This document shows positions 1 to 64,000 of a stretch of DNA of 64,000 nucleotides, piece after piece; position 1 is the first letter of the stretch, and each line of letters opens with the position of its first letter. The notes below the pieces were generated by a model, which saw only the letters and a list, made by a program, of their open reading frames with translations, had not been told where the DNA came from and did not search any database. The stretch covers positions 12,774,001 through 12,838,000 of the forward strand of contig CM119371.1 in assembly GCA_051294905.1 (NCBI GenBank), in the 5' to 3' direction. The position numbers were made by a program, and so were the translations under genes. This stretch comes from Botryllus schlosseri (lineage: Eukaryota).

Positions 1-3000
1 TAGATACGAAGAGTTTTGTATCACTCATTTATATGTCATGTTGTAATTGGTAGCATCAATATCTCGTAATTATCGGCTACAATGCCGCGAGTACATGCTA
101 AATGTAAGTCGGGATCTCAGAAAAGGAAGTTGGTTCAGATTCGGAAAGAAAGTGACGATGCAAATTTTGGACTGCTACACAAATATTTCAAGCCATCTAT
201 GTCAGCTCAGGAATGTTCTGAACAAATTGAGGATGGTGCTGCTTTTTCATCAATGATAATGCCAGATGAGGAACTCCCTGTTGTAGTCGAAGGAGAGAGC
301 TCAAGAGATCATTGTACCGGAGAATTATCAGTTACCACAGCGCAGCCAAAGTGTAGTGATTCCGTGGGAGGTCAGCCTGTTGGTATTGTGAGCAAAAACT
401 GTGAAATTACTGAAAATACTGTAGTTAATTCAGCAAACATCTCACAACAGCCAAGCTTTAGTAGTACAGGTACCGCTGAAGGACCAGTCAGAAATGCTTC
501 TTCTGGCAAACCAGGTGCTGTACTGATGGAATCTCAAGGCTGCTGTTCTACTCAGTCTCGGCCCAGATTTGAATCTGTATCAGATCACTCTTCTACTGCT
601 GTTCATTCTATTACCATTACCAAAGAGGTAGTAGGAAAATTGGATGATATTGGAGTATGGCCATCTAGACTAAGTACATCAGAGAAGAATGAAGTTGTTT
701 TGAGGGGGCCAGTTCAAGATGATTTGAGTTGTGTTGTGTTTCCTGTCACTAAAGACAGAAAGTTCTCTGTGACTCATTTTCAGAGGAAGCTGAAAAATCA
801 GAAACTACAGAAGCGTTCTTGGTTAGTATACTCGAAGTCGACCGATTCAGTGTATTGCTTCCACTGTAAATTATTCTCCTGTGGTAAAAGTAGCCTAGTC
901 CATGATGGTTGCAGCGACTGGAAAAATCTTGGTAAAATATTGAGCGAACATGAAGTTTCTAGAGATCATTTCAAAGCACTTCACTTGTTTTCGGAAAATA
1001 GTGCAGCTCTCAAAAATCCAACAGTTTTACAGAAGAATATCCAAAGTAAGCACAGTGAACTTGTTGAATACTGGAGGTCTATTCTTAAACGCTTGCTTGC
1101 AATCATCCAGTACTTAGCAAGAAATCACTGTGCGTTACGAGGTACTGCTGGACATGAACGGCTAGGGGATCCACATCAAGGTCAATTTCTCGGCCTTGTT
1201 GAACTTCTAGCCAAGTTTGATCCAGTTCTTGCAGAGCATACTCAGAAAGTAAAGAATCAACAGTTACCCGATAATTATTTAGGTAAAAATATTCAAAATG
1301 AGTTGATTTCCTTGGTGGGAAAAAATATTCTTGATCAAATAACTTCTGATGTTCGTAGATGCACATACTTCAGTGTCATTCTTGATTGTACTCCTGATTG
1401 CAGCCATGAAGAACAAATGACGCTTGTAGTTCGATATGTGGATACTGAAGGGGATATTTCTGTAAGAGAGCATTTCACTGGCTTTCTTAATGTTAAAGAA
1501 ACTACCTCGTTGGGTCTCACTAAGGCTTTGCTTGATCGACTGGAAGAGCTTGGTTTGGATATTGCGAATTGTAGAGGTCAGGGGTATGATAATGGTGCGA
1601 ACATGGCTGGCCGGAATGCTGGTGTACAAAAGAAAATTTTGGATTTGAATGAACATGCATTTTTCATGCCCTGTGGATCTCATTCCTTGAATCTGGTTCT
1701 CTGTGATGCTGCAAAATGTTGTACAAGATTCTATGTTTACTTCGGTTTTCTCCAAAAACTGTATTCGGCATTTTCATCCTCTACCAAACGATGGAACATT
1801 CTGCAAGAAAATTGCAGTAAAGTTGTGAAGTATCCCAGCGACACTCGTTGGGAGAGTAAAATTCGGTCTGTAGAAGTGGTGAGATTTCATTTGGATGGAG
1901 TGATTAAGTCACTTCTAATGGTTTTGCAGAGTTCCCAGGTTGTAGGTGATGGGAAAAGTGCTGCTGATATAACTGGGATTTTGAAAGAAGTTTGTTCTTA
2001 TGAATTCATTCTTAGCTCTGTTATCTGGTACAAGGTGCTATTTCAAGTTCATGTTGTCTCTCAGCATTTACAAAAGCAGTCCATCCAGGTAGACATCATG
2101 CAAAGTATGATTTCTGGTCTCCTTACTTGGATCAGACGTTTTCGTCTTGATGGCTTCCAGCAATCTCTGGATGAGGCAGATCAGTTAGTCAGAGGCATAG
2201 TGGTTGATGGAGTGGAGATACAAACTTCATTTCAGCACTCGAGGCAAAGAAGCCGAATTGGATTTTTTGATGAGGCCGTTGACAATGAGGAAATACTCTC
2301 AGCTCAGAAGAAATATGAAGTTGATGTATTCAATGTGATGGTGGACACTTTCATTCTATCCATGGAAGAAAGATTCAGTCAATTGGGTAAATTTTACTCA
2401 AACTTCAGTACATTACTAAATATCATGACACTCAAGCCTGATAAAATAAGTCGTGAAGTTTTAGCTGTGGCATGTGATAAGATCGAGCAGTTTCTTGGTG
2501 AGGACATTGATGCAGGTGTCTTGTTGGGAGAAATCGAGTCCTTTATTAGTATTCCTAATAAAGGTCCTGGTGTAACAGCTCTAGATGCGTTGCGGTATCT
2601 AGCCAAAGGCGGGATGCTTTCTGACTACCATTATCTGTCTGAAGCTCTGCGAATAGTTCTGACCATACCAGTGTCTGTGGCAAGTGGTGAACGCTCATTC
2701 TCGAAATTGAAATTAATTAAGACTTTTCTGCGATCTCGAATGAGCCAAGAGCGTCTAAATGGATTGGCACTGATGTGTATAGAAAGTGAAATAAATTATG
2801 GCCTTGATCACAACTTACTAATTGACGAGTTTGCGAAGCAAAAAGCTAGAAAATGCTGTTTCTTAATAAAGTAATAAGGTAAATCGGACCATTTGAAGAT
2901 TACTGCTGTTTCAACGTCTTGTTTGTAACCACACTTTTTCTGGTTATATTTCTATGCCTTGTTATACCACATTTTTTGCATGATTATATTGGTATTGAAT

Positions 3001-3597
3001 ACTTTGATAGTCTCTTTGCAAAGTTACGTAAAATCGTGTGCACCTAAGATTAATATTCCAATGTGTTTAGTTTATTTTTCTGAAGGGGATGTTCATTGTT
3101 ATTTAACGAAATTATCAACTTGAGTTATGTGTAATGCTTTGGCATGTTTGGTACATATTTGTGATGCACACATCAGTCTTCGTGTTATTTTTCAAATTTA
3201 ACACAATATGTCAACTTCTTGCACATCATGCAATCAGCGCCCCTGAAGACATTTGTCCATGTGAAACGTTGAAACAAACCCTAACTAGGTCTTTGAAGAT
3301 GCTATCAGTAGTTATGTGTTCCCTTGGTATTACTGGTGTTTTGACGCATTGTCACGCATTTCTTCTTTACGCCAATTCATGCAACAATATCTCCTTTCCA
3401 GATAATAAATAGATCATAGGCCTAATCCAGCATCTGGCTCGGCACTCACAAACCCCCTGCGAAATGGATACTTAGCAATCTGACGTTTATCGCGGGGGGT
3501 CTGGGGGGCGCAGCCCCCCAGAAGCTACAATTACTTGGATATGGGGGCCCCCCCGGAGGTTTCGCCTAGGGCCCCCCCAATCATAAAGCCACCACTG
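1..3597 (+). mobile_element. Autonomous-looking hAT DNA transposon; right end at 3597, left end outside the window
   Basis: Contains the transposase ORF. GC-rich subterminal region 3490-3580 ends ...aaagccaccactg (reverse complement CAGTGGTGGCTTT, a hAT-type TIR). The following tttatgat would be the TSD, but this cannot be verified because the left end is absent. Confidence 0.75.
82..2874 (+). CDS. hAT-superfamily transposase (ZMYM1-like: TTF-type Zn finger, DUF4371, hAT C-terminal dimerisation domain), intronless, apparently intact
   Basis: 930-aa uninterrupted ORF. Zn-finger region WLVYSKSTDSVYCFHCKLF..W..H. Catalytic D (ILDCTPD), D (GQGYDNGANM), CxxH (PCGSHSLNL), TRW, and E in ASGERSFSKLKLIKTFLRSRMSQERLNGLA. 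Confidence 0.95.
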   Translation: MPRVHAKCKSGSQKRKLVQIRKESDDANFGLLHKYFKPSMSAQECSEQIEDGAAFSSMIMPDEELPVVVEGESSRDHCTGELSVTTAQPKCSDSVGGQPVGIVSKNCEITENTVVNSANISQQPSFSSTGTAEGPVRNASSGKPGAVLMESQGCCSTQSRPRFESVSDHSSTAVHSITITKEVVGKLDDIGVWPSRLSTSEKNEVVLRGPVQDDLSCVVFPVTKDRKFSVTHFQRKLKNQKLQKRSWLVYSKSTDSVYCFHCKLFSCGKSSLVHDGCSDWKNLGKILSEHEVSRDHFKALHLFSENSAALKNPTVLQKNIQSKHSELVEYWRSILKRLLAIIQYLARNHCALRGTAGHERLGDPHQGQFLGLVELLAKFDPVLAEHTQKVKNQQLPDNYLGKNIQNELISLVGKNILDQITSDVRRCTYFSVILDCTPDCSHEEQMTLVVRYVDTEGDISVREHFTGFLNVKETTSLGLTKALLDRLEELGLDIANCRGQGYDNGANMAGRNAGVQKKILDLNEHAFFMPCGSHSLNLVLCDAAKCCTRFYVYFGFLQKLYSAFSSSTKRWNILQENCSKVVKYPSDTRWESKIRSVEVVRFHLDGVIKSLLMVLQSSQVVGDGKSAADITGILKEVCSYEFILSSVIWYKVLFQVHVVSQHLQKQSIQVDIMQSMISGLLTWIRRFRLDGFQQSLDEADQLVRGIVVDGVEIQTSFQHSRQRSRIGFFDEAVDNEEILSAQKKYEVDVFNVMVDTFILSMEERFSQLGKFYSNFSTLLNIMTLKPDKISREVLAVACDKIEQFLGEDIDAGVLLGEIESFISIPNKGPGVTALDALRYLAKGGMLSDYHYLSEALRIVLTIPVSVASGERSFSKLKLIKTFLRSRMSQERLNGLALMCIESEINYGLDHNLLIDEFAKQKARKCCFLIK

Positions 3598-4037
3598 TTT
3601 ATGATAGTGAAAAATATCGCCTCTCCCCGATATTGTCATATCACGAAATGCAACCAGAATGCTTGCAATTCCAATGGGTATTTTGATCGCATGGGAAGTT
3701 ATGACTGCTGATGAGACGATTCTCAAATATGAAAATTCGGATTATACACTACACAGAGCAATGACCATGAATTGGAGTTAAATCGCGATGAGAACATCTT
3801 GTGTAAGGGTACACTTGATCCTTCCTTTAAGTTTTTTTTTATAATAGTACAACCCTGCAAACACCACCTACAAAAATCAATATTGAAATTGATTCGTTAT
3901 CACTGGCGTGACAGTGATAGTATACTGCTAACGCCAGTTGTGAGTCCAGCCATACAGTCTGCCGTGTAAAAATATGTCAATATTAAATCTATCTTTATCT
4001 CCATTTGCATGTATTTGATAGTCTTTTCAGTACCTTC

Positions 4038-4120
4038 TTATCGGTAGAATATTAGTATGGTAGACGATATATCAGACGTTACCGCACTGTTTCCATCAGT
4101 TATGGTTGTTTCATCCCAAC
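4038..4120 (-). CDS. Second copy of the intelectin-like terminal exon (alternative last exon or duplication remnant)
   Basis: Acceptor ..ataattcag|GT then TGG: GWDETTITDGNSAVTSDISSTILIFYR*. Same phase as exon 10291-10218. Flanking intron and 3' sequence are also duplicated (3605-4160 ~ 9790-10330; 5460-5610 ~ 10455-10605). Confidence 0.6.
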
Positions 4121-4429
4121 CTGAATTATGAATGATAATATTAAATAGAAGGCAGTTTAAAAAAGCGTCAGAAAGCTTGTTAAATTTGAGCCCACTAATC
4201 ATCGGTGATGAGATAACTGTCATTTGATTCTTTCTGTAGCTTAAATGAGAAGGGTGTTAATGGACGTAAGCTGTCGGAAAAATAGTGTCTCAATGATAAT
4301 TTTTAGGATAAAAACTAGCTATTGCTTCATCAGTGCACTACACCACGCATGTTAGTACTACATGGAAGCTGATATACACTCATCCAAGCCCATATTCACC
4401 TCCTCAAGCGTGACAACATTACTCATAAG

Positions 4430-5326
4430 TAGAGCAATTTTTTTTACCTAAAAAACGGAAGATTTTGACCTAAAAAATCTAAATTTTGACCTTTTCTGAC
4501 CTAAAAAAACTGAAATTTGACCAAATTTTGACCTCACGTTTGCAAATTAGGTGTTTTCGCATATAATGTTTAAAATTGTACTACTTATCTTCATTTCTTG
4601 TTGGAACTGTCTGTCATTACAAAGTAGATTGGCCTGAAAAAACGTTTTTGGCTCAAAAACTGACAGATTTTTACATGAAAAACTAGTATTTTAACAAAAT
4701 CTGGCCCTATGAAGAATTCCAGTAGTTACATTACGTATTCTGGTGGAAATAATTAAAATTTGTTGTAGTACAACGAAAGATCCTTTTCTACATTCTCGGG
4801 TAGAAAGTGTCTGTCCTTACTACGTAGCTTGCCAAGAACGGAGAAAGAACGTTCAACAGCAGTATTTGTTGGCTGACAACACTCATGTTGTCTGCACACT
4901 GCTGGTGACAAACCGTGTTGCTTCATTCTGACAATGTTGTCTATATCACAATTTTCAGCTTGCGCTTCTTGATATAAAAACCATGCAATGTCCAAGCAGT
5001 CTTGCTTCAGCTAGGATATTGCGGTACGTTGACCATAAAACCATGTCACTATTTGTTTCATTTGACCATTTATGATTCACAATGAGCAGACGATGGTCCG
5101 TTTACAACGGTAGGCCTATAAAGTAGGCTACAAGCTGTAAAATATCAAATGATAAGTTCACCGACAGCGCAAAATCTACGATACAAACGAAATGCAGAGG
5201 TCAAAAAATGTTTGACTTTGTAAACAATTCGGACAAATTTTGTAAACAATTTTGACAAATTTTGACCTAACTCTACAATTTTGACGTAATTTTGACTTTT
5301 TTGACATGTCAAAAAAAATTGCCCTA
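4430..5326. mobile_element. Non-autonomous hAT derivative carrying a transposase C-terminal remnant (CGGBP1-related clade)
   Basis: TIRs tagagcaattttttt / aaaaaaattgcccta. Perfect TSD ctcataag. ttttgacc subterminal repeats. Minus-strand ORF 4753-4995 with PTNTAVERSFSVLGKL..KDRHF. A second copy lies at 52610-56435. Confidence 0.85.
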
Positions 5327-6632
5327 CTCATAAGCATACTACTTTTCCTGGCATATGTAGGAAGAGGCAATATCTTTAAATAACTAGAGCCAATTCGGCA
5401 AAAGTAATGCCATTTTCGGACCCAGCATTACCATGCCTTTGCCGTGTGTAATTATTAATAAAGAACCATATTTAATTATCCTTATATTAATTATTGAGGT
5501 GTGACCATGAAAACAGTCTTGAAGAAAGGCCGTAGATTGCGATGATGAAGTTATATACATTACGTGTCCTCAGCAAATATATACTGGCCTGTTTTCGTTA
5601 TACGAAATGATACGAGCATATGATATTCTTTCTCACCTGCACCATCGAGGTGCTTTGGCGACGGAGTTGCGATACGGCCGTGGGGTCATCTAGTCTGCGC
5701 CCCCGTTTTTCTCCTCCATGCTATCCGTGATTTCTTAGCGTCTAGCATAGGGGTGGGCAAACTTTTGAGCTAGCGGGCCGCATTCAACACCTGAATCCAT
5801 TCGCGGGCCGCACTATATAAAATTTGGATTATAGACCAAATCGCAATATTGGTATTTGATTATATAGTGAGGACAAGAGGATAATATATGTGCCAGACAT
5901 TGCTTTTGGTGATATCGTATACGCGTCAGAAACATAGTGGCGAGATTTCATAGGTTGGTCGACCTCAATAACCAATTTGTCAAAACTTTCGAGATGAAAA
6001 TCGGTTGTCCCCGATTCTTAAAACAGGATTGAAATTTAAATCTGTGAGCAGCGATTTGTTCATAGATTTACTAATTACACTTTTGGTTCAGTTCCAGGAC
6101 ATCCAATGCTGAGAGCATCATAACCATGTTATCTTCAAACACGCTTCTACTATGTGAAGATAAAATATGAATACCTCAATTCTACGCATACAGAAAACGA
6201 ATATACCTAAGACATGCGCTAATCGTTTTTATAAGCATATCACTGAAATTGGAAATTACGAATTACGAACATTTACGGTGATATATGAATGAAACCAAAT
6301 ATGTTCCCGACATCATTTTCGCACTGGTCCGCTAAACATTGAAAATAATGAACTGCAAGCCACTGGCTGCATGTTGTATGTAGAAACCCTTAGTACAGGC
6401 TGCACGGTAACATAGGTTATATTGGAACGTAGGCCTGTCTCGTTAATGTCCATTGTCGAAAATATTTGCACACCCGAACAGAGCAAGTAGTTTCAGGTCC
6501 ATCTTTCCCAGGTTGGCATATTTGAAATCATGCTGTGACGCATAAAATTTGTCAATAGTTTCAGATCAAAGAGCTTTTTGGAGGCACAGAACTTCAATAT
6601 ACAATTAAATAGTATATTCATATTGAAATGTG

Positions 6633-6664
6633 CCCGAATATTTTCGGGTGACACTCGTCAGGGG
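6633..6664 (-). ncRNA. Minimal type-I hammerhead ribozyme in a PLE pseudo-LTR
   Basis: Minus strand reads CCC-CUGACGA-GUGUCACCC-GAAA-AUAU-UC-GGG: full core, 3-bp stem I, palindromic stem III. Confidence 0.7.
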
Positions 6665-7096
6665 TAATCGTCAGCAACTAGTAGAGAATTGGAAAGAACA
6701 TTGTATATTAACAATCGTATCACAAAATATGACGTCATCAGCATGGAATGTAATCCCAACTAAGAGAGTGCTGAATGTACCATTTTAGGATGCTACACGA
6801 ACTTCTGTAGACAAAGCTTGGGCTGATGTATTTGGATTAAGGTCGACTCGAAGGCACACAAATGAAAGCGTGAAATGCTCCTTCCAATGACGCAAAATCT
6901 TTCGTCTCGATAATTTTTCGCACAAGCGGGATTATCCAACAAATGTTTGACAATGGCATAGTTTCTGGCTTTTGATCGCTCAGCATCAAGCTTGAGCGGA
7001 TGAGTCATGGACGAGCTTTTCACCGAGCGTGATGCAAGTTTTCTGCGATTGTTGATATATAATGTTCTTTCCAATTACCTACTGGTTGCTGACAAT

Positions 7097-7132
7097 TACC
7101 ACTGACGAGTGTCACCCGAAAATATTCGGGTA
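7097..7132 (+). ncRNA. Minimal hammerhead ribozyme, inverted pLTR copy
   Basis: UACCA-CUGACGA-GUGUCACCC-GAAA-AUAU-UC-GGGUA; one mismatch in stem I next to the core. Confidence 0.6.
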
Positions 7133-7804
7133 TATTCCAATATGAATATACTGTTCAATTGCATATTGAAGTTCTGTACCTCCAAGAAGCTCTTTAATCT
7201 GAGTGTCAGCTGAAAATATGAACATACAATTCAATTGTACTTTTAGATAAGAATTTCACTTTCACGGTAGAAACTCTCTACGGGTCGGATAAGGCCCGCG
7301 AGACGTCTAGTTTTTAAATCCCGCTTGACTAATAAGTGGTAGAAGTTAGAAAACCGATTCAAGTACTGCCAGAAAGTAGGAGTAATAATTTACTGACCAC
7401 CTCACATATAAACAAATACTAATATCTTCAGAAAGTTTAGCAAGCAGCATGTTGTCCCCGAAGACAAGCGAAATGAAATTTTCGAAATGAATGCAACATA
7501 CACGATGTCAAAAGATGACACAGCTATGAACATGGAAAACGGAACGTACTGATTTGCTGATGACAACATAAATCAGGTGCATCTGTGCGCAGCAGACGAT
7601 ACGTACTCCATGGCTGACCATGCCGAGGGAAGTACGTTCACCAAAGTTATGACGGAAAACATCCTTCGCGAGACTCAATGAAAGCGCTCCTCTTCATCTT
7701 CAGTTTTTCGTCGTTGTTACTTTTTCGTTGAAGCTCCCAAGTTTTCTCAACTATCCAGACAGTAGTGTTCTCCGTCTGTTTTGGTCATTTTCTATACTGA
7801 CTAT

Positions 7805-9646
7805 CAATGTTCCCTTTAAGCTGCGCGCGTGCGCGGCCGCGCACTGCTGACGAAGTCTCCGCGCACAGAAAAACGTATCCCGCGCACAAGAAAGCCGAAG
7901 TGATGACCTTTTTTTCTGTCGTTACGCACTGTTTTCCGAGGGACCGCGCCAGTGAGTTGTTGAGTGTGCGCAGACTCGTGAAAAATTAGAGGGGATATTG
8001 AGGGGCAGTATTTGATATTGAAAGCGTGTTGCCTTTGGGGATTATTTAACGCAATTTTTCAGGGAAATAGCCACAAAATGACGACTTTCCGGATTAAACG
8101 AACGTTTGCCTTGTCGGAGCACTACGATGCACATGGTAGTAGTGGATGGGAGATGATGAACTGATCTAAAGTCTTATTCACGTCTCCAAACCCAAGATAC
8201 CCTATACCAGGCCTGAGCAAAGTGCGACCCGCGGGCCAAATTCGGCCAGCGGAGCTATTTTGTACGGCCCGCGAAAGGTTGCTTGAAATTGAAAATATAA
8301 AACCTACTTTTTAATGTTGCTGTGTATGGACTAAAACCATAGGATGTATAAATTGAAGCTGAAATTCGTTTACTATCAAGCCCATTCGTTAACATGCCGC
8401 GATTACGCAGCCTATACGTACCTCACATGCCTAATCCAGATTCGAAGTAAAGTCAAAGTAGCAAATTATACCGTTACAATTAAAGTCACAAGAAGTAACC
8501 AAACCTTCTTTCAGGGATATCTAGACTGAGCGGCCCGCGAGAGTCTGAAGAAACTTACTAAAATATTGATAAAATGTGTACTAAAAATCGAATTAATGCG
8601 GGGACTTGATTAAACTTATTCTTAGTAGGCTATATTTCACCATGATAATTCTAAGGCAGTGGGTCTCAACCTGGGGGACCCGTGCCCCTTGAGGTCATGA
8701 AAGCATCTGAAGGGGATCGCGACGCTGAGCTCAACTGAAAAATTTTCTCGCGCTCCGCGCGATTTACTTCCAATTCATAATTATAGCTCTGTATTTTAGT
8801 ATGAATTTCATATTTAAAAATCTCTCATCAATAGTCGTAACCTCCCATGCCACCAAACTATCCGTTAGGTTGGCTATAGCATGCTGGTTGCGTTTTGTGA
8901 TATGACGATAAGGGGGCGCGAAATCTACACATATATAGTAGAAGCGTGTTTAAAGCTAACATGGTTATGATCCCACCCCTAAAACCTCAGATAGTCGAGT
9001 TTCTAGGTCCAGAGGACTTCACCGTTACCAGGCAACAGCTTCAAAGTAAAAAATCTGATATGTGCGCTGATCATTGTATTTCATATTTAATTAAAAGATC
9101 TCAAGGTTTTTCAACTGAACAGTATCTAAATTATTTTGGTGATAAAAAATGTGAGAATGATAAAATTGTTCGTGTTTTTGTAAAGAGCTTGATTACAGGT
9201 GCCTCATAAACACATTAAATGTATACATCTGTGATTCGTGATATAGGCTACTTAACACAGTGAGTCAGATTTGCGCTGAGCGGTTGTATTTGGTTCGTAT
9301 TGTGTACGCTCACGGACCACTTCTAGACCAACCTGTTCCACGGGAAACAATTCGCGATATAACCACTATAGTGATTCAGTGGACAGGATACCATAGTCAT
9401 TTGTCCCCGCGGAATATGTAGGTCACTACACATTAAAAACACCTGTTTTCAAAACCGATCGTGGAAAATCAACAATATGCACGATATACAGTGTAATTAG
9501 TTCCACGAAATACACAATGCACGTCCATGAAGCATGAAGTTCGGTTTATCACCCTATGGGGGGCCTGGTTGCGCACTGTTGTCCAAGGGCCTGCGCAGTG
9601 AGTTGGCGTATTTGCGCAGACTCGTGAAAAATTAGAGGGAACATTG
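7805..9646 (-). mobile_element. Composite non-autonomous hAT (2.2-kb family), copy with a 377-bp internal deletion
   Basis: TIR caatgttccct / agggaacattg. Perfect TSD ctgactat. Otherwise the reverse complement of 17576-19794. Confidence 0.95.
8968..9209 (+). pseudogene. Captured C-terminal fragment of a Polinton/Maverick (adenain-like) cysteine protease; also at 18390-18631 and 36592-36833 on the minus strand
   Basis: IPPLKPQIVEFLG..QQLQSKKSDMCADHCISYLIKRSQGFS..YLNYF..ENDKIVRVFV fits the remembered Polinton protease pattern PP..I..FL..QLQS..S..CG.YC..FL..RS.G.S..F..ND..V..FV. Confidence 0.65.
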
Positions 9647-10217
9647 CTGACTATACCAAACCATACAATATTATGTAGGCCTTTGTAGGCATTTCTGGCC
9701 CTGCGAACGGATTTTGAGAAGTTGTCACGCAGACATGTAATGTAATGTATTCAGTGAAGCCAATAAATTTCCAATTTATTACTTTCGAGTGAAAATATCG
9801 GCCAAGGACCAAGGCGATGGAAAAATTTCGCGACCCCCGTACCCATATCGTCATATCACAAAATGCAACCAGAATGCTAGCAATCCGAACGGGTAATTCG
9901 ATCACAAATATGAAATTCGGACCATACACAGATCATTAACCATGAATTGGAGTTATATCGCGTTGAGAACCACTGCATGGTGTAAGAGTATATATACTTA
10001 ATCCTGTATGAAATTGTCAATAATCGTACGACCTTGTAAACACCACCTACAAAAATCAATATTGAAAGGTATTCGTTGTCATTGGTTTGACAGTGATAGT
10101 ATACTGCTAACGCCAGTTGCCAATCCAGCCATACAATATGTGGTGTATAAATATCTCAATATTGAATGCATATTCATCTTCATTTGCAGGAATTTGATAG
10201 TCTTTTTCAGTCCGGTC

Positions 10218-13200
10218 TCAACGGTAGAATATGAGTATAGTAGACGACATATCAGATGATACCGAACTGTTTCCATATGCTTCATCCCAACCTGATTTAC
10301 GAAAGATAATATTAAATTGAAGGCGGTTTAAATCGTGTGACAACATTGCGAGAGTAACTTTATTACTTCTTCTGTGTTGTAGCATGAACATGTTATAACA
10401 AAGAAATATATGATTCCTAACTACTACTTGAGACGCACACGAACTATTCATTATTAAAGAACCAAATAATATTATTTATATAATAGTTAATAATATGTGA
10501 CCATGAAAAGAGTCTTGAAGAAAGGCCGTAGTTGGCGTAGGAGATTACGGTGATGTGTGTCTTCGACAATCAAATAGGCTACTTACCGGTTTTCGTTATA
10601 CCAAATGCAGGTCAGCAATTAAAATACCATGATCCATAGGTCGGATTCTATTGACTGCTTACCAGCAAAGTCACCGCATGTTCCACGAGTCGTAATATCA
10701 TTTGATATTCCCCCAATGCACACGTCTTCCGGTCTCGCCGTTGTGAGAAGACTGAATAGGAATTATTTTAGGTTTCAAGTAGCCTACTAATCCAATGCAA
10801 TTTTGTCTTCGTTGAACAGGACAGATGGGAATAGCACATAACAAAAAAACTATGAAGACTTCACTCGACTATGCCATTTATCGAAATTCGAAACGATTTT
10901 GTGGAAGTAATGTTACAATTATGACAATATGAATTGACGACGAAACAACGGTACAAATACGATACTGTTATCATTAGTGCTGACAAAAACAGTTGAAAAT
11001 ATTTCATTTTTTTGAAATCAAGTACAAATTCTTCCAATTGAATTATTCGAAAAATCTGTAACTGACCCCTTTGATATTTCGAATCAACTAAATGTCCGGC
11101 AATAAAGACAATTCCCGTTCACCCTAATTAAGACACAGTCCTGCATTAGCATTATGCAAGTATTGCTACGTACCTGAATCCTGGACATAGTGCGTTTGGA
11201 TATCCTCCGTAGTTGTAGGCTCGAAACTGCATATTTCCCGGAACAATGAATCGGTTCATGTAGGAAGGTATCCGATTTAGAAGATTTACTTCTGAACCTT
11301 TGTCAAATGTAACTGGCACGGTAACTGTTGCCATGTCGTGCCATTCTTAAAAACAAGTTTAGCGATAACATATTTGCGTGCATCGTACTTTCGATGCATG
11401 GGTTGCATTAGTATATTGGTAATATTTGACTTATGCCTGATGCACACTGGCCTAGCGGCGCAACTCAAATTCGAATCGCCTGCTATGCTGCGCACAATAA
11501 TTCTACTACTCGATTGTGAATCGATTCTCGACCTGGACTCGAGTCATTGCGACCGACATTTCATTGTAATTTCAAAGAATAGTAAAATAACCACACTATT
11601 GGGATGCCGTCTATTGGTACTGGTACTTGAAAATGCGACCAGAAACTGCTAAAGGTGGGGAAATGAGTATATTCTAAATGTGAACCATTCGATATCACCA
11701 AACAGAGTTATAAAATGCGGGATTAACTAGCAGTCAACACAATGACTTGGACTCGGGCTCGAGTCATAATACCATGACTCGAACTCGTCTCTCACTTTAC
11801 TGACTTGGACTCGGACTTGACTCGGGGGCGAATTAAAAATGACTCGACTTGACTCGTGTCTAAACTATAAAATTGAGATTGACTTGGGACTCGGAGTCTT
11901 GGTTGCAACCCTTAACTCTATGACCTGTTTACACTGATGGTATCGACTGCTTAACTGTTTAAGACTAAAATAACACCATATGCTTTCATATTAGGCTCAT
12001 ATTGCTTTCACTCAGCCGTTACCATTCGGCTTTCAGTTTTCATTGAACTTCATACTGCCCATTGATATAACATTTGACCGAGTCTTACCGTCCATAAGAT
12101 ACGGGAAAACGGTGACTCGTTGCAGCATCTGTGCGGTGATATCATCAATTTCCGATTGATTGTAGGCCTGTCCTCCATTTCTATTTAGATGAGAAAATAT
12201 GTCATTGTTGCCCGAACAACCCAAAATTAGGTGAATCTATTGGTCGCGTTTAAATATTGTCAACATCTTTAGACACAGAAATTTAGAGGGCATACCTTAC
12301 TTTATGCAGGGCTGTCAAACTCGACTGGCGTCGTGGGCCGGATTTAAACCTTGAAATCGCTCGCGGGCCGGACCATTCAAATGGTCCCAATATGCTACCG
12401 CAAAATCGACACCCTCGCTTTTTCCATGAATATTTTATTATCAATCGTATCCTACGGATCATAGGGTGGGTTATATTCCAGCTACACATTCATTCGCAAA
12501 CAACGGAATTTCGAAAATAAAATCTAAGATTGGTCGTTTGAATCGAACCTATAAAACACTGACTCTAACGACGGATAAGTTGGCAAATGTCTATGTTCCC
12601 TTTGTTTTAGTCGTACTCTGGCGTTAACTGTGGGTGTATACGTTGTGAGAAATACAACAGATTAAATTGTAAACGCGGACATTAGAAATTGGTCCTTCAT
12701 TATTAAAACGCGTTTAGGGTTTCTGTGTCTATCTTGAACCTTTTAAGTCAGACGTGATACAGTAGTGCGACGAAATGTACTTTAATTGTACTCTTTTGTT
12801 ACTATTATATTATCCATGCGACCTGTATATAACAGTTTCGCTGTGGCTTTTCCGCTTCTGCAAATAACTACTTTTGGGTTCATTCTCCCATAAAAATCTG
12901 AACTCTGTGTCGCGGAAGTTGATGTCAGTGTCACTAATTTGTTTCTGATCGTGACTATATAACTATAACACCGCTGTAGGATGATCATGATGGGGCCTCT
13001 GATCTTGACATTTGCTCCCTTGTGGGCAATATTACTTACAATAAGATTTCAACATTTGTCAGTAATGTGCTGGATATCACAGGCATTTTTAATCTACTCA
13101 GAATTGTTTTGCGGGCCAGATGAAATCGTCTGGCGGGTCGGATGCAGCCCGCGGGCCGTATGTTTGACACCCCTGCTCTACGCGCTAAGATGTTTAATAA

Positions 13201-16200
13201 TGTAATGGTGTTGAATTTTCATTCTCGTTACTTATCGGTACACTTCTTTAACTGTAATTGCCTTGTAATGGCCTCCCATGTAGTGGCCTTGTTTCAAGCT
13301 TAATATGGTATATATCTTTTGCGAACAGTCACGAAGTTTGTGGCATAAAAATAGAATAAGAATAATGTAAGGTTCAAGTATACCTTGTCTCAAAATTATC
13401 CAAGCTTCAAACTCCGTATCTTCATATATATCAATAGTTCTCAGACTATTGAGCGACAGACTCATTTGTGGGTCACGGTCATGAATTATTATCCACCAGG
13501 ATATATTATACAGTTAGCATATCGGATTGTTATGACATCTTCTAATTATGATTAAAATGAGGTTGAGTGTTCACGTAGTCGGTGTTTCATTTGGACGAAA
13601 CGAAACTGTCCGCAACTAAAATCGGCAGATTGGACAACATGTTAAACAAAGTCAACCAGGTTGAAATGACCGATTTAGTGGGAACATCATGATCAAACCA
13701 ACAAGAAATATGAAAGGGGCCCTGCACTATAAGTATGATGTTGTCTCAAAATGAAAATAAAATTGGGAAAGTGAGCATAGCACACGTGCGATTTCTGCGG
13801 TATGGCGGTTATTTGTCATCCGGCGTCATTAATTATAAACAGAGGTGGTCAGTAACGAAGTACTTCTACTTTTTCGAAGTACTCAAGTAGTTTTACTCCA
13901 CTTCTGGTACTTACTCAAGTAGATAGAATCTCCGCTACTTCTACTTCTACTTCGTAAAATTTAGTGATCCAGTTACTTACTTTTCGCTATTTTCAGTTTG
14001 TCAAGTAGAAGTAGTGTAACCATCCTAGAGAAACTTGGGAATTGTCGGGCTGTTTTCACGGAGCTCTAACTTTCAATTTTAAGAAAATTTAGATCAGACC
14101 CAGAATTTCCGTCGCGCTTCACATCTAGTAGATTTAGAGTTACAAATAAGTTTTCACGAAAGTGGATATTAGTTAGGTTGCACGTTGGATTGCACCGCAT
14201 TGTCGCCCATATGACATATTTGATCACAATAAATATGGCCCTGCGTAACTTTTGAAAATATCGTTTCGCAATCTAGCTTTTACCCATCATATCGCAATCT
14301 AGCAGCCAATCATGGCGTGTGCTATTCTGGAAAAGTGGGCTCTCACTTGTTGAGCGTTGAATCTGTTTTAGCAGCCCACCGTTAAAACTGTCTCGACAAA
14401 AGACATAAAATAGATTTTGCGCTTTTCTGATGTAGTTCTAGTTCAATTCACAGTATCACTACTTAGAGTTCTAATTAGTCGGAGTTCTTTCGTCTGGAGA
14501 ACATACATGTTCTAGTTTAAAAGCAAGTGTATCATCGCCGTCTATTTTCCTAAAATACAATTACACTATATGGTATTTTTACGTTGCGCCATATTGTTTT
14601 TATCTAGGCTTACCATACGTCCTCTTTTTTGACTTTTTTGAAAGTGTCCTCGGAGGACGCCCTTTTGTCCTCTTTTTTGAGATTTTGTCCTCTTTTTTAG
14701 GATTTAGAGCAGATTTAGAGCAAACTGCGAGGGATATGCCACATATTAGCACAGACGTGAAGCTCCGACGGCTGAAAAACGGTGATTTTAGCTCTTAGCG
14801 AAAAGATGACCTTTTTTTTTTTTTTTTTTTAGGCTTCCAACTGGCGATGTGGAGTAAAAAACGTTATTTTGAGTTCTGCGCGGAGAAGATGACCTCTTTT
14901 TTTTTTTTTTTTAGTCAACCGATCACAAAGTGGGGAGTAATTAACCGTATTTTGAGAATTTCACTCCGGTTCTGCGACTTGCAAATTTCTGAAAAAGTGT
15001 CCTCTTTTTTGATTTCCAAAATATGGTAAGCCTATTTTATCATCACATACGAATCGCGCAAAGTCTTAACATCGTGTCCATACAACTTCTCCGCATTGTT
15101 CTTCGACTAAACTGAAGGCCATAATATGCGCGAGGAAACATGCCGACATTTTCTAAAACGGGATGTTCGATTAAAGAAAACATTGTATATCATTTCCATA
15201 GCAAAACTATCATTTACATCTCATGATTCGGTCGAATGCTCATGCTGTCGGACATTTATACTGTCTGGGATGCATAAGCTCTCTGCACCTTTTGTATATC
15301 TCAATTTGCAGCTTTTGAAAGTCTATGCGAACGTATAATGACCGTTTTCAAAACTACTTACTTACTTGAGTAGATTTAAAGCCAGCAAATTCTACTTCTA
15401 CTTCAAGTAGGTAAAGGTGGCTTATGGAAGAAGTACTTCTACTCGTACTCGAGTAGATTTTTGCGTCGCTACTTCTACTTCTACTTGAGTAGCTTTCCTG
15501 ACTACTTTGACCACCTCTGCAAACGACCTCAATCTTCGTGTCCAATTCTGCCAGGTGTTGCGTGGAAACATATTGAAACTTGTAACATGAATGTATTCAT
15601 GCATTATCATTCATTATTCGTACCGGGCGAAGCTAGGCTGTGTGTGACCGGTACTGTGCCAACGCTTTCTGATCTGATGTAGATGTTTATATGACGAATG
15701 CCTAACCCAAAACAATGGCATGGTGTATTTAGGGGGTGCCAGTTGTGCCTCATTAATCTTGATGTAGAAATATGATAATATTTTCGTTCTGCGGTTGATT
15801 CGCTGTAGGGTCCTCTTTTTAATATTCATGGTGAATTTGAAAATGTCTTTGAGAAATTTTGATCGTATCATGAGATCGAAAGGCATTTGTCCAGTTTAGC
15901 GGTGAAGAGTAAACCGAAGACCACTATTGTGATTACATATATTTATATGTTTCAAGGAAATGAGAGTTCGTGCTCTTGCATCATACATGGAATATAAGTG
16001 AGTGACGCCTCATAGCCTATAGCTAGTAAAAGGGGACTATAAGAAGGAGGTCTCGTCCAGATACTGCAACAGAGATACAATACGTGCCGGAAGTCGATAA
16101 CGCTGATAATTAACAGTAACCTCGACACTACAGAGAACGTATAGTCTATTATAGTGCATTTTTTTCAGCTGAAGTTCAAATACGGTCGCTTTCTAGAAAA

Positions 16201-19200
16201 AATGACTGCTATTAATATAATTTTCCAAATATTATCTTTAATTCGAGACCGCATTATATTTAGAGCGCAGTGCATTGTTCGAAATCGCTATTCGACCAAG
16301 ATTTTTATTATTCTTAACTAATCAGTTATGGTTCGTTTTTGTCCATCCATGGAAGTTACATTTGGTATCTAGTATAGATGTTCATCGATCCATGCATTAA
16401 TGCTGTTAGTGGAAAAACACCTTGCGCCTACCTGGTTAGCAAAGTGTAACCAAACAAAATCCGAGATTGCCGACCCTGAATACGATAGCTTGCGTAGCAG
16501 TCAGACTCCTGGGATTTGATAAACTGAGATGGTGGTATTGATCTCCAGTCCTGGGGAATATATATAGAAATATTAAAATGTCGTTGACATTCTTATGATT
16601 ATACTGTAACAGCATTTGCAATTAGTCTGAGCATACCTTGTCGTTTGAAATATAAAAGTGAATACGACATTCGGACTTTCGCGTTGTACCCAATGGCGTG
16701 AACTGGATGGCATGATACTGCATGATGAAGTCTCCATTCGTCACATTGTTCTGGAATCCAGTCGTTTTGAACAGCTTACAACGTGTACCCATCCCCTATA
16801 ATAACATCAAATAATTCTAAAGATACAAAGAGTGTCCGCGAATAGGATCTAACTGCGATCTCGTGAATCTTTGATTTTCCTATGTCGTTTCTTATAGCCA
16901 TAAGAAAGGTGAATGGCGTAGTCAGAGCGCTGAAAGAAATTTCATCTAAATCTTCACTTCTGAAAAATAAACGGTACATAGAATAATCGTGGCAGTACGG
17001 ATTAATCATGCATAATGATATAGGTCGTAGTCGTTGACAGTGACTTATAAGTAGGGCTGGGCGAAATCGAGTACCTGAGTGATTCGATTCTGAATCACGT
17101 AATATGCTTCGAGTCGAGTCGAGTAATCGAGTATCACTCGTTATGACGTCATATTCGAATGTAATATGTCAAAGCTCTAATATGTACCTTTTATGCGATC
17201 TCAAAGAATATAATGCCTGTTATCCATCGCATTAAAGATACTTTGGTATTATTCAACCATACCGATTTCATTGCACTTGGTGACAATGTTGTGGGATGAT
17301 CATGACTTCAGAAACATGCTATTCCCAGTAACGTTGGTAGCTTTGTACTACATGTTACGTATGATACCATACGGGCAATCAATGTTTCAAGGCTCCAACA
17401 GTGAAAATTAGTATCGAAACTATAATTCTCGTTGATAAATTAACTTTCAGTGGCGAGAAACGTATAATTTCAGTACTCGAAAAAATCGACTTTTACTACT
17501 CGACTCGAATCATTAAAATTAATACTCGATTCAGATTCGAGTACTCGAATCATTGTGCCCAGCCCTACTTATAAGCAATGTTCCCTCTAATTTTTCACGA
17601 GTCTGCGCAAATACGCCAACTCACTGCGCAGGCCCTTGGACAACAGTGCGCAACCAGGCCCCCCATAGGGTGATAAACCGAACTTCTGGGGGGCTTCGCC
17701 CCCCAGACCCCCCTCGGGCTGCACGCTTTCCCCCGCTACTAATCATCTGTGTCTGGTATTCGTTTGGTGGGCGTTCCAACTAAACGCGCGAAGCGCTAAA
17801 ATTTTCTATAATTCATGATCAAATCGGTCAATATCATCGAGAAATGCATATATTTCTATCAATTTTAATCCTGTCTCTGCTCACGTAATCACATTTGCAG
17901 GTAAAGCTGATCGAGTGAGATGTGTTAATAGTATAATTGCTCGCTCGTGAAGCGTAAAATACCGGAAGTCAAGAATGTTGCATTTCGAAGCCAGAAACGC
18001 AGCATTTCGAGCTAGCTAGCAGTCGAAAATCAGCCTATGGAGCTTCGGAAAAGCGCCATTGTGGTGCTTCATGGACGTGCATTGTGTATTTCGTGGAACT
18101 AATTACACTGTATATCGTGCATATTGTTGATTTTCCACGATCGGTTTTGAAAACAGGTGTTTTTAATGTGTAGTGACCTACATATTCCGCGGGGACAAAT
18201 GACTATGGTATCCTGTCCACTGAATCACTATAGTGGTTATATCGCGAATTGTTTCCCGTGGAACAGGTTGGTCTAGAAGTGGTCCGTGAGCGTACACAAT
18301 ACGAACCAAATACAACCGCTCAGCGCAAATCTGACTCACTGTGTTAAGTAGCCTATATCACGAATCACAGATGTATACATTTAATGTGTTTATGAGGCAC
18401 CTGTAATCAAGCTCTTTACAAAAACACGAACAATTTTATCATTCTCACATTTTTTATCACCAAAATAATTTAGATACTGTTCAGTTGAAAAACCTTGAGA
18501 TCTTTTAATTAAATATGAAATACAATGATCAGCGCACATATCAGATTTTTTACTTTGAAGCTGTTGCCTGGTAACGGTGAAGTCCTCTGGACCTAGAAAC
18601 TCGACTATCTGAGGTTTTAGGGGTGGGATCATAACCATGTTAGCTTTAAACACGCTTCTACTATATATGTGTAGATTTCGCGCCCCCTTATCGTCATATC
18701 ACAAAACGCAACCAGCATGCTATAGCCAACCTAACGGATAGTTTGGTGGCATGGGAGGTTACGACTATTGATGAGAGATTTTTAAATATGAAATTCATAC
18801 TAAAATACAGAGCTATAATTATGAATTGGAAGTAAATCGCGCGGAGCGCGAGAAAATTTTTCAGTTGAGCTCAGCGTCGCGATCCCCTTCAGATGCTTTC
18901 ATGACCTCAAGGGGCACGGGTCCCCCAGGTTGAGACCCACTGCCTTAGAATTATCATGGTGAAATATAGCCTACTAAGAATAAGTTTAATCAAGTCCCCG
19001 CATTAATTCGATTTTTAGTACACATTTTATCAATATTTTAGTAAGTTTCTTCAGACTCTCGCGGGCCGCTCAGTCTAGATATCCCTGAAAGAAGGTTTGG
19101 TTACTTCTTGTGACTTTAATTGTAACGGTATAATTTGCTACTTTGACTTTACTTCGAATCTGGATTAGGCATGTGAGGTACGTATAGGCTGCGTAATCGC

Positions 19201-22200
19201 GGCATGTTAACGAATGGGCTTGATAGTAAACGAATTTCAGCTTCAATTTATACATCCTATGGTTTTAGTCCATACACAGCAACATTAAAAAGTAGGTTTT
19301 ATATTTTCAATTTCAAGCAACCTTTCGCGGGCCGTACAAAATAGCTCCGCTGGCCGAATTTGGCCCGCGGGTCGCACTTTGCTCAGGCCTGGTATAGGGT
19401 ATCTTGGGTTTGGAGACGTGAATAAGACTTTAGATCAGTTCATCATCTCCCATCCACTACTACCATGTGCATCGTAGTGCTCCGACAAGGCAAACGTTCG
19501 TTTAATCCGGAAAGTCGTCATTTTGTGGCTATTTCCCTGAAAAATTGCGTTAAATAATCCCCAAAGGCAACACGCTTTCAATATCAAATACTGCCCCTCA
19601 ATATCCCCTCTAATTTTTCACGAGTCTGCGCACACTCAACAACTCACTGGCGCGGTCCCTCGGAAAACAGTGCGTAACGACAGAAAAAAAGGTCATCACT
19701 TCGGCTTTCTTGTGCGCGGGATACGTTTTTCTGTGCGCGGAGACTTCGTCAGCAGTGCGCGGCCGCGCACGCGCGCAGCTTAAAGGGAACATTGCTTATA
19801 AGTCGAAGCGTATGGTCTGGATATCACGATACCTTGGGCCAGTATCCGCCGCATGTACGGAGTTCGCTCTCATAAGCTTTATTAATAATTTCAAACGCAT
19901 AGTTCCAAATCAATCGTGGGAAATTATGCAACTTTTTGATCTTCCCGACTTCCATTATGAAGACGAATGATGGGAATTCTCTTCAACGCCTAAACACATC
20001 ATAATTAGGGCTGGGTACAATGATTCGAGTACTCGAATCTGAATCGAGTATCAATTTTAGTGATTCGAGTCGAGTAGTAAAATACGATTTTTCGAGTATT
20101 GAAATTATACGCTATACGCAACTGAAAGTTAATTTACTAACGAGAATATCAGTTTTGATGCTAATTTCCACCATGGAGGCCTCGAAACCTTGATTGGCCA
20201 TGTCGCAGCATACGAGACATATTACAAAGCTACGCACGTTACTGGAAACAACACATGTCCGAAGTCATGATCATCCCACAAAATTGTCAAGAAGTGAAAT
20301 GAAGTCGGTATGGTCGAAAAAATACCAAAAGTATCTTTGATGTTACGGATAACAGGCATTATATTCTTTGTGATGGCATAAAAGGTACATATTTGAACTT
20401 TGACATTGTACATTATGCTGTGACGTCATAATGAGTGATACTCGAATACTCGACTCGACTCGAAACGTAATGCGTGATTCAGAATCGAATCACTCAGTTG
20501 CTCGATTTTGCCCAGCCATATCCTAATTCCGAGAGATCGGACCCTATATGTCAATATATATACATATATAATATGTATATATGGATACGAATTCGCAAAA
20601 CACGAGCCTAGTTATGGGGTGGGCAATTCTTGACAAGCGAGCCGTATGCAATCTTTCATGAACCCGCTGCGGCACTCCATAGGCTTAAAGCAAAAAAAAA
20701 TGTATATTTCATGGATAATTTTATGAAATCATATTTTATGTATATATTGTCTATAACATTAATTCCCAAGCGCGGCCCCGCGGGCAGCATGCGGCCCCCA
20801 GCTAGCCTTCTTGCGGCCCCAAAAAATATTAAGAAATCGAGTTTATGACAAAAAATTAAATTGATATTTATAAAATACACTAGCATGGCTTGGAGTCTGG
20901 AGTTTTTAATTAAGATTGCAGGAAAGTCGTGAGTAGACTGCTATCGTTACTTCCAGTTGAAGGAGCAGTAGCTAGAGATATAGGTAAAGACAGGACTGTA
21001 ACTGCCGCACGCCAAACCCTCAATGAAGGGGGGGGGGGGGCGAGCTCGAACGGGGCTCAAAATTATTTCGTGAATTAGCATAAGTTATAGAGTACTTTTT
21101 GGAACATTTTTACATCTTTTTCAATTTTTTGTTGCTGTGGGCGTGATTTCATGCTGCCAAATATCTTGATTTTTGGGTGCTCATCCCCAAGAAAAAATGC
21201 GCAAGATTTACAGAAATGGGCATTGGGCATATCGGCGTTAGCCTGACGAAGTGCTGTTTCGTTCCTGCCAACGGGTAGGCCTATATACGCCCGAAGATAT
21301 TTAATTATTACTGAGGGACCCTACCATTAAACACACTTCCCTCGGCTCTAGCAGAGAGAGGATAAAAATTGATGGCAATACATATGCAATTCCCGATCAT
21401 ATTGACCGATTCAATCGTGAATTACAGAAAATTTTCGCGCTTCGCGCGTGTACGCGATAAAACCTGACTCGCTAACTCGCCCCGAAAGCAGTATAATTGG
21501 TAGTCCTATAGATCACGACCGAAGCGTCCGCATAATTTGATAGGTCCGGTCTTTATCGGAAGCTAGTTTCGCACTGATTCGAAAAATGCAAATTGAAATC
21601 TCGCCAGGGCAAAAAAACTACTCCGAAGTAGCCTCCAAAGGTCGACTGTTCTAAACAATGGGAGCGCACCAACACAATGACCATACAATGGCCAATGGCG
21701 TCAAGTGATTGATCGGAACAATGCCAATTTTCATATTATGACGACATTTTGGGTCCGTTTAATTGCCCTGGTATTCGTGCGGCCCCGACCGTGCTCTGAA
21801 ATTATAAATTTGACCCTCACACCGAAAAAGTTTGGGAACCACCGGTCTATAAGCTATGATCGTGTAAGTTTTAAAGTTGTTTTCTCATTTTACTGAAGTT
21901 GTCAAGGTTTTACTTTGAGATTACATATGTAGTTTACTTAGGTAGGACTAAATTACAACAGTGGTATGATTTTAATCTAGGAATGAAACAGATCGTGCGT
22001 CTTATGATTGGTTTTATGTGAACGGGAATAGGTTCAAATGGCGCTTTGTGTTGATGGTTTTCAACCTTGGGCACAGATAAGAAAAATATGATACCTATAG
22101 ATATAGGTAATGAGCAGGACCATTTTTATATGACCTTAAAAAATCAATTATATGACTTTATTTTCGGGAAAATATGACTTTATATGACTTTATGCGAAAA

Positions 22201-25200
22201 TCGTGTATTTTTTCATGTAACCAACGTCACTCGTGGAACTGACGAGTAAACCATGAACAACATAACAGTAATACACATCCATTTTTAGTTTAAACCACTT
22301 TTGTAGTACAGTTTCGTGTATGTGGAGTGTTGGAGTCTTTAAAGTTACGATTTGTCTTTGTAGCTCCATAATTTGTTTCACATCGTTTTTGTCCAATCGG
22401 TTCTTAAAGTAATTTTCGAGCTCAAGCGGATCTTTTCCGAAATCGCGGGCATTTAGATCAGCATGAGCCTCTTTGATAGTGTACGTACAACTTTCCATTT
22501 TCAGTATCTAAGTTTGAAATATTATTGTAGTGGTGGTATATTTCTGTTAACTGACTCGTCAACTTTGGATCGTTCACTGAATCTTTGACGCTCTTTACAT
22601 TAACTCCTTCAGCGTCCCATGCGTTGACTATTTCTTTCACTTGTGGAAGTCTGAACTTCAAATGACGTCCCACTTCAGTGCACAGAAGTAAAACAGATTG
22701 TGTAGCAACACAAGGCAATGTGTGACCTCATAATGCAATGTGTGACCTCATAGGTCTGCGACTGTAATGTTATGTAGGCTAACCTTACAGTTTGCCTTCG
22801 TTCAATCAGAAATTGCCTTACTTTCTTAGTGCGTAATCGTTTCAATTGGCACTTTTTATTTAAAGTATACAACAATATGACTTTATAACTCAAATATGAC
22901 GTAACCAGAAAAATATGACTTTATAACTTTCTTAACCCCATATGGATGCGGTTTTTGCGTTAAAATTGGTTTCACGACTTACTGATGCATAGAAAAAATA
23001 TGACTTTAATGACTTTAAATGGCTCTAGTAATGATATAGAGAGCAAATATCAGGCATCTTTTCACATTTAACAATCTAAGTTACGAAGCAATCTCTTTCC
23101 TTACCTGAATTCCATTCCATATGGTACATATTGTTTGATTCCAGCAGGATTCCCAACTTTTATATACACCTGCGTTGTGGGAATATATACTTAACAAGTG
23201 CTGCCACATAAAGAGATAAAAAGGAAGTGAGGCGACAGCTCAGCAATCATGCAGAACACACGGCACTTTCGGACACCACGGTTTCACGACATATATTCAC
23301 ATTCATAGTCACTTGAAGATATTATTAAACTTCGATATACAGATGCTTTCCCTACATTCCCCTTGCGCAGGAAAATATGTGTGTTAAGTTATAGCGATGT
23401 GAGGTTATATGTTGAGTAACAACAAGATATTTTCCAAGGTCAAGTTGAGGTCGTCTCCGGTCCGAATATGGTAATGAACTCTATACTGTTTCTACGTAAA
23501 CTCATATAACGCTGCATTCAAATACTAGGACTTGTATTCCTAAATTAGCAGAATCAACATTTCACAATGTGTCGAATAATCTCATCTCATCCTATATAAG
23601 AAGGAAGGGAAAAACAGTGAATCGATACTGAATCGAGTATTAGACTTTGAGTCGGGTGTTCGAGTATCATTGATTATGTAGTCAAAACAGTAAGCAGAGT
23701 GCTTTATGAAAGTTCAAATATTTCCCCATTTTGCAACCACGTGTGATGGCGGCGGCTCTTCATCACTTTGAAGGTAATTTGGTAGTTTTTCGACATACCT
23801 ATTTCATTGCACTTTCTGACAGTGATGTATGGGTGAATCATATGGCTTTACGTGACGTCATTTCTACTTACGCGCCTGGAATTGTAGTACAGTTTTCATA
23901 TAATGACATACGACTTTTCGAGGCTTCGGGGCTGTAACAGTAGGGCTATCATACGTTCTCTGTTAAATTAATCCTCGTATCCGAATTCAAATTGGAGTAG
24001 TCAAATCATTGAGTCCAGCTTCACATATAAATAACGGGTCGAGTATTCAGTGTCACTCATTATGACGTAACAGCAGAATGTTCTCTGTTAAAGTTCAAAT
24101 ATGTACCTTTTATGCCACCAATAAGAACATACTGCTTGTTATCCGTCAGATTAAAGATACTTTGGCATTTTTTCGACCGTACCGATTGCATCGCACTTGT
24201 TGACAATATTGTGGGATGATATGACTTCGGAAATGTTTTATTTCCACTAACGTTCAGAACTTTGCATTTTGTCTCGTATGTTGCGACACGACTAATCGAA
24301 GTTTCGAGGCTTCCTCAGTGGAAAATAGTATCAATACTACAATTCTCGTTAGTAAGTTAACGTTTATTTAAGAGAAGCGTCTAATTTCAGTACTCGAAAA
24401 AATCGTATTTTACTACTCGACTCGAATCATTAAAATTAATACTCGATTCAGATTCGAGTACTCGAATCATTGTGCTCAGCCCTAGTAACAATTCGATATG
24501 CAAAGTTAAATCGGATGCAGGGTATATTTGAAGAAGACGAAATTGTTACCTATTTTTCACGAGTCTGCGCGCACTCACGAACTCACTGCGCGGTCCCCCG
24601 GACAACAGTGCGTAACGAGTAAAAGAAGGTCATCACTTTCCTCCTCGCCACCTCATCCGCGTCAGCGGTGTCTTACAAAAGCCTAGTGGTGGGCCGTGCT
24701 ATAAGTCGGCAGTTACGGAAAATAAGAAGAATACCGGCCTGGTGTAAATGACCATAGTAGTCGACAAACACCATGAATACCCCAAAACAAAAACAAAACA
24801 AGGTCATCACTTCGGCTTTTTTGTGCGCAGCTTAGATTTTTTGTTGGCATAAACAGTATCAGCAATGCGCAATTGTGCACGCGCGCAGCGTAGAGGGAAC
24901 ATTGGTCGATGGCCGCATCATATTCCTTCTTCTGCAGCATATTGGCCACTCATGGACTAAAGTATATCAATATTGGATTTAACTTGTCGCGGTACCTGCT
25001 AGAAATCTATCTCCTCGTAAAGCTTGGTCATTTGGGGATCCCGAAGCCGATTTCTAAGGGTCACGCGCATCTTAGAGGGAATATTGCTTGCCACGTCGAT
25101 ATTTTGGTGAATAATTTATGTTTTCGCTAGAAAACTCATCAAAATGGCACCGAATTAGAAGTCATAAAGTTGCAAGTTTTGTGGAATAGCAAATCGCCGT

Positions 25201-28200
25201 TTTTTTTTTTCATTTTTGCTACTACAGTTCACACGTTATTGGCGTTGCTTATTGCGGAAGTAGTTAATCACCAAATAGAAGTTTGAAATTGTGATGACAA
25301 TATCATGCTAAATACTATACAATGATAAGTCATTGTCTCACTTTTATCGAAAATATTATTGGATCGTCCAGTTAATTTAACGCTCTGACAATTCACTTTG
25401 CATTACGGTGTCGTACATTTTAAATGACATCTCTCAAACTCATCCATACCCGATTTGAATGAGGAAATACAACATCTCGTACACGTCTTGACGATGTAAC
25501 CATCACAGATAATCACATTGCGGTAGGAACCTAAAATGACTTTTTACTACCTGATTTGTCATTCCGATCACCATATTTGTATCTGCGATTGATGATTTCC
25601 CGAATTTCAGCCGATTTTTATATTCATACCATCCAGAAATCGATTGCTTGATTTCGGAGAATGATTCAATCAGCGGTTTCAGGAATTTTCTGGTGATGTT
25701 CGAATCTGTAAGGTTTAAATAAATGGGTGTTGAAATATTTGTCATTCGACTTTTATTATCTTGGGAAAAAGAATGAAAATTACACCGTTTAATGGTTTCA
25801 GTCATATAATTTATACGCATGCCTATTGCATCAGGCTTAAAATATCAAGTGAAGTCCAAGTTACTAAAACATTGATGAAGAAGTAGTATTAAGTGATCGA
25901 ATTTTTTTTAGAAACGGGAGCAGTGCGTTATTAGAGGCGATGATTATCGTTTAATGGCATGTAATAGAGAAATATATACCCGATACCAGTGCTTTTCAAC
26001 CTGTGTGACGGTTCGCACTTGAGCGTATGACAATCGCGGTGCGAACGGATGAGTGCGAATGAAAATTGTCCATTAGGATAGTCCAAAATTTGGAGAATCT
26101 TAAAAAGGATCCGTGATTGTGCCTCATTCCATAGATTATTGATAAAAACAACAATGGGCATTAAAGAAGCTCACATGAAAGCCGTTCCGATTTTGATCAA
26201 AGCGTTTAAAAGTAGCTGCAGAAGATTGGGCGTGCCACCACCATAGAACGACGAGAAGACTACTTAGTCACATAACCGCGGCTCTTTATTGGCTAATCGG
26301 TCATGCTTCAATGATCACGACAGCAGCACCTTGCTGATTAGGTGTTCAGGCAGTCTGCTACCGGCGAAGATTATGAAAGCGCATTGTTGGTAGGTTGTCA
26401 GATTATGATTTAAGATTAATTCAGGACATGCTGAGGTGAGAAATACATGATGAACAAACAGCAATTGCTTCACAAAACATTTTAGAACCTGACTGCTTTA
26501 TTGTGAAGGAAACGGCTGTAGCTGCCGTGTTTTAATCGAGGGAAAGCAAAGGCGCTTATGCATGTGGTGAACGAAATATCCGTTTCAGAAGGGATCCATC
26601 ATTAGCGAATACAATTATAAACCTTAAAGACGACACTATATTTGCAGAGACTTATATCATCTATTACTTGGATTGTATGGGTATGTATAGCTAGGGCTGG
26701 GCACAATGATTCGAGTACTCGAATCTGAATCGAGTATTAATTTTAATGATTCGAGTCGAGTAGTAAAAGACGATTTTTTCGAGTACTGAAATTATACGCT
26801 CCTCGCTACTTAAAGTTAATTTATCAACGAGAATTGTATATTCGATACTAATTTTCGCTATTGATACCTTGATTGACCGCTTCGTAGCATACGAAACATA
26901 TAGTACAAATCTACGAACGCTACTGGAAATAGCACATTTCCGAAGTCATGAAATTCCCACAGCATTGTCACCAATTGCAATGAAATCGTTGTCGTCGAAA
27001 AAATACCAAGGTATGTTTAATGTAATGGATAACAGGCATTATATTCTTTGTGGTCGCATAAAAGATATGTATTTGAACTTTGACGGATTACATTCTGTTA
27101 TGACGTCATAATGAGTGATACTCGATTACTCGACTCGACTCGAAGCATTTTACGTGATTCAGAATCGAATCACTCAGGTACTCGATTTTGCCCAGCCCTA
27201 TGTATAGCAATGTATTTCTGATTTTAACGCCCACCGTACCATCCAGTCTGCTAACATATACCTTCGTACGGTGAAGCATCCTTTCAAATGTTGACAGAGA
27301 AGTGTTTACAAGCGCCAATTATGTCAATAAAACAAAAAACAAACATCACGATGACGTACATGTCGATTTAGTGGAAAAGTGTTATTGTTGCGAGTGAATA
27401 TTGCTCTTGGGTTCGCTATTTAAGCTTCGAAGGAAATTCCCCCGGAAGAAGCAACGAACACCTGAAGGACAGCGGGAGTGCGATATTTTCTACATCGGTG
27501 ATATTAGTACTTGGTTAATCAATAATACAATAAGCTGAATGTGAAATAATGAAGCTCTGTACCTCCAAGAAGCTCTTCGAATACAGAAGTAATAAGTTTC
27601 CTCATTTTCGTTTTTATGGAATAAAATCCAGTTGGCAGGTGCGAATGTGAAGGTTGAAAAGCACTGCCTTATATGATTTTCGGGGTACACTATCAGCTCG
27701 TGATATTTTGAGTAGGCGTGACTTGAAATACAAATATTCAAGTTGGTCATCTGGTCAGTGTTATAGATGCATATGTAAAGAATTATGTACCATACCGAAG
27801 TACTATAAACCATTATATTTGGCATATACCATAAGTGTAGCAGTAGCTGTATTTAACGATTCAGTGGATACATTATTTAACAGCATCATCGACGAAAATG
27901 GAATTGTAAAGAGTGAACATAATTAAAAATAAACGTCGTCTTACTTGATACGTTAGTCAATGGAAGATGCTTCGAGAATAAAGTTTTCAAGTTGCCTCCA
28001 TAATTTCGAAGAAAGCTGTTGGTTGTTCTATAGCGTAAATGCGAATCGCTCATCGCGACATGCAAAGATACGTAGGATGGGGAATGCCAGATCATGATAT
28101 CCGAGGACTGTGGAAGACAGATACTAAGTTATGATCTAACATGAACGGAAAATCGGGCGGGATTGATGCGTCATCATTCAACGTATGATACACGAATTTA

Positions 28201-30684
28201 TGCGCGTTAAAGTCAATGCCTAGTTTACGCTACAATTGCGTAATTGCATATCAGATTCAGCAATAAAGCTCCGAGATACACTTGATCATAAGGTTCTTCT
28301 CGGTCACAGTGAAAACCTTGGTGAAACCTACATTTGCGCGATAGATGATAGCCTACTTCCAGATATTGGCTCCCGCCAACTTCATCGTAAGTATATAGGC
28401 CTAATTTCGAATTTTGTCACCATCGCTTAATTATCTGAATGAAGACGGACACATGAAATATCAGGGGTTTAGGAAGAACGACAACGCCCACTTAACGTAT
28501 ATGCATGTGATTAACTCAGTTTCAATACAACAGATTTTCGTCTGGGGATTTTGCGATATGAGTAAATGTGGAAGTTCCAGGAATTATCATACAATGATTT
28601 CTTTACTAATTGTGTTTTCTGCGAGGTGAAATTCGTCATAAAGGATAGCATAAATATTACATTACTCACAAGCATCTCATAGTACGCAGGACTCTTATAA
28701 TCATCGAATAATGCCTGTCTGACGTCACCGAATGTCATTTCGTTTTCCCAGTTTAATTGACCTGGAATAATAACAGGTTATTTTAGGCAAATATCCGTCT
28801 GTTATGATGTTAAACGGAAGCAAAATATCGACATGTAACATGATTATATACGCTGATAGAATACACATTCCAGGCGCATTTCAGGTGTGATGTAACTGGA
28901 TGGCAACGGTGGAATATCGGCTTTCTCCCAGTATAGGACACCGCATACTCGATACATAATCCATAATATGTACAGTCACTCTACTACTCATTACGCATAT
29001 GCTACGCTTCGATAATGTGAAATATATGTCATCATGATTCTCTAACGCACCTTTGAAGCGATGAATATCAGGTATGTGCGCAGACCAACGATCGTCGAAA
29101 GAGCATTTAGCCTTGATGTCGGTCTCGTGAATACTTGCAACGAGAGACCATCCCCCTCCATCCGTTTCCATATCGCAGAAGACCTTCACCATTAAGATAG
29201 AGGCTCTTCATTGCGAGATAGGGCAACGAGATCGATATGTCTTGTTTTGTACTAAACAACGACATATTTACGAAACTGTTATGGTTCAACTACCTAAATA
29301 ATTCATTGAACTATACGAAATGATAGTATCCCAAACCGCTGGACGCAAAAAAATAAATTGCCGAAAAAGCACCATAGTACGACGGCGTGGCTGTATGGCA
29401 GAGTTTCCTACCCTAAAACATATTTGAAAATCTTCCGCAACCCAACACCTGATTTGGCGTACTGATTAAAGTGATTATTACAAAATGGTCAGCAGCATGT
29501 CCCAAACATACTGACTGGCCATTCGGAATACTGGTGACTATGTGCGCATTAATAGCCTAATAAAGATACAATTATGAACTTGTAAACCTCGGTCTATCAA
29601 GACTATACCAACGTATATAGATCTTTTGGATCGATTTATATCTATATCCAAACGAAGTATTCAAGTAATGCCACTTGACATTTTGCGTCAAACGAAATAC
29701 AGATAGCGATGCACGGGTTATTCGGCCGCCTCTAGCGTGTATACTGTTGAAACATAGCACTACCGGTAACTTGTAGTTTTACTGGGGGAAGCAGTAAACA
29801 CCGTCCTGATCCTATTGCTTTGTACGAAGCCGACATTTTAACTTTCATAATGATGGCCAGACACAAACCACGCCCCTCAGAAAGTCGGATGCGCCGATAC
29901 CTCGTTTGTCTGGATCGCATTCCTCAAACGGCGTATTTTTCTCTATTTACTAAAATGAACTAAATGTTCCAGAAACCAGCCTGTGATAGAATCCTGTTAA
30001 TTGGCATTTTATTACAGTATATTGTATTTAATTTTCGTCTCCACGACCCTAAAGGAATGACCCTAGGTTGGTAACCCTGCCGTGGGGATCGAAATAAGTT
30101 GTGACAAGCAATATTTAGCGCATTTGATATTCTACCATAATCCATGCACGTTACTTCACAGCGCATCCATGAGGTCAAGGTATTGCTGAACAAGTTACTT
30201 GTAATTTCTCAACTGTTCTTTTGTATTGACGCTGGCTATACTCCTATGTGTGTATTAGCCATGTCATTGACCCACTTATTCGCAAACGGAATTCATTTCC
30301 TAATGACGGTTACACATTGCATAAAGCGAAGGATTACGCTACTCACTTCTGACGGCAGCCCATTCTTCAACAAATTCAGCTTAGATATTCCAGATTCCTG
30401 TACTCCGTGGCGTTTAAGTTCGAGGCAAGACTCACTTAGTCTTGATTCATTTCGATACTTCTACGAATGATAAATCTAATGTATGGTTCAGCAATCCACG
30501 CAGTACTCTCAACTTACCATTTGGTTCAGCAGAATCGCACATAGTAAAGCTATGCTAGATATTACGAGGATAATCAAAGATAGCATCCCGAATAACAATA
30601 TGCGATGTGGTGCCGTCGCGTTTTTCTGCGATGTCTGCGTCTCTATTGTTATCTTTGTGGATTCCGGATTGATTGAATCAGACG
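10218..30684 (-). CDS. Intelectin-like (X-lectin/fibrinogen-related) protein with N-terminal TM anchor and ~250-aa internal insertion; 14 exons, 5' end incomplete
   Basis: Exons with GT-AG ends and consistent phases: 30684-30518 (TM RILLFGMLSLIILVISSIALLCAILL); 30460-30347 (SESCLELKRHGVQESG); 29183-29051 (VFCDMETDGGGWSLVASIHE..KC..DRWS); 28761-28670 (NWENEMTFG..DDYKSPAYY); 28107-27945 (DIMIWHSP..LRYRTTNSFL..YGGNL); insert exons 25759-25551, 23169-23105, 16959-16854, 16795-16637, 16550-16432, 12180-12089; 11345-11174 (VPVTFDKG..PGNMQFRAYNYGGYPNALCPG); 10751-10663 (EDVCIGG..CGDFA); 10291-10218 (GW..ILIFYR*). Blocks match intelectin motifs (FCDM..GGGWTLVAS, DDYKNPGYY, QFRVFN..NALC, CIGG, CGDF, LLFYR*). 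Total 1754 nt, about 584 codons. Confidence 0.85.
12307..13175. mobile_element. hAT (Charlie/Buster-like) MITE
   Basis: cagggctgtcaaac ... gtttgacacccctg with gcgggccg subterminal motifs; TSD degraded. Confidence 0.7.
13840..15519. mobile_element. MITE with tacttc/tactcaagta subterminal arrays, containing a nested MITE
   Basis: TIR cagaggtggtca / tgaccacctctg; no clear TSD. Confidence 0.75.
14605..15034. mobile_element. hAT MITE (taggcttaccata family), nested; second copy at 34875-35319
   Basis: 13-bp TIR taggcttaccata / tatggtaagccta; TSD approximately ttttatc. Confidence 0.85.
17052..17567 (+). mobile_element. ~515-bp hAT MITE (tagggctgggc family)
   Basis: TIR tagggctgggc / gcccagcccta; TSD cttataag; tcgagt/actcga subterminal repeats. 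Confidence 0.9.
17576..19794 (+). mobile_element. Composite non-autonomous hAT, 2219 bp
   Basis: TIR caatgttccct / agggaacattg. Perfect TSD cttataag. No differences from 35778-37996 seen by eye. Confidence 0.95.
20006..20520 (-). mobile_element. tagggctgggc-family MITE
   Basis: Diverged reverse-complement copy of 17052-17567. Confidence 0.85.
22115..23027 (-). mobile_element. Deleted hAT derivative with frameshifted transposase fragments
   Basis: Ends caggaccattt / aaatggctcta. TSD gtaatgag / gtaatgat. atatgacttt subterminal repeats. Minus-strand ORF pieces LPQVKEIVNAW.., MESCTYTIKEAHADL..DFGKDP..YFKNRL. Confidence 0.75.
23941..24484 (+). mobile_element. tagggctgggc-family MITE (5' part rearranged)
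   Basis: 24035-24484 matches 17120-17567; left end approximate. Confidence 0.7.
24550..24904 (+). mobile_element. Short caatgttccct-family MITE interrupted by a SINE 3' fragment (~24650-24800)
   Basis: tttttcacgagtctgcgc...cagtgcgtaacg ... agggaacattg, with aggtcatcactt duplicated around the insert. Confidence 0.7.
26692..27200 (-). mobile_element. tagggctgggc-family MITE
   Basis: TIRs intact; perfect TSD tgtatagc. Confidence 0.9.
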
Positions 30685-33600
30685 CTAAAACAAAAGGGTA
30701 TATTTCACAAACTTTCACGCTACGCAGCGCAATATCGAAGTCGAGTTCCCAGTCTTGTTTTACATAATTAGTCTGATAGTCTGTAGTCGGGACTATCTAG
30801 GGCAGGAACGCATCCACCCCGCGACGTAATTTTTTGCGGCCCTCAGACAGTTTCCGGTCGTTCATGATAATGTGGCTCGTGGCCATAGTCTACAGCAATT
30901 ATCCATTATACTTGATTAATATGTCAAATAATACGGACTGTATGTGATTATTTCTTTTTTCCGGGCACTAATAATAGTGATTGTTAGTTATTCGTTAGTT
31001 CAGGGGTCACTAGCTGACACTGCTTCGGCGATGGTAATTTCTTTCCATGGAGGAGGAATTTGCTAATATAGAATGGGCATATTGTCTTGACGTGTATTGT
31101 CCCACCACTGCCAATACCGAGCCGCTTTAAAAACGATTTCGGCTGACTAAAAGATCATGGTTTACGACGAGATAGATTTCCAGCAAGTACAGTGTCTAGC
31201 TAACCCCAATATGTATTCTTTAGTCCAGGGGTGGTCGATCTGCGGAAGTAGAAGTAAATTATGTGGCCGTTGATACTTAGTTCAACTACGATGTGTTGAT
31301 GGCCTTGATTATGCAAATTGAATTTACGAATTCACTCTCTTATTTATTTCATTCTTGAAATTTTCTTTGCGTTACGCGTGGTTCTATGCGAGTTCATTTT
31401 CGATTTTGATATAGTAGAGTCTTTTGTTATTTGATTCCCACAGTACAGATGCAAACAGCAGAGGAAAATGATGCGCTCCATAACGGAATACCAATTTGTA
31501 ATCACGAAGGAAATTTGTTTCTGGTAGGCCTACGTTTAAGCGAATCCAGTATGTTTCCACTATAACGACAATCCTGATGGAAGGTCAAGACTTAGCAGCA
31601 TCCAGGAAAGGAGCCTAATAACAATTTTCCCAACCAAAGGAGCAGCACAGCATTAATAGCCCCCCTAAATTTTCGAAGACACCCTGTATGAAGTCCATCG
31701 GTGAATCTGGGCACATGCGCTGAGAAAATATATATATATATGTAATAGTAATATATGAAACTTGACTAATATTATTGACGAAATCCATTCAAAAATATGA
31801 AAAAATTATCGCGCTTCGCGCGGCTGCTGATCGTATCCTGTGCCTGTCCATGACATGGCTACTGGCGATTTGGTGCGTATAGTAAGCCGATATGAGTAAA
31901 TAGATTAGTCTTGGGTGAACCGGCAATGGATATGGACACTGGACGTTGGTATTTGGCCTCCACTTGGTTCATTACGATTGAGCACTCGAATGCTGCCGCA
32001 AGCTATATAAATAATCAAAATGCGGCCGTGAATAGCAAAACGGTCGGCCACCTTTGAGTTAGTTGCTTCAGATTGTTCTCAGGTAATGTGCGCAGCTCAT
32101 AGTTCAAAATATAATGAAATTGATGATCATAATATTTTTGGTCGCATTTGTATTTTTTAAATAAAGCATTATTTTACTTGTGCTAACTATGCCCGTCGCC
32201 TATGTTAGAGAGAACCGCGTTGTACTGACGTGGAGTTATCATCAAAACGTGGTTGTCAAACTGCGTTGCCTATTTTAATTTCAATATTGACTTCATCCGG
32301 CCCGCGGTCTCTACGAATTTTGAAAAGTGACCCGCGACCTATTTTGATTTGGCAACCCTTCAGTTTTTTTTGTGTCTGATATGCAGTCAAATTTCAAAGC
32401 ACCTGTTCACAATTTTCATCGACCACAGATGTCTCGTTTGCTTCAACAGCTATTGACGTACATTAAGTTATTAAATTCATTGATTGCTGTTTTAATCTCT
32501 ATACTTCAAACCTAAAGTTAACAATAAATACAACTAATATTGGTACAGGTCTTCTTAGTACTTCATTTTCCCATATCAGGCCCGCTGACTGGTGAAGTTG
32601 CGCGCCCCTTGTCTAGGGCGTAAAATTCATCTTAATGCAGGGGTTCCGGTCAGCAAGAGAAGTAAGGGTGCGCTATGCGAGACTAGGAGATAAAAGGTTT
32701 GCGCATGCAAACCAAACGTTAAAGGAGCTGCACCTGCAGCTCCCTAACCTTTCCAGCATTTGCCATGCTGCAAAAATTATAAAACGGTCACGCCACAATC
32801 CCAATAGAAGAAACATTTCTCTGAAAATATTGCTTGACGTGTTAGGACAGGAGATGTGCTAGTTTAGATAAGCAAACACGACTGAAACGAGGCTGCAATG
32901 TCGACAAACACCGGCATGTCATTGCCAGTTCCAACCAGTATCACTCATTCACAATTATTAGTTTCAGAACAAACATAGAAAAAAAGTGAAAATATCGATA
33001 ATATTATTTGGATCACTGTTTTACTGATCATGAAATAACATTCAGATGACGTAGTATATATAAATTAATATATATATACATACTCTTTAAATGAAAGCTT
33101 GGGCTTCTGTTCTGCTGTACTTTACTGTTGGGGTGTGATAGCTTTATGAAAAGAATTTTCCATAATTTATTTGATTTTGAGGATGATATAAACTGAGATA
33201 TTAGTAAAATAAACTCGAAATAATGAAATACAAGTCACAAGGGTGCAATTCGAATTCTGGCATTCTTCAGCGTTAGCAGCTGCTGGCGTATTTCCGGGTA
33301 GTGGACAAGGCTAACAAAATGAATGGTTAACATTCATTCCAGTATAGCAACCGAATTATGACTTGTAATTACAGTGCCTTGTCAGCAATACCGTAATCAG
33401 TGTCATAGTAGCAATATACGTGCTTATTTATCGGCAATCGAGCAGTTATAAAAACGCTTTCAGATCGGATATGCTTGTCTGAATGCCTTACTTGAAATAT
33501 CTAAACAGTTTTCAAAATCTGTCATGGCACATGCCACACAATTAGGGAATCACTGTTCTACACTGTAAATATTATGTAAATAAGCGTAAATTAGTCTTTG

Positions 33601-34874
33601 TCCCATACGAAGGCATTGAGTAAATGAATTACGTGTTTACATGCTCGGCCTGGAAAAGAGCTCATGGCGTGAGATCATTATAATATATCGAGCATATTAA
33701 ACAAGGGTGCCGCCAGGTCAGTTAGGGACCGAGGGTAACAACAGCTGACGTCATCAGAGTAGCATCGGAGAGTTTGATGACTAAAAGAATGTCATAAATT
33801 ACGTCATATCGGTATACAGTCCTAACGAAGTCCACGCATACAGCAGCAGATTTTGGATTAGGTCATTCCGAGACCATCCTGTTTCTGACCATGTAAATGA
33901 ATCTAGGATGTAACTGTTGTTATTTCAAGGTATTGTAAACATTTAAAACTTATCGAAATATATTTTTTCTTAACAGTGTATTATGACGATATCTTCGTCT
34001 TCACTCAGACCTAAACATCGTAAGGGTTAAAACCATCACAAATGGCCCGTGCGACAGAGAAAATTCAGATGTCACATCGCGCTCTTTTTGCGTCCAATAG
34101 TAAGATAGATTGAATATGATATTTACACGAACGCTTCAAATCTCAAGGCAGTAGCTACGTAAGGCTCACATCTACATTTAATAATATTTTATTCACATAA
34201 ACAAACGTTATCAGTAGGGAAAGTTTTTGTTGCAGTCAAATCCGTGCAAAGTTGCACTTTTTCACAAAAGTTGCAATTGAATAGTATATTCATATTGAAA
34301 TGAACCCGAATATTTTCAGCTGACACTCGATAGGGGTAATCGTCAGCACCTAGCAGACAATTGGGAAGAACATTGTATATCAACAGTAAAGTATTGTATA
34401 TATTTTTCACATAAGTTGCATTAAAGAGTTGCATTTAGGGACAAGTTCCTTGAAGGGATAAGGCTATGAGACAGGCAAATCGATACGTATCCAACGCACT
34501 GTAGCAAAACGCATTGTTGGCGACTTTAACAGAACCAATAGCCTGAGAAAGTGGACCCTGTGAAAATGTAATTAGCGGCGGCCTAGCCTAAATGCTCGTC
34601 ATATCAGAACGGACATCATTTATAAACGAAAGTAAAATTATCAAGCAAACCATTTAAATATTGTGACAAATATTTCCAGTACAAAGTTGGTTGCATGAAA
34701 AATCGAAAAAAAAAATGCAAAATGTTTCATGTAAAGTAGAAAAAGTTGCAAAAAGTATCATGACAAATCTAAAAAGTTGCAAAAAATATTATGAAATAAT
34801 GGAGTAAAGTTGCAAAAAGTTACAGTATGCTATAACATTTCTCCAGACAGCTTAAAATAATATACTACATAACG

Positions 34875-35319
34875 TAGGCTTACCATATTTTGGAAATCTA
34901 AAAAGAGGACACTTTTTCAGAAATTTGCAACTTGCAAAACCGGAGTAGAATTCTCAAAAACCGGTGAATTATTCCCACTTTGTGATCGGTTGACTTAAAA
35001 AAAAAAAAGTCATCTTTTCCGCTCAGAGCCCAAAATACCGTTTTTCACTCCACATTGCCAGGTGGATGACAAAAAAAAAAAAGGTCATCTTTTCGCTCAG
35101 AGCTAAAATCACCGTTTTTCACTCCGAGATACCCGTCGGAGCTTCACTTCTGAGCTAATTTGCGGCATATCACTCGCAATTTGCTCTAAATCTTACCTAA
35201 AATTTCAAAAAAGAGGACAAAATCTCAAAAAGAGGACAAATGGGCGTCCTCCGAGGACACTTTCAAAAAAGTCAAAAAAGAGGACAAATCCTCTTAAAAG
35301 AGGACGTATGGTAAGCCTA
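34875..35319. mobile_element. taggcttaccata-family hAT MITE
   Basis: Perfect TIRs; perfect TSD acataacg. Confidence 0.9.
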
Positions 35320-35777
35320 ACATAACGTCTGAGTGTGTTTGGAAAGCTGCCGGAAGCTGCAAAAAAAGTTGAACAATTTGGAAAAACTTGCCTAGTTATA
35401 AGATAAGCATCCAACGCAACGATTGGCAAAATGGTAATTTCGACCTCTAAAGAGCGAGCCGGGACGACTACGGAAATACAAATAAACAGTGACCACAAAA
35501 TATAGAATTTACGTTCTCACTTTGATATATTCCAGCGGTCCCGGGGACGCGAAGCTCTGCTCCGTCGTTATATTGCGCATACATATGTTCATTTCCGTGA
35601 TTCTGACACAGCATCGCAGACCGTGAAGATAATTTTTCGTGTTGATATTGCAGTACCGATTCTATCCGAACAAGGCAATAAGCTATGGTAGAATGCAGAC
35701 ATTGTTAACGATGGGCGCAAAAGAGGCTGGTAGAATACCGCATATAAAAAGTAACGCAAAGAACGTTGGTTGATTAG

Positions 35778-37996
35778 CAATGTTCCCTCTAATTTTTCAC
35801 GAGTCTGCGCAAATACGCCAACTCACTGCGCAGGCCCTTGGACAACAGTGCGCAACCAGGCCCCCCATAGGGTGATAAACCGAACTTCTGGGGGGCTTCG
35901 CCCCCCAGACCCCCCTCGGGCTGCACGCTTTCCCCCGCTACTAATCATCTGTGTCTGGTATTCGTTTGGTGGGCGTTCCAACTAAACGCGCGAAGCGCTA
36001 AAATTTTCTATAATTCATGATCAAATCGGTCAATATCATCGAGAAATGCATATATTTCTATCAATTTTAATCCTGTCTCTGCTCACGTAATCACATTTGC
36101 AGGTAAAGCTGATCGAGTGAGATGTGTTAATAGTATAATTGCTCGCTCGTGAAGCGTAAAATACCGGAAGTCAAGAATGTTGCATTTCGAAGCCAGAAAC
36201 GCAGCATTTCGAGCTAGCTAGCAGTCGAAAATCAGCCTATGGAGCTTCGGAAAAGCGCCATTGTGGTGCTTCATGGACGTGCATTGTGTATTTCGTGGAA
36301 CTAATTACACTGTATATCGTGCATATTGTTGATTTTCCACGATCGGTTTTGAAAACAGGTGTTTTTAATGTGTAGTGACCTACATATTCCGCGGGGACAA
36401 ATGACTATGGTATCCTGTCCACTGAATCACTATAGTGGTTATATCGCGAATTGTTTCCCGTGGAACAGGTTGGTCTAGAAGTGGTCCGTGAGCGTACACA
36501 ATACGAACCAAATACAACCGCTCAGCGCAAATCTGACTCACTGTGTTAAGTAGCCTATATCACGAATCACAGATGTATACATTTAATGTGTTTATGAGGC
36601 ACCTGTAATCAAGCTCTTTACAAAAACACGAACAATTTTATCATTCTCACATTTTTTATCACCAAAATAATTTAGATACTGTTCAGTTGAAAAACCTTGA
36701 GATCTTTTAATTAAATATGAAATACAATGATCAGCGCACATATCAGATTTTTTACTTTGAAGCTGTTGCCTGGTAACGGTGAAGTCCTCTGGACCTAGAA
36801 ACTCGACTATCTGAGGTTTTAGGGGTGGGATCATAACCATGTTAGCTTTAAACACGCTTCTACTATATATGTGTAGATTTCGCGCCCCCTTATCGTCATA
36901 TCACAAAACGCAACCAGCATGCTATAGCCAACCTAACGGATAGTTTGGTGGCATGGGAGGTTACGACTATTGATGAGAGATTTTTAAATATGAAATTCAT
37001 ACTAAAATACAGAGCTATAATTATGAATTGGAAGTAAATCGCGCGGAGCGCGAGAAAATTTTTCAGTTGAGCTCAGCGTCGCGATCCCCTTCAGATGCTT
37101 TCATGACCTCAAGGGGCACGGGTCCCCCAGGTTGAGACCCACTGCCTTAGAATTATCATGGTGAAATATAGCCTACTAAGAATAAGTTTAATCAAGTCCC
37201 CGCATTAATTCGATTTTTAGTACACATTTTATCAATATTTTAGTAAGTTTCTTCAGACTCTCGCGGGCCGCTCAGTCTAGATATCCCTGAAAGAAGGTTT
37301 GGTTACTTCTTGTGACTTTAATTGTAACGGTATAATTTGCTACTTTGACTTTACTTCGAATCTGGATTAGGCATGTGAGGTACGTATAGGCTGCGTAATC
37401 GCGGCATGTTAACGAATGGGCTTGATAGTAAACGAATTTCAGCTTCAATTTATACATCCTATGGTTTTAGTCCATACACAGCAACATTAAAAAGTAGGTT
37501 TTATATTTTCAATTTCAAGCAACCTTTCGCGGGCCGTACAAAATAGCTCCGCTGGCCGAATTTGGCCCGCGGGTCGCACTTTGCTCAGGCCTGGTATAGG
37601 GTATCTTGGGTTTGGAGACGTGAATAAGACTTTAGATCAGTTCATCATCTCCCATCCACTACTACCATGTGCATCGTAGTGCTCCGACAAGGCAAACGTT
37701 CGTTTAATCCGGAAAGTCGTCATTTTGTGGCTATTTCCCTGAAAAATTGCGTTAAATAATCCCCAAAGGCAACACGCTTTCAATATCAAATACTGCCCCT
37801 CAATATCCCCTCTAATTTTTCACGAGTCTGCGCACACTCAACAACTCACTGGCGCGGTCCCTCGGAAAACAGTGCGTAACGACAGAAAAAAAGGTCATCA
37901 CTTCGGCTTTCTTGTGCGCGGGATACGTTTTTCTGTGCGCGGAGACTTCGTCAGCAGTGCGCGGCCGCGCACGCGCGCAGCTTAAAGGGAACATTG
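35778..37996 (+). mobile_element. Composite non-autonomous hAT, 2219 bp
   Basis: Same TIRs. Perfect TSD ttgattag. Same length and same ORF-track translations as 17576-19794. Confidence 0.95.
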
Positions 37997-38331
37997 TTGA
38001 TTAGTATTGCTCATTTCACGGAAGTCAATTTGTGAAGTGTGGATTTGATGGTTTCATTGATTCCATGCTTTGACGCAGAACTGTTATGCAGAACTTGTCA
38101 TTCAAGCGTCCAACAACGATTACATGAGTACGCAATACTATTTTCATGAGCACATGCTGCATTTTCGGCTTCAAATTATTCTAGACAGGAAATGATTGTA
38201 CTTCCTAATATATATTAGGTATGTCCTCTTGGTTGAGACTTTTACAAATCCACTTAGCATATGTCAGGGTGGTCACGTGTAACTACCCATCATTGCTCAT
38301 ATTTAGGTCATATTCCAGTCATATTAGGGCC

Positions 38332-39170
38332 CAGTGGTTCTCAACCGGAGGTCAGCAAATCATTTCCAAGGGGTCCGCGAAGCCTCAAAATGGTTGACAC
38401 CCTAATTTGCATTTTTTTTTTAATTCGGAAAGTCAAGCGGCAGTTTCGCTTCATTACTAGTAAAACCCCTGAGCTCACATCAACAGAATGGTCATCTGAG
38501 GTGAAATATTCTACTGTGCAGACTCATTTTATTTGCTAAAATGCCAATAGCCTACTGACACAAACACTTTGCTGTTTAGAGATGTTTTGTTGGGGATTCT
38601 GGAAAAAAAGTTGGATGAGTAAGGTTATTCACGGTGACTTCAAAATGTTTACAAAGATCTATTTTATGCTGTGATATACAACACCACTTTTGCCATAATA
38701 ACTTCCAGATAAGCAGCTGCATACAAATGACCAAGCATAACGTTACATGTTCATTAAAGAAATTTGTTTGTCAATTTTGGTGCCGTATTTGTTGCGATCA
38801 TACACAAATGTGTCGTCAGTATCGTCACGCGTTATTATTACATTTGCCCCCATCTATGTTTGAGGAATATTCGATCATATCAAATCGCAGCAGCGAAGTT
38901 TCGAGACAGGACTACGTATTTCAGGAAATGCAGTTGCAGAATTCGCTTTGAAATAATAGACAACCCAATTTCTACATGAATAGTATATGATCTTATTTTC
39001 CAGAAAAGTTATTTTGTTGCTGTGTATCAATAAGCCTTCATTTATCATTTGCAAAAGACAGACGACAGTTGCACGATACTTGAGCTATGAACTAAAACTT
39101 CGTGGGGGTCCGCTGGGGTCCGTGGCGGTCCGAAAGAGGTCCGTGAAGACAAAAAGGTTGTGAACCACTG
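38332..39170. mobile_element. Charlie-like hAT MITE
   Basis: cagtggttctcaacc ... ggttgtgaaccactg with ggggtccg subterminal motifs; TSD unclear. Confidence 0.7.
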
Positions 39171-39455
39171 TATGAGGCATAGTGGAAACATCGAAAATAT
39201 GATTGCTTTGATATGTGCTAATAAGCCAATTGAAAGCGTGTGAGCTTGGTCAGACCTCCGTCAGACGTTTTCACGCACCCACAACCTCAGTCGGAGAACC
39301 ACTGCTGTAGAACTTTTAGATTTATCCCACAGCAAAGTCGCATTTCGTTCAAAGGAAACGGAACGGTGAACATCAAGCAATAAGTCTTTAAAATAGGACT
39401 TCTCGAGCTTCGCCTAACAGAAACATCAATAGAACCTCGTATGAATGGTCTATAT

Positions 39456-40433
39456 CAGTGGTTTCCAGCCTTTTTCGACTCATCGCCCCCTTTTGAAGCT
39501 CCACACCGATCATCGCCCCCCAAATATTGGGAACCGAAAAACAGCACCTCGTCAGCCCCCTTCGGCTTAACGCGCGAAGCGCGACGAATTTATATAATTC
39601 ATGCTTGAATCGGTCAATATAGTCGATGTGGTATGTTGGAAAAGGTAGGACCCCTAAATAATAATTAAATATCTCCGGGCGGAATCTTTGTTATATCGAA
39701 TTCTTTACATGCTGTTATTTCGTGACCTCCTATATCTGCTATGTCAGAAGATATGGGAATCGTCAAAACGTACCAAACTGAAAGACGCACATGATTTAAT
39801 GTTGGTATTTCTTTACTGGCAAATAATTTTGTCCTTGCGGGATGGCATTTGTCCTGTAGGGTTAAGGTCGCTAGGACAGGAACATTCGACGCCAGGCATT
39901 GAGGCGCCTCTAGACAATTAAACATATATGTATATATATCTAAGTTTTCGGTCAGCACAAGGGCATTCCTTTTCGGCCAAGGTCTTCTCGTTGCTCATCG
40001 TTCTGGCACACTTCTCGGAGTCGCATGTTACATGGCCTCTAACTTCATATGTCTTGGTGCGTCGTGGCGCAGTAATGGACGACGCCGAAGTCTCCCATTT
40101 CCATAAATCATGCGTATTTTTGTTGGGTGACGGGGCCCCAATATCAAGACACATGAAAATATTTAATCGCGCGCAGCGCGAAAAACTTTGGAAATAGTCG
40201 CATGAATTTCTAAAAAAATACTCTATCATATATGTTCATTCACAAAATAATTTTGAGCTTCCTTCAATTTCGGGCCGCCCACTCCTAATTGGGGGGTTTG
40301 GGGTGCGGTAGTTACGGTCCCGACTCCAATATAGCCGTTTTAACGCGCCATCGCCTCCTTCGTTATTTTCGCCCCCGTGTAGACCGCCGGATCGCCCCCT
40401 AGGGGGCGATATAGCCCACGTTGGGAACCACTG
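39456..40433. mobile_element. Charlie-like hAT MITE (composite)
   Basis: cagtggtttccagc ... gttgggaaccactg; TSD gtctatat / gactatct; atcgcccc repeats. Confidence 0.7.
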
Positions 40434-42157
40434 GACTATCTAATAACAAAAAGTCTGAAAAAGTAATTAAATTTAGGTTCAATTTTGATTTTGAAGGTTC
40501 ACAGGTCCACGAGGTCAAAGAGGTTGAGAACCACTGATTAGGCTACACGACCAACATTCCTAGCATACTTCATGCACAGACCGATGCATGGATGGCTATC
40601 ACATTTTCCACCCTCGGTCACACGGCCATATTTCTTTCAAACTTATCACTCTTGATTTACTACGAAATTGAAGGATTGATAATCTTGACGAAAAGGAAAA
40701 GCCATCAGCCTTTAAATTTATATAACATCATTCAATCATTCCATTTTTACTCGGTTCCATCCCACGATTTCATTTCTACCCCGGCCATGAAACAGCAGCA
40801 AACTATCGAATATTGGAGCTAAAGTGAACCATTAGCCAATTTGCACTGATATAACTCGAAGGTCTTCCAAAGTTATTATATCAAGCTGTCCGTTCAACAG
40901 GAAATTAATGTAACATTCGAAGCCTCTGTACCGCCTAAACGTATGGAAAAGCGACCGACCGCGCACAACGTATTCCACATCGCATCCCAAAATGCACATT
41001 AGCTAAAGAATATTACTACTAGTAAAATATTGTCACTGTCCACTGTTATACACTTCCTTGAAATCAGTAAGCTCGGCATCCTACAGTGAATATAGCTTAT
41101 AATGCAGAATTCGAAAATAGTGAATCAAAGGAATACTTTGAATGACCGAAGTGGAAAATTCGTAGGACTCATGACAGGTAGTATATACTTCGTTATTGGC
41201 CTTATATAATTACGATTTATGATACATTTAAGCTCGTGCAACTTACCTATACGACATGATATGTTTTAAATGATCGCAGTGGCGCTGTCACGACCCAAAT
41301 ATGTACCCATACTATTTGAATCACTGATACAAGGTGGTGTGCCTCATCGAACTGCAATAAAATGTTCGCTGAGATATTTATTGTACGACGTAACATTACA
41401 ACACAACAGATTTCCGTAAAATGGGTGACGTGCACAATGTGTGAGGGATAAACAAAAGTTCCACTGATATCATCCAATATTATTACGTTGCACGCATTCA
41501 AGACGGGATACAAATGTTCTCTACTTCACGGAGAGGCAATTGAACAGTTACTACGGTACAGTTCATAACAAGTAATCGAATATGTGGCAGCTTCACAGAT
41601 GTTTTACATTATAAAGTTGAATTGGTAGAGGTAGGACGTGGCCAATGATTACAATCAGTGATACGTTGAAGGCATGTCGTTGTAATATTTCCGATATATC
41701 GATCCTGCCCAAATTAAGAATGCAAGCGGACCGCGTAATTTCCCAGTTATTGAATTCTGGATCTATATAGCAGAGTCGCTATTATTTCGCTAGGCCTATA
41801 TTCCATGAAATTTAGCGCATTACATGAAATGGAGTTCACAAGTAAGTTTGTTTTCAGAAATTAGCCGAAACATTCCTCTTTTCAAGGTCTAACAACCAAC
41901 TAATTTATTCTCAATAGAGGTAGGCTATATCCAATCAACTTAGATAGCCGAGGTCTTCAGCTGTAATCGAACGTAGGCCTATGCCACAAGATCATACTAA
42001 AGTTTCATAGCTGACCTCAACCGACCAGTAGCCTTGCAAAAACAAATGATTCGTTCAATGATTTTATACACGCGATATAATCTGAGTAATAAATAACCAG
42101 TCTTTGGTTTCAAGGTATGAGATGGGCACGATATCGAGCATTGACAACTCTGTATAC

Positions 42158-43416
42158 CAGCGGTCGGGAACCTATGGCTCGCGAGCCACATATGGCTCTT
42201 TTGGGTATAAGATATGGCTCTTTACCTAATTTTTTTTTACTGAACTGATCAATATTGCAGCAACTTGCTAGTACATTTGCATCAAGACCAAAATAATTAT
42301 TCTCGTGACCGTATAAACATGTCTTTTAGAGGGTAAAGACAATGCCGTCTTCAGGGTTAGGGGCTCGGACCCCCCAAATTTAAGTTACTGTCGCGCCAGT
42401 GACCAATGTTACTCGCGAATTCGATGTACCCGACTCGAAATCTTGGATTGCACGATACGTTGCACGATACGTTGATCAAAGAGAATATCAGACATGGTGA
42501 TGCCCAATTTCCAATATGACAACGTAGTTATCAAATAAATACACACGGTCTTCCTGATCTACTGTACGAAATGAACTGCCGCGGAAGTGACATTCACAAT
42601 TACAAACCGGAATACAAAACAACGCCATAGCTATCCACGTTCTTGATTCGTACGTCGATTTGTAGTAGCGGCGATGAAATGTAAGATTACCGAGCAACGT
42701 TATTATGTTCCCGCCGAATACTTTGAGAATTGAGAAGTCGATCAGTATTTTGATTTTCGGAATCAGTGCGACAGTTACATTCAATTAATATCAGTTATTA
42801 TAAATTCCAAGCTATTTACGATGAATCGCGGTACCAATGGCAAAGCTTGGCCCGTATGTGCCTTACCTCTCGTTTCGGCCTTTATCTTTGAAAAATAAAT
42901 ATGCAAATCGCCTAATTTTAGGAGGAAAATGTTCTAAATTCAGTCATTCATGAACATCGATAGCAAATACCAATAGCAATTAAAGGTTTCACAATTTTCG
43001 GTCACTGATTCTGACGACAGGTAACGAACTGCCTCACTTGCCTCCCCGGACCCCACGTCACTGATGTACCACACCTTACATAGGGTACATACTGCTAGTG
43101 GTCATGTTTAGCTCCGCTTACGCATGTGATCATGGGTTGTCGCATTTAAAATGAGCATCACGACGACGCTACGGTCTCGTAACTAAAGTACCACATGCTC
43201 GAATAAGGTTAGCAGTATGATTAGTAGGAGTTTTTACGGAGAAAATGAGGCGCACGCGACTTATCCCATGTAGTGAGTTTGTATAACTGCTACCGTGACG
43301 TCATGAATGTTCAATTTTGACGTAACAGTTGATTGACATGTATGGCTCTTTGAGAGTTGAAATGAAAAAAAATGGGCCAATATGGCTCTTCGGACGAAAA
43401 AGGTTCCCGACCACTG
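42158..43416. mobile_element. Charlie-like hAT MITE
   Basis: cagcggtcgggaacc / ggttcccgaccactg; perfect TSD ctgtatac; tatggctc subterminal repeats. Confidence 0.9.
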
Positions 43417-45244
43417 CTGTATACGATGACTGTTCAAAGTTTTGCCTTTATTTAGCCCGTATTCAAGAATCTTACTCAGTGCTCGAACTCATTTTGCGGC
43501 AACATTGCGTAAGAATCGGTATTCAGAAAGCGAAGCGAGAGAACGAGTTTGAGTTTGACTGGAGTCGATCTTGGTGCTCTTTCGAGTTGTACTTTTGTGG
43601 TTATAGTATTCAATGACGATCTGAGGTTGGAGTCGATCTCGAAGTGCGGCGTTGGAGCACGCGTTTTCCGAGTCACGGCGTGGGCAGACTCAAGGCCTTA
43701 CTCATTCCCTTTTTTTACCGTTTGGCAGTGAATATATTGTGAAAATTGCGCTGTGGGCATGTGGGCATGTGGGCAATGGTTTCACGAAATCGGTTAATTC
43801 CTCACAACGCTATGTTTTATCATTTAATATAAAACGTGGCCTATAGATATGTAGAAACGAATGGAAGATGAATGTTACTGAAAAACCACGCTCAGGCTGT
43901 TGTCTACAATAGCGATTTTCCAATCCTAACAAGAACCGAATCGTCGGCTACGCGGACAAATGCAATACACGATGGTTGATGACCTGGCGCTTTATGAATG
44001 TACGCGATGTTAGATCATCGCAATACAGTTGATAAAACCGTCCGTCCCTGTGTATGGCGGAAATATCAACAACGCGGTAACAATACCCATCATCAGTAAT
44101 CCAATAAATAGCTTGAGCTTATGCCTGAAGACTTCAGGATGAAGTCTGATGTTTCATTATTTGAAAATATATGCTTTGGCTACAACAATATGTCAAATAG
44201 TCATGTTATTGAGCGGTGTTATTTCGTCTCTACATCCAGCGCATAATTCTAATATAATGTAACGACGTAATTGAAGGCAATGTAACCAAGATCTGAACCC
44301 GCGGATTGCCAGATCGCGAGCAATTAACAAAACCACAGACGTCTGCAAGCAGTTATCAAGCTGTCAAATCTATCGAGAAACTCGAAACTGACTCGACTCG
44401 AAACCGACTCGAATCCGAGCAACGCTCGAAATCCTAACCGAATACCAAACCCTCTCTCAAATCAAGCTGGACTCGGCCTTTGCTCTGCTGAACTCGACTT
44501 GAGTTTGAGACAGAGACGTGTGTCTCTGAACACGGGCCTAGTCAAGTTATGATATAAAGCAGGGGTGAATAACCTTCCGCTGCAGAAGCATAATTACGCA
44601 GCCCGTAATTCATTTAACGAGTGTTAGCCGTCGTCAATATGCATTTTAAATCTACGAATCGTCTCTCAATTTATCGAAATATCTCAATTCCAGTCGAAAA
44701 TTCTCTTCGCGATTCGCGTGATTCGGGGAGATTTCAGTTTTCAAATTTTATACGATACTGTCTTTGCAATCTGAGCCCCACAGCGCATATGCAAACGGCA
44801 GAGAAAGTAATGTGCTCCATAAAAAAAAATCAATTTGAAATCGTGTGCGTCTCACGAAAGAAGTTCCTCTTGCACGATTTTGAGATTACAATATATTTTG
44901 ACTATATACTGACAATCCTAACGGGAAGGGAAGTCAAGAATCAACCACATACAACAAAGCGATTAATATCAATGACACTCCCGAATATTTGGCAAATGAC
45001 GGTTAATCTGATCACATGTGCGCAGAAATATTAAATATTTGATAATAATATGTGCAACAACTAATATCATCGACGAAATTCATTCATGAATATGCAAAAT
45101 ATTTGGTGCTCCACGCGACTGGCCAGCCATATTTTCATCACATTAACACTTGCGACTTCGGGGCGTATAGTAAGCCAATATATATCAATTTATGGTCTGG
45201 AGTTCACCGCCACCTGTTCCGGTACCTTCGAGAATAGCCTAATC

Positions 45245-46832
45245 CAGGGGCGGGCAACTTCTCCGGCTGGCGGGCCAGATATGGGAAAATGAACCACTTG
45301 GCGGGCCGGATTACAGAATATATACATTATACAGTATACGTCAATCGCGTAATTATCCACCTATACAAGGAATCCGTTGTATTCAATGTAAACTTCAAGT
45401 TTGAAGCATAGAGTCTAAAAACAGCATTCATTAGATTTATTTACAACAGCTATTGAAGTCAATCAGACATCTGTGGTCGTTCAATATTGTCAACTAATTT
45501 TTTGAACTCTGGTTGCATGTCATATGCGGAAACCCTAAGAAAAGACTGCACGTGAACATCAGTCATATTGGAACGCAGCCTTCCTCGTTAGTGTTCGTGG
45601 CAGTGTTGGGATCAAGTCACTACCTTCGAGTCACAAGTAATCTCACGTCATTGCACATTTTGACTCGAGTCAAGTCAAGTCACGTCACTTGATTTTTAAA
45701 GGTGACTCGGGTCAATAAGTCAAGCCACTCGATTTTTGAAGGTGACTCTAGTCAAGTCAATTCAAGTCAAGTCAAGTCACGAGTCAGGTCACTAGTCAAG
45801 TCAAGTTGAAATTTCAAAGAACTAGGCATGATTCAAAGTCATTACATTTTGCTAACTGTTTTAAATACAGATGAAGTACCCATTTATTTTGGAATTGACG
45901 AACGAATAAACAGTTTGTTTGTTTGTTTTGAGACATTCATGGTGTTTGTCGACTACTACGGTCATTTACACCAGGTCAATATTATTCATATTTATTCCTC
46001 AACTGCCGACTTATAGCACGGCCCACTTCTAGGCTTTGTGTAAGACACCGCTTATGCAGATTAAGTGGCGGGAAGCGGAATGACTAGTTGATTTTACTCG
46101 CAAAAGACGGTGTATCGTTCACACATACACAGAACTGCTCAACTACGCAAGTATAGCGATGTACCGTCAGTCTTTAAAATATCAGCCAAAATACAGGATA
46201 ACATACGAAACCTCAGAAAGTTTAAAAATGATATAGTTCAATACCCTACCCACCTACTTATCCACGATATACAATTATAAACGTATGAGCTATATTCGTT
46301 TGATTTAAATTATATACAACAGGGTTGGTTGTGGTGAGCAAGTTTACGACAACGTAAGCTGGTTGTATAAGCTGCGTTTGCGATCAATTCATTTGTGATA
46401 TAACAATGGAGGCTCGGCGAACATACACGAGATACAGCGATTTAGTCAACATCAATTACTGGATGACTATAAATTGACTCGTAACTTTTGCTTCGAGTCA
46501 CGACTCACGAGTCAATCTGCATTTCTGAAGAGTCGAGTCAAGTCAAGTCATTTTTCCAAGGTGACTCGAGTCAAGTCAAGTCATACTAAAAAGGTGACTC
46601 GAGTCATCCCAACATTGGTTCATGGTAGAATATGTACGTAGACCCGAACTGAGCAACTAGTTTAATGTCCATCTTTCTCAGGCTCACAAACTTGTATTCA
46701 TTCTGTGACGCATAAAATTTGTCAATACATTCACAATGAAATTTCTCTTTCAGAGTAAAAACTCTCAGCGGGCCGGACAAAATCCCTCCACGGGCCGGAT
46801 CCGGCCCGTGGGCCGTATGTTGCCCGCCCCTG
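45245..46832. mobile_element. Charlie-like hAT MITE with nested MITE 45601-46617 and a SINE piece
   Basis: caggggcgggcaac / gttgcccgcccctg, TSD gcctaatc. Inner element cagtgttgggat / atcccaacattg, TSD gttcgtgg / gttcatgg, (agtca)n arrays. Confidence 0.9.
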
Positions 46833-47474
46833 GCCTAATCTATACCTGACATACGTCGATATATTGCGTGTCAGCTTTTTTGCAATGGTATCCATGAAGG
46901 GGAGTATCATGAAAAAGTTAGTCGAACACCATGAGAAGAATTGTTGACCACTGCATGGAGGTTCAATATCAACGTTGAGGTAGGGGGGATCTGACGAATT
47001 GTTGTATTAGTCCTGCCCAGTGGCGTAATAGCCATTTGGCGCCTGCGGATCTGCGCCATGGGCAGCGGGCTGCTAGGTAAATACTTTAGTCAATGCTATA
47101 GAAGTATTGAAAAATACATTTTTTTATGTCAACACAACAAACTAATTCAAAATGTTGGCGGCATTTTCAACGAAAGCCATGGGCGGCAGCATATGCTCCT
47201 ACGTCACTAGCCCTGCCTATACCTTATCGTTCGTTACTAGATAAAGCGCTATCTGATTGTTTTAGGTTTGCACGCTGTTTTTTCAGCAGGTCCGATGATT
47301 ATCACGTTAAATATATAATTTATTAACTTTCGTGCGCAGTGTATTTCACAAGGAAAAAGTGATGGCGGGTAAAATCACACGGGCTGTCCGCGATACGAAG
47401 TCCTCAAGTTGGCTACTTAACATAGGTATTTGGCGTCCAGGCGGTCTGTTACGACTATCAGCTGTGGCCGTAGG

Positions 47475-47641
47475 CAATGTTCCCTCACCAACTCACTGCG
47501 CAAACCCTTGGAAAACAGTGCGTAACGACTAAAAAAAATATCATCACTTCGGATTTTTTGTGCGCATCTCAGATTTTCTGTGCGCACATACCGTGAAAGC
47601 ACTTCGCCTTTGCGCATGTGCGCTTCTTAGAGGGAACATTG
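47475..47641 (+). mobile_element. 167-bp simple caatgttccct-family MITE
   Basis: TIR caatgttccct / agggaacattg; perfect TSD gccgtagg. Confidence 0.9.
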
Positions 47642-47822
47642 GCCGTAGGGTATATAAGTAATCCAACTGTGGCCGTGAATAGCATAAAAGTTGAACACCC
47701 CTGATATAAAGTTGTTAGTGTTTTGTCATTATACGGTGACATTCTTGTAAATTGACAACGGTTGTTTCTTGTTTAAAGTTTCATCTTGTCAGCTCCTCCC
47801 ATATCTGCAGCGCGACTCCTAT

Positions 47823-50800
47823 TCAGCTCCGTAGTTCCAGCGGTACGACCTGGTGCGGAGTTCTTACTGAATACGAAATTTGTCTTGTTAGAGCGCGGTT
47901 GATGACTTTAAAAGCGACATACTGACCTTTATTTCTCCACCTACGTATCGCATCTGTCAACCATGAAATAAATATACTTCCCCGGCTTAGTATCAGATCT
48001 GGAAGGTCAGAGTAAAGGAACGGATTCAGAGCGCTGTTTATCGGGATGATGAGTAGACCGGTCGGAAGATAGGCATCCAAGGGGATCGCGATTCCTGGAA
48101 ATATGTTCAAGCCTGTCTGACACGGAGTTTTCAAGCTATGAGCGATTTCCCACTATACTATTAGTCATGAATTTGTCTTCAGTAGGGAAGAGCGATTTTC
48201 TGGTTACGGCAGTGATTTTCAACCTGGCCTCGAAAGTGGCGGCCTCTGTTTAGCAGTAATCAACTTCCCAAATAGGTCACCGTGAAGGCACTATTACCTC
48301 TAATTTAGTAATCCACTAAATTTAGTGGTAGGCCAAGTATCATGTCTGTAGAGTACCTGCGGTGTTTTAAAGTCTGCCTCTAACAGCCAGTCATCACGGA
48401 ATGGATGTATTTAAGTCCTTCCGACACTCAGTTATAATGATATAAGACATGATCGCTGAGTAACCGAAAGACGTGAACGCACTCCAGATGTGAGATTTTT
48501 TAGTTTAAATCGGATTATTTATTTTTCCTAGTTTCTGCGCAAGATGTTAACATGAAATAAACTTATCAAAAAGTATGACTTCAGGTGATTTAGCTGGAGT
48601 TCAAATAAATAGTATTGAAATGTGAAAATTATAAATTCTTGGTTTTGATACCTCCTAATTGCATAATACCCATTATGCAGACTGGAAACCAACAAAGGAA
48701 ATCAGTGGCTAGAATCCTGGAAAGTTTGCGCTGCATTGCCGTATCTCGTTTGTTCAGTTTGCTGGGAGTCATTGACGATTCCAATATCTCTCTTTCGGTG
48801 GCTTTTCTGTGGAATACATGCCATGCGAGTAAAAATATCACAATATATAGAAATATCCATCATCAATGTCCCGGAGTCTCAGGACATTGGCATGATCCAT
48901 AAGTAGGAAGCACCCTCCAGTCGAAAAAGATACATACCACATTACTCCTGAGTGTATGTCAGCTCAGAGTGAATATAACTCTCCAAAACAGTAATATATC
49001 GGCACACGTCAGTTATTATACAGATCTTGCTATAAAACTCGATGCGATGGATGTATATTAATGTTTGCTTCACGAAAATGTGAGGGATATGGCAAACCTA
49101 AATATGCATAAAGCTCCCTACCTGTACAATGCAATGTAGGACAGGAGCATGAAGACAAATGCCAGGAAGTTCAGCATCAGAAGAATTAATGAATACACCC
49201 ATGATCCGTCTTTGTTCCGGTCGGGAAAGAATGTTGGCAGGCAAACGGTGTGACTTGAATAATACCCGAACTCGTAGGTAGCTTTTATGGGACTGTGTAC
49301 ATTAATTTGAGAGATCAGTCTCCTCAATCTGCCCCATTCCGTGCTGTGTAATCAATTGACCTCATTGACGTAATTTCGCACTGAAATGTGCGGGAAATGT
49401 GGTTGGCTATACCTGTCGCCATGTTCATGAATCGTGCCGTTGTTGAGAACGCGTAACCAGTTTATAAGATGATTCTTGTCGTTCCGATTGACCTTTGTTT
49501 TGAAGATCGCAGTGTCATTAAACCTGCCAATCACGATTTTCAGTATTTCTAGGGATGGTGTGAACGTGAGGTTCACGTTCGGAAAATTTGAGGTTCGCGT
49601 TCACAACAGAACCTTGGTAGGTTCTGCACTGTGAACCTTTTTCATATATTGCAATTTTAACTTCAATAGGGCTGGGCAAAATCGAGTAGCTGAGTGATTC
49701 GATTATGAATCACGTAATATGCTTCGAGTTGTGTCGAGTAATCGAGTATCAGTCATTATGACGTCATAACAGAATGTAATATGTCAAAGTTCAAATATGT
49801 ATCTTTTATGTAACAAAAAAGAATATAATGCCTGTTATCCATCTCATAAAATATATTTTGGTATTTTTCGACCAGACCGATTGCATTCCACCTAGTGATA
49901 ATGTTGTGGGATGATCATGACTTCGGAAATGTGCTATTTACAGCAACGTTCGTAGCTTTGTACTATACGTTTCGTATGCTACGATACGAGCAATCAAGGT
50001 TTCAAGGCTTCCACAGTGAAATTAGTATAGAAACCATAATTCTCGTTTACAAATTAACTTTCAGTGGCAAGGTGGGTATAATTTCAGTACTCGAAAAAAT
50101 CGTATTTTACTACTCGACTCGAATCATTAAAATTAATTCTCGATTCAGATTCGAGTACTCGAATCATTGTGCCCAGCCCTAAACTTCATTATAACATCTT
50201 TGATTCCAACTGATTGACTTTCAACTGCGGGCGACTCTATGCATGGGGCTGGCAGCATAAACATTCAACACTAAACGAGCATGCCCTTGACAATCTCATA
50301 AATTTACTTGTATTGTTACAAAAGTTTGCTCGAAATATCCAGCCTTCCGTTTGCGCATATTTAGTGTCTCTGTGCTGTGAGCTTGTCCCGCAATCACATG
50401 ACATCAAGAGCGAAATACAAAGTATTTTGTCAGCAAATGATCCTTGAGATGAGAGTGATATCGTCTTCTGATGTAAAAATCTAGCAGGCGTACGGGGTCA
50501 ATCTTGACTACATATGTGTACTGTATCGTAAAAACCAAATCCGTGCGACTGGGGTGTTGGCTATACTGCTGTATGACTTGTTAATCGGTAGCAAGTATAG
50601 AAACCCATTTTACACTCTGCTCAATATCCATGTGGCAATACTCAGACGCCGAATACATGGTCCGATCAGGTCGAAATTGTTGGCAAAGCGACGCAAGATA
50701 CTGATTTTATGGGATTATTATATCATTTGATTGCCCCAGTTGATACATTTGGCGACGTTTCAAACGTCAATATGTACTTAAGTACTGAGCTATTATGTGG

Positions 50801-53800
50801 CCCCGAGTCGTCGCTCGGTATCGTGTACAGTATATTAATATAGGCAATCACCTAATTGACATATGGGGTTTAAATTAGCAATATGACGTCACGTGACGTC
50901 ATGAGGTTCACGTTCGTGTTCACACAGAACCTTTAAAAAAGGTTCACGTTCACACGAACCTGAACCTTTCAGAGGTTCACACCATCCCTAGATTTACGGT
51001 GTCGCTCATATAAATGACTCATTACGGCTAACTTGGCCAACGCATTACAGTGACTCAATGTAGTGGGCAATAGACTCGAAAGATATTTGGACTTCTAGAG
51101 AGTATCATTTATCACATGCATTCATGTTAGCGCCAGTAAATTACACGTGTGTAAGATATACTGGAAGTGTCTAAAACAGTGATTTCCAACATTGTCGACC
51201 TCACGAGATTTCGAGTTTCGAGATTTCCAGGTCGACTTATTTGCTAATCAGCCCATGCTCATGATAATCACATAGACATGTCGAACAACTGTTGAGTTTT
51301 TCGGTAATTCGTTGCTACGCAACAAATCATAGAACCTTGAGGTGGAACGCGGTGAGAAAAATGCGTAGAACCACTGTTGTACATAGCTGAATACTACCAA
51401 ACGCCTTTATCCCAGCAAAAATTCCATCATTAGAAGTCAGCGTCCAAGTAACCGTTGTTAGAAGTCAATATAAATTAAGAACATGAGCAATACATCGGTC
51501 CTTCCAGGATTGCAAAATGGATGTACTCACGACACGTCCTTCAAAAAGTAATCTTCGAAAGAAGGTATCAACGGTGTTAATCCTATCAGGACGGAAAAAA
51601 GCCACGAGATCAACACCACCAATGTAGCCCGTTTGAACGTCGGTCGGTGGAGTGGTCTGAAATCATCGAATTCACTTATGAATAAAAGAAGTCATGAAAA
51701 CTTGACATAAATATACTACGCATTTAGTTAAATATCTCCGACGCCGTACGACTTATTCGCATGTACGAGTGCGCGTTGAAAAGGACGTAGGATTTATAAC
51801 CACGATACTATTCCATGTTAGGTTCTGTTCTCGTGCACCACCTTTTGGATGGGAATACACAATCTTTTCTTCAAGAGTGTTTATTCCGATCGAAATATGG
51901 AGAAAAGAAAGACATATTCTGACCGACTTCCGTCTTAACAAATAATTCAGCCTAGTGTACAGTGTACATGTTATTTGCAAACTGGTCCGTAATAATGAAT
52001 AGTTTTGGGCTTTTCATTCTAATCCATACCTCACAACAGCATTCAAACGATATTTCGTTATCAAAACCATCGTGAAAACAGATTGCTCAGAACCGATGAT
52101 CAGCAAGGCTCCCAAAATGGAACACGTGGTGCTTGTTCTCCATTCAATATCAACGTCGCAATATCTCCCTTCCACCTCAACGGCCTTCACGCATATGGAC
52201 ATGGTGTATATCTATTAATGCAAAATTGACGACGCCGTTGGCACGCACAATTTGAATTAAATATCATACCCCGACAAGTAAATCAGAAATGGATAAGCTC
52301 ATGATAAGCAATTTGTTGATGCTTGAATGCGAGGAGTTACCACGTCCGCTGGGTTTAACGATATGATGCATTGTTGAAGCAACTACTGTGGTACATCCAA
52401 TGATCGCGGTAATACCTGGAAAATACCGAAGGCACACGCAGGGCCGTAACTACCGCACCCCAAACCCCCCAGTCGGGGGGGGGGGTGCGAGCTCGAAGGG
52501 GGCCCCAAATTTTTTTGGTGAATTAGCATAAACAATAGAGTATTGTTTGAAACTTAATGCATCTTTTTCAAAAAAAAATTCGTGATTTCAAATTGCCAAA
52601 TGTTATGATTAGGGCGATTTTTTTTTACCTAAAAAACGAAATATTTTGACCTAAAAAATCTAAATTTTGACATTTTTTGACCTTAAAAAACTAAATTTTG
52701 ACCAAATTTTGACCTAACGTATGCAAATTAGGTGTTTCCCCAAAAATGTTAGTATTTTACGACTTATCCTCATTTCTGGTTTGAATTTTCGGTCCTTACG
52801 AAGTAGTTTTCCCTGAATTTCCCTGAATTTTTACATGACGAAATATTATTTTAACAAAATCTGGCCCTGTGATGAATTCCAGTACATGATGTACTATGGT
52901 GAAAATAATTAAAATTTGTTGTAATACAACGAAAGATACTTTCCTGCATTCTCGGCAGGGATATCTAGATATCTAGTTCTAGATGTCCCTGATTCTCGGG
53001 TAAAAAGTGTCTGTCTTTACTAAGTAGCTTGCCAAGGATGGAGATATGGCGAGATGGCGTAGTGGGATAATCCACAGCTACAACACCAATATGTTTTAGG
53101 TTCTAGTCCGACCGAGGTCGACTCCAGAATTCCTATGCAAGTGTTGAAGGTTTGTCTAGGTTCCTCCTTGTCATCTCATCCGCATAAGCGGTGTCTTACA
53201 CAAAGCATAGAAGTGGGCCGTGCTACAAGTCGGCAGATACTCGGCGGATACGGAATCGAAAATAAGGAATATCGGTCTGGTGTAAATGACCATTGTAGTC
53301 GACAAACACCATGAATATACAAACAACAACAGCAAGAAGAATGGAAAAATAACGTTCAACTGTAGCAGCTATTGGGTGGCAGCACTGTAGTTGTGCGTGC
53401 GTACACTGCTGGTGACAAACCGTGTTGCTTCATTCTGACAATGATGTACATCAGTGGTTCTCAACCGCCGGTCCGCGGACCGGTGCCGGTCCGCGACGAC
53501 ATTCCTGCCGGTCCGCCAGGTATTTTACAATTTCATACCTTAATTTCAAGATGCAATGTTGAAGGCTTGTCCATTGATAACATAAATACAGCATCAAATT
53601 TTAAGCAGATTCAGAACTTCGTGAGGTGAAATTAGGGCTGGAAACATGTTGGATTCGACCTAGAGTTCGAGACGTGTCATTTGACGACATGCGAGCGACA
53701 AGTACAGAACGGATACGAGATGACTCATCGCTAAACAGTGCAGTTTGTGCGATCATTCGGTTTCCATTCCATCATCTTGTGCATGATCGTAACTGGGGCA

Positions 53801-56800
53801 CCCCAAACCGCCAAATTGAAGAGGGCCGAGCTTGAAAAGGGCCCAAAATTATTTTGCAAATGAACATAAATCATATCGCATTTTTTTGAAACTTTTCCCA
53901 ACATTTTTCCAGTTTCTATTCGCGCTTTGCGCGATTCAGTGTCACTAAATGTCTCGCTTATTAGGAGCCCTTCTCCGATAAATACGCATGATTTATAAAA
54001 ATCGGGATTTCGGCGTCAGCCATTACCGCGCCACGACGTACCACCACATAATGAAGTTCAGGCTAACATGGGACTCCGAATGGTGCGCCAAAATTCGGCA
54101 GCGAGAAAACCGATTCAGTCATGAATGATCCAAAATTTTCGCTATTGGCGCGAGTAAGCTGCATAATCGGATGGTGTGGACGTGAGGTTCACGTTCGCGT
54201 TCTGTGTGTGAACCTCGTAAATTTAGATGTTCACGGTCCCAAACGAACCTTGGAAGGTTCTGCACTGTGAACCTTCTGCATATATTACAATTTTCACTTC
54301 ATCATAACATCTTTAATTGAAATTTATTGCATTTCAACTGCGGGCCCATCTATGTATGGCGCTGGAAGCATAAAAAATAAACATTAAATGAGGAATGAGC
54401 TTGAGCATGCTTTTGACAATTTCAAAAAGTTTTCTTGCTATGTTACAAAAGTTTGTTCAAAATATCCAGCTTTCCGTTTGTGAATGTTAAGTGATTCTTT
54501 ATGCTGTGCGCTTGAGCCCAAATGACTCAGCATCAAGAGTGAAATACACCACATGTTTGTTTCCATGTATTCATGGTGTGTGTCGACTACGATGGTCATT
54601 TACACCAGGGCAATTTTCCGCATTTCTATTTCTTAGCTGCCGACTTGTAGCACGGCCCAATTCTATACTTTTTAAGACACCTCTTACACGGATGAAATGG
54701 CGTGGAAGAGCCTATATAGATAAACCTCTAACACTTGGGCGGGAATTTTGGATTCGAACTTGGTGTTGCAGCCGTGGATTATACCACTATGCTATCTCGC
54801 CACAATACACTATATGTAGTCAACGAATGATGCTTTATCTGGTGTAAAAAATCTAGCATGTGTACGGGTCAATCTTGACTACATATGTTTATTGTATCAT
54901 AAAAACAAAATAGGTGCGATCGGGGTGTTGGCTACTACTGCATAACTTGTTAATTTGGTATTGGGTGATATCGGTAGCATAGAAAGAAACCCATCTCATA
55001 CTCTGCGCAATATCAACGTCGCAATACCGAGAAACCGAATACATATTGTCCGGTTTTGTCAAGACCTTTAGGACGTAAGCTGATATTCCCTTGCAAGTCC
55101 TTGTCGAAATTGTAGACAATACGACGGAAAATATTGATTTTATAGGATTATGATATCATTTGATTGCCCCAGTTAATATACATTTGGCAATTTTTAGAAC
55201 GTCAATATGTACTTCAGCATAGTGCAAATATGTTGCCCTAGTCGTCGCTAGGTATCGCGTTCATTAATATAGGCTCTCACTTCACTGAAATGAAGGGTTG
55301 GAACTGGCAATATGACGTCATGAGGTTCACGTTAGCGTTCACACAGAACCTTTCAAAAAAGTTTGCGTTCACACAAACCTGAACCTTTCAGAGTTTCACA
55401 CCATCCCTACTACATAAACTTTCTGCTTACACCGAGTAGAATGAATGTGCTCACAAGTAGGCCTACAGGCGAAAACATCCACCTAACTGTAGGGTATGCG
55501 GGCAAATCCCCCTGAAATTTGGCTTATCGCCCCGTGGGGGCCCAAAACCAACGTTTTGGGTGGTGGGCTCAGGCTGACGAAGTGCTTTTTCGGCCAGGAT
55601 TTGCGAATGGCCCGTATAGCTGCTGTAAGGCGTTTTCTTACGGTACGCGTTGTGCTCGTACTTGTCAAAGTAGCCTGCGTCTGGTGGCAGTGGACAATGA
55701 GCAAGGTAATACGGCAAGGTACTTGGTTCGACTCCGAAATGCTTCATCTTCTCTCAATAGTGTCAAAGAGAAGAATTATATCCGAGTTAGCGTGGTCGGG
55801 TAAACCCACGGCTTTCGGCGCGAAAAACTGTAAACGACTCTCGGTGGTAGTAAGTTTATCTGGACAAGGCAATGTTACCTTGACTCGGCAGACTGGCTAC
55901 CATAAAATCACATGAAGATAATTAATTACGATCAAAACCCTCTAAATGTCACTCTCTGACACCATATAATTGCAAAACAACCGGTTGCCTGCTTTACATT
56001 TTGGCTTCATTTTAATTTTGACAATTCACTGGTCCGCCAGACATTTTTTGAAATTTTACCGGTCCGCGAGGTGAAAAAGGTTGAGAACCACTGATGTACA
56101 TCTCAATTTTTGTAAGAACCATGCAATGCCCACGCAGTCTTGCTTCACTTAGAATATGGCGGTACGTTGAGCATAACACCGTGTCAACCTATTTGTTTCA
56201 TTTGACTGTTTATGATTCACAATGAGCAGTCAATGCGCCGTCTGCCACGGTAGGCCTATGAAGTAAGCTACAAACTATAAAATGTCAAACGATAAGTTCA
56301 CCGATTGCGCAAAATCTACGATACAAATAAAATGCAGGTTGCGAAATATTTTGATAATTTTGACATTTTTTGACCTAACGCTAAAATTTTGACCTTATTT
56401 TGACTTTTTTTGACATGTCAAAAAAAATCGCCCTAGTTATGATTATTGGGTATACTTTTCCCCCAAGGAAAAATACGCAAGAGTTAAAGGAATGGGCATA
56501 TGTGCGTTGGCCATTACCACGCCACGAAGCACCAAGACATATACAGTAACCATGTAACACACGACTCCAAGAAGTGTGCCAGAACGATCGGCAGCGCGAA
56601 ACATTGGCCGGAAAGGACTGCCCTTATGGTGAACGAAAACTTCGTTATATATACGAAATACAAATAGGTTTATTCGTCCATAGGCGCCTAAATGACTGGC
56701 GCCGAATGTTCCTGTCTTGGTAATCTGCACCTCAAAAGACAAATACCATCCCGCAGGGAAAAATTAGATGCCAGTGAAGAAATACCAATTTGGAATCGTG

Positions 56801-59800
56801 TGATCTTTTAGTTTAGTACGTTTGGGCTATTCTATATTTTTTGATATAGCAGACAGGAGGTCACGAAATAAAATCATGTAACGAAGTCATATACCAACGA
56901 GTCCGCCCGTCAAAAGATGTTTAATTATTATTTACGAGCTCTACCGTTTCAAAGACACCTCACTCAGCTCTACCGGTAAATCTGATTACGTGAGTAGAGA
57001 CGACAAGAAATTGATAGCAATATATATGCAATTCCCGATTCTATTGACCGATTTTATCATGAATTATAAAAAAAATTCGCGCTTGGCGCTGGCTAACTGA
57101 ACAGTACAGCTGTAATTTCGTGGCAAAAGCGAACAAAGTGATTGGGGGGGGGGTCGGTTTATCACCCTATGGTAGCCCAAGACTCTATTTTTTGGGGGGG
57201 CCTGAAGAAGAACTGTTTCGTTCCTGCCAACGGGTATACACCCAGACATGTTCAATTATTATTGAGGGGTTCTACCTTTTCAAGCACACCTTACTCAGCT
57301 CTACCGGTAAATCAGATTACGGGAGCAGAAATAGGATAAAAATTGATAGCAATATATAAGCAATACCGATCATATTGACCGATTCACTCGTGAATTATAG
57401 AAATTTCTTGCGCGTGGTGCGATTAAGCAAGCAAGGATGACTCACTAAACCAGGGGTGGGCAAACTTTTGAGATCGCAGGCCGCATTCAACATCTGAATC
57501 CATTCGCGGGCCGCACTATATAAAATTGGGATTATAAACCAAATCGCAATATTGGTATTTGATTATATAGTGAGGACTGGAAGATGTGCCAAACATTGCT
57601 TTTGATTATATTGTATACGCGTCAGAAAAGTAGTGGCGAGATTTTATAGGCTGGTCGACCTCAGTAATCAAAACTTTCGAGAAGAAAGTCGGTTGTCCCG
57701 TTTCTTAGAAAAGGATTTAAATTTAAATCTGTGAGCACTGATCAGCGATCTGTTTATTGATTTAATAATTCCACTTTTCGTTCAGTTCCAGGACACACAA
57801 TGCTGACAGCATGATACCGATGTTAGCTTCAAACACGCTTCTACTATGTGTAGATAAAATATGAAGACCCCAATTCTACGCATATATAAAGCGATTCTAC
57901 CTAAGACACGTGCTAATCGTTTTTTTTATAAGCATATCACTGAACTAATTAAAACTGGAGTGGCCAATCTGACTTCACACTCGTAAATCGAATTATGTCA
58001 ATCTCGTATTGGATTTCTGTGATGTTTAGCAGTCGAAACCTTTCAAACTTTGTTGGCCTTGAAATCGGGCTGTCGCTGCTGCCCCAGAAATAAAAAGTAA
58101 TATATGAAGTATCTAACCTAGAACACTGGTTCTCAAAGTTCTTAGGACACGCCCCCCTTACGATGGTGAAATATTAAGCATCCCTTATTATCGTCATATC
58201 ACAAAACGGGACCAGGATGCTAGCCAACCTAACGGATAGTTTGATGGCATGGAAGGTTACGACTGTGGATGAGAGATTTTTAAAAATGAAATTCAGACTA
58301 TATACAGAGTAATAACCGACAATCGGATGTAAATCGCGCGGAGCGCAAAAATTTATTTTAGTCAAGCTCAGCTTCGCACCCCCTTCAGATGCTTTCACAC
58401 CACCAAGGGGGCGTGTCCCCCCAGTTTGAGAACCACTTCCTTAGAATTATCATGGTGACTTATATTAAGAAAAAGTTTAATGAAGTCCCTGCATTATTTC
58501 GATTTTAAGTACGCATTTTATCAATACTTAAAAAAAGTTTCATTAGACTCTCGCGGGCCACAGAGAACGGTGTTGTGGGCCGCATGCAGCCTGCGAGCCG
58601 TAGTTTGCCCACCCCGGCACCAAACGGACACCCAATGTATTATCAGCGTCTTATCCACCGATTGAGTCATGAATTATATAAATTTCTCCCGCTTCGCGCG
58701 ATTAGGCAAGCAAAGCAAACTTACTAAACGGACCCCCAATGAAGTAACAGCGTATACCAAATGTAAACTGTGAATAGGGGATCCGGTTCGGTTTACCACC
58801 CTATGGGGCCCCGGGACCAACGTTTTTTGGGGGGAGCTGACGACGTGCTTTTACGGCCGTGGGCACACGAAAGTTTATTATGCTTCAGGTCCTAGATTGT
58901 ACTGAAAATTGAAAAACGCTGATTTCGAGATTTAATTCTATGCCTGTAAAAACTATACAAACATGCAAACGATATTTTGGATTCCATATCCTGATATAGA
59001 GATGAGATGGCCATTAAAATTTAATGCTTGATTCGTAGAACAGATATTTGGTGAAGGCAAATGAAACTTCTTTCGTGACCATCCAGGATTTTATTGGATA
59101 TCCGCATGTATAAATATTTATTTAAATATTGCATATTTTCTAGTTTGTTACTAGTTCACTTTTCACTATTATCAAAATAACTTTTCTCCATAATGGCGCT
59201 ATGCTGATTGGAGTAAAATATTTGAAATATACCGGTTGATAGTTCACTTACCCACAATTCACGAGCTTAAAATCATATACCCAATAATGCACGGTTACCA
59301 TATTTTGAGATCCGATAAAGAGGATACATTTTACAAGTTACAAAATGTATAATATCGGACGTGAATTCATATAACCTGGAAAATCCTATAAGATTGACTA
59401 AGAAAACGGGTTATTGTCCGAAAAACTCCCGAAAGACCTATTAGCGCATATTTCCGTATTTTACTTATCCAACCCTGCCAAACCAATATCCACATCTATT
59501 TTAACACTTTTTCCCGAAAAAGACGACAATATATAATAAAAGAGGACATTTGTGCGTCCGCGGAAGTCACTTTCGATTTCTTGAAAAAAGTAGACAAATC
59601 CTCATATAAGAGGACATCTGTATCCCTATTCCCTTCTGCCAGGATAATGTAATAGAGTGCAACCCCTTTGCATGGGAAGAACTTTATGTTCAAAAATCGT
59701 TGATTGGATAGGGATACGATTACATCCGGGTTGCAGTTAAGTCTGAATGTTCCTAGTCCCAAAGTCAATCATACTTTTGTAGTTTCAACTCGAGTCAACT

Positions 59801-62800
59801 CGTATCATTTCCAATTCATCCCCGTGTCAAGTCCGAGTCTGAGTCGGGTACAGAGGGTCGAGTCAGACTGCTGTTAAGACTCGTGTCCGAATTCACGTCA
59901 TTTTGCTCAGTATTCATTTTCGAGTTCAAGTAATATTCAAACCACGTGTTTAGAAATCTGATGTAGTGATACTGAATAACGATATGTTGCAAAATGAACA
60001 GATCGGTAATTTTCAGCTGGAGAGCCACTTATTTCAATTACCAATAGGTAGGCCTACCGATATAAGTCTATTGCTGTTTAGAGATGTGCTTTTGGCATTC
60101 GGGGAAATTAAAAAGTTGAAACAGAACGGTTGATCGGAGTATCCACTCATTGTTAACATTAGTAACTGAAAACTCGCAACTAAATCCATTTGACCCGTGA
60201 TATACATAACCACTTTACCAAAAAAACATTAAAGTTCTCAATTTTCGTTCCGTTTATGTAGCGAATACACCGAAAGGTGTAGTCGGAAGAGATACGAGAA
60301 ACTATTCAATTCGTCTCACCTATTCTTGTCGAATTAGATATACGGCTTCCGCTCATGTCAAATCAAAATCGCGGAGTTTCAAAACACGGCCACGTTATTC
60401 GACTAATGCAGCTGTACAATTCACTTAGGAATAACAAAAGTCTCCACAATATATGCATGTAGTACGATATTATTTTCCAGAACATTCAAATTTGTTTGAG
60501 GTTATCACTATAGCCTACAGTTTGTTTTTCTAGGAAAAGTGCGGGGTCCGTGGCGGATGATAAGGGGCCTGCTAAGAAAGAAATGATTGAGCCGTTGGCA
60601 TAATTCATAAATTTTAGAGCGGAGACTTACTGAATATCCATACAAGCACCATTACACCTTTGTTTCTAATCATCGACTTTTCATCAGAAAATGCACTAAT
60701 GATGCAACCTGGCTGACATTCATCTATTCCTGATCTACAGTCCTTGAATCCGTCGCATACCTTGAAAACATAAAGATCGATGTCATTTCGGACTAAGCCT
60801 TTTTTCATCAACGGCAGCTAGACAGATATGAATGAGCGGACAGCGGAGTGCTGTCATGATGAACGTTTCAAAGATGCAAAACATAAAAATGTATGCATGA
60901 TCAATTGAATGGCGGAGAAAGCAGACAGACTACAAATCTTAAGCTCGTGGGCTATACAACAGAACCTTTCGAATATCTCATATATATTAATTAGCCTAAT
61001 TGAAAAATATTTGTGAATAAATGCCAATTTTTGTTCAAACTTTTGTTAAAAATGTGTATAGCTTTCTCACGAATTTATTGCAACAAACAACTGCCCTACT
61101 GATGACGCTTTTCATCAACTAAAAATCGATATTGGAGATATTGATACACGATGCTAGCTGAAATACTATAATCCCGAAATGCTTGATCCTGTGAGGAAGC
61201 CTAAAGCCATTTGCTAAGAGTTACAGCCCGTCTGGGTCATTGCACGTCGGGATATTATGCCCATTCACATTAAAAGAGTTTCCCTAGGAACGCTGTTGTC
61301 ATCGCCGAAGCCTTCTCAACTTTTGCGGATTAGTCATGGCACAGAAAATAATATAGCTTGTGTCGAAGCCATAACAACTGAAATCCGTTACAGCATTTCA
61401 AAATGCTCTACTTAGCGTATTTCCGAAATCGGAAACAATATCGCGGGCCATCAAAATGAACTTATGCATATTGTTGATGTGAAGTGTCGACTGACTGTAA
61501 CGATTTTGTGCCCACCATACACCGTACAAACATATGAAGACATATCCAATCATATCTATAGCGACTGAAATGGCGACATTCATTAAAACGCGAAAATTAG
61601 TCACTGGTATTGATACCAAAAATTTAGTATCAATAACTTTAGCAGTCTTTCACCGCACTGCAATATGCACACGAGGAGGTATACCAGATTAGCAAGCGTA
61701 AACAGTACTCCTTTACATCATTGACTCCCAATGTTTTTCTGTCCGCGTTTAATTTCGAGTGTTATTATTGAGCTTATGTACCAATTGCTATATCGACCTC
61801 ATCAGCGGTTAGGTAAAAAGTGCATTTAGTCACTGTTTTAGTTTTATCACAAGGTAATTATACCGAGATAAGCTTGGCACAAATTGTATTGTATTGATAA
61901 TGTACGGCAAGGTGCTTATAGCCTTATGAGGCTTTGTGCTCCACGACAATGGCACGATGGCAATTTCAACAGCGCAATTGCAATTTACTCAGTTCAATGC
62001 ATTTTTTCATGACGACTTTATCTTGCACTCTCTCTTCCACGAATCAGTCTCTCTCTCTTCCATGCGCCTTTATTCATTCGATCATTGCTGCCGACTTTCA
62101 AGCTCGGCTCACTGTAGTTTCTGGGCTTTTCAAGTCACTGCAATCGCAGAGAGGTCGGCGTAGAGCCGAGACTCGAACCATCAACCATTGGTGTCGTGAC
62201 AGTGTCGATTTGCACACTGCGCCACTCGCTTCCCCTGCTTGGCACAAATGGTTTTTTGCGAAGGTATGATGACAAAATCCGGAACATCAAAGCGAGCGAA
62301 AGCGTGAAATTTGTTCAGGAACATGATATATTTGTTTAAAAAAAGAGCAGTTGCATTTACATTTGCTATAGCATGAGCTTTTGAGACTATATGAATCTGT
62401 GCTCTCCCGCGGTTCCACAATGATGAATGTCACTGAATGCCTGATCAACCTCTTCCACGGGCCGTAATTATGGAATCTGACGTAAAATGTTTGTGCCATT
62501 AATTCAAAACTACATTGGCGATTCCTAGTCTCTGGGAACTGGTAGCACCCCTTTCTCACTGGTAGTGTCTACTTTGGAAAGGTAAAACGTTGCTTAAATG
62601 CAAAGCAAATTATCAATTCTTATCAATAATTTTCCGATTCATAAATTATTTGTTCTGCTGAAGTCACTCGCGTTCAGCTATTAGTATGCATACCACAGTC
62701 TTGGCCTTACGACCAAAAATAGTATGAAAATAAAATTTGAACTTAACGTACTGTACGTGACTTCGGAGAATTATCCTCAAATCGTTTCATTGCATTACTG

Positions 62801-64000
62801 TTAGGGTACGATATTTATATGTATTCTGCTATCCTATATTGGGAGCGTAGACTACTACAATATATCTAAAGTACACATTTTCCGTTAGTACTGACTACGC
62901 ATTCATATTCTCTAATCGAGAAACGTAGTTATTAGGTCGAATTATATCGGGGGTCTAAATAAATAGTCCTGGCCCACAACAAGTTTCAGTGTTATGTCGG
63001 CGGCGTTCTTCCCTGCTGAAGATCTCAATTTTGTTGTCACCATACCAGGCTCGTTCTTCGGTAATTTACGGTGACTTTTATCACATGCTGGCTAGGCATC
63101 AAATATAGTTTGAAGTACCGATACAACTACGCTGCTATAGATTTATTTGCTACAATGAAGTAAAACGAAACAGTGAAGACTGCGCGGCCATCCAAATCAT
63201 GTTAGTTCCAAAATGCTCAAGAACTGACGACTATAGCGGAATGAATATGAAAATTTAGCAGTTCGGTTGTCGTAGTTTTTTACTCTGTTTTTACTCTGTT
63301 ATTGACATATCACTGTCAATAACTGAAAATATACAATAATTTACTCCATATTATTTCATTCTGATCTGATCAAAGAAAATAATTCCTTACCGATCTTCCA
63401 TGAATATACTTCTCGCCGATATCGTCGTCACATTGGAAATAGGTGCAATTGCACGGGACAGTAACATATTCACCGGAGGAGTTGGTAACCTATTAATATA
63501 TGTAAAAGTGAATAAATTAATTTCATTATATTTAATGAAAAGAGCTGGCGGTTTTATATTACAGTAACTAATAAAACAGTAGTTCCGTGATTTTAGAAGT
63601 CGGTCCGACAAGAAATTCGATCATGACAACCACCAAAATACAGCAGTCTTCGTTCACGTATATATTTAACGTTCCTGACAAAGATTACTGCGCATTTTCA
63701 ATTTAACTATGCAATGGAAGCGCATATTTCCGTTCACCATGTCACTACATTTACCTCATTTTTGCATTCCTTAATCATCGATACGTTTTGATAGGGTACA
63801 TTGGTGCAGTCGTACCTGGAAATAGATCATAGAATGTAGAAGAAACAGCCATAACTCATTCATTTTAGTGTAATTGGAAACGTGGAAGCGAAACGGGGCA
63901 TTTCGTAAATCAAGAACCGATTTTCCATTGAATGAATACTTCCCGTATAATCAATTTAACATGTATATTTGTCGTCCGGTTGGAACATCACGACTCACCT
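47823..64000 (-). CDS. LDLa-repeat rhodopsin-class GPCR (LGR/RXFP/GRL101-related, LDLa directly abutting the 7TM); 5' part continues beyond the window
   Basis: Phase-consistent exons: donor at 63999; 63815-63755; 63489-63391 (YFQCDDDIGEKYIHGRS); 60760-60631 (VCDGFKDCRSGIDEC..SMIRNKGVMVLVWIF); 52415-52270 (TM1/2, SLSISDLLVG); 52211-52030 (YCDVDIEWRTSTTCSILG..KYRL); 51656-51531 (TM4 SW); 49523-49413; 49343-49122 (FGYYSSHTVCLP, TM5); 48806-48652 (ILATDFLCWFPVCIMG); 48094-47823 (IPINSALNPFLYS..*). Confidence 0.9.
49550..50990. mobile_element. tagggatggtgtgaac-family MITE with a nested tagggctgggc MITE (49667-50181)
   Basis: 16-bp TIRs; inner element TSD aacttcaa / aacttcat; second copy of the outer family at 54167-55409. 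Confidence 0.85.
52956..52991. mobile_element. 36-bp micro-MITE (two 14-bp TIRs plus an 8-bp spacer)
   Basis: cagggatatctaga-tatctagt-tctagatgtccctg flanked by attctcgg twice; the paralogous empty site near 4792 has a single attctcgg. Confidence 0.8.
53048..53335 (+). mobile_element. tRNA-derived SINE
   Basis: 5' GGCGAGA, A box TGGCGTAGTGG, B box GGTTCTAGTCC, caaa-rich tail. Related copies at 54555-54801 (-), 45910-46075 (-) and 24650-24800 (+). Confidence 0.75.
54555..54801 (-). mobile_element. tRNA-derived SINE, same family
   Basis: Minus strand ggcgagatagcatagtgg..gttcgaatcc.., shared 3' body; aatacac on both sides. Confidence 0.7.
57451..58617. mobile_element. Charlie-like hAT MITE; truncated relative starts at 5748
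   Basis: caggggtgggcaaac / gtttgcccaccccgg; 7/8 TSD; 57451-57945 matches 5748-6250. Confidence 0.8.

Follow-up and report, generated by a model that had tools for sequence, protein, structure and literature searches.

An intelectin-type gene of at least thirteen exons on the minus strand

The window, by which we mean the whole 64,000-nt stretch of Botryllus schlosseri DNA analysed here, carries on its minus strand an intelectin-type gene with at least 13 coding exons spanning positions 30440 to 10218; the first coding exons, which would encode a signal peptide or membrane anchor, were not located. In the direction of transcription, the features are as follows.

30347..30440, minus strand: upstream intelectin exon with the fibrinogen-like start (..SCLELKRHG..), from spliced alignment of Styela P0010; AG/GT borders, open
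29051..29183, minus strand: intelectin exon with the FCDMETDGGGWSLVASIHE motif, from PDB sequence search; borders checked
28670..28761, minus strand: intelectin exon (..NWENEMTFGDV..DDYKSPAYY..), from spliced alignments; borders and frame checked
27945..28107, minus strand: intelectin N-half exon, ending in phase 1 and adjoining the insert; PDB match, borders checked
25551..25759, minus strand: insert exon 1, 209 nt, phase 1 in, 0 out; borders, family profile, paralog copies
23105..23169, minus strand: insert exon 2, 65 nt, phase 0 in, 2 out; borders, family profile
17571..19794, no strand assigned: young repeat element in the large intron, outside the gene product; identity to other copies in the window
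16854..16959, minus strand: insert exon 3, 106 nt, phase 2 in, 0 out (..TTPFTFLMAIRND..); borders, family profile
16637..16795, minus strand: insert exon 4, 159 nt, phase 0 in and out (..QYHAIQF..ECRIHFYISNDK); genomic matches, family profile
16432..16550, minus strand: insert exon 5, 119 nt, phase 0 in, 2 out (DWRSIPP..ILFGYTLLT); paralog copies, family profile
12089..12180, minus strand: insert exon 6, 92 nt, phase 2 in, 1 out, C-terminal helix region; borders, family profile
11174..11345, minus strand: intelectin C-half exon, starting in phase 1 directly after the insert; PDB match, genomic paralogs
10663..10751, minus strand: intelectin exon (..CIGGISNDITTRGTCGDFA..); borders and frame checked
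10218..10291, minus strand: last intelectin exon (..GWDEAYGNSSVSSDMSSTILIFYR) with the TGA stop; borders and frame checked

According to the original prediction, six GT-AG exons chain in frame through phases 1-0-2-0-0-2-1 between the two halves of the lectin domain, and the window sequence bears this out. AG precedes and GT follows every one of the six segments on the minus strand (one donor, GTTAGA, is weaker than the rest), their lengths sum to 750 nt, and joining them to the N-half and C-half exons produces zero stops and recovers the peptides predicted. The complete 13-exon chain is likewise free of stops, with AG/GT borders intact at all exons. Insert exon 1 encodes the N-terminal helix region and an ..ISGWYEY.. 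motif. All six exons lie clear of the window's repeats; the repeat element within the large intron, which accounts for part of that intron's size, is 99.96% identical to positions 35773-37996 and, over 18065-19794, 100% identical to 9534-7805 in inverted orientation.

The exons on both sides of the break show homology to solved intelectins. Exon 29051..29183 matches lamprey serum lectin (7e1e_A) at E 4.8e-13 and human intelectin-1 at E 1.2e-11 in the PDB, whereas its match to fibrinogen is far weaker (E 1.7e-3), and the Pfam Fibrinogen_C score of 20.4 bits falls slightly below the cut-off of 22. The N-half exon aligns with residues 111-156 of human intelectin-1 (6usc_A) and with XEEL (4wmo_F, E 2.2e-5), and the C-half exon with residues 168-219 of 6usc_A at E 0.069, which is weak alone; exon by exon, the E values against solved intelectins thus range from 4.8e-13 to 0.069. 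Because the two half-exons map to 111-156 and 168-219, they are contiguous in canonical intelectins, in agreement with the earlier statement that the vertebrate halves adjoin at this point. In spliced alignment the window is colinear with Styela P0007, which itself matches XEEL (4wmo_F) at E 4e-48 over residues 11-174 and 180-288, split by 247 inserted residues. The gene also has the fibrinogen-like N-terminal segment with the CDM..DGGGW motif and the segment ..RPEDVCIGG..CGDFAGW... In a canonical intelectin, the carbohydrate-recognition domain runs unbroken for about 270 residues. Here about 250 residues lie between the halves, and we therefore class the gene as a variant architecture and not as a canonical member of the family.

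The insert and its relatives in ascidians

Matched against a domain HMM that was built from public ascidian proteins only and holds no sequence of the window's genome, the spliced insert scores 131.3 bits (E 1.9e-42) in a full-length, colinear alignment that covers HMM positions 4-222 of 226. Judged by sequence, the insert is one complete copy of an unnamed ascidian extracellular module of about 235-250 residues, which has no sequence match in Pfam or the PDB. A profile of exons 3 and 4, searched against 1.84 billion proteins, matched 15 proteins at the threshold of E <= 1e-3, within which the two exon segments are contiguous. All 13 named proteins among these matches are ascidian (13/13).

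In Clavelina, Ciona, Phallusia and Styela the module is also found free, either arrayed in tandem or accompanied by Sushi, CUB and VWD domains; nested copies, by contrast, sit within another fold. Ciona intestinalis LOC104266555 contains seven free copies and its Phallusia mammillata homolog eight; in Clavelina lepadiformis the domain stands with Sushi, CUB or Trypsin-VWD-C8-TIL; further free copies are found in Styela LOC120342439 and its ortholog at C2:5.47 Mb of the window's genome. The free copies share a strongly conserved, acidic DGGNDMYDxGN motif that the nested copies have lost: the window has ..IADTNMVIGMTN.. instead, with ..SSIADTNMVIGMTNQ.. at the corresponding profile positions, and the motif is likewise degenerate in the nested copies of Styela. 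In a tree of 47 domain copies, one branch (SH-aLRT 100) separates 16 nested from 31 free copies; the nested domains of Styela clava cluster with that of the window, and the nested copies of the window's genome form their own clade as against those of Styela (SH-aLRT 99).

The order N-half, insert, C-half was found in at least four paralogs of the window's genome, designated P1 to P4, and in searches of that genome, matches to exons 1, 4 and 5 lay between those to the two half-exons, with strand and order preserved. Exon 4 has ten matches in its own genome, every one of them open, and the C-half exon has 20 paralog matches. In P1, all six insert exons are present at 83-97% amino-acid identity (tblastn on fetched regions). 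In P2, P3 and P4, whose intelectin half-exons are 47-58% identical to those of the window, exons 3-6 were found by tblastn (exon 6 of P4 by spliced alignment only), and exon 1 is weak (34-75% tblastn identity, mostly 34-49%). Spliced alignment of these three paralogs gave the same junction phases for exons 3-6 as in the window, with 156 nt for exon 4 and 92 nt for exon 6; exons 3 and 5 measure 106 and 128 nt in P2 and P3, and 89 nt (as aligned) and 116 nt in P4. The 106-nt length of exon 3 also recurs in P1 and at the C17 locus, exon 6 has 92 nt followed by a phase-1 junction in each of P1-P4, and counterparts of exon 2, of 62-71 nt, occupy the equivalent position in paralogs and in the free-domain gene. 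The N-half/exon 1 boundary falls at a differing nucleotide in P2 and P3, and the first 25 or so residues of exon 1 are poorly conserved. Purifying selection acts on the insert as it does on the lectin parts around it: between P2 and P3, dN/dS is 0.26 over exons 3-6, compared with 0.21 (N-half) and 0.17 (C-half).

The same order recurs in Styela clava RefSeq proteins, which are automatic gene models named only "uncharacterized protein"; the earlier suggestion of similar inserts in unannotated marine-invertebrate proteins is thereby confirmed. The domain lies inside the intelectin in P0007, P0010, P0003, P0013/P0021, P0011, P0026-28 and P0030, with two tandem inserts in P0003 and P0028 and one and a half in P0030.

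An AlphaFold2 model of the domain was obtained for a free copy from Clavelina, not for the nested copy of the window; it is mostly beta, with a pLDDT of 88.6 and a pTM of 0.89. The 12 best chains in VIA-align are all supersandwich domains of carbohydrate-active enzymes, among them the N-terminal domains of GH65, GH116 and GH94, aligned at Z 8.0-9.6 over 170-195 of 230 residues with an rmsd of 3.5-4.6 A. For mutarotases and the P1 domain of YidC, Z is 6.4-7.5; they belong to the galactose-mutarotase-like beta-supersandwich group, which comprises the N-terminal domains of GH65, GH94, GH116, GH15 and GH63, aldose 1-epimerases and YidC P1. Sequence identity to these domains is 4-11%, with no sequence-level match, and the model has extra N- and C-terminal helices by comparison. 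VIA-align itself notes that best Z values of 7-8 are common for unmatched models, and Foldseek returned nothing at E <= 0.001 for this model (best 1.1e-3). With matches of this moderate strength, the predicted fold resembles the beta-supersandwich of glycoside hydrolases and phosphorylases. A full-length model of Styela P0007 was poor (pLDDT 44.8). Together, the profile match, the nested relatives in both genomes, the constraint and the beta-rich model uphold the view of the insert as an uncharacterised beta-rich module grafted into the lectin fold.

RNA evidence and alternative readings

In four RNA runs of unknown tissue, of each of which 6-13% was read, depth was 0 to about 1 in the bins of the intelectin exons and of insert exons 1, 2, 5 and 6, and the depth in the remaining bins traces to repeats. 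Among the 15 joints listed, of 20 in total, none corresponds to a predicted splice junction, and no read supports the 27945>11345 skip or another junction. We therefore infer the splicing of the N-half exon to insert exon 1 and of exon 6 to the C-half exon, by which the six exons would enter the intelectin mRNA of the window copy.

Short open segments are common and the window holds many ORFs of at least 100 codons. That the chain consists of open AG..GT segments strung together by chance from a long intron rich in AT is refuted by the independent profile match at E 1.9e-42, the ascidian protein matches and the conservation of the copies in paralogs and other species, which leave this reading a negligible probability. 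The six exons could also form a separate gene on the same strand, nested in the intelectin intron and duplicated along with it, with the single reading frame, here and in the Styela gene models, as a joining artefact. Given in-frame ATGs upstream in the exon 1 ORF and a stop 18 codons beyond the exon 6 donor, the six exons could formally yield a product of their own; tandem duplication would copy host and guest together, and the RNA gave no junctions that would join them. We regard this as very improbable, however, as the block enters and leaves in phase 1 in an exact fit to the host's phase-1 intron, P1-P4 keep the phase of the exon 6/C-half junction along with the 92-nt exon 6, and exon 1 reads without a signal peptide while the domain family is extracellular. 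Moreover, the nested copies form one group apart from the free ones, with a common degenerate motif, and the arrangement recurs at several Styela loci.

That the window copy is a silent or decaying recent duplicate, with the architecture real in its relatives only, is unlikely but weightier. Its exons have zero depth in the four RNA runs, its large intron holds young repeat insertions, and its closest paralog, P1, has a premature TAA within exon 1; dN/dS between the two is only about 0.5, or about 0.5-0.7 across all parts, so some gene copies may be decaying. Against this stand 13 of 13 open exons with intact AG/GT sites, better conservation of exons than of introns relative to P1 (707/750 nt identical in the insert exons, 85-91% in aligned intron blocks) and the small, tissue-unspecified portion of RNA covered. 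Quite unlikely, though compatible with our preferred reading, is that the block serves as an alternative cassette whose skipping also yields a canonical-length intelectin: it is 1-1 symmetric, its removal keeps the frame, and the skip product would be colinear with solved intelectins, but no junction read of either kind appeared in the partly read RNA, four Styela isoforms (two genes compared) differ at the N-terminus and not in the insert, and the matches, from searches not designed to find one, include no canonical-length product.

Proposed origin and comparison with known systems

We conclude, with a probability of roughly 0.85, that the window holds an intact minus-strand intelectin-type gene whose carbohydrate-recognition fold is interrupted by a complete unnamed ascidian domain encoded by a six-exon cassette. 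The free-domain gene at C2:5.47-5.48 Mb, with exon sizes of >=168/62/100/159/131/80 and 155/71/100/156, shows the window's phases (1-0-2-0-0-2-1) at aligned intron positions and is flanked by phase-1 exons; this shared six-exon layout points to shuffling of the cassette into a phase-1 intron. We propose that, most likely in a single shuffling event that predates the split between the window's lineage and Styela, the whole cassette entered a phase-1 intron of an ancestral intelectin gene, with a break point equivalent to residues 174-180 of the XEEL chain, and that the nested gene went on to multiply on each side of the split. The product would be a single polypeptide in which the lectin N-part is followed by the putative beta-supersandwich domain, between its N- and C-terminal helices, and by the lectin C-part. 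The lectin fold presumably still closes around the insert, which would give the lectin, a pattern-recognition protein either secreted or anchored at the surface, a second surface that probably binds glycans or a partner or serves as a spacer; a binding role specifically is a tentative suggestion, at somewhat less than even odds. We are more doubtful that the nested module, with a putative fold otherwise known from carbohydrate-active enzymes, acts as a functional second binding head or latent sugar-processing site. If it did, the protein would be a two-headed, membrane-anchored pattern-recognition lectin with one glycan-recognising fold nested in another, and the free DGGNDMYDxGN copies would represent a new tunicate family of extracellular glycan-binding or glycan-modifying proteins.

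To our knowledge, intelectins are treated as single-domain lectins throughout chordates. The present gene belongs to what would be an entire intelectin subfamily, expanded in at least two ascidian lineages, with a complete foreign domain inside its recognition fold. As the 1-1 six-exon cassette in a phase-1 intron keeps the likely mechanism in the gene structure, it offers a clear-cut natural case of exon shuffling that nests one domain in another. The unnamed family of about 235 residues, present in several ascidian extracellular architectures, deserves to be formally defined and to have its structure solved. Annotated exon by exon, such genes will pass for canonical intelectins with one very long intron if the hidden exons are left out of the model.

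With the solved intelectins 4WMY/6USC, XEEL 4WMO and 7E1E, the window gene shares the fibrinogen-like start (CDM..DGGGW..VAS.HE, ..LRYRT..) and the C-terminal ..PV.FD.G.., ..CIGG.., ..CGDFAG.. and ..LIFYR. These intelectins are unbroken, whereas in the window type some 250 residues split the fold, between the positions that correspond to XEEL 174 and 180, and some of the Styela relatives differ from them further in an N-terminal membrane anchor. Close known counterparts are LOC120334985, LOC120342979, LOC120347880, LOC120334970, LOC120335080 and others of Styela clava, which are nested at the window's site and are 20-45% identical to its insert.

An intelectin reading frame with six inserted exons

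The gene lies on the minus strand of eukaryotic DNA of ~40% G+C (C1:12.774-12.838 Mb in the 495.5-Mb assembly), and its insert exons, lectin exons and neighbouring repeats are listed below.

Features of the nested intelectin gene and the sequence around it
28107-27945, minus strand, intelectin N-half exon
25759-25551, minus strand, insert exon 1, 209 nt
23169-23105, minus strand, insert exon 2, 65 nt
16959-16854, minus strand, insert exon 3, 106 nt
16795-16637, minus strand, insert exon 4, 159 nt
16550-16432, minus strand, insert exon 5, 119 nt
12180-12089, minus strand, insert exon 6, 92 nt
11345-11174, minus strand, intelectin C-half exon
10218-10220, minus strand, TGA stop codon
17571-19794, 35773-37996 and 7805-9534, copies of a 2.2-kb element, 99.96-100% identical; one inside the large intron, one inverted just downstream of the gene
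17052-17573, 20001-20521, 24035-24484, 26686-27201 and 49666-50182, ~520-bp repeat family, 81-88% identical, four copies in the intron
3717-4161, minus-strand ORF 4041-4256, 80%-identical copy of the 3' end of the gene, ~6 kb downstream

The original prediction placed six in-frame GT-AG exons between two intelectin halves, and this holds: all six segments are bordered by AG on the 5' and GT on the 3' side, and joined to the N-half and C-half they form a single reading frame with 0 stops. The N-half exon matches residues 111-156 of human intelectin-1 (6usc_A; E 2.2e-5 against the intelectin XEEL) and the C-half exon residues 168-219; therefore the halves abut in canonical intelectins, as had also been claimed. 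The model extends to 13 exons in one open frame, from 30440 to the TGA, with AG/GT at all borders; the extension did not recover the initial coding exons. Because open AG..GT segments are common in the window, the exon chain by itself is weak proof, and what decides is comparison with other copies.

No copy of the 2.2-kb element or of the ~520-bp repeats overlaps any exon. The copies of the former carry ORFs of ~100 aa, and this element was probably mobile recently. The downstream 3'-end copy comprises the last exon and its flank (..NSGWDETT..SSTILIFYR); no other intelectin exons were found adjoining it within the window, and its appearance is that of an incomplete tandem duplication or of the terminal part of an adjacent paralog.

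Four RNA runs of the same species label (6-13% of each run read, tissue unspecified) left the exons of the gene virtually uncovered across window positions 10000-29500 and, among the 15 of 20 joints listed, showed none of its predicted splice junctions; nearly all reads placed there fit in part only, on repeats. This copy could be silent. Reads pile up beside some ~520-bp copies, up to ~88x in the bin 24322-24972 with many loose ends, and presumably come from copies elsewhere in the genome.

A domain family of ascidians and its predicted fold

Searched with a profile covering exons 3 and 4, a set of 1.84 billion proteins yielded 15 at E <= 1e-3, each with the two exons as one contiguous stretch. 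Names were available for 13 of the 15, every one of them from an ascidian species (Styela clava, Clavelina lepadiformis, Ciona intestinalis or Phallusia mammillata) and reading "uncharacterized" or similar in all cases, and an additional search added five Styela proteins. Searches with single exons (exon 4, N-half) returned nothing, queries of ~53 aa being too short for significance in that database, as judged by a blank control. A domain HMM built with jackhmmer from public proteins alone matched the spliced insert of the window over positions 4-222 of 226 (131 bits, E 1.9e-42); therefore all six exons are needed and together make exactly one domain.

The relatives sort into two classes, copies nested inside an intelectin and free copies outside it. 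Five Styela proteins (P0007, P0010, P0021, P0026 and P0027) hold one nested domain, P0003 and P0028 a tandem pair and P0030 one and a half. The alignment of P0007 to XEEL (E 4e-48) is broken in two, covering chain residues 11-174 and 180-288 and leaving 247 residues of P0007 in between. Some nested intelectins (P0003, P0019, P0028 and P0030) bear tandem copies of the insert within the fold of the lectin, the nested cassette itself having been duplicated in place. Free copies form tandem arrays in Ciona (n=7), Phallusia (n=8) and Clavelina (P0006, n=3), or stand beside Sushi (P0008), CUB (P0005) or Sushi-Trypsin-VWD-C8-TIL modules (P0009).

Sequence databases offered no name for the domain. Pfam gave no consistent family for single window exons or for 15 domain copies; PDB sequence searches with the exon 3-4 profile and a whole-domain profile, and an ESM Atlas search with a free copy, gave no usable match. 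In Pfam and PDB the insert of the window was searched exon by exon, the spliced form being used for the HMM match. For a free Clavelina copy, AlphaFold2 (15 rows) returned a confident model (pLDDT 88.6, pTM 0.89) with an N-terminal helix, ~12 strands and a C-terminal helix. Foldseek found nothing for this model at E <= 0.001, the best match being GH65 maltose phosphorylase at 1.1e-3. Against 48,161 chains, VIA-align returned twelve rows at Z 8.0-9.6 over 170-195 aligned residues, nearly all of them beta-supersandwich domains from the N-termini of GH65, GH116, GH94 and related enzymes, with oligoglucan phosphorylase, glucan synthase and dextran dextrinase among the top rows; aldose 1-epimerases and the YidC P1 domain followed at Z 6.4-7.5. 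On this model the domain is probably a galactose-mutarotase-like supersandwich, at scores only moderately above the stated background of VIA-align. A MAM-like domain, suggested by the motif ..EIDDI.., is rejected, as there is no Pfam match and the model folds as a supersandwich. The full-length model of Styela P0007 (9 rows, pLDDT 44.8) was too poor to place the insert on the lectin.

Paralogs and constraint on the insert

An exon-by-exon genome search recovered open copies of exons 1, 4 and 5 elsewhere in the genome, flanked by N-half and C-half copies and in the order and strand of the window, in clusters at C1 9.66-10.01, 10.68, 10.73 and 10.82 Mb and also on C7 and C5. Seven genomic regions were aligned, including four insert-bearing paralogs (P1-P4). 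The closest, P1 (locus L010, G000:C1:10837266-10837472), has ~94-95% nucleotide identity in exons. Its exon borders fall at positions identical to those of the window in 8 of 8 cases, and 707 of 750 nt are identical in the insert exons, against 85-91% in intron blocks. Its insert exon 1 carries TAA at the position of a Tyr codon of the window, which may make P1 a young pseudogene or else reflect an allelic difference or one of assembly.

P2, P3 and P4 are more distant, at 34-49% identity in most insert-exon matches (range 34-75%) and 47-58% in the intelectin half-exons. They keep the junction phases of exons 3-6 and phase 1 between exon 6 and the C-half, and have an exon 4 of 156 nt and an exon 6 of 92 nt; in P4, exon 3 measures 89 nt (as aligned) and exon 5 116 nt, where P2 and P3 have 106 and 128 nt. 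Comparison of P2 with P3 gives dN/dS values of 0.26 (insert), 0.21 (N-half) and 0.17 (C-half). Conservation among paralogs and these ratios show the insert to be coding sequence under constraint in these genes, with the caveat that the boundary between N-half and exon 1 does not fall on the same nucleotide in P2 and P3 and that conservation is poor over the first ~25 residues of exon 1.

With a Styela free-copy protein as query, domain-like sequence was also detected between N-half and C-half exons of more divergent intelectin-like genes (C7:22550919-22551290 and C7:25146587-25146955), which probably extends the nested subfamily beyond the paralogs reconstructed here. Another large set of loci shows a match to the N-part of intelectin alone (P0007 residues 52-150, within one exon of ~100 aa), at C13:15.68-15.86, C11:1.07, C15:1.02 Mb, C4, C2:23-24, C1:7.65-7.72 and 19.5-19.8 Mb. 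No C-half match was detected at these loci, which may represent canonical intelectins, a different subfamily or genes related to fibrinogen.

Origin and possible role of the nested domain

A tree built from 47 copies of the domain has one branch that parts 16 nested from 31 free copies (SH-aLRT 100); the copies of the window and its paralogs form a clade (SH-aLRT 99) that leaves the nested Styela copies outside. Because the tree is unrooted, a single origin of nesting is consistent with the data and not proven. The ortholog of Styela P0012 in the same genome, a gene with free domain copies, lies at C2:5.466-5.485 Mb; 10 kb of it was examined (locus L029, G000:C2:5473501-5483500). Its first domain copy has exons of at least 168, then 62, 100, 159, 131 and 80 nt, and its second of 155, 71, 100 and 156 nt, with phases 1-0-2-0-0-2-1 and with intron positions that match those of the window in the alignment. 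This shared layout indicates that the six-exon cassette is the ancestral 1-1 symmetric unit of the domain family. We propose that the whole cassette was shuffled into an intelectin gene at a phase-1 intron; a cassette within such an intron is the outcome expected from whole-cassette exon shuffling. The two domain copies of L029 are separated by three phase 1-1 exons (279, 291 and 300 nt, ~95 aa each); these align to the ortholog from Styela, in which Pfam detects sub-threshold Ig V-set/I-set hints only.

A single frame runs through the lectin N-part, the domain and the lectin C-part, all three are constrained, and the insertion site is common to two lineages. The product would be one secreted or type-II-anchored protein, from whose lectin body the supersandwich would project; Styela isoform X1 has a hydrophobic anchor at its N-terminus. 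The Styela isoforms compared, which bear on the proposed skipping of the six exons, differ only at that end. Given the usual company of the fold and the extracellular partners of the free copies, we tentatively favour an accessory binding or spacing role for the insert, at somewhat less than even odds (about 0.4). The acidic motif DGGNDMYDxGN is conserved in free copies and lost from nested ones, including that of the window, which argues that the ancestral site of the domain is not kept there.

Full-text searches of openly accessible papers gave no description of the insert in ascidian intelectins, nor did passages of PMC10980280 and PMC9953650 describe the nested architecture. The architecture is already in public databases as unnamed automatic models, and the ~235-aa domain family itself appears undescribed. 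The window gene is a new variant relative to known intelectins: in contrast to canonical intelectins, the nested lectins are broken by a domain between positions equivalent to XEEL chain residues 174 and 180, as seen in P0007.

Follow-up and report, generated by a model that had tools for sequence, protein, structure and literature searches.

The locus raises the question of how a piece of a viral protease gene came to lie inside a repeated DNA transposon of Botryllus schlosseri, and whether it has a function there. The window, i.e., the whole stretch of 64,000 nucleotides that was analysed (contig CM119371.1, positions 12,774,001 to 12,838,000), harbors three copies of this transposon (Table 1). 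Our analysis indicates that it is probably a hAT-type element, young and non-autonomous, with passenger DNA as its cargo, in which the protease piece rides without function.

Table 1. The three copies of the element in the window, the parts of copy 2, and a related free-standing MITE.
Feature	Positions	Strand	Remarks
Copy 1	7805..9646	-	1842 bp; 378-bp internal deletion; TSD CTGACTAT
Left TSD of copy 2, CTTATAAG, palindrome	17568..17575	.	doubles as right TSD of older MITE 17052-17567
Copy 2, composite non-autonomous hAT-type element	17576..19794	+	2219 bp; inside ~16.6-kb intron of intelectin-like gene
Outer left end, intact TIR and subterminal sequence	17576..17657	+	84% like inner left end
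Pieces of other host repeat families	17683..17926	.	78-94% identical to copies elsewhere in window; high depth in public runs
Lower-copy passenger DNA 3' of protease stop	17927..18389	.	no Pfam or viral-locus match
C-terminal half of adenain-type (Polinton-like) cysteine protease gene	18390..18617	-	
Ten bases, start of another MITE family's TIR	18618..18627	+	P-P-L codons on minus strand
Internally deleted piece of MITE family with TIR at 18618	18628..19067	+	second MITE nested inside
End fragment of further MITE family	19327..19390	+	77% to 46768-46823
Whole 196-bp short MITE of same hAT family	19599..19794	+	right end of element
Right TSD of copy 2, CTTATAAG	19795..19802	.	
Copy 3	35778..37996	+	same sequence as copy 2; TSD TTGATTAG
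Free-standing 167-bp MITE	47475..47641	+	same TIR; own TSD GCCGTAGG; empty form of element's family

Copies 2 and 3 were identical in 2219 of 2219 bases (17576-19794 versus 35778-37996). Copy 1, on the opposite strand, matched copy 2 over 111 + 1730 bases with no mismatch, and a single base stands in place of 378 bases (equivalent to 17687-18064). An 8-bp target site duplication (TSD) was present for all three copies and for the free MITE at 47475. The TSDs differed among the copies (CTGACTAT, CTTATAAG, and TTGATTAG for copies 1, 2, and 3), and the flanks of each copy were unrelated to those of the others. The initial annotation had described three copies with an individual 8-bp TSD each and no point differences, which was borne out; the deletion in copy 1 was left unstated. 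Its claim of a very recent movement as a unit is supported by the identical copies with separate TSDs. It is hardly credible that the three copies arose as an artefact of assembly or polishing, or else that the protease piece stems from a host exon or from the hAT itself. Polishing can produce perfect identity, but the own TSD and unrelated flanks of each copy argue against an artefact, as does the presence of the element, or of part of it, in 20 public runs from 8 studies.

The perfect terminal inverted repeat (TIR) comprised 11 bp and started with CAATG; the extended comparison gave 14 of 15 with one mismatch. The 11-mer had 9 occurrences in the window where 0.05 were expected, and none of 100 shuffles gave 9. 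hAT-type termini have the consensus YARNG, with which the CAATG start agrees. No transposase was detected in the six-frame reading of the element, and the copy 2 frames of 55 aa or more gave no Pfam match at E<=0.01. The 8-bp TSDs, the 11-bp TIR, and the lack of an internal transposase support the earlier classification as a non-autonomous hAT element. A hAT transposase ORF at 70-2874 was considered as the likely partner and set aside because the TIR 11-mer was absent nearby. TIR-pattern scans of metagenome and viral contigs for an autonomous hAT with the same ends revealed 0 loci. A text match to the TIR in the available part of a paper on Anolis came from TcMar families, which have TA TSDs, and was discarded. 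A bacterial promoter scan, inapplicable to an animal element, stayed at chance level.

Inside the element, the initial annotation had recognized the C-terminal half of an adenain/Polinton-type protease. We confirmed this: the piece showed 50% identity to a full-length relative, P0002 (E 3e-18), and hhalign of the fragment against the adenain-like family profile gave a probability of 99.1. The PDB matches of the same profile were all viral proteases (4 of 4), including adenain and ASFV S273R. A host exon or a hAT part would agree with the Pfam scan of the fragment itself, which returned 0 families, and with the four proteins closest to the fragment, which had no gene context; the profile probability and the exclusively viral PDB matches argue against it. 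The annotation had allowed for a lack of any adenain-like profile match, or for a match to a host exon or the hAT, and with this profile probability neither was the case. VanA, the sole PDB match of the direct fragment search, was weak (E 0.011) and was treated as chance. In the best viral loci the protease family appears to adjoin Polinton genes. The best locus of P0002, L001, encoded an A32 ATPase and an rve integrase, and locus L005 encoded pPolB, an ATPase, and a DJR capsid; the L001/L005 proteases shared only 31-36% identity with the queries P0007/P0002.

The catalytic Cys and the oxyanion Gln were both present and invariant across a 20-row alignment. The Gln/Cys motif put forward earlier holds for these two residues, but the fragment diverges from the family pattern immediately past the Cys. 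The quoted residues are real and lie in the minus-strand stop-to-stop frame 18390-18698, while translating 18390-18631 from its first base gives a different frame. The catalytic His/Asp half was absent, with only profile positions 73-148 of 158 matching in any frame of the window, and the piece is predicted to yield no working enzyme, in line with the earlier assessment. Against the passenger reading, its 79 codons are free of stops and its branch is not long (0.33 versus 0.28 for P0002), so that any decay was brief or minor; even so, a neutral frame was computed to have a 56% chance of still being open at 5% divergence.

The identified cargo was repeat-derived and virus-derived, other repeats of the window matching at least 971 of the 2219 bases of the element. 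Judged by its sequence, the DNA between the outer left end and the right-end MITE is pieced together from host repeats. The 9-mer at the junction of protease and MITE (18618 region) occurred five times in the window, in the three copies and at the MITE starts 5749 and 57452. Contigs spanned this junction in runs X1, X2, and X6, and loose ends were seen at 18628 and 18673 in public-run contigs. The MITE (18618-19067) supplies the ATG of the protease frame, since the piece 18628..19067 holds the ATGs in frame with the 82 codons, and perhaps the "PP" motif too. The notion of "captured endogenous-virus DNA" was correct as to a Polinton-type piece, but the cargo is better read as a block of host DNA whose Polinton relic another MITE had already cut.

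The inner left TIR at 19599 carried 2 substitutions in 11 bases. Such a mutated inner left repeat of the right-end MITE is expected if two neighbouring hAT copies move jointly with the intervening DNA, and it favours the passenger reading. In the interior of the element we found no inner right end, i.e., no right-end remnant of the first MITE, and sequential gap-fill captures may therefore be possible. We consider it rather unlikely that a short hAT MITE was filled by gap repair or template switching, with the protease half from a young Polinton, the MITE pieces from other loci, and the inner left end as one more captured piece. Short pieces of several repeat families joined without own TSDs would fit such a history, the open, little-decayed frame suits a young source, and the ten junction bases, which suit the MITE TIR as well as the P-P-L of the protease, could be microhomology. 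In the available text, Tan et al. prefer such routes for animals (PMC8277862). However, a complete short MITE, its left TIR mutated, makes up the right end, which is the pattern of neighbouring insertions; protein searches gave no close full-length donor; and the protease bin was no deeper than neighbouring element bins in 4/4 runs.

When a full-length donor was sought by word matching among proteins of 143-2000 aa, 0 of 15 candidates scored; it was a weak search, which missed P0002, too. The alignment search gave 15 matches from 320 candidates, the only near-identical one being P0001, a chimeric MITE-protease frame predicted as protein by the gene caller on a public contig. Scanning P0002 against viral contigs gave 0 confirmed loci, and of 184 stretches from scanning the fragment against metagenome contigs, none was confirmed. 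A tblastx comparison of the element with 80 viral loci for other Polinton core genes gave 0 matches outside the protease.

The element was multi-copy in all four runs examined and differed by ~1% from the clan in the window; the majority alleles in the runs, and likewise P0001, differed from this clan. Because of this ~1% difference the three copies in the window look like local hopping. Run depth was taken from contigs, and depth sums do not equal copy numbers. No RNA run was listed among those containing the element. Runs X1 and X6, which had a DNA-like repeat profile, contained the short-form joints 17605>19657 and 17656>19684. None of the 15 joints listed (670 further joints) was 17575>19795, the joint of an empty site. 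One X3 contig starts at the right TSD, which hints at an empty site but no more.

An antiviral role of the element is unsupported, and the public runs, which consisted of contigs, gave no support for a small-RNA or antisense function. We regard it as very unlikely that a high-copy, still-moving hAT spreads the protease piece with the MITE start codon and that it serves the host as a mobile device against Polintons, the element being favoured through small RNAs or through a chimeric protein of 81-82 residues that disturbs capsid maturation. An ATG-started open frame across the MITE start and the protease C-half does exist, the gene caller predicted P0001, and the piece was retained in 4/4 runs and in 3/3 window copies, including the deleted copy 1. 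On the other hand, frameshifted variants occurred in run X3, with one-base losses inside the protease frame at 18450 (533 of 4698 depth, 11%) and at 18546 (1744 of 5120, 34%); these fall at T-runs and were seen in one of the four runs. Moreover, the piece (228 bp) makes up about 10% of the element, and protein searches revealed no close target.

The orientation in the host gene also argues against this role. We take the gene around copy 2 to be intelectin-like on the basis of its motifs; its exons were placed from these motifs and splice sites, and a homologue search gave no match. The protease frame of copy 2 runs in the same sense as this gene, in the one proven intron. Copy 1 sits 3' of the intelectin-like stop, ahead of a duplicated last exon. 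Of the proposed spread "into introns in both orientations", the intronic position of copy 2 was verified; only copy 2 was so placed, and its protease frame is sense, not antisense.

For the element as a carrier of passenger DNA we propose the following course of events. Judging from the homology, a Polinton-like element would have left a protease gene in the genome. Another MITE family would have cut this gene where the His/Asp half ends, and deletions would have trimmed the region; the junction is visible in the sequence and the order of events is our suggestion. The relic would then have come to lie between two copies of a single short hAT MITE, which stood in direct orientation at a distance of ~2 kb. 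With the inner ends lost or mutated, a transposase acting in trans could pair the outer TIRs and move the whole block; the inner end is indeed mutated, and the mechanism is borrowed from the plant neighbouring-insertion model. Contig depth suggests a spread of the composite to at least tens of copies with ~1% diversification, and one sub-variant would have hopped locally and recently, giving the three identical copies.

As a passenger carrier, the element is of modest importance. It offers a clear case, in an animal, of a hAT that carries cargo and is multicopy, which is rare according to Tan et al., and it displays the mutated inner TIR that the plant model predicts, together with local hopping and double insertion at one target. 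Such hitchhiking can inflate Polinton gene matches in genomes and metagenomes, P0001 being this chimeric frame called as protein. If the anti-Polinton reading were true, a transposon would be amplifying an invertebrate's antiviral memory of an endogenous DNA virus; should small RNAs directed at a live Polinton be shown, the element would become a case in which mobile antiviral memory can be tested. Literature searches did not find a Polinton piece as such cargo, which is weak evidence of absence.

The element belongs to the known cargo-carrying non-autonomous hATs, like the Anolis hobo-N families and multicopy Pack-TIRs; the comparisons below refer to the available parts of the sources. hobo_AC of Anolis carolinensis comprises young non-autonomous hATs of 1.3-3.4 kb with common ends and interiors of incorporated genomic DNA, in which older TE fragments were, according to the authors, included fortuitously (PMC3014272). 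Our element is likewise young, non-autonomous, and cargo-carrying; its cargo includes a Polinton-like protease piece, whereas that of hobo_AC consists of Penelope, SINE, CR1, and Chapaev, and hobo_AC has a known autonomous partner, which TIR-pattern scans did not reveal for our element (PMC3014272). Tan et al. reported 370 Pack-TIRs in animals (208 hAT, only 4 multicopy), requiring an identified parental copy, 90% or more identity, and flanks without TEs (PMC8277862). With multicopy Pack-TIRs such as Pack-hAT-N8_XT our element shares hAT ends around captured DNA and several copies with distinct TSDs; it differs in its repeat-derived cargo without identified parent, its inner mutated TIR, and an apparently higher copy number (PMC8277862). 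In the neighbouring-insertion model from plants, two adjacent copies and the intervening DNA move jointly once the inner TIRs are deleted or mutated, and Pack-TYPE elements hop locally within 100 kb (PMC8903248). Both have foreign DNA that is enclosed by TIRs and has moved repeatedly as one unit, and both have the mutated inner TIR, but plant Pack-TYPE elements are defined by fragments of host coding genes (PMC8903248). In our animal element, no host gene fragment was found among the identified cargo, to which 17927-18389 and parts of 19068-19598 do not belong. Since 96% of vertebrate Maverick copies are defective (PMC11161782; PMC8097293), Maverick relics are a common raw material. The Polinton/Maverick maturation protease (vUlp1, adenain-like, Peptidase_C5) is of the same sequence family as our piece, which comprises the C-half only. 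Teratorn, a piggyBac-herpesvirus fusion, is also a DNA transposon moving virus-derived DNA; it spans 180 kb, mostly virus-derived, while the present element carries 228 bp of one broken gene.

Copies 2 and 3 of the element (2219 bases) showed no difference in pairwise comparison, and copy 1, which is inverted, differed only by a 378-bp deletion with one base in its place. Each copy had its own 8-bp TSD and a perfect 11-bp TIR, and the TIR was counted nine times in the window versus a chance expectation of 0.05. The window consisted of MITE-rich animal DNA. Segmental duplication was excluded as the source of the copies, since their flanks were unrelated. The recently moved three-copy element of the initial annotation was real; its statement of no visible point differences held for the bases shared and did not spell out the deletion in copy 1. 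Copy 2 was part of a double insertion, with a palindromic target common to copy 2 and an older MITE. Such double insertions are a known route to tandem TEs (10.1101/158386).

Features of the window besides the three element copies
Feature	Position	Strand	Remarks
Double insertion at one palindromic target	17044-17575 and 19795-19802		TSD, older 516-bp MITE, TSD, element, TSD
Further old members, nested or broken, of the hAT MITE family of the element	24552-24904 and 25086
Putative intelectin-like gene	29195-10220	-	six exons found; copy 2 in a 16.6-kb intron
Duplicate of its last exon	~4121-4043	-	open frame and stop
hAT transposase frame	70-2874	+	934 codons, uninterrupted; DUF4371, Dimer_Tnp_hAT
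Exons, presumably of an LDLa-bearing glycoprotein-hormone-receptor-like GPCR	~60757, ~60448 and 48152-47826	-	no Pfam match

The right end of the element was made up of a whole short MITE (19599-19794). This MITE has a left end that resembled the outer left end at 84% and carried two substitutions in its TIR; at 47475 a free relative of 167 bp was flanked by a TSD of its own. At least 971 of the 2219 bases matched other repeats within the window. The ten bases before 18628 matched the start of the TIR of the MITE family at 57452-58600, and the protease piece (18390-18617, minus strand) terminated at the MITE junction. As 18628-19067 was collinear with this compound MITE, the in-frame ATGs of the protease frame are, as judged from sequence, supplied by the MITE. 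The "PP" motif may also be MITE-derived, or else reflect microhomology. At 17950-18075 the passenger DNA held a 22-bp tandem pair and what we take to be ETS- and YY1-like motifs, all of which the deleted copy 1 lacked.

The protease frame (18390-18698, minus strand, 102 codons) had no direct Pfam match. A phmmer search against 1.84 billion proteins gave 34 matches at E<=0.001, three of them long proteins with several short matches. The top match, P0001 (100%), is encoded on a 744-bp public contig; the second, P0002 (151 aa), had 50% identity (E 3e-18). Peptidase_C5 was listed at E<=1 in 21 of the 23 matches scanned and reached the cut-off in six; no family was listed for P0002 itself. The fragment matched an 11-protein alignment, built without it and without P0002, with a probability of 99.1, and all four PDB matches of this alignment were ASFV S273R and adenovirus proteases. 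The Atlas showed P0002 in the neighborhood of Peptidase_C5 clusters (27-38% of members; most frequent phylum Preplasmiviricota). These results supported the adenain-like identity proposed initially, and a host exon or an artefact is hardly credible. The His/Asp half was missing as proposed: Gln and Cys were present, His and Asp absent, and only profile positions 73-148 of 158 were covered in any window frame.

The best of 80 viral loci for P0002 (L001) had an A32 ATPase and an rve integrase, and another locus, L005, carries pPolB, an ATPase and a double-jelly-roll (DJR) capsid. In a 35-row tree the fragment clustered with P0002, P0004 and P0024 (97/90), in a set separate from six presumed giant-virus-type proteases, a type that is our reading and is named by the contigs of two of the six. 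Because of these Polinton-type genes and the tree grouping, a Polinton origin is likely, though seen only through relatives at 31-36% identity. The Polinton-like viral contig L005:568-10904 also showed an adenovirus protein X-like match and a phospholipase A2-like gene.

Of 24 listed public sequencing runs, 20 (8 studies; 0.49-0.65 of words) contained the element, whole or in part, and short forms of the family were visible as joints in two runs. Depth in element-specific bins was 3084-7199 in run X3 (most left-flank bins 23-76), 112-156 in X1 (flank 0-1), 25-91 in X6 (flank 0-5) and 4-5 in X2 (flank 0); one flank bin contains another repeat. From depth we infer tens of copies or more, although such sums cannot be read as copy numbers and individual X3 sites go down to 235. 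X2 bears the label of another organism (B); its element depth of about 4 and its lack of single-copy flanks are consistent with host DNA present in traces. The protease bin was not deeper than its neighbors in these four runs, so that there was no sign of a sizeable further donor family with >=85% identity; a low-copy donor would escape. The majority form differed from the window at ~1% of sites (X2: 8/781 and 8/751), and its protease frame stopped one codon earlier, like P0001. Given this difference, the three copies are a clan of one sub-variant. Local hopping likely produced them, since two more copies within 64 kb have P ~7e-4 even under an assumed 300 copies in 0.5 Gb.

The exons of the intelectin-like gene flanked copy 2 on both sides in compatible phase, and the protease frame was sense to the host transcript. 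Of the annotated insertions into introns in both orientations, only that of copy 2 was supported; copy 1 lay 3' of the stop, ahead of the duplicated last exon. This exon is contained in a duplicated block (3609-4161 versus 9820-10332, 74% identical) and may serve as an alternative last exon; copy 1 separates the two last exons. The hAT transposase had an apparent right end near 3597, different from that of the element, and is possibly part of an active autonomous element.

We consider it quite probable that two neighboring hAT MITEs moved together with repeat-rich host DNA holding a Polinton protease relic. The relic would have been MITE-truncated before capture, and both MITEs and the stretch between them would have been mobilized as one by transposase provided in trans, with the cargo as a passive passenger; the ends, TSDs, mutated inner TIR, homology, truncation and occurrence across studies were observed, and the order of events, the donor, the copy number and the lack of function are our deduction. 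No inner right end of the first MITE was found in the element, which counts against neighboring MITEs. Stepwise gap-fill capture of the interior is unlikely. The protease frame was stop-free and not fast-evolving, which counts against a passenger without function, but at 5% divergence a neutral frame would still be free of stops in 56% of cases. One-base losses inside the frame were seen in X3 at 11% and 34% of depth and not in X1, X2 or X6. A host benefit through an antiviral role of the element is very improbable. Most probably the element is ordinary, though real and correctly recognized initially.

No host-gene fragment was identified as cargo within the element, and none of the papers listed in literature searches was seen to describe Polinton DNA as cargo of such elements. 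Animal Pack-TIRs are for the most part hAT and seldom multicopy (PMC8277862), both the neighboring-insertion model and local hopping were described in plants (PMC8903248), and the majority of vertebrate Mavericks are defective relics (PMC8097293). The element of the window works like a Pack element. The hobo_AC elements of Anolis, and their non-autonomous families likewise, are described as taking in genomic DNA with old TE fragments (PMC3014272).
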